From an uncultured virus (IMG/VR IMGVR_UViG_3300021197_001448) (Duplodnaviria > Heunggongvirae > Uroviricota > Caudoviricetes), in the IMG/VR virus record IMGVR_UViG_3300021197_001448: a stretch of 36,719 nucleotides of DNA; one strand, written 5' to 3'. Numbering within the stretch: the stretch's first letter is position 1; every line of letters begins with the position of its first letter. A model generated the notes under the pieces. It made no database searches. It was not told the DNA's origin and saw only the letters and a list, made by a program, of their open reading frames with translations. This document shows positions 1 through 36,719 of this stretch, one piece after another. The translations under genes were made by a program, and so were the position numbers.

Positions 1-240
1 CCATCCACTCTTTTCCCAGGGTTTCTTTGGAAGGATTGAAAATGCGTTAAATTCTTGGTTGAGTTGTGACCAAACCTTGCGACCAAAGATCGCTTGGTAA
101 GTACCAGCAGTTGAGGACATCAACGGTGAATCAGCCTTGAGTAAGTCTGTTCCACTGTATGCCCATGCGTTTGTTCCTGCGCCAGCACCATAGTAAAGGC
201 GTTCCATATCTTCAATTGTTCTGATATATCCTTGTGTCAT
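1..240 (-). CDS. Major capsid protein, N-terminal part (runs off the window edge)
   Basis: Not in the ORF track. My translation from ATG at 240 is MTQGYIRTIEDMERLYYGAGAGTNAWAYSGTDLLKADSPLMSSTAGTYQAIFGRKVWSQLNQEFNAFSILPKKPWEKSGW, open to the edge. GGAGATGA RBS upstream. Lies directly downstream of the prohead protease; the 'VWSQLN.E.NAF..LPK.PW..SGW' segment resembles capsid proteins of euryarchaeal tailed viruses. Confidence 0.8.
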   Translation of the reverse strand, partial: MTQGYIRTIEDMERLYYGAGAGTNAWAYSGTDLLKADSPLMSSTAGTYQAIFGRKVWSQLNQEFNAFSILPKKPWEKSGW

Positions 241-267
241 CTTAGTCATCTCCATTTATTTTGAGTT

Positions 268-1626
268 TCACTCGCCCCTCAATGCTTTAGCAGCGAGTGC
301 TTCTGCGGCTCGCCATCCGTCAAGGTCGTTGCCCATCTGTGCAAACTCGGAATGAGTTGGCACACGGATCGTTGTTGTGGGGGAAGTAGGTGCAACATCG
401 CTCTTTAGAAGAGATGCGTTTTCATTCTTAAGAGATGAAATTTCGTTACGAAGGGCATTTAGTTGGAGTCCAACATCGTTTGCCTTGCGAACTTCAAGAG
501 CCTGTTGTGTTTCAGAATCGTATCGGTGTTGCCATTCTTTTTCGACAAGACCCTTTACTGCTTCTTCATCACGAAGAGAGGCATAATGTCGGTAGCCCTT
601 TTCGAGAACATCAGGTGTCAAAGACTTGATGACATTTCCGTTACCATTTGGTGCGTTCATGTTCATGTTTCGCACACTTGGAGACTTGATGACGTGTTGA
701 TTGCCACCAGGACTTGGAAGAGAAGGATAAGAAGGCTCAGTTGCATCTTCGCCAGATCCGATCTCATCACCTTGTCCACGATGGTTGTAGCCTCCACGAC
801 CTTGTTCGAGAAGGTATGCCTTCTCCAAGCCAAAGTGGTCACGTAGTCCATTCAAGTTTACTCCTGAATCGTGTGCAAACTTTTCAAGAGTTGTAACGTA
901 ATCTAATGCGGCTTCTTGAGACTTTCTGGTGTCGGATTCATCATCCTCATCTTGCATATAAGATCCCTTTTCTTCTTTATAGGACTTCATGTCGCCTTTA
1001 TCTTCTTTATCGCTTAGTTCTTTGAGAACTTCGCTTAATCCTGCTTTTATTTCGTTCAAAACTTCTGTGTTGCTCATGTTATCATCTTCCATTTTTAGTA
1101 TCGTATAGGTCGATTCGGGGTTGATTCCTTTCTTGCATAGCGTTATTTCATGCAATTCAAGATCGGTAATCTCTCGATGGTTGCCAAGTTCTGGTGTTGT
1201 TTTACTAACACGGAATAGGGCTTGACCCCCAATCGAGAATGCTCGTAGATCTCCACTACGAATTTGTTTCTGCACTTCACGTGCTTTCTGAATATCGTTG
1301 CGAATTTTGCACACAACGAAAAGTCCGTGATCATCAACTTCTGATTTCCATACACGGCCATTTGAATCGGTGTGATCATTTACTACTTCACCGACCTGGA
1401 TTCCTGAATGAGCCAACTGCACATTGCGGAATGCTTTGTTACCCATGAATTGTCCAAATGCCTTTTTCAAAGCGTTTGTAGGGATTCTATCTCCCTGCTT
1501 ATCGACCATATCAACAGATGCATAGCCAGCAACATAAAGTTCCCCTCCGCTTCCAGAGGACTTCAACAAGAAATCTGAACCTTCGGCACTCCATGATGCC
1601 GATTTGTGTTCAAGGACTGTTGCCAT
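268..1626 (-). CDS. HK97-family prohead protease with C-terminal scaffold-like/coiled-coil region
   Basis: VAGYASVDMVDKQGDRI, QLAH (catalytic His), AFSIGG (catalytic Ser) and ELHEITL...GINPES motifs. Acidic/coiled-coil C-terminal half. Adjacent to the capsid gene. Confidence 0.9.
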   Translation of the reverse strand: MATVLEHKSASWSAEGSDFLLKSSGSGGELYVAGYASVDMVDKQGDRIPTNALKKAFGQFMGNKAFRNVQLAHSGIQVGEVVNDHTDSNGRVWKSEVDDHGLFVVCKIRNDIQKAREVQKQIRSGDLRAFSIGGQALFRVSKTTPELGNHREITDLELHEITLCKKGINPESTYTILKMEDDNMSNTEVLNEIKAGLSEVLKELSDKEDKGDMKSYKEEKGSYMQDEDDESDTRKSQEAALDYVTTLEKFAHDSGVNLNGLRDHFGLEKAYLLEQGRGGYNHRGQGDEIGSGEDATEPSYPSLPSPGGNQHVIKSPSVRNMNMNAPNGNGNVIKSLTPDVLEKGYRHYASLRDEEAVKGLVEKEWQHRYDSETQQALEVRKANDVGLQLNALRNEISSLKNENASLLKSDVAPTSPTTTIRVPTHSEFAQMGNDLDGWRAAEALAAKALRGE

Positions 1627-1651
1627 TGAATCATCTCATCAAGTGTAATCC

Positions 1652-1659
1652 TATATGAA
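1652..1659 (-). promoter_or_regulatory. Putative archaeal TATA box (TTCATATA) for the protease-capsid transcript
   Basis: Lies about 26 nt upstream of the protease ATG in a short intergenic gap. The same octamer occurs at similar spacing before the RHH gene (23678-23685). Confidence 0.4.
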
Positions 1660-1668
1660 GGGATAGGG

Positions 1669-4600
1669 TCAAATTACTTCTGCTTCTGACCTATCGTCGG
1701 GATCGACTTCTTGCTCATCTGCAATCTCTTGTTGCGTTTTCAACGGCATTCTGAGAGTAGCCTTTCCATTTTGAATATCAACTACGGCTTCTTCCCCTGT
1801 TGCATTATCTTTAACCTGTAAGTGCTTCATAGGAATTTCCTCAGTTTCTTCGCCTTCTTTTGGATCATAGAAAGTAGTTCCACTATCCTCGATCAATTCA
1901 GTAGGTCCTCTTGGCGCAGTAATATCGGCTTGCATACCTGCCCATGCCCCGCCATCTGGAGAGATTCGATTCATTCTTGGGAACATTCTTTCAATGATGT
2001 CATCATCAATAGCCTCATTAACAGTCCACTTGCCGTTTTCAGTTTGCTCAAGCCCATATTCTCCTGCAAACATTTCAAGCATCTTTTTGTTGAGTCCCTT
2101 TACTTTAGAAATCAATTCCTCAGCCGTTTTTGCTTCATCATCACTGGTAATTGCAGATCGAGCATTTTTCATCGTATGAGCCACGCCATCTCCTTCTTCA
2201 TCCTCCCCAATGATTGCTGGCGCACGTAGGATTGTTTGCTTGGCAATTCTTAACTTACGTGGCCGCTTTCGTTTTGAAGAGGAATGGATCGGCTGATATG
2301 ATCCTGTATCAGATGAAGTAAAAGAACCGCTATTTGATGATCCTCCGCCAGTTGCAGCACCTCCACCTGTTGCAGCACCCCCTTCTTTCAACAGACTTAT
2401 TGCTAAAGGACCCCATAATGGAATATCCTTTTCAGCCTTTGAAAATAATGCCTCGTTACCTTCTACTTGTTTAATCGTGAATGTTTTACCATCAAAATCA
2501 CCTTTTACGACCACAGGATCAATAATAGAAGGATAGCATAGTTTGACCTGATCAGGATAAACAATCAATTCAGGCATAGGAGGATAGAATGATTTAGCAA
2601 TAGTGTCTTTTGCATATCGAATCCACTTAGGATGAACTTCTTTTTCTTTCATAAAAGTAGATTTAGAATCTCGAATCAAGACTTCTCCTTCATCGAAATT
2701 GTAAATTGCTTTGTTCAAACCTTCTTGATCCGTAGATACACAATTTGTGGGCATTGGGAAGTGAACATTTTCTGTTGAATCATACAATGTACGGAGAGCA
2801 TTGATTCGATCTTCTAATGGTTCAAGAGCCATATCTGTTCCCTTATGTACCAGCAAATCAACAACTTTTAATTTATCATCATCAAGATATGCGTCGAAAA
2901 CAAAATCACCCTTTATCTCTCTCAACTGCTTTTTTATTTCTTGGGGAACCTTTGCATTTTTCAAATGGTTGCCACTTTTTTCAACAAACATTCGTTTTCC
3001 ATTTGGCATTTTTTGAACAATCCAATCACCAGAGAATCCACGCAACTTATCCATATCATCTAATTTATGAATGGTGTACGCAGGTATTGTTTTTGTTTTA
3101 AAAACGCCTGTTGGTTTGTATTCATCGGCTTTTAGAATACTGCCAGTAGCAATAGGTGAAAGCCCTCTTTGATCTACTGCGCTTAATGCATAGATGTCCT
3201 GTTGTTTTGGTTGAACATTAGTCCCAAGTAACGAAGGCAATACCTCTTTTACTTTGTTTTCGTGAACTGTTCGTTGCATAACATTAAACGGCTCATCAGC
3301 CATTCCAAAATTGATTCCTCCGCTTTGAGGATCGAACTTCCAGGTTAGATTTGATGGCATTTCATGACCCCAAAGATGTGTGTTTCCTGTATTGTAAATA
3401 GGAGGGGTTGTAGCAAACGATGTAGGATTGACTGGTCCTACTGATTTTATGTTTAAAGAAATCCCACCATTCTCAAATACTGGTGCTAAAGCCCGATATT
3501 CTTCACCCATGTTCACCTTTTTCATGGCATAATCTGCGGCAGAAGCCAACTGTTGTAGATTGCCACGTGCCAATGTAGCCTGTTGCATATCTTTTGGATC
3601 AGTAGGATTCAGAATTTCTGAACCAAATTGTTTCATGACCCTTTGAGCCATGTTTTTCATAACTGTTCCTAAGTGTTTGTCATTTGCAGCAAACAATGCG
3701 TTATGACTATCCCAATATTGTTTATTCGATGATGGATGTTCTTCACGCCCTAAGCCAATTCTTGGCGAACCCATATCTGCTTGACTTGCCAAAGAACGAC
3801 CTAAACGACTTAACATCATTTTATCGGATGGCATAATCATACGGCCTCCTTGACCTTTTATTTCACTTGGATGTAAAAAATGTAAATTAGATGCGTGACT
3901 CCAGTTAGATCTTCGCTTTTCAAAGAAATCAGCATCAGCAAAATCTGATGTAAATGATTTATGATCGGGATGCATTTTTGCATCTGAATGATTTGTGATA
4001 TGCGGAAAATGACTCCCCCCATCAGTTGAATAAACGTTTAACATTTCATTCGATTGATTCATCAATGCATCATCTAACCAGCCGTCATTAAATATATTTG
4101 GATAAGACTGTTTCAAAACATCATGCAGGGATTTACTATCTCTTCCAACTCCGCCCCATGATTGAAATAAGTCCCACCAATGAGATGTAAAAGATGGTTC
4201 TATGGTCATCGGAGGTATCTCTACATAAGGACTAACAAAGTGCAAAAAAGCATCTGAATCGCTCTTTGTCAATTCAAGTTCAGAATTAACTGGTTTACCA
4301 GGAGCGATTGGTCCGTGTCGATCACTGGCTCTACGCCACCATTGAAGCATTGGGATAAATCTTGCTCGAAATGAACGTAATGCACGACCCCATGAAATCC
4401 CTGCTTTTTCTTGCATTTTATTTTGTAAAAACTTAGAATCAGGCGAATCCATATGTTGTTTTGTAGCCATTTGTTTTACGATGTCAAGGAATGAATTACG
4501 CTGATCTTCCGTATTATATTCAAGACCAAACAGATATGGAATCAAACCAAATCTCTTTTGCCATTCAGCAATCTTTCCTGCGGAATATTCCTCATCTGTA

Positions 4601-5127
4601 TGAGTTTTGTATCTGTTTCGATCACGTGTCATTAAATCGTACATAGATTCTTTTGGATCTCCAAAAATCTGAGTATCGAAGTTTAAACGCCTTTCATTTT
4701 CTGCTATTGATTTCAGCATAGGCATAGCATGAGCGATATGTTCCGCATATGCAGGTTCACCCCATGATGCCCCATGCAACAACGGGCAACTGTTTGACTC
4801 CATGCCAAAAGGATGGTGTTTTCCAAATTGATTATTAGGAGAAGCAGTAGGCCAATCGGTCAAAGGATTATTCGATACTTTAGTATGACCTGCAAGAAAA
4901 TCTTTGTGATTTGGTATTTTCATTTGAGATACTGCCATTGGCGCATTTAGATCTACCATTTGATATTCAGGCATTTCAGGTGGCATAGCCCCAAGCATTG
5001 TCGCTGTATCTTGTTTAGATATGTTTTCTGTTGGTAATTGACTAATGTATTGATCATAGTCAAAATCAGATCCTTGATGGATCGAGATGATTGCATCGGT
5101 TCTCAATCTGTCAAGATTTGTTGTCAT
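1669..5127 (-). CDS. Large head-module protein (1152 aa) with a degenerate ATP-dependent DNA ligase-like nucleotidyltransferase domain (about 2610-3120)
   Basis: WIVQKMPNGKRMFVEK (motif I-like), FVFDAY (III), VVDLL (IIIa), PLEDRINAL, EGEVLIRD (IV) and KWIRY (V) occur in the correct order. The N-terminal ~660 aa are unrecognised. GGAGGGG RBS. Confidence 0.65.
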   Translation of the reverse strand: MTTNLDRLRTDAIISIHQGSDFDYDQYISQLPTENISKQDTATMLGAMPPEMPEYQMVDLNAPMAVSQMKIPNHKDFLAGHTKVSNNPLTDWPTASPNNQFGKHHPFGMESNSCPLLHGASWGEPAYAEHIAHAMPMLKSIAENERRLNFDTQIFGDPKESMYDLMTRDRNRYKTHTDEEYSAGKIAEWQKRFGLIPYLFGLEYNTEDQRNSFLDIVKQMATKQHMDSPDSKFLQNKMQEKAGISWGRALRSFRARFIPMLQWWRRASDRHGPIAPGKPVNSELELTKSDSDAFLHFVSPYVEIPPMTIEPSFTSHWWDLFQSWGGVGRDSKSLHDVLKQSYPNIFNDGWLDDALMNQSNEMLNVYSTDGGSHFPHITNHSDAKMHPDHKSFTSDFADADFFEKRRSNWSHASNLHFLHPSEIKGQGGRMIMPSDKMMLSRLGRSLASQADMGSPRIGLGREEHPSSNKQYWDSHNALFAANDKHLGTVMKNMAQRVMKQFGSEILNPTDPKDMQQATLARGNLQQLASAADYAMKKVNMGEEYRALAPVFENGGISLNIKSVGPVNPTSFATTPPIYNTGNTHLWGHEMPSNLTWKFDPQSGGINFGMADEPFNVMQRTVHENKVKEVLPSLLGTNVQPKQQDIYALSAVDQRGLSPIATGSILKADEYKPTGVFKTKTIPAYTIHKLDDMDKLRGFSGDWIVQKMPNGKRMFVEKSGNHLKNAKVPQEIKKQLREIKGDFVFDAYLDDDKLKVVDLLVHKGTDMALEPLEDRINALRTLYDSTENVHFPMPTNCVSTDQEGLNKAIYNFDEGEVLIRDSKSTFMKEKEVHPKWIRYAKDTIAKSFYPPMPELIVYPDQVKLCYPSIIDPVVVKGDFDGKTFTIKQVEGNEALFSKAEKDIPLWGPLAISLLKEGGAATGGGAATGGGSSNSGSFTSSDTGSYQPIHSSSKRKRPRKLRIAKQTILRAPAIIGEDEEGDGVAHTMKNARSAITSDDEAKTAEELISKVKGLNKKMLEMFAGEYGLEQTENGKWTVNEAIDDDIIERMFPRMNRISPDGGAWAGMQADITAPRGPTELIEDSGTTFYDPKEGEETEEIPMKHLQVKDNATGEEAVVDIQNGKATLRMPLKTQQEIADEQEVDPDDRSEAEVI

Positions 5128-5138
5128 CTAACCCCTCC

Positions 5139-6020
5139 TTAATTGGAAGGATTATCCATGAGGTCTTTAACCTGCTTGAGCAATCCTTCAATCTCGCCAA
5201 TAACGCCAAGATTGTTTCGCCCTGCGTGTTTTGTCAAAGAAGCAAGTCGTTGCTCAATAGTGTCAATGTTTGGTCCATTAGCACGTGAACCTCCTGCATC
5301 GTTGTAGTGCATATGTAGGCTACTTCCCTTTGGAGTATATTCGGTTTTAGCAAATGCTGGCATCTTTACTGTTTCACTTACAATAGATTTCTTTGGTCCG
5401 TCATTTGTTGCAGGGTATGTGCCGTTAGTTGTAAATCCGTGTGCATCGACTGGCATTCCGCCATCTACGTTTTGGAACTTAGGGAATAAGTTTTCAACAC
5501 TTGATTCTTGACTGTATTTTTTGAGTTCTTTTCCGCACTCTCTATCGCATTGTGCTTTTTGTTTGGATGAACATTCAGAATAACTGCAATTAAAGTGCTT
5601 TTGGCAGTATTTGTTCTTCTCGTTCATGTCTGCTTTATTCATCCCGCAACCACCCATGCAATCAACATTCTTACAGTCGGAACATTCGGTGTTTTTCTCA
5701 TCGTTCTTGATAATTCCTAACTCTCTAAGAAATTCTGTTGTTTTGTCAATTTTAGTAGTGTTGCCTTTTGGAGTAGGTAAATTAGGTGATTTTCTTTCGC
5801 CCCGATCAGACTTGTAACCCATTGATCCTTCAATTGCCTTTGCACGTTTCTTTTCGTAGCCTGACAATTTGCCGTCTTTGTCAAGATCGGCCTTTTTCTT
5901 ATTCTTGACTTCTTTGAGCAACGTTGCTACGTCTTTCAATAATCTGCCTTCTGGAGTTTGTTCGAGGGGATTAAACCATTGTATGCTCATGCTTTCACCT
6001 GCTTTTCTGCTTCTTCCCAC
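5139..6020 (-). CDS. Hypothetical head-module protein with an EF-hand-like loop and Cys-rich segments (likely start 5990, MSIQWF)
   Basis: ADLDKDGKLSGYE motif; CxxC clusters; ATGA overlap with the upstream gene at 5987-5990 and a GGTGA RBS. Confidence 0.7.
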   Translation of the reverse strand: MGRSRKAGESMSIQWFNPLEQTPEGRLLKDVATLLKEVKNKKKADLDKDGKLSGYEKKRAKAIEGSMGYKSDRGERKSPNLPTPKGNTTKIDKTTEFLRELGIIKNDEKNTECSDCKNVDCMGGCGMNKADMNEKNKYCQKHFNCSYSECSSKQKAQCDRECGKELKKYSQESSVENLFPKFQNVDGGMPVDAHGFTTNGTYPATNDGPKKSIVSETVKMPAFAKTEYTPKGSSLHMHYNDAGGSRANGPNIDTIEQRLASLTKHAGRNNLGVIGEIEGLLKQVKDLMDNPSN

Positions 6021-6307
6021 TCACGTAGTCGTTCATCTCTTGATTTAAGAAATAAATCTCCGCTTCCTGAGAATGGAGTGTTATCGACTGAAACAGTTCG
6101 ATTCAATGGATCGAATGTTTCATCGGCATGAGGCGTTGTAAATTTCTTCCATCCCTGTTTTCGCATAAGCATTTCAGGATCGCTCATTGCTTTGTGTAGA
6201 GTGTTGTTCTCTGCTTCGAGAGCCTGGACTCGTTGATTAAGAATACGAACCTCAGTAATGACTTGTTTTAGAATGTCAATATGTTCTTGATTATCTTCTT
6301 CGCTCAT
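5987..6307 (-). CDS. Hypothetical coiled-coil protein
   Basis: Heptad-like segment ILKQVITEVRILNQRVQALEAEN; translationally coupled to both neighbours. Confidence 0.7.
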   Translation of the reverse strand: MSEEDNQEHIDILKQVITEVRILNQRVQALEAENNTLHKAMSDPEMLMRKQGWKKFTTPHADETFDPLNRTVSVDNTPFSGSGDLFLKSRDERLREWEEAEKQVKA

Positions 6308-6747
6308 ACGCCCATGCCTCCCATTCCTCCACCCATTGGGTTCATTGGAGGTTGTTGTTGCATTGATGCGGCCATTGGATCATTTTGCATTGGTGGTCCG
6401 ACAGCCATGTTCTGTGTTTCGAGAACAGAAGCGTGAGCATCACGAATCATAGAAACATCTTGACTTAGAGATAAGATTTTTTCTTGTAGGGCGAGTATGT
6501 TCTTTTGTAAATCAATGGTTGGTTCAGATGCCACGTTAGCCCCGCGTGTTTGAGCAGCGATGCCATGCATTCCCCCCAACTTTTGGGCTAATTCTTGAAT
6601 ATCAGCGTCGATCTCATCAAGGAGTTGCCTCGCAGGTGCAGTTGATACAGAAGTGTTAGGAATGGGTTCTTGCTTAACAAACATATCATAAATGTGCGCT
6701 CGTTGAGTTGGACTTTTCCAACCATCCATTTTCCACATTATAATCAC
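6304..6747 (-). CDS. Hypothetical coiled-coil protein with an M/Q/G/P-rich tail
   Basis: ORF in the operon; coiled-coil pattern; low-complexity C-terminus. Confidence 0.7.
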   Translation of the reverse strand: MIIMWKMDGWKSPTQRAHIYDMFVKQEPIPNTSVSTAPARQLLDEIDADIQELAQKLGGMHGIAAQTRGANVASEPTIDLQKNILALQEKILSLSQDVSMIRDAHASVLETQNMAVGPPMQNDPMAASMQQQPPMNPMGGGMGGMGV

Positions 6748-7100
6748 ACAATCCTATGAGGTGTGAAGAATCCCGCAGCACGTCCATGACGACTAACTCC
6801 CATAGCAACTGCATTTTCTGTGCCGTTGTAATCTGAGGCATTGTTATCATATTGAGGTATTACGCCCATAAATTGTTCAGCAGGATTTGTTCTTGCCATT
6901 GCTTTGTTAAGTTGATCGTGAAGTGCTAAATCAGACTTTAGCATTGACAATGCATTCTCAGCAGCCATGATATGCGCCTTTATCGCATCTGAGTCTTTTG
7001 CCTCAATTGCTTTTTGTAATCCTTCTGTTGCAGCCAATGCTCTACGTGCCATTGGATCCATCTTACTAATAATATCTGACATCTGACTCATCTTTCGCAC
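6744..7100 (-). CDS. Hypothetical helical protein
   Basis: ORF directly downstream of the portal on the same strand; exact start uncertain. Confidence 0.7.
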   Translation of the reverse strand: MRKMSQMSDIISKMDPMARRALAATEGLQKAIEAKDSDAIKAHIMAAENALSMLKSDLALHDQLNKAMARTNPAEQFMGVIPQYDNNASDYNGTENAVAMGVSRHGRAAGFFTPHRIV

Positions 7101-7110
7101 AACGTCCTGT

Positions 7111-8913
7111 TTATTTACTATTGTCCCTCGAACTGCCCAAACCGTTACGTTTTTCTGTTTCTTTGATTTGATGGTCTATGGCTTTCTCTTGTGGAGTTTT
7201 ATGTTCTCGCTTGTCTGTTTTTATTGCAGCACCTGTTGGTGCGCCATCGACTCTGCGGATCATACCAGGACTCGAACCACCACTTTGCCGTGTGTTTTCA
7301 CTTGCAGTTCTCAGAGGCGGCAAATCGGTTCCAGCAGTTGTAGCCAAAGAATCAGCAAATGGTACTGAGCCTCTACTGGAATCAAACGTGGTTCGCTTAA
7401 ACATCATGCTTGGATCGAGTTCAAGATCTCCTTTCTGAACAGGTTGCCCTTGCCCTCCTTGCTGCTGTTGCTGTGCTTGAGCCTCAGCCGCCGCAACTTC
7501 TTGGGGATCTGGTTGTTTGAAATCGAAGTGTAAGATTTTGTCATCAATACCATCTCGCAATGTAGCCTCATATCCTGCTTGCTTCATTTGCATCATGTTG
7601 CGGATTGCCATTTCATCTCTGCGGAGTTGCATGATTTCATCTTCTTCTTCATGCGGATTCAATACGAGTTCCCATTCTGTAATTTCAAAAGCCTTAGCAA
7701 TTTGAGGGAATAGTATTCGATTGTAGATTGACTGTGCATATGCAACAGCCCTGTTGCTAACAACGATTTGCATACCCTCGTTATTTAGCCCACCGCCTGA
7801 TACGTCATTCATGAACACATTTGACACTCCAAAGAATGCGGCAATACGTTGCCTAATATCGTCTTTGATCGGGATATATTGTAGTTCTTCAAGAGTGTCC
7901 ATCATGCGAACATACTCAAGACCTCCACGCCCCGATTCTGTTTCCACACCAATTGTTGGGATGTAATTTGGATCTCGTTCAAGATGCTCTTGGATATTGC
8001 GAGCCGTTCTCTCAACAGTTTCCATGTTGGATGATTTGATTACCATTACTCCACGTGGCATACGTTTCTTCTGATATGCCGAATAAACATAATTATCCAT
8101 CGCAATGAGAGTGTTCACTTGCCTCCACATACTTGCTACTGGGCTGCGACCATACAACTTTCCAGGCGACCATTTACTTATGTGTATAACTTCACCCTCT
8201 GTATAGACTTGGCCTTTACCAACACCTGCAAGGTTCATGTAATGAATAGGAACAACTGGCATACCTGTTGTTGGGCATTTATCCTTTGGATCGCTTGTTC
8301 TGAACGTTCTTTCAACAAGACTGGTATATTGACTTCCCCCTCGAACACCTCTTTTATCAGCAAGCATACGCATGAAAATAGGATCAGCACGTGTAATCTC
8401 TTTCACACGGAAGAACATGACTTTCTTCGTATCTGGATCAACAAAATATTCTTTGGTCAAAATAAGATATGCGTCATCTACTACATTCAAATCCATTTCA
8501 ATTTCTTTTAGGATTTCAATGAAACTTTGCATCATGCTGTTTTGATTTTCCAACAATACTTCGGCATATTCGATCTCAGATTTATCTGCCTTACGGACTT
8601 CACCGCCGCATTTTGCACATGATTCAACTTCTTGATGAAAAACCTCATCACATTCTTTGCACTTAACTACAAATTTTGGCTTCCATCCAAATCCTTTACG
8701 AAATGTTTCAACAGAAAGATGATTTAGAATTGATCGGAGAACAACGCATTCAAACGTAGCAGCATAAAGCGCAGGTATAGTAATTCCCTGCAATAACGCA
8801 GGTTCTTGAATCCCTGCTTGAAACAAAGGCATTGTTGGCATAGGCGTTGAATGCCGTTCCATGTCGATTCCGATAGCGGAAAAAAGACGTTCCATTCTTT
8901 CTCGATCAGCCAT
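7111..8913 (-). CDS. Portal protein (HK97-like) with a Zn-ribbon insertion
   Basis: 'EVIH......LYGRSPV', 'MPRGVMVI', 'RQRIAAFFGVSNVFMN' portal-like motifs; position between terminase and protease; CKEC...CAKC insertion. Confidence 0.85.
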   Translation of the reverse strand: MADRERMERLFSAIGIDMERHSTPMPTMPLFQAGIQEPALLQGITIPALYAATFECVVLRSILNHLSVETFRKGFGWKPKFVVKCKECDEVFHQEVESCAKCGGEVRKADKSEIEYAEVLLENQNSMMQSFIEILKEIEMDLNVVDDAYLILTKEYFVDPDTKKVMFFRVKEITRADPIFMRMLADKRGVRGGSQYTSLVERTFRTSDPKDKCPTTGMPVVPIHYMNLAGVGKGQVYTEGEVIHISKWSPGKLYGRSPVASMWRQVNTLIAMDNYVYSAYQKKRMPRGVMVIKSSNMETVERTARNIQEHLERDPNYIPTIGVETESGRGGLEYVRMMDTLEELQYIPIKDDIRQRIAAFFGVSNVFMNDVSGGGLNNEGMQIVVSNRAVAYAQSIYNRILFPQIAKAFEITEWELVLNPHEEEDEIMQLRRDEMAIRNMMQMKQAGYEATLRDGIDDKILHFDFKQPDPQEVAAAEAQAQQQQQGGQGQPVQKGDLELDPSMMFKRTTFDSSRGSVPFADSLATTAGTDLPPLRTASENTRQSGGSSPGMIRRVDGAPTGAAIKTDKREHKTPQEKAIDHQIKETEKRNGLGSSRDNSK

Positions 8914-10285
8914 TTATTACACCTCTTTTCAATTCTTCAAGTTGTTCTGGTGAGATGTTCCTACTTTTCAACAGATCAACCTGCTTATTAGGACTGGAAT
9001 GAGAGAATTTCAAACAAAACAAAGCATCTTTGTCATCTTCAAGTGCTTTCTTCAAAATAACAACCTCGTTTCGCTTTTCGCTAAGATGTGGTAATGAAAC
9101 CTCAATGGCTTTTGTTACTGAGAATTCACCCTCAATAACAAGACCATCTCCTTCTGCGATAATACCTGCTACGCCCAATTCGGTGTTAAGTGCATTGGCG
9201 TATTCTTTACGAACTTTAGAATTAAAAGGAATGATAATTCTTGGAGTCCCACGTGGGCTTATTTCAATAGATCCTCCATCGTCAAACAAATTGCCAATCA
9301 AAGCCCCTGCGTCTTTGACAAACAGATCGTTCTTTTTCAAGGAGTAATATTTTGCCTGATCATTATTCTTCTTACCTGCGCCTAACGCAATAATATCGTA
9401 TAAGAACCCATGTGATTTGATGAGCATGGCTATCTTCGTTGGATTACCTTGAACACCATATGATTGTAGAGATTGAGCATTCATGCTTCCATTATTCTCT
9501 AAAATTTTCTGTGTTTTTTCTAATGTTTTTCGTTCAGGTCGGCTAAGATGTTGCTCTTTTGTAATTCGATTCGACCAAAGATCATACGCTTTTTCTTGAT
9601 CCCCATCTGACCAACTTTTAACAAATCTTCTAAATGGTATTTCCAATGATTGTGTGTTTTTCTGTAACATCTTCCAATCGAAATCATTGAATGGTAATGT
9701 TTCAACTAAATCCTGTGAAACAGACGGAAATGATTTGAGCAAAGCCTTTCGTTCTTCAACGATCAATGGCGCAATCACTTGAACCAATTCATCTCGTCCT
9801 GATTTCACCAACAAATCAACAATCTCATTACCTTGCATACCAAAGTTATCAACAAACCAAGTTTTAGTTACTGGAATAGGCGATGTTTGCGTATCTACTG
9901 ATGTTCCTGGTTGTTGATCCCCACCGCCCATTTCAGGAGAGTCAAAACCCTCGATCCCTGCATCTTCACGTGGACCGCCTCTGCCTGTTTTTCCAGTTTT
10001 CCCCATATTTGAAGTCAAACCAAAAGTAGCAACATCAGCAAGTTTTCCAGTTAAAGAACGGCTGTTCATCCAATTTTTTTCTTTAGGTTCTTCTTCTGTT
10101 GCTGTTTCGCCAACCAATGATTCTGTTGAGCCTGATTTACCAGATACTTTTTTCTGTGCCTCAAGCAATTGTTTTTCTTGTTGATTCAACTTTATTTTTT
10201 GGCTAATTAACTTCTCATCAAGCAACTTCAAAACATCTTCTGATGATTCTACGCCAAAAATTCCTTCTATTCGTTGATCAAACAT
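8906..10285 (-). CDS. Protein with a C-terminal degenerate LAGLIDADG-like domain
   Basis: AGALIGNLFDDGGSIEIS..GTPRIII...YANALNTELGVAGII resembles the LAGLIDADG helix plus beta-strands. Located between terminase and portal. Confidence 0.5.
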   Translation of the reverse strand: MFDQRIEGIFGVESSEDVLKLLDEKLISQKIKLNQQEKQLLEAQKKVSGKSGSTESLVGETATEEEPKEKNWMNSRSLTGKLADVATFGLTSNMGKTGKTGRGGPREDAGIEGFDSPEMGGGDQQPGTSVDTQTSPIPVTKTWFVDNFGMQGNEIVDLLVKSGRDELVQVIAPLIVEERKALLKSFPSVSQDLVETLPFNDFDWKMLQKNTQSLEIPFRRFVKSWSDGDQEKAYDLWSNRITKEQHLSRPERKTLEKTQKILENNGSMNAQSLQSYGVQGNPTKIAMLIKSHGFLYDIIALGAGKKNNDQAKYYSLKKNDLFVKDAGALIGNLFDDGGSIEISPRGTPRIIIPFNSKVRKEYANALNTELGVAGIIAEGDGLVIEGEFSVTKAIEVSLPHLSEKRNEVVILKKALEDDKDALFCLKFSHSSPNKQVDLLKSRNISPEQLEELKRGVING

Positions 10286-11714
10286 TTGCCCACCCTAACC
10301 TGCTTTGCCATGCCTCAGCATCCAAAATGACTATGTTATCACGGTATTCCTTTGTTGCTTGAACAGCCAACGCAAGCGACATCACCATATCGTCATGACC
10401 TCCGAGACTTTCCATTCGACCATTATCCAACATGGTGAACGTGGAGAGTTCGGTCAATAAAGTATTCATCAATCTATGCGTCCCTCCTTCGTCTTTGTAG
10501 GGTATTGATAACTTCCCCTGTTCAAATTGTAGTTGGAGGGTATGAATTAAAGCCTCTTTCTTCAATCGGCTCATATTGAATGGTTTTATTGGTAAATCGC
10601 TAATCTCGTTTAGAACTTGATTAAATGCTATTGCGAAGTTATTTGTTTCAAGTTCGATGATTACTGGATTAAAACGTGCATTCAATTCAATAATTTTGTC
10701 AATTTGAGATGAGAAATCCATTCCCTTTTCATGATGAGTATGAATGATGTGCTTATTCCGATCTTTATCTACTGCAATTACCATCATGCAGGTATAGTCG
10801 GCTCTACGATCTGCTGAAATTGCAGGATCCCAACCGATGTAGTAATTGTATTCTTCACCGTCATGAGGATAATAGGACAAAGATAGTTCTTCGTCCTTGA
10901 CTCGTTCAAGAACTTCTTCTGGAAATAGACTTGCTTCACTGGCAATTGGTTTGCAGAGATACTCACGTGTAAATGCAATTGAAGTCATGTCATTACGACG
11001 ATTGTTTAATGCTTCTAACGACCAACGCTCAGGGAATAGTGGCTCTCCTGTCTGTTCATTGATCGCAGGATATTCTCGAACCGCATAAGATTTCAACTTC
11101 TTCAATTCAGCATACAAATCCGTATAAGAAAAAGGAGTTCCAACAATACACAACTGCGCTGTGTGGTGAAGAACAGGCAATAATGCTGTGTAAAACCATG
11201 AAGATATATGCTTTAGTTGCGTTTGGGCTTCGCTCGAAAGAATATCGTCAAGGACAACAATATCAGGGTGCGCTCCACGCACAGCCTTGCCAACCGACAT
11301 AGCCGATATTGATGATTTGTTGGTAAACTTGAATTTCTGTTTAGCCCATCCTCGCTTTGGCTTGAGATGTTGTAACGCAGGGATTGACTCGATCAACTCA
11401 TTCATTTTTCCCATGTGTTCGATAGATTGGTGCTGACTGTGCGAGAAGAAAAGAACTTCTGTGCCTGGATTGTAGGCCATTTTCCATAACAAATACACAC
11501 GATAGAATACGGACTTGCCATGATCACGACTCGCAATAATACAAGTTTTGCTTGTGTTTTCTGAAAGATCGAACCATTCCTGGTGAAACTTTGTCAAAAT
11601 CCAGGGGTTCTTTTTGTCATACTTGCCGCATATTTCTTCAAAAAAATACTTGAAATCCTTGCGCCCCATTTCGTAATCTACATTTGCAGATAATTGATTG
11701 AGCATATCAGACAT
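10278..11714 (-). CDS. terL: Terminase large subunit
   Basis: Walker A ASRDHGKS, Walker B IVVLDD, coupling motif VGTP, RNase H-like nuclease residues IGWDPA...DYT...HDDMVMSLALA. Confidence 0.95.
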   Translation of the reverse strand: MSDMLNQLSANVDYEMGRKDFKYFFEEICGKYDKKNPWILTKFHQEWFDLSENTSKTCIIASRDHGKSVFYRVYLLWKMAYNPGTEVLFFSHSQHQSIEHMGKMNELIESIPALQHLKPKRGWAKQKFKFTNKSSISAMSVGKAVRGAHPDIVVLDDILSSEAQTQLKHISSWFYTALLPVLHHTAQLCIVGTPFSYTDLYAELKKLKSYAVREYPAINEQTGEPLFPERWSLEALNNRRNDMTSIAFTREYLCKPIASEASLFPEEVLERVKDEELSLSYYPHDGEEYNYYIGWDPAISADRRADYTCMMVIAVDKDRNKHIIHTHHEKGMDFSSQIDKIIELNARFNPVIIELETNNFAIAFNQVLNEISDLPIKPFNMSRLKKEALIHTLQLQFEQGKLSIPYKDEGGTHRLMNTLLTELSTFTMLDNGRMESLGGHDDMVMSLALAVQATKEYRDNIVILDAEAWQSRLGWANV

Positions 11715-11722
11715 AATTACAC

Positions 11723-14230
11723 CTACTCAAACAAATCATTCATGCTCGTCCATTGAGTTGGGTTAGAATCTTCAAACTCAGGGGCTTGCATGAAATCAAA
11801 GAAACTTGGTTCTGCTTGAACCTGTTCATGTCCTCTTCCTCTTATGTTAATGGGTCCTGCCGCTTCTCCACCGTAGGATTTGTTATCTTTTGCAGGAAAC
11901 TGCGTAAACCTCAATTTTTCAGAAGCGATGTCATCATCCATTCCACCTCCAAGACGTTTCAAATTATCCAGATCATATAGAGACTCTCCTATGCGAACTC
12001 TGCCGTCTTTAGTTTTATTTTTGTCTTTGTGAACAGTACGAATCAATTTACGAAATTCGCTTGGGTATATGCTACCTACTTCTTTCATATTTTCAAAAGT
12101 AGGGATATTTACATCATTTGGGCGATCCGTATAATTTTTTCCGCCTATGGTTCTCATGCCTAAAATATCATGAGGCATTACTCCACTATTGCTTCTTCCT
12201 GCCTGTAAAATTGGCAGTTGCCATGTTCCACCATGAGCGTTTCCAGATGGGTCAAAGAATGGAGATCCGTATTCTAATTTTGGAATTTTGGGTTGTCTTG
12301 CTCTACGTGGAATTGAGGCTATAACATCTTTTCGATCTTTACTGGTTAATGGTCTTGGTTTGCCGCCATCTAAAATTGAAAATTCATCACTTTGTAAAGC
12401 CGTTCTCAAATCGCCCTTATCAGGATTTTTTATCCTTTGTTTTGTATTTTTGTAATAATCAGTTAATTTGTCTCTATTATCTATTGAATAATTTTGACCT
12501 TCATATATGGGTTTTGCATTTGGGTTTATCTTGCCAACATTGTAACTGGGAAATGACAAGGCAGGATGCATTGGAAAATTTGTATCAGGATTTTCAGCAA
12601 TTTGCATCAGTGCAGTATGTGGGTGATTTACGTTTTTGATATTTGTAATTCGTCCTAATCGATCTGTCAAAACTGGACTAAAACCATCATCTCCATAAAT
12701 AGGTTTTGACAGACTTAACGCTTGTTGTAACAAATCAAGGTCTTTCATTGGTAATGCCTTTACCAAAGAACGTGTGAATTCATCAGGAGTAGGTCTGCGC
12801 TCAATCGTTGTTTTGAGATCTTGCGTTTTCTTACTTTTTGAATCGTCATTTACTTTTTTTTTTTCAGACGATGAATTATTGAAATCGTCTATTGCTTCTT
12901 TTGCATCTTCGTAGTGAGGTGAATCATTATCTTCTAAATCACCAAGAGCGTTATACAATTCTGATTTAGCATCTTTGTTACCATCTCGAACCATCTCAAT
13001 GACACTCAAAACATCATCGCTTTTAGGACTCGATCCTAATTTTGGAACCTTTGATCCTTCTTTTGGAGTTGGTTTTGAATTGCCCATAGATCGGGCGACC
13101 TTTGCATTCAAATTATCTGCCAAGTCTTTTACTCGCTTTTTTCCAGTAGAAGTGGCTTTTGGAGTTTTTTCTTCTTTCGCATTTTTCTTTTCGGTCGGTG
13201 CGGCTTTTGGTGCGACCTCAGCAACCGTTGGATCGGTTTGAATATCAGGCGTTGGTTGCGCTTCTGGTTCCTTTCCAAACTCTCGGCCAATTCTATTGAA
13301 CTCATTGAATGATTCATTGATGCCTTGATTTACGCCTTGAGCAACTTCTCTTCCATCATTGACCATTCCTGAAAATGCCTCTTCAAATGCGTTGCTGTGT
13401 TCAGTTTCTTCTCTCATCGGAGGCTCAAATGGTCCTTCACTTTGAGTTGCTTCTCGAACATCGTTGAGAACAGCCTCTTGTTCAACAGACGGTTCAGCAG
13501 TTTCCTGATTCTGTGGGTGATGTTCTTCTGGAACATCTCGGAATACTTGTTTTTTGTACGCGTCAATTTTTTCGTCTGCTTCTTCCTGAGTTATGACTCC
13601 CTCTTTTACGGCTTCTCGATATTGTTCAGCCCCCAAATTGAAGTCTTGATGTCTGCGACCCATATCTTCAACTATTCTGCTTCTTTGTCCAGCAGTTAGT
13701 TCGCTATAATTTGTTGGAAATGGATCTCCCTCTGCGCGAGTTCCTAAATCTCTTTTAGGTGTTTGAGTTTCAACTGGTGCTGCTTCAGGAACGTTTTGAG
13801 TAATGTCTGGAGTTTGTGACGGAAATCCCTCATTGACATAATCGTGTCGTCCTGCATTTGAACCCCCTTTAGGGCTGTGGTCTGAAACGCCTAAATTCGC
13901 AAATTGCTGTTGAAGTTCTTCGGGACTAAGCGATGGTGGAGTTCCAACCGTTTCTTCAACTGGTATTGATTCATCTATGGTTGGAGTCGATTCATCATCA
14001 GGGGTTGTTATATCATCCCCAAATGTAGTTGGTTGTTCTTCTTGTGCAGGAGGTGATGAGGCCATCTCCTGTTGAGGTTGTATGTAGCCGCTTCGTTGAG
14101 GTTCTAATGTTGGTGCGAGCGTAGATCGTAATCGATCAATTCCTCTTTGTCGTCTAAAATCACGTCGATTTTGACGGCCATCCCTAAAGCCTTTGTAAAT
14201 AAAATCCAAAGCGTCATCACGATTTTCCAT
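11723..14230 (-). CDS. Large, mostly low-complexity (E/P/K-rich) protein with a globular C-terminal third
   Basis: Start reassigned from 14347 to ATG 14230 (MENRDDALDFIYKG): it has a GGTGA RBS and follows the upstream stop at 14235. Confidence 0.75.
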   Translation of the reverse strand: MENRDDALDFIYKGFRDGRQNRRDFRRQRGIDRLRSTLAPTLEPQRSGYIQPQQEMASSPPAQEEQPTTFGDDITTPDDESTPTIDESIPVEETVGTPPSLSPEELQQQFANLGVSDHSPKGGSNAGRHDYVNEGFPSQTPDITQNVPEAAPVETQTPKRDLGTRAEGDPFPTNYSELTAGQRSRIVEDMGRRHQDFNLGAEQYREAVKEGVITQEEADEKIDAYKKQVFRDVPEEHHPQNQETAEPSVEQEAVLNDVREATQSEGPFEPPMREETEHSNAFEEAFSGMVNDGREVAQGVNQGINESFNEFNRIGREFGKEPEAQPTPDIQTDPTVAEVAPKAAPTEKKNAKEEKTPKATSTGKKRVKDLADNLNAKVARSMGNSKPTPKEGSKVPKLGSSPKSDDVLSVIEMVRDGNKDAKSELYNALGDLEDNDSPHYEDAKEAIDDFNNSSSEKKKVNDDSKSKKTQDLKTTIERRPTPDEFTRSLVKALPMKDLDLLQQALSLSKPIYGDDGFSPVLTDRLGRITNIKNVNHPHTALMQIAENPDTNFPMHPALSFPSYNVGKINPNAKPIYEGQNYSIDNRDKLTDYYKNTKQRIKNPDKGDLRTALQSDEFSILDGGKPRPLTSKDRKDVIASIPRRARQPKIPKLEYGSPFFDPSGNAHGGTWQLPILQAGRSNSGVMPHDILGMRTIGGKNYTDRPNDVNIPTFENMKEVGSIYPSEFRKLIRTVHKDKNKTKDGRVRIGESLYDLDNLKRLGGGMDDDIASEKLRFTQFPAKDNKSYGGEAAGPINIRGRGHEQVQAEPSFFDFMQAPEFEDSNPTQWTSMNDLFE

Positions 14231-14234
14231 CGTA

Positions 14235-15499
14235 TCACCTTCGTAGATTGTGAGTTGTAGTTCTTTCTTGAATTTGTTTTCTAAGAGACAGGACATCGGA
14301 ATAGGCCGATAGTTGAGAATCAAATGATGTAGCAACCATTGGCGCATTCATCCCCATAGCACGTTGATTCATGCGTTGATTTGCTGATTGGAAATTTTGA
14401 GTCTGTTGTTGAGATTGCTCATTGGCCTTTTTACGCCCACCTGCGCCTGTTTTTCCTAATCCAGCAGTTGCACCAAAAGTAGCGACATCGAAAAACTTGC
14501 CCATTCCAGATCTATTTTTCGCCCATGTTTGATCTGCTGCGCCTTTTCCTTGNNNNNNNNNNNNNNNNNNNNNNNNNNNNNNNNNNNNNNNNNNNNNNNN
14601 NNNNNNNNNNNNNNNNNNNNNNNNNNNNNNNNNNNNNNNNNNNNNNNNNNNNCCTTTTTACGCCCACCTGCGCCTGTTTTTCCTAATCCAGCAGTTGCAC
14701 CAAAAGTAGCGACATCGAAAAACTTGCCCATTCCAGATCTATTTTTCGCCCATGTTTGATCTGCTGCGCCTTTTCCTTGCTGAATCGTTTGCATATCTTG
14801 ACCTGCCTGAAATTGTTGCGCCATTCCTTGAACTTGAGGATTTACAAAGCCACCTTTACCTTGAGCCTGTGGTTGTTGCTGTTGAGTAGGTTGCTGTTGA
14901 GTAGGTTGCTGTTGAGTAGGTTGCTGTTGAGTAGGTTGCTGTTGAGTAGGTTGCTGTTGCGGCTGTTGTTGAGTTGTATCTGTAACATTTCCAGTACCAC
15001 TCGATCCCGTAGTATCTGCATTGGCATTATGAACTTCTGTTGTTGTGGTTTGTGCAGGTTTGCCATCTGAACCCATTTTTGTGTCTGTTTTGACTTGATC
15101 AGGAGTGCCTGTCCCTGTAACTGAGCCATCATCGCCCATACCCGCTTGTTGCATACCTACTTCCTGTAAGGATTGCGTAGTGCCATCTGCGTTCTTAATT
15201 GATTGATCAGTCATTCCTGGTACGGTTTGAGGCGCGGTGTTAATGTTTCCTTTCGCAGCATTTGCATCAAACATCTCATTTCTTGCCGTTTGCTGACCAG
15301 TAGTCTTATTGTCTTTTACCTGTTGATTATAGTCATCCTTGCCCATCCCCATTTTTTGTCGATGTAACTTTGCACCAACAAAGGGAATCATGCCTCTTTT
15401 TGATCCTGGTAGTTTAGATTGGCCGAGAATTTTGACAATATCATCGTTGGAATGCCCCAGTGCATCAAGTCTTGCTCTTAAAATTAAATCATTATTCAT
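14235..15499 (-). CDS. Q/T/G-rich low-complexity protein (about 345 aa once the gap artefact is collapsed)
   Basis: Track ORFs 14456..15499 and 14235..14504 join in frame if the 100 N and one copy of the 127-bp duplicate are removed. Confidence 0.75.
14426..14779. other. Scaffold gap (100 N, 14553-14652) flanked by an exact 127-bp duplication (14426-14552 = 14653-14779)
   Basis: Direct comparison of the flanks; typical of an unmerged k-mer overlap. Confidence 0.9.
14875..14959. repeat. Tandem repeat of the 15-bp unit GTTGCTGTTGAGTAG, about 5.7 copies (encodes PTQQQ)
   Basis: Exact copies start at 14875, 14890, 14905, 14920 and 14935, followed by a partial copy. Confidence 0.95.
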
Positions 15500-17375
15500 T
15501 AAAAATCACCTTCACCATTTGAACTTCTATTTTTGTCATATCGAAAGATTTCGCTAAATTATCCCAATCTCCCCTACTGTGGAAAACTGTGATTATATCG
15601 GAATTTGGTCTTTTCATTGTATTGCCAACCTTTGTTACATCTTCAATTGATTTGATCGACAAAGAAGATTTGATAAGGCTTTGATGTTGATACGGAACAT
15701 TCATTTCTTTTTTAGCGATCTCTAACTGCACGTTTTCAAGCATTTCACTCAAAGCATCTTTATTTGAGAAGTCGGCTTTACCAAATGACGGAAACAATGT
15801 TTCGTAGGCATAACCAAGCCTTGACATCAAATTATCCAAGAATCCACGCCCCGTACTTTGATTCGGAGTTGGTCTTGAGGGATAAGCATTTAGGGAAGAG
15901 ATAGGGGGTGCGGGTGGTTTTTGTGGTAGGGAAGAGATAGGGGGAGTAGGTGTTTTTTGTGGTGCAGGTAAAGCACCGACAATAGATTGATTTTGTTTTG
16001 GAGGTTCAGCAGGAGGTTGAACTGGAAGAGGCGGAGGTCGTGAAACAGCCTCTTGTATTGGTGTTTCAGTATTAAATGTTGGATTGAAGAACTCTGACAT
16101 AGACCCTGCGTTTGGTTGTTGAGGTTGTTTTGGTTGTTCAGAAGGAGCCTGTTGTTCATCAACTGGAGAGGGAATGTTGGCATTTCTTGGCATAACTGCA
16201 TCTGGACTCAAATAATCAAGTTTCTTTCCACTTGCTAACAATTCATCACGCTTTGCAGCCATAAGTTGATCTCTTGAATTTGAGATGTGATCGTATTTTC
16301 CCGAATAAGCATTCTGATGAACCTCTCTCGATTTTTCTTCATCCCAACCAAAATGCTTACCATAGAATTTAATTTGTGCAGGGGATGGATCAGGTTTGTG
16401 ATAATAAGAATTGCCTGTGGTTCGATACATTGAATGGTTTCTTGCTTCTGGAGGTATGAATTCTAACAAAGAATCCCTTGAATCTGCATTTTCATATTTT
16501 TGCTCAGTTACCCTTTGTTGCATATTACCCTCAGAGAAGTTCCCATATTGTAATCCGCTACTATGTCGTATTCCTCCAAACTTGTCAAATTCGGGAAGGT
16601 TTCGCAACGCTTGTAAAGCCATTCCCTTTAATTGATCAGGAGGGGCGTTGGGATATGCCATTTTTATATTTTGAACTGCTTGCCCAAATCTTGATCGAAG
16701 GTTTCCATCTCGAATGTAAATCGAATCGCCATGTATAATTCTTGGATTGATTTCATCGCTTGCTTTTGGCATTTTAAGATCGGGATATTTTTCTTTTCTC
16801 AATACCTGGAGTCCGATACCGTATGGACGTGCATATGCTTCGGGTTTTCCAGTCAATGCACTTTTGTATTGTGTAATTAACGCCCCTTGTGGGTTATGAG
16901 TTTGTCCGTTTTTTGATCCAATAACAGGTTGCCTCCATGCTTGAACAGCAACATAATTTCCCATGTCATTTTCAAATGCCATAGGTATATCTCGATGTGC
17001 CACACCTGCTTCAAAATTTTTCTGTTTGTTTATTTCATTGGTCTTAGCAATGGCTTCATTGATTAACGGTGCGCCAACGTTCACGGCCTTTTGGAATGCT
17101 TGATGCCACGCTTGAGGATTTGCTGCCTCGCCTTGATTTATGATTTCAATATCTTGAGGTGTCAATCCTCCTATCCCTTGATTTGAGGCTAATTTTACTG
17201 CATCGGCTTCAACCCCTGCAAAATTGTCATGGTTTAGATCGTGATGACTGTCTCGAAGCGCAGCATATCCATCTTCAACACTATCTGTGCTTAACATAGC
17301 CTCAATAAATTCATGGATGTTAAACAATCCATGTCCTTTACGGATAAGAAAGTCATTTAAGACAACAAGGGGCAT
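15492..17375 (-). CDS. Hypothetical protein with a Pro-rich linker (probable virion/head-associated)
   Basis: 627-aa ORF from ATG 17375 with a GGAGGGTG RBS; no recognisable enzyme motif. Confidence 0.75.
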   Translation of the reverse strand: MPLVVLNDFLIRKGHGLFNIHEFIEAMLSTDSVEDGYAALRDSHHDLNHDNFAGVEADAVKLASNQGIGGLTPQDIEIINQGEAANPQAWHQAFQKAVNVGAPLINEAIAKTNEINKQKNFEAGVAHRDIPMAFENDMGNYVAVQAWRQPVIGSKNGQTHNPQGALITQYKSALTGKPEAYARPYGIGLQVLRKEKYPDLKMPKASDEINPRIIHGDSIYIRDGNLRSRFGQAVQNIKMAYPNAPPDQLKGMALQALRNLPEFDKFGGIRHSSGLQYGNFSEGNMQQRVTEQKYENADSRDSLLEFIPPEARNHSMYRTTGNSYYHKPDPSPAQIKFYGKHFGWDEEKSREVHQNAYSGKYDHISNSRDQLMAAKRDELLASGKKLDYLSPDAVMPRNANIPSPVDEQQAPSEQPKQPQQPNAGSMSEFFNPTFNTETPIQEAVSRPPPLPVQPPAEPPKQNQSIVGALPAPQKTPTPPISSLPQKPPAPPISSLNAYPSRPTPNQSTGRGFLDNLMSRLGYAYETLFPSFGKADFSNKDALSEMLENVQLEIAKKEMNVPYQHQSLIKSSLSIKSIEDVTKVGNTMKRPNSDIITVFHSRGDWDNLAKSFDMTKIEVQMVKVIFNE

Positions 17376-17455
17376 CAAACACCCTCCAAATTATATTGAT
17401 CCCACCACGAAAGAGAATTGTACCATCTCCAAAAATCATCATCTAATTTATCCAT
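17375..17455 (-). CDS. 26-aa Trp/Asp-rich micro-protein MDKLDDDFWRWYNSLSWWDQYNLEGV
   Basis: Fills the intergenic gap exactly; GAGGTGA RBS just upstream of the ATG; its stop overlaps the next start (TGATG). Confidence 0.55.
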   Translation of the reverse strand: MDKLDDDFWRWYNSLSWWDQYNLEGV

Positions 17456-17459
17456 TAGA

Positions 17460-18755
17460 TCACCTCTTGCCTGTCAATCCCATCTCATTGCTCAAAGCCA
17501 TATCAACAAAAGCCCTGTAAGGTTTATCTTCCTCATTCAATTTAGTTGCGCCAGTTGGTGCTGATGCAGTATCGCCATTTACCTGTGCGCCAACCTTACC
17601 TTCGTTTCCAAGTTCAGGTGTGGCTTTTGTCAATTTGTTGAGTTGTTGAACTAACTTCTCAATCTTACGTTTCATAGCCATTATTTCAGAACGTGAAATA
17701 TTTAATTTTGATTTGTGAATGTCTGATTTAGCAACTAAAGGATCGTGAATCCCAAGAGCATCACCTATTGCGTTTCTTGAAAATTTATTGGTTCCAGTTC
17801 CCATGCGTGATACTGATGGCAACTTTGTTCCAGGACCAATTGTGCCTCCTTGAATAACACCACGCTTTGTTCCCACCCCTCTTGTATCAGCGTGGTGAGT
17901 TAATCCACGTGGGAGAGAGCCGACTTGCCTTCGCATTCGCTCATATGCCTTTTTTCGTTCCCATGCAATAGGATCTCTCAATCGAAGCGGAATAGCCTCT
18001 GATCTTGAACGGCCTACGCCTCTAACTGCTTCTGTGTGTTTAATTGGATGAAACGCTTGCCTACGTGAGCCTCGATCAACATCTAATTCAAGATTACCTG
18101 CACGTCGCTTTGTCATAGATTTGATTTGTCGGCCTCCACGTGCCGCCTTTCCTTTCTTTGCCTGTCGCTTCTTTTTTCGCTTTCGCTTGGCCTTTCCTTT
18201 ACGTTCATCTTCATCAGAATCTTCGTCATCATACATATGACGGCCTTTGTATTTTCGTCTGCCTTTTGAGATGCTATCCCAAGTAGAATCAAATATCTCG
18301 TCACTGGTTTTTCCAAGCATAGCAGGGACTACTGAATTGCTTTGACCATATTTTACGTTAGGTCCTTCACTACGAACTGAACCCGCATTGAATCCATTTG
18401 ATAAACCGATGCCGTTTCTATTCATATCCAGTCCGATACCTGCTTCAAGCATAGTCTGTTCTTGTTCAAATTGGGGCGATCTCCCTAAAGTATCATCTAT
18501 TTTTTCTGGTTTTATGCTAATATGCGGTATCTTTGGGGCTAATTCAGCCACCGCACGTTCTTTTCGCTTTGCAGGATCTTTTTGATCACGGCTATGAGTA
18601 TCTTCTGGAGTTTCACGGCCATGATGAGATAAACCGTCACTATCTTCATTCGGATTGATGTCGTGATCAATCATCTCACGTGGGCGGAATCCGCCTGTCA
18701 CTTCTTGAGTTCTTGGAGTCCAAAGAAGTGGCTCTCTTGGATTACTACTGACCAT
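17460..18755 (-). CDS. Hypothetical protein with a highly basic K/R-rich central region (possible DNA-binding core protein)
   Basis: KAKRKRKKKRQAKKGKAARGGR segment; internal IFDSTWDSISKG leader-like motif. Confidence 0.7.
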   Translation of the reverse strand: MVSSNPREPLLWTPRTQEVTGGFRPREMIDHDINPNEDSDGLSHHGRETPEDTHSRDQKDPAKRKERAVAELAPKIPHISIKPEKIDDTLGRSPQFEQEQTMLEAGIGLDMNRNGIGLSNGFNAGSVRSEGPNVKYGQSNSVVPAMLGKTSDEIFDSTWDSISKGRRKYKGRHMYDDEDSDEDERKGKAKRKRKKKRQAKKGKAARGGRQIKSMTKRRAGNLELDVDRGSRRQAFHPIKHTEAVRGVGRSRSEAIPLRLRDPIAWERKKAYERMRRQVGSLPRGLTHHADTRGVGTKRGVIQGGTIGPGTKLPSVSRMGTGTNKFSRNAIGDALGIHDPLVAKSDIHKSKLNISRSEIMAMKRKIEKLVQQLNKLTKATPELGNEGKVGAQVNGDTASAPTGATKLNEEDKPYRAFVDMALSNEMGLTGKR

Positions 18756-19185
18756 CTTTTAACCTCCTTCGTATGGCTCTATACACTACATCTATTTCAT
18801 TTGGCAAGGTCATGTACCATTGAGCCAATGAAGGTACACGCGCATATGATTTTGACATAGGCAACATCTTTTGTTTAAGATCGGTGATAATCTGTGTTCC
18901 ATCAAGTAAAGAGATACAATCAGCACCAGGATTAGTTTTGAGAATTTTTAAATCATCGATCAGCAAACGAGTCATAATCAAAGAACCCCATATGTTTGAA
19001 ACTACTTCGCTTGGATATTCAAGATGCTCTGAAACAGCATCTGCCCATCGCTTTACAACCTGATCAACTGAATTTGTATAGAAAAGCAAATCCCCAACAG
19101 TCCATTCATCTTTTGGAATCTTTGTGTTTAGAATAGAATCATGCTCAGGCATATCTTTAAGCATCAAATGACGAACTGATTTCAT
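18745..19185 (-). CDS. Hypothetical protein
   Basis: Coupled ORF; no recognisable motif. Confidence 0.7.
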   Translation of the reverse strand: MKSVRHLMLKDMPEHDSILNTKIPKDEWTVGDLLFYTNSVDQVVKRWADAVSEHLEYPSEVVSNIWGSLIMTRLLIDDLKILKTNPGADCISLLDGTQIITDLKQKMLPMSKSYARVPSLAQWYMTLPNEIDVVYRAIRRRLKDGQ

Positions 19186-19892
19186 TCACTCATCACTCCT
19201 GACGCAACCAATCTATGTTTTAACTCAATCCATTCTTGAGGTGATTTTTCTGTGTAAAACTGTTGTAAAACATTTAAGATAGAAACCGATTGCTTATCTT
19301 CAATGGTTTCAGCCTTCTCCATCCACTTTGCTAATTCAACCAAAGTATCTCGAACTTCACGATGAACTTTCAAAGCAGTTTCAACATCACGCATTTCAAT
19401 GATTTCTTCTTCATCATCAAATTGATTTTCTACATGATCGAGAACTCGCCCAAGAAGCCTATCTAAACGATTCATATTTTTTTCTACACGGCCTAATGAT
19501 TCATGAACTGTTTTCATTGCATTCGGCAATGCTTCTATGTGGATATGTTGTTGAATAATTGGTTTTGTATGCTTTTCCATGTGGTTTGAAACTAAACTAC
19601 TGGCAATACCCAACTCAATAGCAAAGTCATCAATACCTGCCCTTCCTTCGAGTATTGCAGATTCAATGTGTGAGCGATTTGGATCTGTGCATATAGGGCA
19701 TTGAGTATTACTGTTGTTGTAATATTCTCCAGAGTGCCTTCGCATATGTCGATGAGATGTTCCTTCCGCCCATTGGTTCTGATGATCGCAATCTTGAACG
19801 TCTAACGACCCTTCAAGAATTTTCTTTTCAAGTAAATCTCTATCTGGATGTTGGCAAAACGCACAATTTTTGCGTGTCTGACGACCAGCCAT
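19182..19892 (-). CDS. Tandem Zn-finger/HTH protein with a coiled coil; candidate terminase small subunit
   Basis: Two repeats of CxxC..P.R...E..ILEG...HxxxH followed by a helical oligomerisation-like region; upstream of terL in the same transcription unit. Confidence 0.5.
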   Translation of the reverse strand: MAGRQTRKNCAFCQHPDRDLLEKKILEGSLDVQDCDHQNQWAEGTSHRHMRRHSGEYYNNSNTQCPICTDPNRSHIESAILEGRAGIDDFAIELGIASSLVSNHMEKHTKPIIQQHIHIEALPNAMKTVHESLGRVEKNMNRLDRLLGRVLDHVENQFDDEEEIIEMRDVETALKVHREVRDTLVELAKWMEKAETIEDKQSVSILNVLQQFYTEKSPQEWIELKHRLVASGVMSE

Positions 19893-19923
19893 AATTTATC
19901 CCACGCTCGTTGTGCTTATTGGC

Positions 19924-20172
19924 TTATTCATGCTTTCTATGCATATAACACAAGTTATTGTCATCAAGATCAGACTTCCGCTTGCATCTATTGCCGTTTT
20001 TTGTTGTAGCAACACATTGAATGACTGGCTTTTCTTTTTTGCCTAAAATGATTTTTACATCGTCCATGTCGAAATCGCCATCTCCATCTTGATCGAACCG
20101 TGTTAGCAGAGGGCTATACGGTAACGGGTTTAACCGCCTCATTCCCATTGAGGCATTACCGAAAGGAAGCAA
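19924..20172 (-). CDS. Small protein with an EF-hand-like loop and a CCCH Zn finger
   Basis: DQDGDGDFDMDD and CVATTKNGNRC...LCYMH motifs. Confidence 0.65.
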   Translation of the reverse strand: MLPFGNASMGMRRLNPLPYSPLLTRFDQDGDGDFDMDDVKIILGKKEKPVIQCVATTKNGNRCKRKSDLDDNNLCYMHRKHE

Positions 20173-20410
20173 ATTGTCGAACTGCTAATGCAAAAGTAAA
20201 GAGCAAACCAAATGTTCCCAAAAGAATTTGAGTCGATGATAAAGTTGAACCTCTCCAAATCAATACTACAAAGGAAGCAAGCATAAAAGAAATGATAAAG
20301 ATCATCGTTGCGCTTTCAACAATCATCTTGCTTGGACTCATCAGTTGGATCGTGGTGTCATAATGACTCTGAGTGTATTGTTGGTTGTGATCTGGTTTTT
20401 GTTGATTCAT
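20156..20410 (-). CDS. Small membrane protein, 2 TM helices
   Basis: Hydrophobic stretches ATMIFIISFMLASFVVLIW and ILLGTFGLLFTFALAV. Confidence 0.75.
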   Translation of the reverse strand: MNQQKPDHNQQYTQSHYDTTIQLMSPSKMIVESATMIFIISFMLASFVVLIWRGSTLSSTQILLGTFGLLFTFALAVRQFASFR

Positions 20411-21030
20411 AGAACTGCTGCCCCCATTGTTGCTGTTTTAGCAACCGATTGGCCGAAGCCTCCCTGTTGCTGGACTTGATTACCAAGCATACCTCCGAGC
20501 AAACTGCCGAAGAATCCAGGTTGTTGTTGCGGATTCATATTCATCCCCATTGAATGTGCTTGCATAAACATCTGCCTCTGTTGCTCATTCATTGCGATGG
20601 TTTGTTGCGCTGCTGCTTGCAGCCGAGTCATAGTCAAACCAAGATTTTCTGGTGAAAGTGTATTGATCGCAGGTGGTAAAGAAGCCGCATCAATAGTTAT
20701 TTTACCTGCGTCATCTTGATTAAAAGAAACTTGAGTAAAGAACTCTTTTATTGACAATCTAACTACTTCCCCGATCAAGTCCATAACCAGTCCAATATTT
20801 TGTGTCGTTATGAATTGTGCTACTGGATCGTTTAGTTGAAGCAAACGTGCAGTTGCAGTAATAGGATCATTAGCCATTTGTTGCATCATTGGATTTTGAG
20901 CCATTTGCATACCCATCATTGAAGGATCCATACCCATTCCTTGCATCCCCATTCCTTGCATCCCCATATTTCCAGTTGGCGATCCAAATTGTGTGCTTGC
21001 TTGTGTATCGTTCTTGCTAAACCATCCCAT
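20407..21030 (-). CDS. M/Q/G-rich protein with possible amphipathic segments
   Basis: MGWFS N-terminus, GMQGMG repeats, GFFGSLLGGMLG near the C-terminus. Confidence 0.7.
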   Translation of the reverse strand: MGWFSKNDTQASTQFGSPTGNMGMQGMGMQGMGMDPSMMGMQMAQNPMMQQMANDPITATARLLQLNDPVAQFITTQNIGLVMDLIGEVVRLSIKEFFTQVSFNQDDAGKITIDAASLPPAINTLSPENLGLTMTRLQAAAQQTIAMNEQQRQMFMQAHSMGMNMNPQQQPGFFGSLLGGMLGNQVQQQGGFGQSVAKTATMGAAVL

Positions 21031-21036
21031 ATTTAT

Positions 21037-22077
21037 TCACCCTTGTGTTTGCGATGCCGTTTGTTGCGTTACAGGTGGCATTTGTTGTTGCATCATTGCC
21101 GTACTCATAGCATTTTGCATAGGAACTCCAGTTCCCATTGCATTTCTTTGAGCCAATACGGACTCGGCTTGTAAAGCACGAAGATCAAATGTAACCTGAA
21201 CAATATCGACTATTCCTGTTGTTGGATTGGGAAGAGTTGTCAAACTAACTCCTTTACTATGCTGTGCATCTTTGTGGATCAGGGCAAAAAATTCTTCATA
21301 CTTCAATAATGATTCAGGAGTGCTTCTATTCTTTGATGAGCCAGATCCCATTAGAGATGACACTCCTGGTATCTTTGTGAATTTAGTACCCTTCGATGCA
21401 ATCCGTGAAAATCCTTCTTCCGCCATTTCATGTTCTTGGATCAATGATTTTAAAGTGTGAAAAATATGCAAGTGGGCGGGGCAAAGTGAACTATTCATCT
21501 CATCGCCATGATCGCCATGTGTTCTTGCCAATGGTTTTTTTGCATTACCTGTTTCTTCATCAAACCAGTAGATGTCGGCAAGTGAAAGAGATGTTCTCTC
21601 ATCAACAATGTGAGCATAGGCATTGTCTCCCTCAAGAAATCTCCGAATATCAACGCCACAGCAAGCGCATTCATGTGCAGCATTGTAGCGATAGATCTTA
21701 AACAAACCTAAGTTGTAATTTGGAGGTCTGAGTGCTTTTCGCAACATCTTGATATTCTTTCGACGTGCTTTGTTTGGGTTCTTTGGATTTGATTTCAACT
21801 GTATCTCAACAGTTGGGATCAATTGCTCATCCCCTATATCCCCTGTTGAACCTGCGCTTGCCATTTCAGCACGTTGTTGAGATTTCAACAGATCGAAAGA
21901 AATCCCTGTCTGTGACGACACTATTTTCAATTGCTCGTCGTCAAGGCCGTTTAATTTTAAGCCTCTTTGATAGGGCAAATAAGACATTGGATTCAACGCC
22001 TGAGCATTCCACGCCATTAACCCTGCCACAACTGACAACATCATAAGGCTTTTCTCACAAAGACTCCAATAATTCAA
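21037..22077 (-). CDS. Hypothetical protein with probable Zn-binding motifs and an M/Q-rich tail (start likely near 22017)
   Basis: ECACCG...LCPAH motifs. Confidence 0.7.
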   Translation of the reverse strand: MNYWSLCEKSLMMLSVVAGLMAWNAQALNPMSYLPYQRGLKLNGLDDEQLKIVSSQTGISFDLLKSQQRAEMASAGSTGDIGDEQLIPTVEIQLKSNPKNPNKARRKNIKMLRKALRPPNYNLGLFKIYRYNAAHECACCGVDIRRFLEGDNAYAHIVDERTSLSLADIYWFDEETGNAKKPLARTHGDHGDEMNSSLCPAHLHIFHTLKSLIQEHEMAEEGFSRIASKGTKFTKIPGVSSLMGSGSSKNRSTPESLLKYEEFFALIHKDAQHSKGVSLTTLPNPTTGIVDIVQVTFDLRALQAESVLAQRNAMGTGVPMQNAMSTAMMQQQMPPVTQQTASQTQG

Positions 22078-22786
22078 TTAAACTCTTTTCAACATTTATT
22101 CCGTGTTGCGATGACATTGCCATAATCTCAGCACGATAACCTGCTTTCCTCAGACGCTTCAATGATTCACGGAAAGGCGCAACTATCGGATGTTCTTTTC
22201 GCAATCCCATCTGCCACAAATATTGCGCCCGATCATCCCACCAAATATCCATTTTGTTAATCATCAGACAGATTAACTTTGGTTGATACTTTTTTGATTT
22301 TCTTCTTGCTTTTCGAGTTATATTCTTAGTGATGCTCTTTTTTGTAATGTTATCAACTAAGTATGAAAGACTGGCAGAAGCATCCATAGCAAACTGTGGA
22401 GAGGTCATTGCTCTGTGATCAACCATGAATATTACCAATTCAACATTTCTACGAAACATATCATCGACCCATAGATTGCGAAACATAGGATCCCCCGCTA
22501 AATCAGTTGTCCTAATTGGTTTTTTATCTTTAACTAAACGAATTTGTTTTCTTGTTTCGTTTGGCTCTCTGAATCCAGTATGAGTGTTTGCTTTAGGATG
22601 CGCTGTTCGCATAGCAAGAGGGATTGGATCAATATCACCTGGAACGGTGAGGTATTGATCGAGGGTTGTCTTTCCGACCATCGAAGGACCATATACACCA
22701 ATTCTGTATGGTCTAAGAATTCTATAAAATGCGTAAAATGCTGATGCTGATGCCATAAGCATATGCCCTGCGATTAGGGCAGACAT
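22055..22786 (-). CDS. Arf/Ras-superfamily small GTPase with an N-terminal hydrophobic anchor
   Basis: G1 GPSMVGKTT, G3 DLAG followed by FRNLW, LVIFMVD, G4 NKMD, G5 SSQHGINV. Start reassigned to MSALIAG at 22786. Confidence 0.85.
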   Translation of the reverse strand: MSALIAGHMLMASASAFYAFYRILRPYRIGVYGPSMVGKTTLDQYLTVPGDIDPIPLAMRTAHPKANTHTGFREPNETRKQIRLVKDKKPIRTTDLAGDPMFRNLWVDDMFRRNVELVIFMVDHRAMTSPQFAMDASASLSYLVDNITKKSITKNITRKARRKSKKYQPKLICLMINKMDIWWDDRAQYLWQMGLRKEHPIVAPFRESLKRLRKAGYRAEIMAMSSQHGINVEKSLIELLESL

Positions 22787-22799
22787 TATTCCGCCCTCT

Positions 22800-23024
22800 T
22801 TAAGAAAATAAACTTTTGATCCAAGACCAAACATCCGAAGGATTTATTTCGAGTGATTCCAAGCCGATTAAGATCATGAATGTCAATGTAACCCCTCCGA
22901 TTAAAGCGATAAAAGTCCTTACCCATCCCGCAGCCCGTTCCATTTTTCGCTCATATGCGTTTTCAGCCAAAATCTGAGACATGGCTTCTGTTTGTCGTTC
23001 TTGTTGTGTAGTGAAAGGCCACAT
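22800..23024 (-). CDS. Small membrane protein, 1 TM helix plus an amphipathic C-terminus
   Basis: FIALIGGVTLTFMILIGL and VWSWIKSLF segments. Confidence 0.75.
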   Translation of the reverse strand: MWPFTTQQERQTEAMSQILAENAYERKMERAAGWVRTFIALIGGVTLTFMILIGLESLEINPSDVWSWIKSLFS

Positions 23025-23044
23025 GATGCCACCCTTTTATTCTA

Positions 23045-23515
23045 TCAGTTGTCATCTTCCTTATGACTACTTGTGGTGATTTGAGTAGGAACTCCAAATT
23101 GTGAAGGAACGTGATTGTTTCCGTAGCCATTTCCTTGTTGCTGTTGATCGTGCCAATAACGATTTTTACTTGCTCTGCGTTGAGCCAAACGTGCTTGTTG
23201 GCGTTGCCACTTATCTACTTGGTTCTCTCTCGAAAATTCGGCTCTCAATGCTAACGAGTCACGAACCCCTCCTACATGAAACAAAACCATCGAAACGCAT
23301 AGGAATCCAAAACAGATCAAACCGTATTGAAGCCCCATTTCAGCAGCACCAGCACCAGGAAGATACCACCCCATGTGCGAAACTGCAACAGCGATCCCTG
23401 TCAAAAGCGATTGCCATAGCAACATGGCAATAAGATTGATGTCAATTCGATTTGAGTCCTCTGCGACGTATGGCGGAGGATATAGGCTACGGTTTTCAGG
23501 GTCTGGTTTATTCAT
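23045..23515 (-). CDS. Membrane protein, 2 TM helices with a soluble C-terminal tail
   Basis: LIAMLLWQSLLTGIAVAV and YGLICFGFLCVSMVLF segments. Confidence 0.75.
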   Translation of the reverse strand: MNKPDPENRSLYPPPYVAEDSNRIDINLIAMLLWQSLLTGIAVAVSHMGWYLPGAGAAEMGLQYGLICFGFLCVSMVLFHVGGVRDSLALRAEFSRENQVDKWQRQQARLAQRRASKNRYWHDQQQQGNGYGNNHVPSQFGVPTQITTSSHKEDDN

Positions 23516-23654
23516 CTTGCTTCACCTTATCTTTGTTTTGGAAGTAAAACGCAAGCGCATGATTAACAAAAGACGATTTAGACTCTCGCCCTCTTTCTGC
23601 TTCCATCTTAGCAAAAAGTTGCTCTCTCATAACAACAGAAACGTGCTTGCCCAT
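23508..23654 (-). CDS. Ribbon-helix-helix (CopG/Arc-like) transcription regulator, 48 aa
   Basis: MGKHVSVVMREQLFAKMEAERGRESKSSFVNHALAFYF matches the RHH pattern; GGGAGGT RBS before ATG 23654. Confidence 0.75.
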   Translation of the reverse strand: MGKHVSVVMREQLFAKMEAERGRESKSSFVNHALAFYFQNKDKVKQDE

Positions 23655-23734
23655 TGATACCTCCCATGTTTGACAGGTATATGAACTATGACGGTATAAA
23701 CAACATGAAATAAGAGTTATACGGTGGCAATGAT
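23655..23734. promoter_or_regulatory. Divergent promoter region
   Basis: 80-bp gap between divergent ORFs, with TATA-like elements (TTCATATA on - at 23678-23685; TATAAA at 23695-23700). Confidence 0.5.
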
Positions 23735-24247
23735 ATGAGCGAAGTAAATATGATTGAAGCCGTACACGCACTTCGATCTTACAACGTAGCATTATCTGGA
23801 ATGACTAATGATCCGCAAAGTGTTACTTCATGGATTACACGCTATGCTGAAAACGATGGCAAAGCACCTAATTTTTGTAAGGATGCAGCCATTGGTTTAT
23901 TGTGCCATTTAGGAAACCCGATCTATAATTATGGAAACCTCAACAACGAACAGCAACAATGGTCTGGAATATACAGTAGTGCTGAACAGGCTTTAATTGA
24001 AGAAGCAAATTGGCAAAACAGCCAGTTATCTCAATCGACTCAAACTTCTTTTGCTCGCTTATTCAGTTCAGATATTCAATGGATTCAACTTTACAGCCAA
24101 TCTCTTCAATATCCTTCTGATGTTTCGTTTGAGTATTTTGTGAATAAAATAATCACCGATTTCCGAGCCTGTCAAGGTTCAAATGGCGCAGGTGGAATCT
24201 CTCATTCTCCAATGACTCCGCCAATCATGCAACAACAAATACCTTAG
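23735..24247 (+). CDS. Hypothetical protein; the only credible + strand gene
   Basis: 170-aa ORF filling a gap with no - strand gene; convergent stop overlap at 24244-24247. Confidence 0.7.
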   Translation: MSEVNMIEAVHALRSYNVALSGMTNDPQSVTSWITRYAENDGKAPNFCKDAAIGLLCHLGNPIYNYGNLNNEQQQWSGIYSSAEQALIEEANWQNSQLSQSTQTSFARLFSSDIQWIQLYSQSLQYPSDVSFEYFVNKIITDFRACQGSNGAGGISHSPMTPPIMQQQIP

Positions 24248-26538
24248 AACAAAGTACGTTGCGCTGGTGGAGGATTCTTACGCCTTTCCCATGCTGATTG
24301 AAATGCGTCTTGATCTATGTTTGCCATAGCCATCATTTCACCTACTTTGACTCGGCCTCCAGAAACAGGAGTTGCTCTTTCTAAACGTTGAAGTGGCTCA
24401 ATATGGAAACCTGCTTCTTCCAACGGTTTGACAATTGAAGGATGCATTGAATTGAAAACTGTTGTTGGGATCCCTCTATTTTTTGCATCGATCAATTGCT
24501 CGATCAAGAGTTTCTGTTCTGGTTCAAGGAAATGGTTGTGTGCGCCTTGTTCTCCAAAATAAGGGCTATCAACCAAAAATTGACTCGTTTCGGGATTCAT
24601 TTTATCTTTTACATCATCGTAAAAATCAAATGCGCTTCCAGTACGATATTCCCAATCTTTCATTGCTTCATGCCATCTTGTTAAATCGTGAATTCCGCCT
24701 TGACCTTTCATTCTTTGAGGTCTTGCCAAATTACCACCTGGCTTCATTAAACGATAACTCCCTGCACTTGGAGATCGGCCAGTATATTTGTATTCTCCCT
24801 TATCATTGTAACCTGCGAGTCCCGCATCTATGAATTGATTGAAGAAGGCATCTTCTATCGGTTGATTAACTGGGGTTTTTGCCCCCCTTGCCCCTGGTGA
24901 TACGGAATACGGAATATCCAAAGAAGGCAACGCATTCGACGGTGCATATCGAACTAAACCGTTCATTCCCATTTGTTGAAGAATATAAAATTTAGAATTC
25001 ATATCATCAATGTCTTGATCAGTTGCCATTCCTAATCTTTCCTTTTCTCTCAACTTGTTAAAGTCATGACGTAATTTGTAAAAGTGCGCTGGAAGAAACG
25101 TTTCGTTGCCTTCGCCAAATAAAGTTGCCAATTCGGGAGTGATTTCTCCCAAATTCATCATTCCCAATTCATCATGTGGGAAAAGAATGGGATCGCCTTC
25201 TTTTAGGTTCTGTGCAGTAACGTCTATTTTCATCGGTTTTTCGATTATACCTCTATTCAAACGTCCTAAATCGGGATTGATGTCATTCAATATGGCTCTT
25301 TTTGCTTGATATTGATGGGATAGCCCCCCCATCCCTGCAAAATTCTCATAGGTATCTCTCTCGCCAAGAACATCACGTATAGCCCTCATGATGTGACGAT
25401 ACATAGGTGCATTTTTTACACCTTGAATTGGCAAAACGGTTTTCAACGGTTCGCCTTCCTTATATCCTCTGAGCGCAGGAGTCGGCATCTTTTCAAGACT
25501 CATTTCATCTCGTATTTGTATGCTCTCTAACGCTCTGCGAATAACATCGCCTGATAAAGCAGAATCCCAAACTTCTCTTCCTGCGCCCGTCAAATCACGT
25601 GGATCAAAATACAATCCATGCGTTCCAGTTGAAATACCTCTCGAAACCGCAGGTTGATCATAATCGCCAGTTAAACTCAATGGAACAGGAACGCCTTCAT
25701 AGCGATAGCCCGTTTCTGGATGTTCCCATTCAACATATCGGCCTCCTTTGCTTTGACGTGCAAGTTCAGGTGCTTGCTGACCTGCGAAGTGTAGCGGTAT
25801 TCTGAGCAATGGATCTACTGAACCAGATACTCTGTGACCACGTGCGGAACGGAATGGCAAAGCAAAATCATCACGGTATTTTCGATTTTCCATTTTCCAT
25901 TTTTTATTGTGTGGCAATGACTTATCTTCCAAATCATAAACCTCATATGCAAAACGAGGGGCTTCGTACAGATCATCACCATACTTCCATGATAACATAC
26001 TGTCGCCAAAGTCGTTTCGATCTAAAACCAAATCATCAGTCATACCAAGAATTTGTTGAGGTGTTTGTTCCCCTCCCATCATTGCATTTAATTCCGCCGC
26101 ACTCAAATCTCCTGCCGTCCACATATGAGCAGTTCGATTTGCTTTTCGATCCCGATCAGGATTGCCAAGAAATGCTGAACGTTGCGCCTTTTCATCTAAT
26201 CTAAAGAAAGGATTATTGATCGGCAATACGTTGGAAATCGCTATTGGTTTTTGACCTCTCATAACGCTTAATGCGCCAGTATTTGGTCTAATTTCCCCAG
26301 TAGATTTTATACGACCTGGATTTAAATGCAAACTCGTAGAGTCGATGTTACGGAATGCCTCTATGTTGTGTGGTCTGCCCACTCGAAAATTGGTCATTCG
26401 GTCTAAATTGAGATTACCTGCTCTATCTTCAAGAGGATATGCCGTAACGCCATCAAGAGAAACGGTTCCCATTTTAGGCCGATCACGCTTATTGCGCTTG
26501 AACTGGTCATACCAAGCCTTCTCAAATATGTCTGTCAT
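24244..26538 (-). CDS. Leader-bearing two-domain protein: unknown N-terminal domain plus a Dam-like (D12-class) DNA adenine methyltransferase
   Basis: LPIQGVK (motif X), YENFAGMGGL (I), AILNDINPDL (II), FLVDSPYF (IV, a DPPY variant). N-terminus MTDIFEKAWYDQFK. Confidence 0.7.
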   Translation of the reverse strand: MTDIFEKAWYDQFKRNKRDRPKMGTVSLDGVTAYPLEDRAGNLNLDRMTNFRVGRPHNIEAFRNIDSTSLHLNPGRIKSTGEIRPNTGALSVMRGQKPIAISNVLPINNPFFRLDEKAQRSAFLGNPDRDRKANRTAHMWTAGDLSAAELNAMMGGEQTPQQILGMTDDLVLDRNDFGDSMLSWKYGDDLYEAPRFAYEVYDLEDKSLPHNKKWKMENRKYRDDFALPFRSARGHRVSGSVDPLLRIPLHFAGQQAPELARQSKGGRYVEWEHPETGYRYEGVPVPLSLTGDYDQPAVSRGISTGTHGLYFDPRDLTGAGREVWDSALSGDVIRRALESIQIRDEMSLEKMPTPALRGYKEGEPLKTVLPIQGVKNAPMYRHIMRAIRDVLGERDTYENFAGMGGLSHQYQAKRAILNDINPDLGRLNRGIIEKPMKIDVTAQNLKEGDPILFPHDELGMMNLGEITPELATLFGEGNETFLPAHFYKLRHDFNKLREKERLGMATDQDIDDMNSKFYILQQMGMNGLVRYAPSNALPSLDIPYSVSPGARGAKTPVNQPIEDAFFNQFIDAGLAGYNDKGEYKYTGRSPSAGSYRLMKPGGNLARPQRMKGQGGIHDLTRWHEAMKDWEYRTGSAFDFYDDVKDKMNPETSQFLVDSPYFGEQGAHNHFLEPEQKLLIEQLIDAKNRGIPTTVFNSMHPSIVKPLEEAGFHIEPLQRLERATPVSGGRVKVGEMMAMANIDQDAFQSAWERRKNPPPAQRTLF

Positions 26539-27662
26539 TATGCGCCCTCACCCCGATTAAGCCTTATTTTTCCAACTTGTGGTTTGTTAATATACCCCAC
26601 ATTAGGAACTTTACTATCCATGCAAGCCAAGCAATTTGCGCTCTCTTGTGGACCGTATGTTGCGTTTGGAACGCAAGCCTTTGCTGGTGAGTTAGGGTCA
26701 TCTTTCGGACAAAAATGTATATCTCCGACTATTGCTGAATCAGGCAGCATTTCTGAATCAACAAGCCATTTATCCCATACTTCCGACCTCAATGTTTGAG
26801 GATGATCTAAAACCCTTCTTTGAGATTGATTCAAAACACCGTGTTCTCCGACAACATTCCGATTCCATTCGTCATCAATAGTTTGATTTCTAAACGGCAT
26901 CGACATTCTTAATCTAACATTTGGAGGCAACGCATCATGAGCATAACCTCTTGCTGACAAGACTTTATTCACCATTCCAAACTCTCTTGTTGGAATCCAA
27001 TGGATCACATCGGGATTCAAAGTCGCCATATCAAGAAGCATAGCCAAATGTTCAGGTGAATGCAAATCTCCCGAATCAAACATACGGAATACGGGATAGC
27101 CACCATGCGATTCTGTGGGGATTTGTGAAGCCAATTGAGAATGATAACCGATTGGGTCTTGCAGCATATCATTGTAAGACTTTAGTTGATTTCGAGTTGC
27201 ATTGTTGCTATTGTAAGTGAATCCCTCAGCATAGCAACCATAGCAAGTTGAATCTCTCTTGTCTTTCAAGTGTTTTCCAGTCGCACATAGTTCTGTTGGA
27301 TATGATGTTGAGCGTGAAGGCATTGTTGAAGTATCAGCCAAATAAACAGGCAATCGTCTATCCGAATCTGCCATTGGATTGCTAAAATCAATTTTAGGAA
27401 GGCTTCTTGCTGCGTGATGTTGCGCCAATAAGTTCTCATTCAAAGGATAATTCATTTTGACTTTGCGAAGATCGGTCATTTTTCTTTCGCCTTCTGGCGA
27501 GTTGATGTAATTTTGGACTTCAAGCCCTCCTTTTGGGAACTTTTCATTTGCGTAAAGCAATTCATTCCACGTGAAATCCATTGGGTCAATTTGCATTCTC
27601 CCTCCTGGACCTTCAATCAAGGGCATTTTTAACAATGACCAAGCGGTTTCAAAACAATTCAT
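26538..27662 (-). CDS. Leader-bearing GP88-like (radical-SAM-related, Cys-rich) protein
   Basis: C.TG..L......CYGCYA.G, FRMFDSGDL, HWIPTRE, PPNVRLRMS and C-terminal CP...C..C motifs. N-terminus MNCFETAWSLLKMP. Confidence 0.7.
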   Translation of the reverse strand: MNCFETAWSLLKMPLIEGPGGRMQIDPMDFTWNELLYANEKFPKGGLEVQNYINSPEGERKMTDLRKVKMNYPLNENLLAQHHAARSLPKIDFSNPMADSDRRLPVYLADTSTMPSRSTSYPTELCATGKHLKDKRDSTCYGCYAEGFTYNSNNATRNQLKSYNDMLQDPIGYHSQLASQIPTESHGGYPVFRMFDSGDLHSPEHLAMLLDMATLNPDVIHWIPTREFGMVNKVLSARGYAHDALPPNVRLRMSMPFRNQTIDDEWNRNVVGEHGVLNQSQRRVLDHPQTLRSEVWDKWLVDSEMLPDSAIVGDIHFCPKDDPNSPAKACVPNATYGPQESANCLACMDSKVPNVGYINKPQVGKIRLNRGEGA

Positions 27663-27671
27663 GCGATCACC

Positions 27672-28997
27672 TCAATTATAATCCATCAACCTGCGTTGGA
27701 GGTTGTTACCTACTACTGATCTGCCTATTGCTCTTGCTACTGGAGGGGCAACTGCATTACCAATTATTTGATCAACAGCAGCGATTGATTTTGTGTTACC
27801 TGATCGGGGATTAAATTTACGCCAATACTGTCCTTCTGCTGGTGATAGATCGTAAGTAGGCCGCCCACCTTGAAGCATCATGATTTCTTGGGGGGTCAAA
27901 TACCGATTATACATATGTGATGGTTTGTTATGTGTAATTCCAGTTACGGATGAAGTGAGTGGTTTTCTGTGTAAGAAAGCCGTTCCAGGACCTCCTTCTT
28001 GACTTGGATGCTTTGAATTTATGTTAAGCCAAGAAGCACCCCCTCTACCTGGATTCTTACCACCTGATTGTGAAATAAAACCTTGACTCATAAGGTAATC
28101 AAGAACTTCTTGACTAATTCGACCTTTATCTCTATATTCAGTCAATTTTGCTAATTTGTTTGGCCTGTTTTCTTCTTCTTCTCGTTGAAGATGTGGCAAA
28201 AAATCAAGCACAGTAGGGTTAGGTAGCCTACCTGGTTTTGATTTGTAAGTTGAATTGTAATGGGTAGGTTCTGCATTCCATCCTTCACCGATAAATGTTC
28301 GGCCTCTTGTAGTGGGTGCGCCAAAGTTAATTGCATCTAATTTTGGATTACTCGTCAATAGCCCCATTACTTTTTTCTTAAAGGGAGGGGTGACATATTT
28401 ATCGAGAAAATGCGGATTTTCTTTTAGATATTTAGCAACATCTGGTGCTTCTTCAAGTGACCATGATGCCAAGTCTATATCGGGGTGTTTTATCATCTGT
28501 TCTACTGTGTAGAGAGCATCTCCAATCAAAGGCATAGCAGCGACTCTATCTTCTTCTATTTCTTCGGGTGTTTTAGCCGCAACACTCGATCCTTGTCGTT
28601 GCGCTCTTGTAAATGCTTGACACGGAGGCGATGCGTGAAAGTGAATCTTTTTTCCTTGAGAGATGTCGGCGTAATGCTCAACCATGTCATCTGGATGTCT
28701 TTGGCCTTGATCTCTGCCAAGATAACCGCTTAGGACTTCACCTTCTTTTTGATTTAATAATCTGACATCGTTTGCAGGTTTCCATGCATCAATAGTTGAT
28801 AAGATCGGGATTCCTGCTGATCGAAAACCTTCATCAGCAAACCCTCCACCTGAATACTGCGTAATTGCGCCAAAATCATCTCGCAGTGGCATTTGCGGGA
28901 ATCTGCGTAGATATTCTTCATCCATCACTTTTAGATCTTCGGGGGTCATCTTCTCAATCATAGTCGAGTAGGCTTCCTGAAATAAAGCCTCGCCCAT
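27672..28997 (-). CDS. Leader-bearing DNA (cytosine-5) methyltransferase
   Basis: YSGGG (I variant), ASPPCQAF (IV), LEEA (VI variant), TTRGRTF (VIII), RYLTPQEIMMLQG (IX), IIGNAVAPPVARAIG (X). N-terminus MGEALFQEAYSTMIEKM. Confidence 0.85.
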   Translation of the reverse strand: MGEALFQEAYSTMIEKMTPEDLKVMDEEYLRRFPQMPLRDDFGAITQYSGGGFADEGFRSAGIPILSTIDAWKPANDVRLLNQKEGEVLSGYLGRDQGQRHPDDMVEHYADISQGKKIHFHASPPCQAFTRAQRQGSSVAAKTPEEIEEDRVAAMPLIGDALYTVEQMIKHPDIDLASWSLEEAPDVAKYLKENPHFLDKYVTPPFKKKVMGLLTSNPKLDAINFGAPTTRGRTFIGEGWNAEPTHYNSTYKSKPGRLPNPTVLDFLPHLQREEEENRPNKLAKLTEYRDKGRISQEVLDYLMSQGFISQSGGKNPGRGGASWLNINSKHPSQEGGPGTAFLHRKPLTSSVTGITHNKPSHMYNRYLTPQEIMMLQGGRPTYDLSPAEGQYWRKFNPRSGNTKSIAAVDQIIGNAVAPPVARAIGRSVVGNNLQRRLMDYN

Positions 28998-29085
28998 GCA
29001 TGACGGATTGCACTATCAGTCAAGAACTTATCTTAATCAGTAAGTGTATAGAGAGACTTTAATTATAAAAATACATTTCCAAAAC

Positions 29086-29178
29086 TGGCGAGCAAGTAGC
29101 GGCTCCTGTTTATCACGTAGTAACTCTCAATCAACGCACGTTTGGATTTTGGGCGATCTGAACAATGCTTGCTCGCCA
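29086..29178. ncRNA. Candidate ~93-nt RNA closed by an 11-13 bp terminal stem
   Basis: TGGCGAGCAAG (29086-29096) and CTTGCTCGCCA (29168-29178) form a perfect inverted repeat in an intergenic gap; TATA-like TTTAATTATAAA at 29058-29069. Confidence 0.4.
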
Positions 29179-29181
29179 CCC

Positions 29182-30114
29182 TCAAATGACTCTCCAGTTT
29201 AATCTATCTTGGAATTCTGAAAATGCGCCTGTTGGATCGTTTGCTTTTTCTCCCCACGAAGTATCATAAGTTCTCAATTCTTCCATAGGAATGTCCTGTG
29301 CGCTCAAACCTTTTGGCAAATCAGGGATAAGACGACCCATACCTGGAACCAATTCACGCCCAAAGAAAAATGATGGAGGCACAGCATTACGCCTTCGTCC
29401 AAAGGAAGCAGGTATTCCATACCCACCAATTGCCTTTCGATGTTCTTCGTTAAAATTCGGATCAAACAGATCAGGATAATCTTCTTGTAAATGCGGGAAA
29501 AGAGCATATCTATTGCTATCTAAGCCCATCAAACGCCTCATATCTTTCCCATAAATCATTTCACGATCATAATTATATTGCGGTTTTTTCAACTTTTCAT
29601 TCATTGTTGATGAAATCATATAAGCGGGAATAAATGGCGCATTCATTCTTCGCAACGCTTCAACACGATGATTTCCTTCACCAATCATCCATCCACTCGG
29701 ATTAAAATTTAGTTGAGGTATCGCAACATTTCCAACAGAATCTTTTTGTTCTGCTGCTTTGTCATAACGTTTCAGCCCTTCCGCTTTGGCATCTAAACCT
29801 CGATCTTCATCTGAGCGATGAACCCACCAATCGGAGTTCCTACCTAACATTCCATGTTCCATGATGCTCTCCATCAACCGTTCCACTTTTTGATCACCGA
29901 TTCCAAAATTAGATGGAGATTTGCCTTGAAAATGTCGTGTAGGTGGTAACATTTCAGTCGGAACAAAATCTAACGAAGATGAGGCTCCTGCATAACCTCG
30001 TTTGTTCTTACCACGTCCTCCTAAGACTTCATATAAAGGAGCATAGATTTCTTCCCACATCCCCTCATCGATCTTGACGATGGAATCCCATGCCTGTTCA
30101 AACACATCAGACAA
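29182..30114 (-). CDS. Leader-bearing ParB/Srx-like nuclease-domain protein
   Basis: VERLMESIMEHG...IGEGNHRVEALRRMNAPFIPA. Start reassigned to TTG 30114 (GGGAGG RBS), giving MSDVFEQAWDSIVK. Confidence 0.7.
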   Translation of the reverse strand: MSDVFEQAWDSIVKIDEGMWEEIYAPLYEVLGGRGKNKRGYAGASSSLDFVPTEMLPPTRHFQGKSPSNFGIGDQKVERLMESIMEHGMLGRNSDWWVHRSDEDRGLDAKAEGLKRYDKAAEQKDSVGNVAIPQLNFNPSGWMIGEGNHRVEALRRMNAPFIPAYMISSTMNEKLKKPQYNYDREMIYGKDMRRLMGLDSNRYALFPHLQEDYPDLFDPNFNEEHRKAIGGYGIPASFGRRRNAVPPSFFFGRELVPGMGRLIPDLPKGLSAQDIPMEELRTYDTSWGEKANDPTGAFSEFQDRLNWRVI

Positions 30115-30730
30115 TGTAATTCCTCCCGCAATCAAACGGACAGGAAATACCACCTAATAGTCGATTATACCTCACTTCTTCTCCTGGTGAGATGGATCGT
30201 TGGCAAACAACACAGTTACCTGGATAACGAGCAGGGAATCGACCCGACATGGCTTTGTTTAGATCTTCTTCTGAAACCTTAGCATTAGGTCGCCTCAATT
30301 CACCACTTTCAAGTCGCTTCATGGCTTCTTCGACTGGTTTTCCTCTGAACGTGCGCCTTGTAGATCGGGTTTCATCTTTTGTTGATTGGAGTTCATGCCT
30401 TTCTTTCATCTCAGGGTCTGCTTCCCAATTTTCTCTACGCTTTTCTTGATCGCGTACGATCCTTCTCGCATTCTCTTCTGATCCTGGTTCATACCGTCGA
30501 AGTGCATTCTTCTCACGTTGTTTCATTCGAGAGGCTTCGTTTGCCCAATAGTGAACAATGCCTCTTGTTACTGGAATCCCCTCTTCGTTGAACAATCTCC
30601 AGATTGCTGCTTGACTCATGCCCTCAGATGCGAGTTGTGATATGCGCTTGATGTCATCTTCTGTGAGCGTATATCTTCGATCTGCTGCTGGCATTTTGAG
30701 CAAATCCCACGCTCGGTCAAAGGCGGTCAT
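30107..30730 (-). CDS. Leader-bearing HTH protein with a C-terminal Zn-ribbon-like domain
   Basis: LASEGMSQAAIW...VTRGIVHYW (HTH-like); ARYPGNCVVC..SISPGE...C..C. N-terminus MTAFDRAWDLLKMP. Confidence 0.7.
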   Translation of the reverse strand: MTAFDRAWDLLKMPAADRRYTLTEDDIKRISQLASEGMSQAAIWRLFNEEGIPVTRGIVHYWANEASRMKQREKNALRRYEPGSEENARRIVRDQEKRRENWEADPEMKERHELQSTKDETRSTRRTFRGKPVEEAMKRLESGELRRPNAKVSEEDLNKAMSGRFPARYPGNCVVCQRSISPGEEVRYNRLLGGISCPFDCGRNYIV

Positions 30731-31443
30731 TGTCCTCTCTCCCTCAAACGCCTTACAAAATCATGTGGTTTTGAACCACCAATCAAAATATCATTTGTTG
30801 TGACTTTATCCCAAAGCGGTTGTTCACTGTATAAATCTTCAAGGGCTTCATACAATTCTCCTGAATGCACTTCATCGCCTCGTAAATCAGGATAAATTGA
30901 TTCCCAGTGATCATGACCGCCTTTTTTGGGAGGTAAGAAAATCCTATCCCACGCTTCGTTTTCATCGCCTTCATCATCGTAATGTTCTTCCTCAAAATCA
31001 TCCATTTCCTCATCATACAGATCTGAATCAATGATATTTTGAATGATTTGGGCTACGTGTTTATCAGGCAATTTTTGTGAATAAGGCGGGACAACGCCTT
31101 CTTCGTCATGAAAAGCCACACGGCCTCTTTCAATTGCGGCTGAAAGACCATTCCCCATGTATTCTTCATCTCCCGGAACATCAATGTATTCATCCTTTGG
31201 CGCAGTTGCCATGTGTAATTCGGGATAATGCACATTTGCATCAACAAAAGGCGAACCCTGATAATCGTTGCGTGGACCAAACATTGCGTAGGCCAAAGCC
31301 TTTGATTTGTGCGGAGTCCAATATCCTGTGTCTTTGTCACCAGTCCTTCGACCTTGATACAAATAATCAGTCTGCAACCCGCCATCCTCCACAACAAAAG
31401 GCATTTTGAGCAGATCCCAAGCGGTGTCAAATGGCTTAGGCAT
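30727..31443 (-). CDS. Leader-bearing acidic protein, possible ADP-ribosyltransferase-like fold
   Basis: YLYQG...GYWTPHKSKALAYA...DEEY pattern. N-terminus MPKPFDTAWDLLKMP. The fold call is tentative. Confidence 0.5.
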   Translation of the reverse strand: MPKPFDTAWDLLKMPFVVEDGGLQTDYLYQGRRTGDKDTGYWTPHKSKALAYAMFGPRNDYQGSPFVDANVHYPELHMATAPKDEYIDVPGDEEYMGNGLSAAIERGRVAFHDEEGVVPPYSQKLPDKHVAQIIQNIIDSDLYDEEMDDFEEEHYDDEGDENEAWDRIFLPPKKGGHDHWESIYPDLRGDEVHSGELYEALEDLYSEQPLWDKVTTNDILIGGSKPHDFVRRLRERGQ

Positions 31444-31480
31444 AAATTACGCAAGTCCCATCAAAACATAAAGGCATTCC

Positions 31481-31511
31481 AAAGAAAAAAAAAATTAAGC
31501 GAGATTTCTCT
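31481..31511 (-). terminator. Oligo-T archaeal-type terminator preceded by a short hairpin
   Basis: GAGAAATCTC followed by TTAATTTTTTTTTTCTTT on the - strand. Confidence 0.5.
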
Positions 31512-31713
31512 AATTAAGCATGGTTTCGAGCGTAGCCCGATCCCCTCAAAAAAAAAACACGAAGATCAACGTTGATAACTAAAACCACATGATTCGACGG
31601 ATTCCAATTCTGGTCTAATTCCAGATCTATAATTGGCTAATCCATGCTTCATGAGCATACGAAACAAACGTTGCCTTCGCTTGAGCAAAGCCTCTTGCAC
31701 ATTAACTGCGAGG
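31485..31713 (-). ncRNA. Candidate structured ncRNA (about 220 nt) between a TATA box and a T10 terminator
   Basis: Multiple nested stems (see findings); TTTAATTTATAA at 31720-31731; T10 runs at 31548-31557 and 31485-31494. Confidence 0.5.
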
Positions 31714-31745
31714 ACGTGGTTATAAATTAAACCTTCTCAGCCCTG

Positions 31746-32486
31746 TTAGGGTTGTTTGTCCTTCTTTTTTGGGGCTTCAATCCATTCTGGATTAACAGGT
31801 ATGGATGGATCGTATTTGTGAATTTCATATGATTTACATTCGGGACATTTTCGCACACGCTCGCCATGCCACCCTACGAATGTTGAAGTTGGACCTGTTA
31901 ATCCACATGAATAACATTCCAGTGGAGATGAGCCGCCGAATATCTCCATTATTTCATCAATCTTTGCGGCAACTGGATTGTCAAATTGAGAATTGTCAAT
32001 AAACTCATCGTCATTGGAATCATCGTCAATAGACTTCATCAAGTCCCAAGCGGTGTCGAAGGCGGTCATTGGCTCACCTGCCAATTTTTCTTGCCAATCA
32101 TCGCTATGGGCTTCATCAATATGAAAATCGCCTATATCGTCTATTTTTGATTCGGGGTTGGGGATGAAAATGCGAGCGTATTTTGGGTCTTTTGGATTCT
32201 TTCTTTTTCTTGATAGGTTTTGTAAATCTTCTTGATAATCAGCCATAGCCTGTTCAGCACCGACATATTCTCCCTTTTCATCGGCCAAACGGTTTGTGCC
32301 AATGTGTGTCCTCTCCATCTGTTGTGGTTTGTCGTTATTCGGCATAAAAACCTCAATCGGTTCAGCAACATGAAACCAACGCTGAAATCTATTGAAATCA
32401 TCATCTCCTTGATCGTATGCTTCTTGAAGTGTTCTTGCGGTGGCATCCTCTTTGCCTTTGCGCCAAGCCGTGTCAAATGCCGTCAT
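31746..32486 (-). CDS. In-frame fusion of two leader-bearing cassettes; the second has a Zn ribbon
   Basis: MTAFDTAW at 32486 and again MTAFDTAWDLMK at 32069 (own GGTGA RBS); CYSC...CPEC in the second unit. Confidence 0.7.
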   Translation of the reverse strand: MTAFDTAWRKGKEDATARTLQEAYDQGDDDFNRFQRWFHVAEPIEVFMPNNDKPQQMERTHIGTNRLADEKGEYVGAEQAMADYQEDLQNLSRKRKNPKDPKYARIFIPNPESKIDDIGDFHIDEAHSDDWQEKLAGEPMTAFDTAWDLMKSIDDDSNDDEFIDNSQFDNPVAAKIDEIMEIFGGSSPLECYSCGLTGPTSTFVGWHGERVRKCPECKSYEIHKYDPSIPVNPEWIEAPKKKDKQP

Positions 32487-32899
32487 TCCAAATCACGCAT
32501 CCGCCGTTCATATTCGGGAAAGTCGATGCTGCTTGCTGTTCCATCAAAAGGATCAATCAAAGTTTCATCTTGGCGTATTGCATCTTCTAAATTGAATGGC
32601 TTTCCATCACCAAAAAGACCCTGAGTTTCCATCGCATCATTTATTCTTTTATCTACAAAAGGATGAATACAACGGCTACAATGATTAGGAATCCCTTCAA
32701 CAAGATTGTTAATTTCGCTGAAACATTCAATGCATTCAGACGGGAAATTTACACTTGGATCAGGATCGAGTTCTTCACCACTCATTGAAACCAAGTGCCT
32801 ATTTAGTTCAGCAATGCCTTGTTTTTCTTTCTCAGAGAAAAAACGAAAATGCCCCGATGACATTTTGAGCAAATCCCAAACGTCATCAAATGCCGTCAT
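32483..32899 (-). CDS. Leader-bearing small Zn-finger protein
   Basis: MTAFDDVWDLLKM from ATG 32899 (ATGA overlap with the upstream stop); CIEC...CSRC. Confidence 0.7.
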   Translation of the reverse strand: MTAFDDVWDLLKMSSGHFRFFSEKEKQGIAELNRHLVSMSGEELDPDPSVNFPSECIECFSEINNLVEGIPNHCSRCIHPFVDKRINDAMETQGLFGDGKPFNLEDAIRQDETLIDPFDGTASSIDFPEYERRMRDLE

Positions 32900-33267
32900 G
32901 GTTGCCCTCTCCAATTAGGAAGCCCTTGCCAGGACTCATTCAATTCATGAATACCATCAATTGCCCATTCCTCTTCATTTGGTATTCCTGAGCCTTCACA
33001 TGAGGTGCAAGTTCCTAAAGAAATCGTGTAGCCTTGTGCTTTATTTTCACGTTCTTTGTAGGGATAAATTGTTTTACCATTCTCCAATAAGTCCATTATT
33101 TCATCAAGACTCAATGGTGGCGAGCCATCACCAGTCATGTGAGTCGGTCTGGTAAAAGTGATTTCGCCAGTTCCCCTGCAATTAGGACAAATCCCTCTTT
33201 CATACATCTCTATTTCATCAGGCTTGCGTTCTTTCATGAAATCCCAAGCCGTGTCAAATACCGTCAA
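32896..33267 (-). CDS. Leader-bearing protein with DnaJ-type CxxCxGxG Zn-finger repeats
   Basis: TTG start gives MTVFDTAWDFMK; CPNCRGTG and CTSCEGSG repeats. Confidence 0.7.
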   Translation of the reverse strand: MTVFDTAWDFMKERKPDEIEMYERGICPNCRGTGEITFTRPTHMTGDGSPPLSLDEIMDLLENGKTIYPYKERENKAQGYTISLGTCTSCEGSGIPNEEEWAIDGIHELNESWQGLPNWRGQP

Positions 33268-34133
33268 AACCACACCGCCTTGAATCTATTCTTTGTTTCG
33301 TTGTATTTGTTTTTTACGGCAATCCTAATCGTTGGACTCTTAATCTTGTGCGCTAACTTGCGAGCCGCTTTGAGATCGGACAACTTAACTCCACAGGAAA
33401 TGCCCTGTTGATTACACCACTTGACCAAATCCTCAGTTGCGAGGTTAGCACCAGATCCCTGAACAAACGGACAACCACCTAATCCCCCTATGCTCGCATC
33501 GAATTCTCGAACACCAAGTTCATATCCTGTTGAAACGTTATCCATCAGATGTTTTCCGTGATGTAAATGTAGAGATATGAATTCTGTCAAATAACGAGTT
33601 GCCCGTACAGATACTGCGATTTGGAACGGATCAGCAGTTCCTTTGGTATCACACAAAACAATCCGATCTCCAAACTTCAAACCTTCTTTGACCGCTTTTA
33701 CTAATTCATCAATCGTTGCTTCAAACGCTTCTGAAATATACACTCGAATACAATCTCTTGGGATCCCTTTCAACGATGTTTCATAGTTGGCGATTATCTG
33801 TTCCTGTGTTAAACCATAGTTAGCAAGGTTAAATGAATTCATGGGTGAAAAGAAAATGTTGAATTGCTTCATCCCACATTCCATTGCCCGATCAAGGCCA
33901 CGCTTGTTTGGGATGAGAACAGAGAATCCAGTTTTGTCATCGAAAGCATCACACACATCTTTTGCATCGGCCATGTTAGGAACTGCCTTTGGATGAACGA
34001 ATGAGGCAACCTCTATTCGAGTAAGGCCAGCATCACGTAGCAACTTGATGAGTTCGATCTTATCTTCTGTTGATGGGACGTGCGGCAGGTTTTGTAGCCC
34101 ATCACGTGGTCCGACCTCAAAAATCCTAATCAT
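33264..34133 (-). CDS. hmgL: Hydroxymethylglutaryl-CoA lyase family protein (DRE-TIM metallolyase)
   Basis: EVGPRDGLQN, IEVASFVHPKAVPNMAD, LCDTKG, LHLH and FDASIGGLGGCPF...NLATEDLV motifs. Confidence 0.9.
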   Translation of the reverse strand: MIRIFEVGPRDGLQNLPHVPSTEDKIELIKLLRDAGLTRIEVASFVHPKAVPNMADAKDVCDAFDDKTGFSVLIPNKRGLDRAMECGMKQFNIFFSPMNSFNLANYGLTQEQIIANYETSLKGIPRDCIRVYISEAFEATIDELVKAVKEGLKFGDRIVLCDTKGTADPFQIAVSVRATRYLTEFISLHLHHGKHLMDNVSTGYELGVREFDASIGGLGGCPFVQGSGANLATEDLVKWCNQQGISCGVKLSDLKAARKLAHKIKSPTIRIAVKNKYNETKNRFKAVWF

Positions 34134-34948
34134 CAATATCCCTCCAACCAGGGGCTTTTGCCGTCAATTTGAACCGTCTTAGGATTATCGGAATAAGGCT
34201 CAAGTTCTTCCAAGTAACCGTAAAAACTTTGCATCAATCCGCCATAGTCTGATTCTCCAGGGTACTCGTATTGACGATCTCGGCCAAGAACATCTAACAT
34301 ACGAGATGCTGGCAATTGTATCTTCCACTTGTCTAAATCCTCTTGAAGTATTTCACCGACTGTTTGTTGAGGATAGTCTTTACCTGGAATGTTTGGTGCA
34401 TTAGGCCACCAATCATGAGGACTCGTATGTTCCATATCGGCATCATAAAACCTCCAATTCCCTGTTTGATCTTGACCCCAATTAGCACCGACCCGATCTC
34501 CAAAGGCATGGTTTAACAAAATATCAGCAATGCCCAATCTATGCCGACCTTTCCGACCCACCCCCGTATCAACTGCGTGTTGGTTAAGGCGTGGCTGAAC
34601 CAAATACTCGCCCTGAACATCTAACTCAGATGATACAGGAAAGCCCATTTCTTCCATAATTTGAGGAATATTTTGGGGATAACCTGTTCGCCACATTAGT
34701 TCACGTGAGTCATCTTCAACCCTCCGAGCAAAATATCCGTGAGGTATTTTTACCACAAATCTTTCATCATTTGGATGAGGAAGTGTTGTAAGAGAATTTC
34801 CTTGCCCCATAATATCATCTAAACTCTCTTCACTTATCAAGCGTCTTTGTTCTGATTCGGACAACCAGGGTAAATCCTCAGCAATGCTTCTCCAGTTAGG
34901 AGTCCATTCTTTAGCGATAGAATCCCAAGCGACAGCAAAAGAACTCAT
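34133..34948 (-). CDS. Leader-bearing atypical kinase (PI3/4-kinase/HipA-like catalytic motifs)
   Basis: MGQGNS Gly-loop, FVVKIP, HAFGDRVGANW catalytic loop, RFYDAD. N-terminus MSSFAVAWDSIAK from ATG 34948. Confidence 0.65.
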   Translation of the reverse strand: MSSFAVAWDSIAKEWTPNWRSIAEDLPWLSESEQRRLISEESLDDIMGQGNSLTTLPHPNDERFVVKIPHGYFARRVEDDSRELMWRTGYPQNIPQIMEEMGFPVSSELDVQGEYLVQPRLNQHAVDTGVGRKGRHRLGIADILLNHAFGDRVGANWGQDQTGNWRFYDADMEHTSPHDWWPNAPNIPGKDYPQQTVGEILQEDLDKWKIQLPASRMLDVLGRDRQYEYPGESDYGGLMQSFYGYLEELEPYSDNPKTVQIDGKSPWLEGY

Positions 34949-35880
34949 TGCTCTTTCCTCTCCCATGCTTTTTGATCTAATGTGTGATTATAGAACCAAT
35001 CGAGATAATCAAGGCGAGAAAATTGTCTAACAAATTCATCCCATTCTTCCATTGTCATTCCTTCATGCCCTATTGCATATGGCCTTATATTTTTAGGAGG
35101 GATTCTTTCTTCTATCATATAATGCCCAAAATCAGAACCCAGATCATATCCGTGTTTACGTGGATCAACCCACTCACTATCGCGTGGAACATCAAATCCT
35201 AAAATAGCAGGGGCTTTCCCCGACTCTTCAAATCGATCATCAGCATACCTTTCAGCCTCTTCTTGATTTACAGCACCAAAAGACCATTCATCCAACCCCT
35301 CGCTCATAATGCTTGGAACATATTCTGCTAATGTTCCATGCCATAGATCGGGTTCACGGTATGCCTTCTCCATCAAATCATCACGGCCAATCCAAGATCG
35401 GTGGCCTTTGTCGTTATAATCAGAAAACCTGTGATGTAAAGCCTCTACAAATCTTTCAGCATCAGATGATTGGGCATCTGACTCATACATCTTTTCACCA
35501 TGATGGTCTTGAACAATCTGCGTAATTAAATCCATTAAAGCAGTAGCATATCCTCGCTTTCGATATTTCCGATCAGTACCCATCTCAGTAGGATGGATAA
35601 AAGAATTATAATCTCCCCTATCTTCATGAAATTTATCTGTGTCAAATTGAATAAAAGATCTCCATGTTGGAAAACCTCTTTCATTTTCACCACGATCTAT
35701 GAACGCCCCTCCGTATTTGCCACCAGGTTGTGAATCTCCGATGCCACCAGTGATCGGGAGAATCTCGCCTGTGACTGGATCTTGAAATTCTCCTGTGTAT
35801 TGTGTTCCATCCTCGTTTCTTGTAACCGAATGCGGAACAATGGGCATCTTGAGCAATTCCCACGCTTTCTCAAAAGACAT
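34945..35880 (-). CDS. Leader-bearing GNAT acetyltransferase plus ADP-ribosyltransferase-like two-domain protein
   Basis: TDRKYRKRGYATALM (acetyl-CoA-binding motif A) and QSSDAERF; then LWHGT....SIMSEGL...AERYA...ERIPPKNI (ART/Tpt1-like). N-terminus MSFEKAWELLKMP. Confidence 0.7.
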   Translation of the reverse strand: MSFEKAWELLKMPIVPHSVTRNEDGTQYTGEFQDPVTGEILPITGGIGDSQPGGKYGGAFIDRGENERGFPTWRSFIQFDTDKFHEDRGDYNSFIHPTEMGTDRKYRKRGYATALMDLITQIVQDHHGEKMYESDAQSSDAERFVEALHHRFSDYNDKGHRSWIGRDDLMEKAYREPDLWHGTLAEYVPSIMSEGLDEWSFGAVNQEEAERYADDRFEESGKAPAILGFDVPRDSEWVDPRKHGYDLGSDFGHYMIEERIPPKNIRPYAIGHEGMTMEEWDEFVRQFSRLDYLDWFYNHTLDQKAWERKEQ

Positions 35881-36719
35881 CAATAGCCCTCCAAAAATTC
35901 AGCCCTGCCATCAATCAAAACACTTTGAGGGTTATCTGAGTATGGCTCAATCTCAGTCAATAGATCGAACAATTGAGGATGATGTTTTCTTTCAAAGCCA
36001 TATTTGTCAAGTGTGTTCAACAACGGACTTGCTGGCAACTGTATGCCATAATCGTCTAATCCTTGTTGTAGGACTTCTCCTTTCGTCTTTGTCGTCTTTG
36101 TCGTCTTTGCCCCTGCCCATGAATCTGTTCCCTCAAAGATGCTGTCACTCGGCCACCAATCATATGTGGATTTGTAATCCATATCTGGATCTATGAATCT
36201 GTAATTACCAGTCTGATCAATACCAAAGTTCGAGGGGTATCGATCACCAAAAGTGTGATTCAACAACTTATTTGTAACATCATCATTTGGCCTCTTATTC
36301 TTTCGATTCCTTCTCAACGATTGAGCATATGTCGAAGGTTCAACGTATGGTTGAACCATATACCTGTTATCGACATTCAGTTCTGATGCAATCGGATAAC
36401 CATAACTTTCTAAAATCGAAGGAAGAGGTTGCCCAACTTGGATCTCACGTCCTGTCGGCTTACCCATTCTCCAATTGAAAATTCTTTCCCCCTTATCGGC
36501 ATCACTCTCAGTCCACGATTCACTATTTTTTCGTGGTAATTTTATGACAAATTTATCATCATAGGGGTGTTCAAAAGTGTCAAAGGATCCACCCGATCCA
36601 AGATAACTGGGAAGCAAATCGAAATCATTATTCTCACGGTTGTTATATCCGTGAGCGATTTCATGCCAGTCTAACTTAGGCAGATTCCTGGCAGTTTCAC
36701 GCCAGTTAGGAGTCCACTC
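35880..36719 (-). CDS. Atypical kinase, paralogue of 34133-34948 (5' end beyond the window)
   Basis: The frame is open to the window edge (EWTPNWRETARNLP...); LGSGGS, FVIKLP, HTFGDRYPSNF, RFIDPD motifs. Confidence 0.7.
   Translation of the reverse strand, partial: EWTPNWRETARNLPKLDWHEIAHGYNNRENNDFDLLPSYLGSGGSFDTFEHPYDDKFVIKLPRKNSESWTESDADKGERIFNWRMGKPTGREIQVGQPLPSILESYGYPIASELNVDNRYMVQPYVEPSTYAQSLRRNRKNKRPNDDVTNKLLNHTFGDRYPSNFGIDQTGNYRFIDPDMDYKSTYDWWPSDSIFEGTDSWAGAKTTKTTKTKGEVLQQGLDDYGIQLPASPLLNTLDKYGFERKHHPQLFDLLTEIEPYSDNPQSVLIDGRAEFLEGY

Follow-up and report, generated by a model that had tools for sequence, protein, structure and literature searches.

A leader of 12 residues, with the consensus M-T-A-F-D-x-A-W-x-Φ-Φ-K, opens otherwise unrelated proteins of a magrovirus-like virus and its relatives, and this sharing is confirmed as a real observation. 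In the window, i.e., the whole 36,719-nt stretch of DNA analysed here, ten minus-strand genes within 24.2-36.7 kb begin with it in the form F-[DE]-x-A-W-x-Φ-Φ-K, and over all loci compared 301 unique copies were collected on at least 115 protein bodies unrelated by BLAST (288 bodies of at least 40 aa, grouped into 115). The N-terminal leader on unrelated proteins noted in an earlier, sequence-only reading of this DNA is thereby borne out, the delivery interpretation given there being supported in part, and a literature search found no published description of this shared leader. From sequence evidence, the leader is tentatively interpreted, at a little under an even chance, as a head-loading tag resembling the capsid targeting sequence of phage T4 and cut after its lysine.

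The source virus

Judging from its genes, the source virus is a tailed, magrovirus-like archaeal virus of the ocean. Magroviruses rank with the most abundant archaeal viruses in the surface ocean, and to our knowledge none is in culture. The window encodes TerL, a portal protein and an S78 prohead protease, its TerL relatives lie on marine viral contigs of 65-108 kb, and the relative G006 has genes for a thermosome, a helicase, ERCC4 and PD-(D/E)XK proteins. Magroviruses are described as tailed viruses linked to Poseidoniales (Marine Group II) archaea, with genomes of ~65-100 kb in which a head module like that of haloviruses is combined with a replication block of archaeal type and often with a chaperonin gene (PMC5434244). 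Taken together, the window and its relatives agree with this published description of the group.

Form and distribution of the leader

Six-frame translation of the window yielded 13 matches to the pattern F[DEAQ]x[AV]W, 12 of them on the minus strand (24303-35874) and one, at 18176, within a short plus-strand ORF that is not a gene. Ten of the 12 minus-strand matches stand 5-17 residues past an upstream stop and are N-termini; the match at 32060 lies in frame inside the ORF 31746-32486 and keeps its own Met, and that at 24303 is close to the end of the Dam-like protein (764 aa), 20 residues before its C-terminus. The structural half of the window has no copy except a looser internal one at 18264-18296. 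Among the 12 leaders listed in the sequence-only reading, 11 fit the pattern, and the one at 28997 is leader-like only, missed by both pattern and HMM. The hydrophobic pair before the lysine is missing at 26538 (..AWYDQFK) and 32486 (..AWRKGK), the leaders at 30114 and 34948 represent a form longer by one residue (AWDSI[VA]K), and two leader genes, at 30114 and 33267, start with TTG instead of ATG (Table 1).

With one sequence taken per family (101 usable), F and W are present in 101/101, K in 98/101 and A in 96/101; in a larger set F and W each occur in 270/271 and K in 262/271. Past the lysine, where the sequence is acidic or Pro-rich, the 101 family representatives have no conserved position, so similarity ends at this residue as had been stated earlier. 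The conserved positions show helical periodicity, the F-x-x-x-W-x-x-L spacing placing the hydrophobic residues on one helix face, and the solvent-facing positions are variable (helix positions 3 and 6 are free and accept many residues).

A leader HMM run at a threshold of 8 bits over 10,491 six-frame segments from six related genomes found 77 copies, vs 0 in reversed sequences, a frequency far beyond chance. A Met lies at most four residues upstream of the F in 247 of the 301 unique copies, and many others start with GTG or TTG. Each genome has 15-20 tagged genes, and the motif is retained in viruses whose TerL is just 47-48% identical; in G006 the leaders end in [LIV]VK. In cellular genomes the pattern is confined to one viral contig (106 kb) within a Poseidoniales single-cell genome; this contig holds 11 leaders and a TerL 78% identical. 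Leader genes share strand and operon with the head and tail genes: all 17 matches in G006 are on the minus strand, with 0 HMM matches in the plus-strand replication block (46-76.5 kb), and in G003 the morphogenesis strand carries 17 of 18 and the replication strand one. Equal frequency on replication or host proteins had been named as evidence against a delivery system; the replication block of G006 has no leader, and neither has the host genome sampled.

The leader-gene array and its cargo

Table 1. Features of the window; a slash marks the bond after the lysine of a candidate site.
Feature	Position	Strand	Evidence
Major capsid protein, first 85 residues	1..255	-	full-length relative matches Pfam SU10_MCP
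Capsid protein, candidate site GTDLLK/ADSP (D37-K40)	136-147	-	
S78 prohead serine protease with ~270-aa C-terminal extension	268..1626	-	Pfam Peptidase_S78 39.8 bits (cut-off 21); PHROG head maturation protease
S78 protease, conserved site NVIKS	622-636	-	
S78 protease, conserved site HVIKSP	679-696	-	
S78 protease, conserved site YTILK/M	1090-1107	-	
Head-block protein, 1152 aa	1669..5127	-	six-genome alignment
Head-block protein, LAISLLK/EGG, then Gly/Ala-rich linker	2377-2406	-	six-genome alignment
Coiled-coil-like protein, 106 aa, scaffold candidate	5987..6307	-	six-genome alignment
Scaffold candidate, N-terminal [IL]D[ILV]LK	6266-6286	-	
Core morphogenesis-block protein, 431 aa	17460..18755	-	six-genome alignment
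Core protein, internal leader-like IFDSTWDSISK	18264-18296	-	
Dam-like methyltransferase, 764 aa	24244..26538	-	Pfam MethyltransfD12 30.6 bits (cut-off 22); PHROG DNA methyltransferase
Dam-like gene, second leader-like copy AFQSAWERRK near C-terminus	24277-24306	-	regex; kept in G002, G004
Dam-like gene, divergent N-terminal leader MTDIFEKAWYDQFK	26497-26538	-	regex
GP88-like gene	26538..27662	-	Pfam GP88 61.3 bits (cut-off 24.4)
GP88-like gene, canonical leader MNCFETAWSLLK	27627-27662	-	leader HMM 28.5 bits
C5 cytosine methyltransferase	27672..28997	-	Pfam DNA_methylase 27.9 bits (cut-off 22)
C5 methyltransferase, degenerate leader-like start MGEALFQEAYSTMIEK	28950-28997	-	no regex or HMM match
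310-aa protein, TTG start behind GGGAGG	29182..30114	-	ParB_N-like, lead only
310-aa protein, leader SDVFEQAWDSIVK, one residue longer	30073-30111	-	regex
207-aa protein	30107..30730	-	
207-aa protein, canonical leader MTAFDRAWDLLK	30695-30730	-	HMM 30.8 bits
238-aa protein	30727..31443	-	cargo family, 20 sequences
238-aa protein, leader MPKPFDTAWDLLK	31405-31443	-	
Single ORF with two leaders	31746..32486	-	regex
Second, complete leader MTAFDTAWDLMK, then Zn-ribbon body	32034-32069	-	
First leader MTAFDTAWRKGK, without hydrophobic pair before K	32451-32486	-	
138-aa protein	32483..32899	-	
138-aa protein, leader MTAFDDVWDLLK	32864-32899	-	HMM 27.9 bits
123-aa Cys-rich protein	32896..33267	-	TTG start overlapping upstream TGA
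123-aa protein, leader (M)TVFDTAWDFMK	33232-33267	-	
HMGL-like / pyruvate carboxyltransferase (HMG-CoA-lyase-like) gene, no leader	33264..34136	-	Pfam HMGL-like 89.6 bits (cut-off 29)
Protein-kinase-like protein, 271 aa	34133..34948	-	family motifs, fold search
Kinase-like protein, leader MSSFAVAWDSIAK	34910-34948	-	
311-aa protein	34945..35880	-	family 1, 27 sequences
311-aa protein, leader MSFEKAWELLK	35848-35880	-	
Second kinase-like paralogue	35880..36719	-	5' end lost at window end

Nine of the 12 array junctions in the window overlap, and most junctions have ATGA/TTGA start-stop overlaps. The array had been described as one of enzymes, a label that holds by Pfam cut-offs for the Dam-like, GP88-like and C5-methyltransferase proteins only, most cargo families among the relatives being without a known domain. 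The HTH label given to the 207-aa protein (30730) was not confirmed, and the PHROG matches of this protein are solely of unknown function. For the 310-aa protein the ParB-like label is a lead only: an atlas match to ParB_N (score 0.91) has few features in common, and Pfam, NCBIfam and PHROG gave no match. The HMGL-like gene, which reaches 197.7 bits against NCBIfam HMG-CoA lyase (under the cut-off of 246), is an internal control, lying within the array and the overlapping operon yet having no leader. At L207 and L144 the upstream module of the two-leader ORF continues in frame into a second leader and a different cargo (3/3 occurrences). The leader of the second kinase-like paralogue presumably lies beyond the window end; its orthologue in G002 opens with MTAFAQTWDLVKEWTPNWR.

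The kinase and ART labels have weak but concordant fold support. The alignment of the kinase-like family contains a Gly-rich loop, an invariant K and H.FGDR...N / D.D motifs, and the AF2 model of the kinase-like protein (pLDDT 62.4) has Rio2 kinase as its best Foldseek match (E 8.9e-4), the top matches all being kinases. For the largest cargo group, profile searches against the PDB gave Tpt1 (E 1.1e-3) and DarT (E 2.5e-3 over 133 profile positions), and the top Foldseek matches of its AF2 model (pLDDT 71.8) are all ART folds (best E 2e-3, TM ~0.33); H16 and G30 are invariant in this ART-like group, an ART fold being characterised by a core of H-Y-E type. In the 311-aa protein, ART by motif alone, the leader is followed by a conserved ~45-aa module (MPIVP...F.DP.T.E..P), a weak GNAT match (18.8 bits, under the cut-off of 20.7) and a C-terminal ART-like part with LWHGT.

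The catalytic core (YHGT) of the ART-like family begins two residues past the leader lysine, so that the helix could pack on or block the fold, and several cargo folds are toxin-like; the leader might be a timing signal, a degron or inhibitory propeptide by which potentially toxic enzymes (ARTs, kinases, nucleases) are destabilised or held inactive pending the action of a protease or partner. Such a role is very improbable, since one peptide stands on more than 100 unrelated bodies, tiny Zn-ribbons included, for which a single inhibitory mechanism is unlikely, and since the head protease is the only candidate for a recognising protease.

Constraint on peptide and DNA

The leader is constrained at the peptide level, and gene-body cassettes are exchanged at leaders. 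The F codons TTT/TTC match the genome background (p=0.32) and the K codons AAA/AAG deviate mildly (p=0.0085); positions 2, 3, 5, 6, 7, 10 and 11 are biased with p from 7e-14 to 5e-92, ACC being used in 116 of 173 cases vs 24 expected. In-frame internal copies keep the motif even without a Met (G004, PELFKKSWDLMK). The argument that synonymous codon variation indicates selection on the peptide stands in part, in that codons vary around near-invariant F, W and K, but several positions are strongly codon-biased. Conservation at the DNA level only, which would have told against a delivery peptide, does not account for the constraint on F, W and K, yet this strong bias shows that the DNA level contributes to the conservation. 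Of the 16 internal homology-block edges in a comparison of the window with G002 (93% identical), 10 fall at or within ~40 nt of a leader, and because of these breaks and the codon bias DNA-level homogenisation and recombination are seen to act as well.

These edges, the bias at seven positions and the start-stop overlaps at most junctions would suit a leader that is mainly a cassette adaptor, providing micro-homology for body swaps and a tuned translation start in an overlapping operon, with a nearly functionless peptide. This is improbable in view of the near-invariant F, W and K with synonymous codons at or near background, the helical periodicity, the persistence of the motif where TerL is so divergent, its retention in the Met-less internal copies of fused ORFs, and the leaderless HMGL-like gene in the same overlapping operon.

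Head proteins and candidate cut sites

The prohead protease on which the sequence-only reading relied is indeed encoded by the virus (Table 1), and it is the candidate enzyme for removing the leader. The S78-type protease of HK97 cuts after Lys. The protease residues I176 L177 K178 M179, V312 I313 K314 and K334 do not vary across 52 sequences; one of the sites, YTILKM, falls within the Pfam protease-domain match (residues 29-183) and may be structural. Across 54 capsid protein sequences L39, K40, D42 and P44 are invariant, and in the scaffold candidate the N-terminal site is spaced from the Met as the leader's K is. Hydrophobic-hydrophobic-K tripeptides are common in proteins; many such sites are retained across six genomes, and their conservation in head proteins fits cleavage after K. 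The 431-aa core protein has no family match in Pfam, PHROG and NCBIfam searches; its leader-like motif immediately precedes a very basic stretch, and related internal copies occur at five further loci.

In the morphogenesis proteins of the window, with the first 16 residues of each protein removed, [LI]LK occurs 15 times vs 5.0 expected (z 4.3, 0/300 shuffles), and in those of G003 23 times vs 9.2 (z 4.9, 0/300 shuffles). KL[LI], the motif read backwards, served as a control and is not in excess (4 vs 4.9 in the window, 4 vs 9.1 in G003), nor is [LI]LK in the replication block of G003 (10 vs 6.6, 39/300 shuffles). G006 shows no excess of [LI]LK (12 vs 9.7), and its [LIV]VK excess extends to the replication block (16 vs 7.1) and the reversed control (17 vs 10.6), so that co-variation of leader and head sites is not supported. 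A clean enrichment is confined to the LLK lineage.

Proposed head loading and a docking alternative

Head loading is the reading suggested by the gene orientation, the [LI]LK enrichment in morphogenesis proteins and the invariant LLK/ILK/VIK sites of capsid protein and protease. The leader would be a portable address tag, folded as a short amphipathic helix whose one face bears F, A, W and the hydrophobic pair, and would dock cargo to some part of the procapsid during assembly; the S78 protease would then cut after the invariant Lys, as may happen at like sites in the capsid protein, its own extension and other head proteins. The freed cargo, which includes methyltransferases, kinase-like proteins, putative ADP-ribosyltransferases of Tpt1/DarT-like fold and numerous small Zn-ribbon proteins, would remain in the head and enter the Poseidoniales host with the DNA. 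Recombination within the tag could exchange cargo bodies, because the tag is near-identical DNA at the starts of tightly packed genes, and would lead to quick turnover of the cargo set. Two further observations speak for head loading, the only clearly metabolic gene of the array (HMGL-like) being untagged and a core head-block protein, that of 431 aa, bearing the motif before its highly basic region. Others speak against it: double-leader proteins (Dam-like at both ends, in-frame doubles in 3/3) are unexpected under a simple propeptide model, DNA methyltransferases can work unpackaged, and 15-20 cargo types per genome, some of 600-760 aa, are a heavy load for a ~100-kb capsid.

Alternatively, the leader may be a docking helix for a hub other than the capsid (viral chaperonin/thermosome, host RNA polymerase or proteasome-activating ATPase, sliding clamp), where many accessory proteins would be folded, concentrated or regulated at one place with no packaging. 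One-face hydrophobics of the F-x-x-x-W-x-x-L kind are typical of groove-binding peptides, p53-MDM2 being a comparable case, and a binding motif would suit the internal, near-C-terminal and double copies and the many cargo proteins acting on nucleic acids. This reading is unlikely, as it predicts neither the orientation with head and tail genes nor the [LI]LK enrichment in head proteins, and its clamp version is disfavoured because replication-block proteins are without the leader (0 on the plus-strand block of G006). The PIP box, Q-x-x-[LIVM]-x-x-[FY]-[FY], is carried by replication and repair proteins; a PIP-box client reading was rejected, the leader having no Gln or aromatic pair in PIP order and numbering 0 in the G006 replication block and 1/18 on the replication strand of G003. 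A chaperonin hub would suit the chaperonin genes in G006, G009, G010 and the Poseidoniales single-cell viral contig, and it has a parallel in the T4 gp23 N-terminus, which directs fusion proteins to GroEL (PMC3012670). The only leader-rich record without a chaperonin is G004, which ends right at the gene's expected place.

Comparison with known systems

The T4 precedent for a head-loading tag is supported by the literature, in whose relevant passages T4 internal proteins and Alt carry an N-terminal capsid targeting sequence of ~10-20 aa that docks to the prohead core and is then removed by the prohead protease, and the T-even internal proteins form a diverse defence set with only this sequence in common (PMC7411985, PMC3012670). 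Both systems have a short N-terminal peptide common to unrelated proteins of a tailed virus with a prohead protease, diverse and fast-changing cargo, and clustered genes; an ADP-ribosyltransferase fold, that of Alt in T4, may have its counterpart in the ART-like group here. They differ in the archaeal host, the S78/HK97-type protease and the presumed cut after Lys here, whereas T4 gp21 cuts after Glu; in scale, a genome here having 15-20 tagged genes and the pan-genome at least 115 body families, vs a handful in T4; and in that some copies are internal or C-terminal here, in a system known from genes alone. The link to T4 is a functional analogy only.

Phage P1 likewise places enzyme-sized anti-defence Dar proteins, including the methyltransferase-like DarB, in its capsid and injects them, but their incorporation is ordered by partner proteins and they have no common leader. 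Encapsulins take up diverse enzymes through a short terminal cargo-loading peptide that binds the inside of an HK97-fold shell; this peptide is usually C-terminal, no protease or DNA is involved, and the shell forms a compartment of the cell, not a virion. In the giant phages SPN3US and phiKZ the prohead protease processes many head proteins at one motif, and prohead targeting of ejection proteins is ascribed to their N-terminal propeptides (PMC7411985), much as is proposed for the leader. These propeptides are long (111-130 residues), do not represent a single short peptide in common, and are cut at AXE (PMC7411985).

Implications

It is conceivable, somewhat short of an even chance, that these viruses possess a plug-in cargo system, in which any protein bearing the 12-residue tag would be loaded, released by the protease and injected, with more than 100 effector families shuffled by recombination within the tag; jointly with this possibility, the effector pan-genome would comprise DNA/RNA ADP-ribosyltransferases, kinases, methyltransferases and small Zn-ribbon regulators. 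If true, the leader would provide a ready-made packaging tag for HK97-fold shells, and archaeal viruses would have their first capsid-targeting system, one with by far the largest cargo repertoire known.

A leader shared by unrelated genes

The genes of the window lie almost all on the minus strand, with a tailed-virus head module filling the left two thirds and, at 24.2-36.7 kb, an array whose proteins begin with a leader of about 12 residues, F-[DE]-x-A-W-x-Φ-Φ-K (Φ, hydrophobic). In six-frame translation, the expression F[DEAQ]x[AV]W has 12 minus-strand matches, all within 24303-35874, and a single chance match on the plus strand. Ten of the 12 minus-strand matches are N-terminal, one is a second in-frame leader within an array ORF, and the last falls near the end of the 764-aa Dam-like protein, 20 residues short of its C-terminus. 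Of the dozen leaders that the sequence-only reading had listed, 11 fit this expression; the C5-methyltransferase, also credited with one, has a start that is leader-like but falls outside this set. The leaderless gene found mid-array is HMG-CoA-lyase-like (HMGL / pyruvate carboxyltransferase), and a pyruvate carboxyltransferase is mentioned as an auxiliary gene of Poseidoniales viruses (PMC11706807). TTG is the start codon of two tagged genes; in one it is preceded by GGGAGG, and in the other it overlaps the upstream TGA. Nine of the 12 gene junctions of the array are overlaps, usually of 4 nt.

Most genes of magroviruses, an abundant and uncultured group, have no known function. The large terminase (TerL) of the window has 106 relatives in IMG/VR, many on marine contigs of 65-108 kb, and five related records (G002-G006) were taken whole for comparison, making six genomes with the window; G002 is about 93% identical to it, and G003 to G006 are further away. 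The most complete, G006 (108 kb), has in addition genes for a thermosome-type chaperonin, a UvrD-like helicase, and ERCC4 and PD-(D/E)XK nucleases on the opposite strand. These features agree with the way in which magroviruses, the tailed viruses of Marine Group II (Poseidoniales) archaea, have been described (PMC5434244), the comparison being with that description.

Features of the window (positions in nucleotides; an empty cell means that nothing is reported)
Feature	Position	Strand	Remark
Major capsid protein, start only	1-255	-	Head module
S78 prohead serine protease with ~270-residue extension	268-1626	-	Head module
1152-aa protein	1669-5127	-	No family match in Pfam, PHROGs or NCBIfam
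106-aa protein	5987-6307	-	Coiled-coil-like scaffold candidate
Portal	7111-8913		Head module
Large terminase (TerL)	10278-11714		Head module
Run of large proteins without family match			Head module
347-aa ORF	14456-15499		PTQQQ-type repeat; holds a 100-N run (assembly gap) at 14553-14652
431-aa protein	17460-18755	-	Core head-block protein
236-aa protein	19182-19892		CxxC pairs; core gene in all six genomes; hemerythrin-like match sub-threshold (24.6 bits, cut-off 25.3)
259-aa core protein	22055-22834		Hydrophobic N-terminus, then P-loop (GVYGPSMVGKTTL); also kept in G003, G005 and G006; without family match
Only sizeable plus-strand gene	23735-24247	+	Converges on the Dam-like gene; kept in G003 and G005; lies between head block and tagged array, separating them
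Array ORF with second in-frame leader	31746-32486	
HMG-CoA-lyase-like gene (HMGL / pyruvate carboxyltransferase)	33264-34136		The one array gene without leader; mid-array among tagged genes
Family 1 gene	34945-35880		Second conserved module after the leader

Distribution in viruses and cells

The leader is a family-wide system of these viruses. A degenerate DNA pattern for its core matched 7, 14, 11, 1 and 13 times in G002, G003, G004, G005 and G006, respectively, and the reversed pattern never. A leader HMM, the scan proposed with the sequence-only reading, found 77 matches scoring 8 bits or more in 10,491 six-frame segments of the virus and its relatives, as opposed to none in reversed sequences. 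Over all loci examined, 428 matches reached at least 10 bits, 301 of them unique; a Met stands at most four residues before the leader Phe in 247 of these unique copies, and many others start at GTG or TTG. BLAST at E<1e-4 leaves the 288 bodies (the protein after the leader) that have 40 residues or more in 115 unlinked groups, including 77 singletons and a largest group that is partly an artefact of fused ORFs. With one sequence taken per group, F and W are each present in 101 of 101, K in 98 and A in 96, and no position after the K is conserved. G005 holds few copies, in the weaker form [AG]-W-x-[IL]-[LIVM]-K, and more distant relatives (TerL 47-48% identical) keep 3-4 strict matches.

Across 185,579 prokaryote species, each represented by one genome, the strict pattern matched a single contig, of 106 kb, from a Poseidoniales single-cell genome, and with a looser pattern all 11 matches in that 1.2-Mb assembly sit on the same viral contig. 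The leader is therefore a viral and not a host feature, and it links virus and host; the motif is not equally common on host proteins. This contig (G011:C2, loci L219-L221, 106,262 bp) is magrovirus-like, with a TerL 78% identical to that of the window, a thermosome gene and 11 leader-pattern matches, and the cell, labelled Poseidoniales, looks like an infected one and gives a direct host link.

The cargo

Pfam was run on 113 of the 115 family representatives, two that cross locus borders being left out, and placed only three above curated cut-offs (GP88, D12 methyltransferase and DUF6321), with many sub-threshold matches to Zn-ribbons. The description of the window's array as enzymes holds for the Dam-like, GP88-like and C5-methyltransferase genes, which pass Pfam cut-offs, but the ParB-like label is a lead only and the HTH label could not be confirmed. 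Family motifs back the kinase label, as does a model of low confidence (pLDDT 62); its top Foldseek matches are kinases without exception, the best being Rio2 (8.9e-4). In the largest cargo group of the relatives, YHGT begins two residues past the leader; profiles of Tpt1/KptA and DarT match this group weakly (1.1e-3 and 2.5e-3), and its predicted model (pLDDT 72) matches ADP-ribosyltransferase folds only, at best at 2e-3. In family 1, 27 sequences carry directly after the leader a second conserved module of ~45 residues, MP[IL]VP.S...F.DP.T.E..P, which occurs on differing C-terminal bodies and may be a second-tier adaptor.

Constraint on the peptide and exchange of cargo

Across 271 distinct 36-nt leader DNAs, several codons are used at every conserved residue, the choice of TTT or TTC matches the genome background (p=0.32) and that of AAA or AAG departs from it mildly (p=0.0085). 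Since, in addition, helix positions 3 and 6 accept many residues and the conserved positions are spaced i, i+3, i+4, i+7, these features point to selection on the peptide as a putative amphipathic helix. The argument that synonymous codon variation indicates such selection stands to that extent, but several positions show a strong codon bias: at position 2, ACC makes up 116 of the 173 Thr codons (24 expected), and at position 7, GCC makes up one of the 253 Ala codons (29 expected). Conservation thus appears to act at both the peptide and the DNA level, rather than at the DNA level only.

Compared with G002, the window shows 16 internal homology-block edges, of which 10 coincide with a leader or come within ~40 nt of one. 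The blocks run from the start codon of one gene through that gene to the next gene's leader and end there, from which it follows that recombination within leaders exchanges the cargo bodies. With this exchange and the codon bias on one side and the constraint on the peptide on the other, it seems improbable that the leader is a cassette adaptor whose peptide function is slight.

A candidate head-loading tag

The sequence-only reading took the leader for a tag like the capsid targeting sequence (CTS) of phage T4, docking cargo to the procapsid and cut after K by the prohead protease, the cargo being injected with the DNA. This is the reading that we favour, as possible if somewhat short of probable, and we infer packaging and cleavage from gene orientation, the 431-aa head-block protein, the presence of a prohead protease, invariant sites, enrichment of [LI]LK and the T4 precedent. 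Genes with a leader lie on the same strand and in the same operon as the head and tail genes, and the replication block lacks them, so that leaders are not equally common on replication proteins: the morphogenesis strand holds 17 of 17 leaders in G006 and 17 of 18 in G003. The 431-aa protein carries a leader-like motif internally, directly before an extremely basic stretch with runs of K and R, and would suit a DNA-binding internal head protein.

All studied prohead proteases are described as removing an N-terminal propeptide from the capsid protein (PMC7411985). The capsid protein here has GTDLLK/ADSP at residues 35-44, with L39, K40, D42 and P44 invariant in 54 sequences; in the protease, ILKM, where the catalytic domain ends, and VIK, in a disordered linker, are invariant, and in the 1152-aa protein a Gly/Ala linker comes after LLK. 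Leaving N-termini aside, the 18 morphogenesis proteins of the window hold [LI]LK three times as often as expected (15 against 5.0, reached in none of 300 shuffles), and it occurs 23 times against 9.2 expected in those of G003, whereas neither the reversed tripeptide nor the G003 replication block ([LI]LK) is enriched. Many of these head-protein sites are kept in all six genomes. T4 likewise has a polymorphic set of defence proteins sharing only the tag, and a packaged ADP-ribosyltransferase (PMC7411985, PMC3012670).

Several features sit less easily with head loading. The leaders of G006 end in [LIV]VK, and co-variation of the ending (LLK or [LIV]VK) with internal head-protein sites is not clean there, the expected matching shift not being specific; the ILKM site falls within the Pfam protease-domain match and may be structural. 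The Dam-like protein has a leader copy at each end, the C-terminal one kept in G002 and G004, and in all three occurrences seen, a ~140-residue module whose leader has no hydrophobic pair continues in frame into a second, full leader and differing cargo. A docking motif or polyprotein processing would account for such two-copy proteins more readily than a plain propeptide. A degron or inhibitory propeptide seems very improbable. A helix docking to a hub other than the capsid, to be weighed with these copies and with the association with head genes, is unlikely but the more serious rival. Complex prediction of the protease (452 aa), the G002 capsid protein (394 aa) and a 40-residue leader segment, each with alignment, scored 0.00 in two runs without controls, a result that weighs neither for nor against docking.

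For a chaperonin tag, co-occurrence with the chaperonin gene carries no weight, as the sole leader-rich record without that gene, G004, ends exactly at its position in G003. Mimicry of a scaffold tail is not evident in this lineage, since on neither the protease nor its tail does the leader HMM reach 8 bits, and the tails of the protease (..DGWRAAEALAAKALRGE) and the 106-aa protein (..EWEEAEKQVKA) share only Trp with the leader; closest to the leader come [IL]D[ILV]LK, with which the 106-aa protein has an N-terminal resemblance, and the capsid protein's GTDLLK. A membrane anchor was ruled out by inference from the net acidic helix and the soluble-enzyme bodies. Database searches gave nothing for the capsid protein alignment against PDB profiles at E <=0.01, for the core head-block proteins lacking a family in PHROGs or NCBIfam, or for the 431-aa protein in the Atlas. 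Around residues 700-900 of the 1152-aa protein, the motif series K-M-P-N-G, F-D-A-Y-L, D-L-L-V-H-K-G is reminiscent of ligase or capping-enzyme nucleotidyltransferases, a resemblance that Pfam, PHROGs and NCBIfam did not bear out.

Significance

None of the magrovirus papers searched by term mentions an N-terminal motif or leader, and full-text searches turned up nothing relevant. Carried by 15-20 genes per genome and, over the relatives, by no fewer than 115 protein families, one short tag delimits a coherent, fast-evolving functional class. If it loads virions, it would also be a small portable means of loading proteins into HK97-fold shells, and the tagged proteins would be the set that the virus carries into Marine Group II archaea as it infects them, including nucleic-acid ADP-ribosyltransferase-like and kinase-like enzymes.

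What the first reader, a model, noticed from the sequence alone, without database searches (positions are those of the whole stretch)
24244..35880. Cargo polyproteins: K-sites sit at domain junctions
Seen: DLMEK|AY (about 35359-35376) lies between the GNAT and ART-like domains. MSLEK|MP (about 25484-25500) lies between an unknown domain and the Dam-like domain. DLNK|AM (about 30248-30262) lies between the HTH region and the Zn ribbon. Outside this span, SILK|AD (about 3121-3141) directly precedes the ligase-like domain. Inference: one leader carries several enzymes into the head, where they are cut into pieces small enough to eject.
Basis: inference. Interest (0 to 1): 0.7.

Follow-up and report, generated by a model that had tools for sequence, protein, structure and literature searches.

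The report
Leader-tagged phage cargo fused at lysine sites
A marine virus tags about a dozen enzymes with one short N-terminal leader that probably loads them into its capsid, and where two such enzymes are fused the join keeps the leader's lysine cutting site.

Summary
All four motifs are at the stated coordinates, and each lies at a module boundary defined without reference to the motif.

- **312-aa protein:** both halves occur elsewhere as separate leader-bearing genes. The leader lysine of the stand-alone second half aligns with K173.
- **764-aa protein:** K350 marks a 98%-to-50% identity breakpoint. In relatives this position holds a full internal leader, or a gene end or start.
- **207-aa protein:** 16 of 17 homologues end at K159.
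- **1152-aa protein:** K666 is invariant in 49 of 49 homologues and opens a low-confidence linker before a ligase-fold domain.

The capsid protein's N-terminus ends in the same L-L-K|A motif. The S78 protease-scaffold is rich in such sites. Leader-bearing proteins are twofold depleted of them.

My best reading is a T4-like capsid-targeting leader, cut after Lys by the prohead protease. Fusions of leader-tagged modules would then behave as polyproteins. Cleavage and packaging are inferred, not shown. The 'small enough to eject' idea has no support. I rate it a new variant of a known kind.

The parts
34945..35883 (-). 312-aa fusion: leader, then a GNAT-like module (aa 1-~170), a vestigial leader with K173 (motif nt 35359-35379, K codon 35365-35367), then an ART-like module (aa 174-312).
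   Evidence: aa 4-173 align to five stand-alone leader-bearing genes that end at ...R-D-D-L. aa 171-311 align to stand-alone leader-bearing genes (L011 1956-2432, 55% identity; P0119, 97%). Their leader K|A-Y aligns to K173|A-Y.
24244..26538 (-). 764-aa fusion: leader, then an N-domain of unknown family (aa ~20-340), a degenerate internal leader ending K350|M-P (motif nt 25483-25503), a Dam-like D12 methyltransferase, and a C-terminal leader-like motif A-F-Q-S-A-W-E-R-R-K.
   Evidence: PF02086 at aa 383-534. Identity to the G002 orthologue is 346/352 up to P352, then 185/372. Both halves occur as stand-alone genes, and relatives carry full internal leaders at this position.
30107..30730 (-). 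207-aa protein: leader, an HTH-like module (aa 13-~157), K159|A-M (motif nt 30248-30265), then a 48-aa Cys4 zinc-ribbon-like tail.
   Evidence: 16 of 17 homologues lack the tail and end at query residues ~150-163. The 48-aa tail alone matches phrog_1581 (E 4e-8); the first 159 aa do not.
1669..5127 (-). 1152-aa conserved head-module protein with no N-terminal leader. K666|A-D (motif nt 3124-3141) precedes a ligase-fold domain (aa ~676-915). K914|E-G (codon 2386-2388) follows that domain, ahead of a variable Gly/Ala linker.
   Evidence: K666 is invariant in 49/49; P3 is L or I in 49/49; P1' is A or S in 49/49. AF2 pLDDT is below 50 at 666-675 and 917-979. Foldseek matches ATP-dependent DNA ligases at E 2e-7. 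K914 is K in 88%.
31746..32486 (-).
   Evidence: aa 131-246 equal stand-alone leader-bearing genes in G002 (84% identity) and G003 (58%).
26538..36719 (-). The other genes of the cargo cluster. N-terminal leaders start ORFs 26538-27662 (GP88-like), 27672-28997 (C5 methyltransferase-like), 29182-30153, 30727-31443, 32483-32914, 32896-33273 and 34133-34966. ORF 33264-34136 (HMGL-like) has no leader. ORF 35880-36719 runs off the window.
   Evidence: 11 of 13 minus-strand ORFs of 120 aa or more in 24244-36719 begin with F-[DEQA]-x-[AV]-[WY]-...-K. Codons for the conserved residues vary synonymously.
268..1626 (-). Prohead protease (Peptidase_S78, aa 29-183) fused to a scaffold-like C-terminal part. 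It is the presumed enzyme that cuts after Lys.
   Evidence: PF04586 scores 39.8 bits against a cut-off of 21. PHROGs call it a head maturation protease. It holds 11 [LIVMF]-x-K-[AMSG] sites against 2.1 expected. Six of the seven sites examined keep the Lys in the 61%-identical G004 orthologue.
1..255 (-). N-terminal 85 aa of the major capsid protein (SU10_MCP-like). It has a leader-like ...N-A-W-...-D-L-L-K40|A-D, K codon 136-138.
   Evidence: 100% identical to the first 85 aa of the 394-aa capsid protein of G002. The motif is also present in G001 and G004. PF17236 matches.

Best explanation
Window 24244-36719 is a cluster of cargo genes of an uncultured marine tailed virus of about 100 kb.

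**The leader.** Each product starts with a leader of about 12 residues, F-[D/E]-x-A-W-x-[L/I/V]-[L/V/M]-K, usually followed by M-P. I infer that it acts like the T4 capsid targeting sequence. It would bring the protein into the assembling prohead, where the virus's S78 (HK97-type) prohead protease removes it by cutting after the Lys. The protease would need a hydrophobic residue at P3 and Lys at P1.

**The fusions.** Because every cargo gene begins with the same peptide, in-frame fusions of neighbouring modules leave a whole or partial leader at the join, including its Lys site. The multi-domain proteins of 312, 764, 246 and 207 aa would therefore be cut in the head into their single modules. 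In effect they are polyproteins. The leaderless 1152-aa head protein uses the same kind of site on both sides of its ligase-fold domain.

**Shown:**
- the shared leader;
- the module boundaries;
- the descent of the junction sites from leaders;
- their conservation;
- the site statistics.

**Inferred:** packaging, cleavage, and delivery into the host.
For: 1. **Shared leader.** It starts 11 of 13 ORFs in the span, with synonymous codon variation, so selection acts on the peptide. The same leader occurs 114 times in 23 metagenome loci: 104 N-terminal, 8 internal and 2 C-terminal. It also occurs in three IMG/VR contigs.
2. **Junctions are leaders.**
   - The stand-alone ART-like proteins P0119 (97% identity) and L011 1956-2432 (55%) carry a full leader whose K|A-Y-R-E-P aligns to the internal K173|A-Y-R-E-P.
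   - Relatives of the 764-aa protein have a full internal leader at the junction (P0084, P0086), or end there (P0079, P0081, P0083), or start there with their own leader (P0078, P0092, P0093).
   - The 246-aa protein has two full leaders.
3. **Boundaries defined independently.** These are a 98.3%-to-49.7% identity breakpoint at P352, 16 of 17 homologues ending at K159, and pLDDT below 50 at 666-675 between confident domains.
4. **Conservation.** K666 is invariant in 49 of 49 homologues down to 36% identity, with a variable stretch just before it.
5. **Link to head maturation.**
   - The capsid protein's N-terminus ends ...D-L-L-K|A-D.
   - The S78 protease-scaffold has 11 sites against 2.1 expected, and K178 lies at the end of the S78 domain.
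6. **Avoidance of the site.**
   - Mature parts of 98 leader-bearing ORFs hold 27 [LIVMF]-x-K-[AMSG] against 54.1 expected (z -3.8).
   - They hold 18 [LIVMF]-x-K-[DEQNT] against 67.9 expected (z -6.4).
   - 143 ORFs without a leader hold 252 against 160.
   - The Arg, reversed and polar-P3 controls are not depleted.
Against: - No virion, proteome or cleavage data exist for this virus.
- The 312-aa fusion is very recent, since a 97%-identical stand-alone form exists. D-L-N-K|A-M is seen only in the window and in sequences at least 93% identical to it. Those two sites may therefore be passive leftovers rather than selected features.
- Some proteins carry a leader-like motif only at the C-terminus, such as the L039 146-aa ORF, P0081 and P0083. 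There, cutting after K would remove only 2-4 residues. This fits a binding motif better than a removable leader.
- Within the window's own cargo proteins, depletion of [LIVMF]-x-K is mild. For example, the 374-aa protein has 7 against 4.6 expected.
- The AF2 model of the 312-aa protein is too poor (mean pLDDT 50.9) to show a linker at K173.
- The site pattern was defined after seeing the sites.
Confidence: 0.6

Rival explanations
1. Passive fusion scars. The junction motifs are real remnants of leaders left by gene fusion, but they are not cut and not under selection. The fused proteins would stay whole, whether or not the N-terminal leader works as a packaging signal.
For: A stand-alone ART-like protein is 97% identical to the fused copy, so that fusion is recent. 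The zinc-ribbon fusion is seen only in the window and in sequences at least 93% identical to it. The fused junction keeps only the last residues of the leader, D-L-M-E-K. This is consistent with a deletion between ...R-D-D-L and ...W-D-L-M-K-K, an inference.
Against: K666 is invariant in 49 of 49 homologues, next to a variable stretch. K|M-P at the 764-aa junction is kept in all 4 close homologues that span it, at 50-75% identity. The site pattern is twofold depleted elsewhere in leader-bearing proteins, so something reads it.
Confidence: 0.2
2. The leader is not a capsid-loading and cleavage signal. It would be a tag for another partner, for example the virus-encoded thermosome-type chaperonin, with the Lys conserved for binding.
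For: A Cpn60_TCP1 chaperonin gene lies next to the leader-gene cluster in G004 and in L039. C-terminal copies of the motif exist. The reference list of PMC10052503 cites a paper whose title says the T4 head protein N-terminus directs proteins to GroEL (title seen; the paper itself was not read).
Against: The same motif ends the capsid protein's N-terminal stretch, and it is fivefold enriched in the S78 protease-scaffold. Depletion is specific to hydrophobic-x-Lys and is not seen with Arg. That pattern looks like avoidance of a protease, not of a chaperone.
Confidence: 0.12
3. Chance. Short L-x-K motifs are common and merely happen to lie near boundaries.
For: The six-position matrix gives modest scores of 1.1 to 6.6 bits. 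About 44 pattern matches are expected by chance in the window's 11,454 residues.
Against: In three proteins the only internal match is at the boundary. The individual chance values are 0.014-0.053. There is direct homology to bona fide leaders, and K666 is invariant.
Confidence: 0.03

Closest known systems
Phage T4 capsid targeting sequence (CTS) on internal proteins, removed by the prohead protease. Mullaney & Black 1996, as described in passages of PMC9024508. That T4 Alt, an ADP-ribosyltransferase, is packaged and processed is recalled, not checked.
   Same: A short N-terminal peptide is shared by unrelated proteins and ends in the head protease's cleavage motif. The cargo includes enzymes that act on host or DNA early in infection.
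   Different: There is no sequence relation. The protease here is S78 (HK97-type), and the inferred cut is after Lys. T4's cut after Glu is recalled, not checked here. This virus has a dozen or more cargo genes per genome, arranged as a cassette array. Internal and C-terminal copies of the leader exist.
Proteolytic maturation of head and ejection proteins in giant phages SPN3US and phiKZ (PMC10052503, passages read).
   Same: Many head proteins are cut by the prohead protease at a short motif, and long propeptides are cut at several sites.
   Different: In SPN3US, all identified cleavages except the protease's own yield N-terminal propeptides (passage). Here the inferred internal cuts would separate two functional modules. 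The motif and the protease family also differ.
Phage P1 Dar system. The N-terminal 30 residues of DarB direct a reporter into the capsid (PMC9024508, abstract and section 3.3 passages).
   Same: An N-terminal packaging signal sits on an anti-restriction enzyme carried in the head. The cargo here also includes methyltransferase-like proteins.
   Different: In P1 the signal was described for one large protein and loading is stepwise through other Dar proteins. No shared leader family or junction sites were described in the passages read.
Viral polyproteins cut at domain junctions by a viral protease (general knowledge).
   Same: Multi-domain precursors carry the protease's motif between modules.
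   Different: Here the polyproteins are sporadic, recent fusions of genes that are normally separate. Cutting would occur inside the prohead.
Encapsulin cargo-loading peptides, which load cargo into HK97-fold shells (abstracts seen in the listing).
   Same: A short terminal peptide loads diverse enzymes into an HK97-fold shell, and it can sit at either end or in fused forms.
   Different: Encapsulins package no DNA. Their peptides are not removed by a protease and are unrelated in sequence.

Membership tests
T4-type capsid targeting sequence / protease-processed internal head proteins (functional class) | One short N-terminal peptide is shared by several otherwise unrelated proteins of the virus. 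| tested here: met
   11 of 13 ORFs in the span carry it. 104 N-terminal copies occur in 23 metagenome loci.
T4-type capsid targeting sequence / protease-processed internal head proteins (functional class) | The peptide ends in the cleavage motif that the prohead protease also uses on capsid and scaffold proteins. | tested here: inconclusive
   The capsid protein's N-terminus ends L-L-K|A-D, and the scaffold part has 11 sites against 2.1 expected. No cleavage data exist.
T4-type capsid targeting sequence / protease-processed internal head proteins (functional class) | The peptide is sufficient to load a foreign protein into capsids, and the cargo is present in virions. | not testable with these tools
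   This needs expression, purification and proteomics.
T4-type capsid targeting sequence / protease-processed internal head proteins (functional class) | Homology to the T4 system: a T4-type prohead protease that cuts after Glu. | tested here: not met
   The protease matches Peptidase_S78 (PF04586). P1 of the inferred site is Lys.
Peptidase S78 (HK97-type prohead serine protease) | A Pfam PF04586 match above the gathering score. | tested here: met
   39.8 bits against 21, at aa 29-183.
Peptidase S78 (HK97-type prohead serine protease) | Catalytic residues present. | not tested
   The residues were not mapped.
ATP-dependent DNA ligase / nucleotidyltransferase fold (aa ~676-915 of the 1152-aa protein) | Fold similarity to solved ligases. 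| tested here: met
   Foldseek against the PDB gives E 2.3e-7 and probability 1.00. The top 50 matches are all ATP-dependent DNA ligases.
ATP-dependent DNA ligase / nucleotidyltransferase fold (aa ~676-915 of the 1152-aa protein) | The canonical motif I, K-x-D-G-x-R, with a conserved catalytic Lys (the motif is recalled). | tested here: not met
   The sequence reads Q-K-x-P-x-G-x-R. K706 is Lys in 41 of 49, and Pro replaces Asp in 49 of 49. There is no Pfam hit.
D12 class N6-adenine DNA methyltransferase (aa 351-764 of the 764-aa protein) | A Pfam PF02086 match above the gathering score. | tested here: met
   30.6 bits (33.2 for the C-terminal part alone) against a cut-off of 22. D-P-P-Y or D-S-P-Y is visible in the alignment.
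GNAT acetyltransferase (aa ~20-170 of the 312-aa protein) | A Pfam match above the gathering score. | tested here: inconclusive
   PF00583 scores 18.8-19.8 bits against 20.7. 2 of the 6 GNAT-like rows of A4 (8 rows scanned) give any GNAT hit at E 0.01 or better.
ADP-ribosyltransferase (aa 174-312 of the 312-aa protein) | A sequence or fold match to an ART family. | tested here: inconclusive
   No Pfam, PHROG or PDB sequence match was found. The protein atlas gives leads only: a cluster with PARP on 16% of members, and PTS_2-RNA rows under the bar. The AF2 model is too poor to search.

The most novel reading that the evidence does not exclude
These viruses, possibly magrovirus-like viruses of marine group II archaea, run a plug-and-play cargo system. 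Any enzyme becomes an injected effector once it acquires the 12-residue leader.

The leader would do three jobs: packaging signal, Lys-specific protease site, and repeated recombination joint. The last of these would shuffle, swap and fuse cassettes. That would explain the identity breakpoint exactly at K350|M-P and the internal and C-terminal leader copies.

Fused cassettes would be resolved into single enzymes inside the head. The arsenal would be methyltransferases, acetyltransferase-like and ART-like proteins and others, delivered together with the DNA.
Probability: 0.35. Interest if true: 0.8.

Novelty: new variant of a known kind. Interest (0 to 1): 0.66.

Why it matters
If the leader is a packaging and cleavage signal, it gives a sequence-only way to list the injected protein arsenal of an abundant group of uncultured marine viruses. 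It also offers a compact tag of about 12 residues for loading foreign proteins into an HK97-fold capsid.

The junction sites show how new multi-enzyme cargo arises by fusion while still being resolved into single enzymes. The depletion of hydrophobic-x-Lys in leader-bearing proteins is a general statistical signature. It could be used to predict protease-exposed virion proteins in other viruses.

My four literature searches returned no paper describing this leader family. They returned only the T4, P1, SPN3US and encapsulin analogues.

Tried and rejected
- **Close relatives of the 312-aa protein and the head module.** tblastn and blastn against GenBank phages found none. A single-protein scan of IMG/VR for the 312-aa protein also found none. 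The terminase's best named match is a Bacteroides phage at 27% identity.
- **Nearest held record.** G001 stops at window position ~23153 and lacks the cargo region.
- **Short position matrix (P4-P2').** It is too weak to call sites by itself.
- **AF2 of the 312-aa protein.** With an 8-row alignment the mean pLDDT was 50.9, which is unusable for boundaries or fold search.
- **Complex prediction.** The whole protease-scaffold was tested with the first 45 residues of the 207-aa family. The result was no verdict, score 0.00.
- **Protein atlas search of the N-domain of the 764-aa protein.** No usable hit.
- **PDB sequence search with P0119.** Nothing below E 0.8.
- **phrog_1581 envelope.** It first seemed to span K159, which would have put the site inside a domain. 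Scanning the two parts apart showed the signal lies wholly in the 48-aa tail.
- **Size-limit idea.** 6 of 7 leader-bearing ORFs with mature parts over 450 aa have an internal site. That is about what chance gives at that length, and one ORF with a 582-aa mature part has none.
- **Literature on HK97 cleavage after Lys.** The search found nothing in the library, so that point stays recalled.
- **Earlier findings of this scan.** None were available for this genome.


Full report
**What the window is.** All real genes lie on the minus strand.
- The left part is a head module:
  - the N-terminus of an SU10-type major capsid protein (1-255);
  - a Peptidase_S78 prohead protease with a long scaffold-like tail (268-1626);
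  - a conserved 1152-aa protein (1669-5127);
  - the portal (7111-8913);
  - the large terminase (10278-11714).
- The span of the finding, 24244-36719, holds 13 ORFs of 120 aa or more. Eleven of them begin with the same peptide, F-[D/E/Q/A]-x-[A/V]-[W/Y]-x(2-5)-K, typically F-D-T-A-W-D-L-L-K followed by M-P.
  - The two exceptions are an HMGL-like gene with no leader and the last ORF, whose start lies beyond the window.
  - The codons for the conserved residues differ synonymously between genes, so the peptide is what is conserved, not a DNA signal.
- The products are unrelated to each other. They include a D12 (Dam-like) and a C5 methyltransferase-like protein, a GP88-like protein, a weakly GNAT-like protein and several proteins of no known family.

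**The observation.** The four motifs are at the coordinates given. Taken as motifs they are weak. A matrix for P4-P2' was trained on 22 leaders from two other contigs. It ranks them 5th of 307, 1st of 759, 2nd of 202 and 4th of 1147 positions. What makes them more than chance is where they lie, judged against boundaries defined without reference to the motif.

**The 312-aa protein (34945-35883).**
- Residues 4-173 align to five separate leader-bearing genes in two other contigs, and all of these end at ...R-D-D-L.
- Residues 171-311 align to a separate 159-codon ORF of contig G002 at 55% identity. They also align to protein P0119, which is 152 aa and 97% identical.
- Both stand-alone forms carry a full leader. 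The end of that leader...L-M-K(K)|A-Y-R-E-P, aligns residue for residue with the internal D-L-M-E-K|A-Y-R-E-P.
- In G002 the stand-alone gene sits at the same place between the same neighbours.
- K173 is therefore the Lys of a leader that lost its first residues when two genes were fused.
- The domain names are less secure. GNAT is just below Pfam's cut-off. 'ART-like' rests only on sub-threshold leads from the protein atlas. The AF2 model was too poor to use.

**The 764-aa protein (24244-26538).**
- Against its G002 orthologue, identity is 346/352 up to P352, 185/372 from 353 to 724, and 32/40 at the end. The mosaic breakpoint falls two residues after K350.
- A full HMMER search of 1.84 billion representatives found 26 relatives. 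I fetched 12 of them and aligned them with the window protein and the G002 orthologue.
  - P0079, P0081, P0083 and P0089 are the N-domain alone (341-369 aa). P0079, P0081 and P0083 end in a leader-like motif.
  - P0078, P0092 and P0093 are the Dam-like part alone, each with its own N-terminal leader.
  - P0084 has the N-domain, a full internal leader (F-E-D-A-W-S-I-V-K|W) and a Dam-like part.
  - P0086 has the N-domain, a full internal leader and a different, GP88-like part.
- The window's A-L-E-S-I-Q-I-R-D-E-M-S-L-E-K|M-P is a degenerate, lengthened version of that internal leader. P0076 still reads F-Q-L-A-W-E-S-L... at the same columns.

**The 207-aa protein (30107-30730).**
- Of 17 homologues, 16 lack the C-terminal 48 residues and end at query residues ~150-163.
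- Only P0102 (93% identical) keeps ...D-L-H-K|A-M and the Cys4 tail.
- A phrog_1581 match that first seemed to bridge the site lies wholly in the 48-aa tail when the parts are scanned apart.

**The 1152-aa protein (1669-5127).**
- It has 75 homologues.
- In an alignment of 49 sequences (the window protein and 48 homologues, down to 36% identity):
  - K666 is invariant;
  - P3 is L or I in all 49;
  - P1' is A or S in all 49;
  - the stretch just before the site is variable.
- The AF2 model has mean pLDDT 76. Confidence drops below 50 exactly at 666-675, between a confident N-terminal region and a beta-rich domain. It drops again at 917-979, just after a second site, L-L-K914|E-G, which is kept in 88% of sequences.
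- Foldseek matches the model to ATP-dependent DNA ligases at E 2e-7. However, motif I reads Q-K-x-P-x-G-x-R, K706 is Lys in only 41 of 49, and Pfam finds nothing. The name 'ligase-like' holds for the fold only.
- This protein has no N-terminal leader.

**More cases of the same kind.**
- The 246-aa ORF 31746-32486 has two complete leaders, and its second half is a separate gene in G002 and G003.
- The 431-aa ORF 17460-18755 has an internal leader-like I-F-D-S-T-W-D-S-I-S-K|G. Its G004 homologue has a full internal leader there, followed by a 215-residue insert.
- P0118 is a zinc ribbon, an internal leader and the HTH module.
- In 23 metagenome loci I counted 114 leaders: 104 N-terminal, 8 internal and 2 C-terminal.
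  - Some 'internal' ones may simply have an upstream in-frame start codon.
  - The strict pattern misses degenerate copies.

**Link to head maturation.**
- The capsid protein of G001, G002 and G004 begins with about 40 residues that end ...N-A-W-A-Y-S-G-T-D-L-L-K|A-D. The window's first 85 residues are identical to those of G002.
- The protease-scaffold protein carries 11 matches to [LIVMF]-x-K-[AMSG] against 2.1 expected. One of them, T-I-L-K178|M, lies at the end of the S78 domain. Six of the seven sites examined keep the Lys in the 61%-identical G004 orthologue.
- The mature parts of 98 distinct leader-bearing ORFs (22,413 residues) hold only 27 such matches against 54.1 ± 7.1 in shuffles (z -3.8). 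They hold 18 [LIVMF]-x-K-[DEQNT] against 67.9 expected (z -6.4).
- 143 ORFs without a leader from the same loci hold 252 against 160.
- The same patterns with Arg for Lys, reversed, or with a polar P3 are not depleted in the leader-bearing set.
- Leaving out the window and its near-twin G002 gives the same result, 18 against 40.5.
- Something therefore selects against hydrophobic-x-Lys specifically in leader-bearing proteins. Exposure to a protease with that specificity is the simplest explanation.
- Within the window alone the depletion is mild.

**How it most likely works.**
- The leader is probably an amphipathic helix. AF2 draws a helix at residues 2-11, at low confidence.
- I infer that it brings the protein into the prohead and is clipped after Lys by the S78 protease, as the T4 capsid targeting sequence is clipped by the T4 protease.
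- Fusions between leader-tagged genes keep a cleavable join, so they are resolved into single modules inside the head.
- What is shown: the leader family, the module boundaries, the descent of the junction sites from leaders, their conservation, and the statistics.
- What is inferred: packaging, cleavage and delivery.
- The 'small enough to eject' idea has no support. Predicted pieces reach 414-582 aa.

**Against this reading.**
- Two of the four sites occur only in very recent fusions and could be passive scars.
- Leader-like motifs that sit only at a C-terminus fit a binding tag better than a removable leader.
- A thermosome-type chaperonin gene beside the cluster in G004 and L039 leaves room for a chaperone-tag reading.

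**Comparison with what is known.**
- The nearest analogues are the T4 CTS and the P1 DarB N-terminal signal (passages of PMC9024508).
- Another is protease processing of SPN3US head proteins. There, apart from the protease's own cleavage, only N-terminal propeptides are produced (passage of PMC10052503).
- Encapsulin loading peptides are a further analogue (abstracts in the listing).
- The system here differs in four ways: the protease family (S78), the inferred Lys specificity, the cassette-like array of a dozen or more leader genes, and the internal leader copies at fusion joints.
- Four literature searches returned no description of this leader.
- That HK97's own protease cuts its capsid protein after a Lys is recalled. 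A search for it found nothing in the library.

**Likely host.** The genome size of about 100 kb, the marine sources and the thermosome gene resemble magroviruses (passages of PMC5434244). I made no comparison with named magrovirus sequences.

**Verdict.** This is a new variant of a known kind.

Noticed in passing
L051 (G004:C1:90854-92293, + strand) and L039 1010-2590 (+): A Cpn60_TCP1 chaperonin gene lies beside the leader-gene cluster in two related contigs. It scores 494 bits in G004, and the L039 copy reads like a thermosome subunit. With ~100-kb marine contigs this resembles magroviruses of marine group II archaea (PMC5434244, passages). No comparison with named sequences was made.
   Followed up: partly
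window 24244-24330 (C-terminus of the 764-aa protein), window 29182-29270 (C-terminus of the 323-aa protein), L039 2714-3154: Leader-like motifs occur at C-termini. Examples are A-F-Q-S-A-W-E-R-R-K|N-P-P... on the Dam-like protein (also in P0078, P0076 and P0080), Y-D-T-S-W-G-E-K|A-N-D on the 323-aa protein, and a 146-aa ORF whose only leader is C-terminal with four residues after the Lys. These are unexplained by a removable N-terminal leader.
   Followed up: partly
window 17460-18755 (-), compared with L017 10581-12437: The 431-aa protein outside the cargo cluster has an internal leader-like I-F-D-S-T-W-D-S-I-S-K|G before a Lys/Arg-rich part. The G004 homologue has a full internal leader there, followed by a 215-residue insert.
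   Followed up: partly
window 33264-34136 (-): An HMGL-like (pyruvate carboxyltransferase / HMG-CoA lyase-like) gene, PF00682 at 89.6 bits, sits inside the cargo cluster but has no leader. It is 98% identical in G002. It may be a metabolic gene that is not packaged.
   Followed up: no
window 2386-2388 (K914 of the 1152-aa protein): A second conserved site, L-L-K|E-G (88% of 49 sequences), lies directly after the ligase-fold domain. A Gly/Ala-rich linker of very variable length follows. The domain is thus bracketed by two Lys sites.
   Followed up: partly
P0112, P0113 (homologues of window 30107-30730) and the frequent M at P1': The residue after the leader Lys is often Met, and two database homologues are called from that Met. 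This could be a gene-calling artefact or contig truncation. It could also hint at leaderless isoforms made from an internal start.
   Followed up: no
window 34133-34966 and 35880-36719 (-): Two paralogous proteins of ~277 aa (35-44% identity to each other's G002 counterparts) have no family match. Their sequences read like a Gly-rich loop followed by V-I-K, and a later H-x-F-G-D...N motif, which is kinase-like. This is read from the sequence only.
   Followed up: no
window 19182-19892 (-), 20407-21030 (-), 23735-24247 (+): There is a hemerythrin-like match just below cut-off (24.6 against 25.3 bits) in a 236-aa protein. A Met/Gly/Gln repeat protein is present. The only plausible plus-strand ORF of the window (170 aa) has no family.
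   Followed up: no
L022 and L023 (G004 25000-44999; G002 50001-69779): Very large ORFs of 1600-2600 aa with almost no family matches lie beyond the capsid gene in the related contigs. One has a Laminin_G_3 domain. They are presumably tail or internal virion proteins.
   Followed up: no
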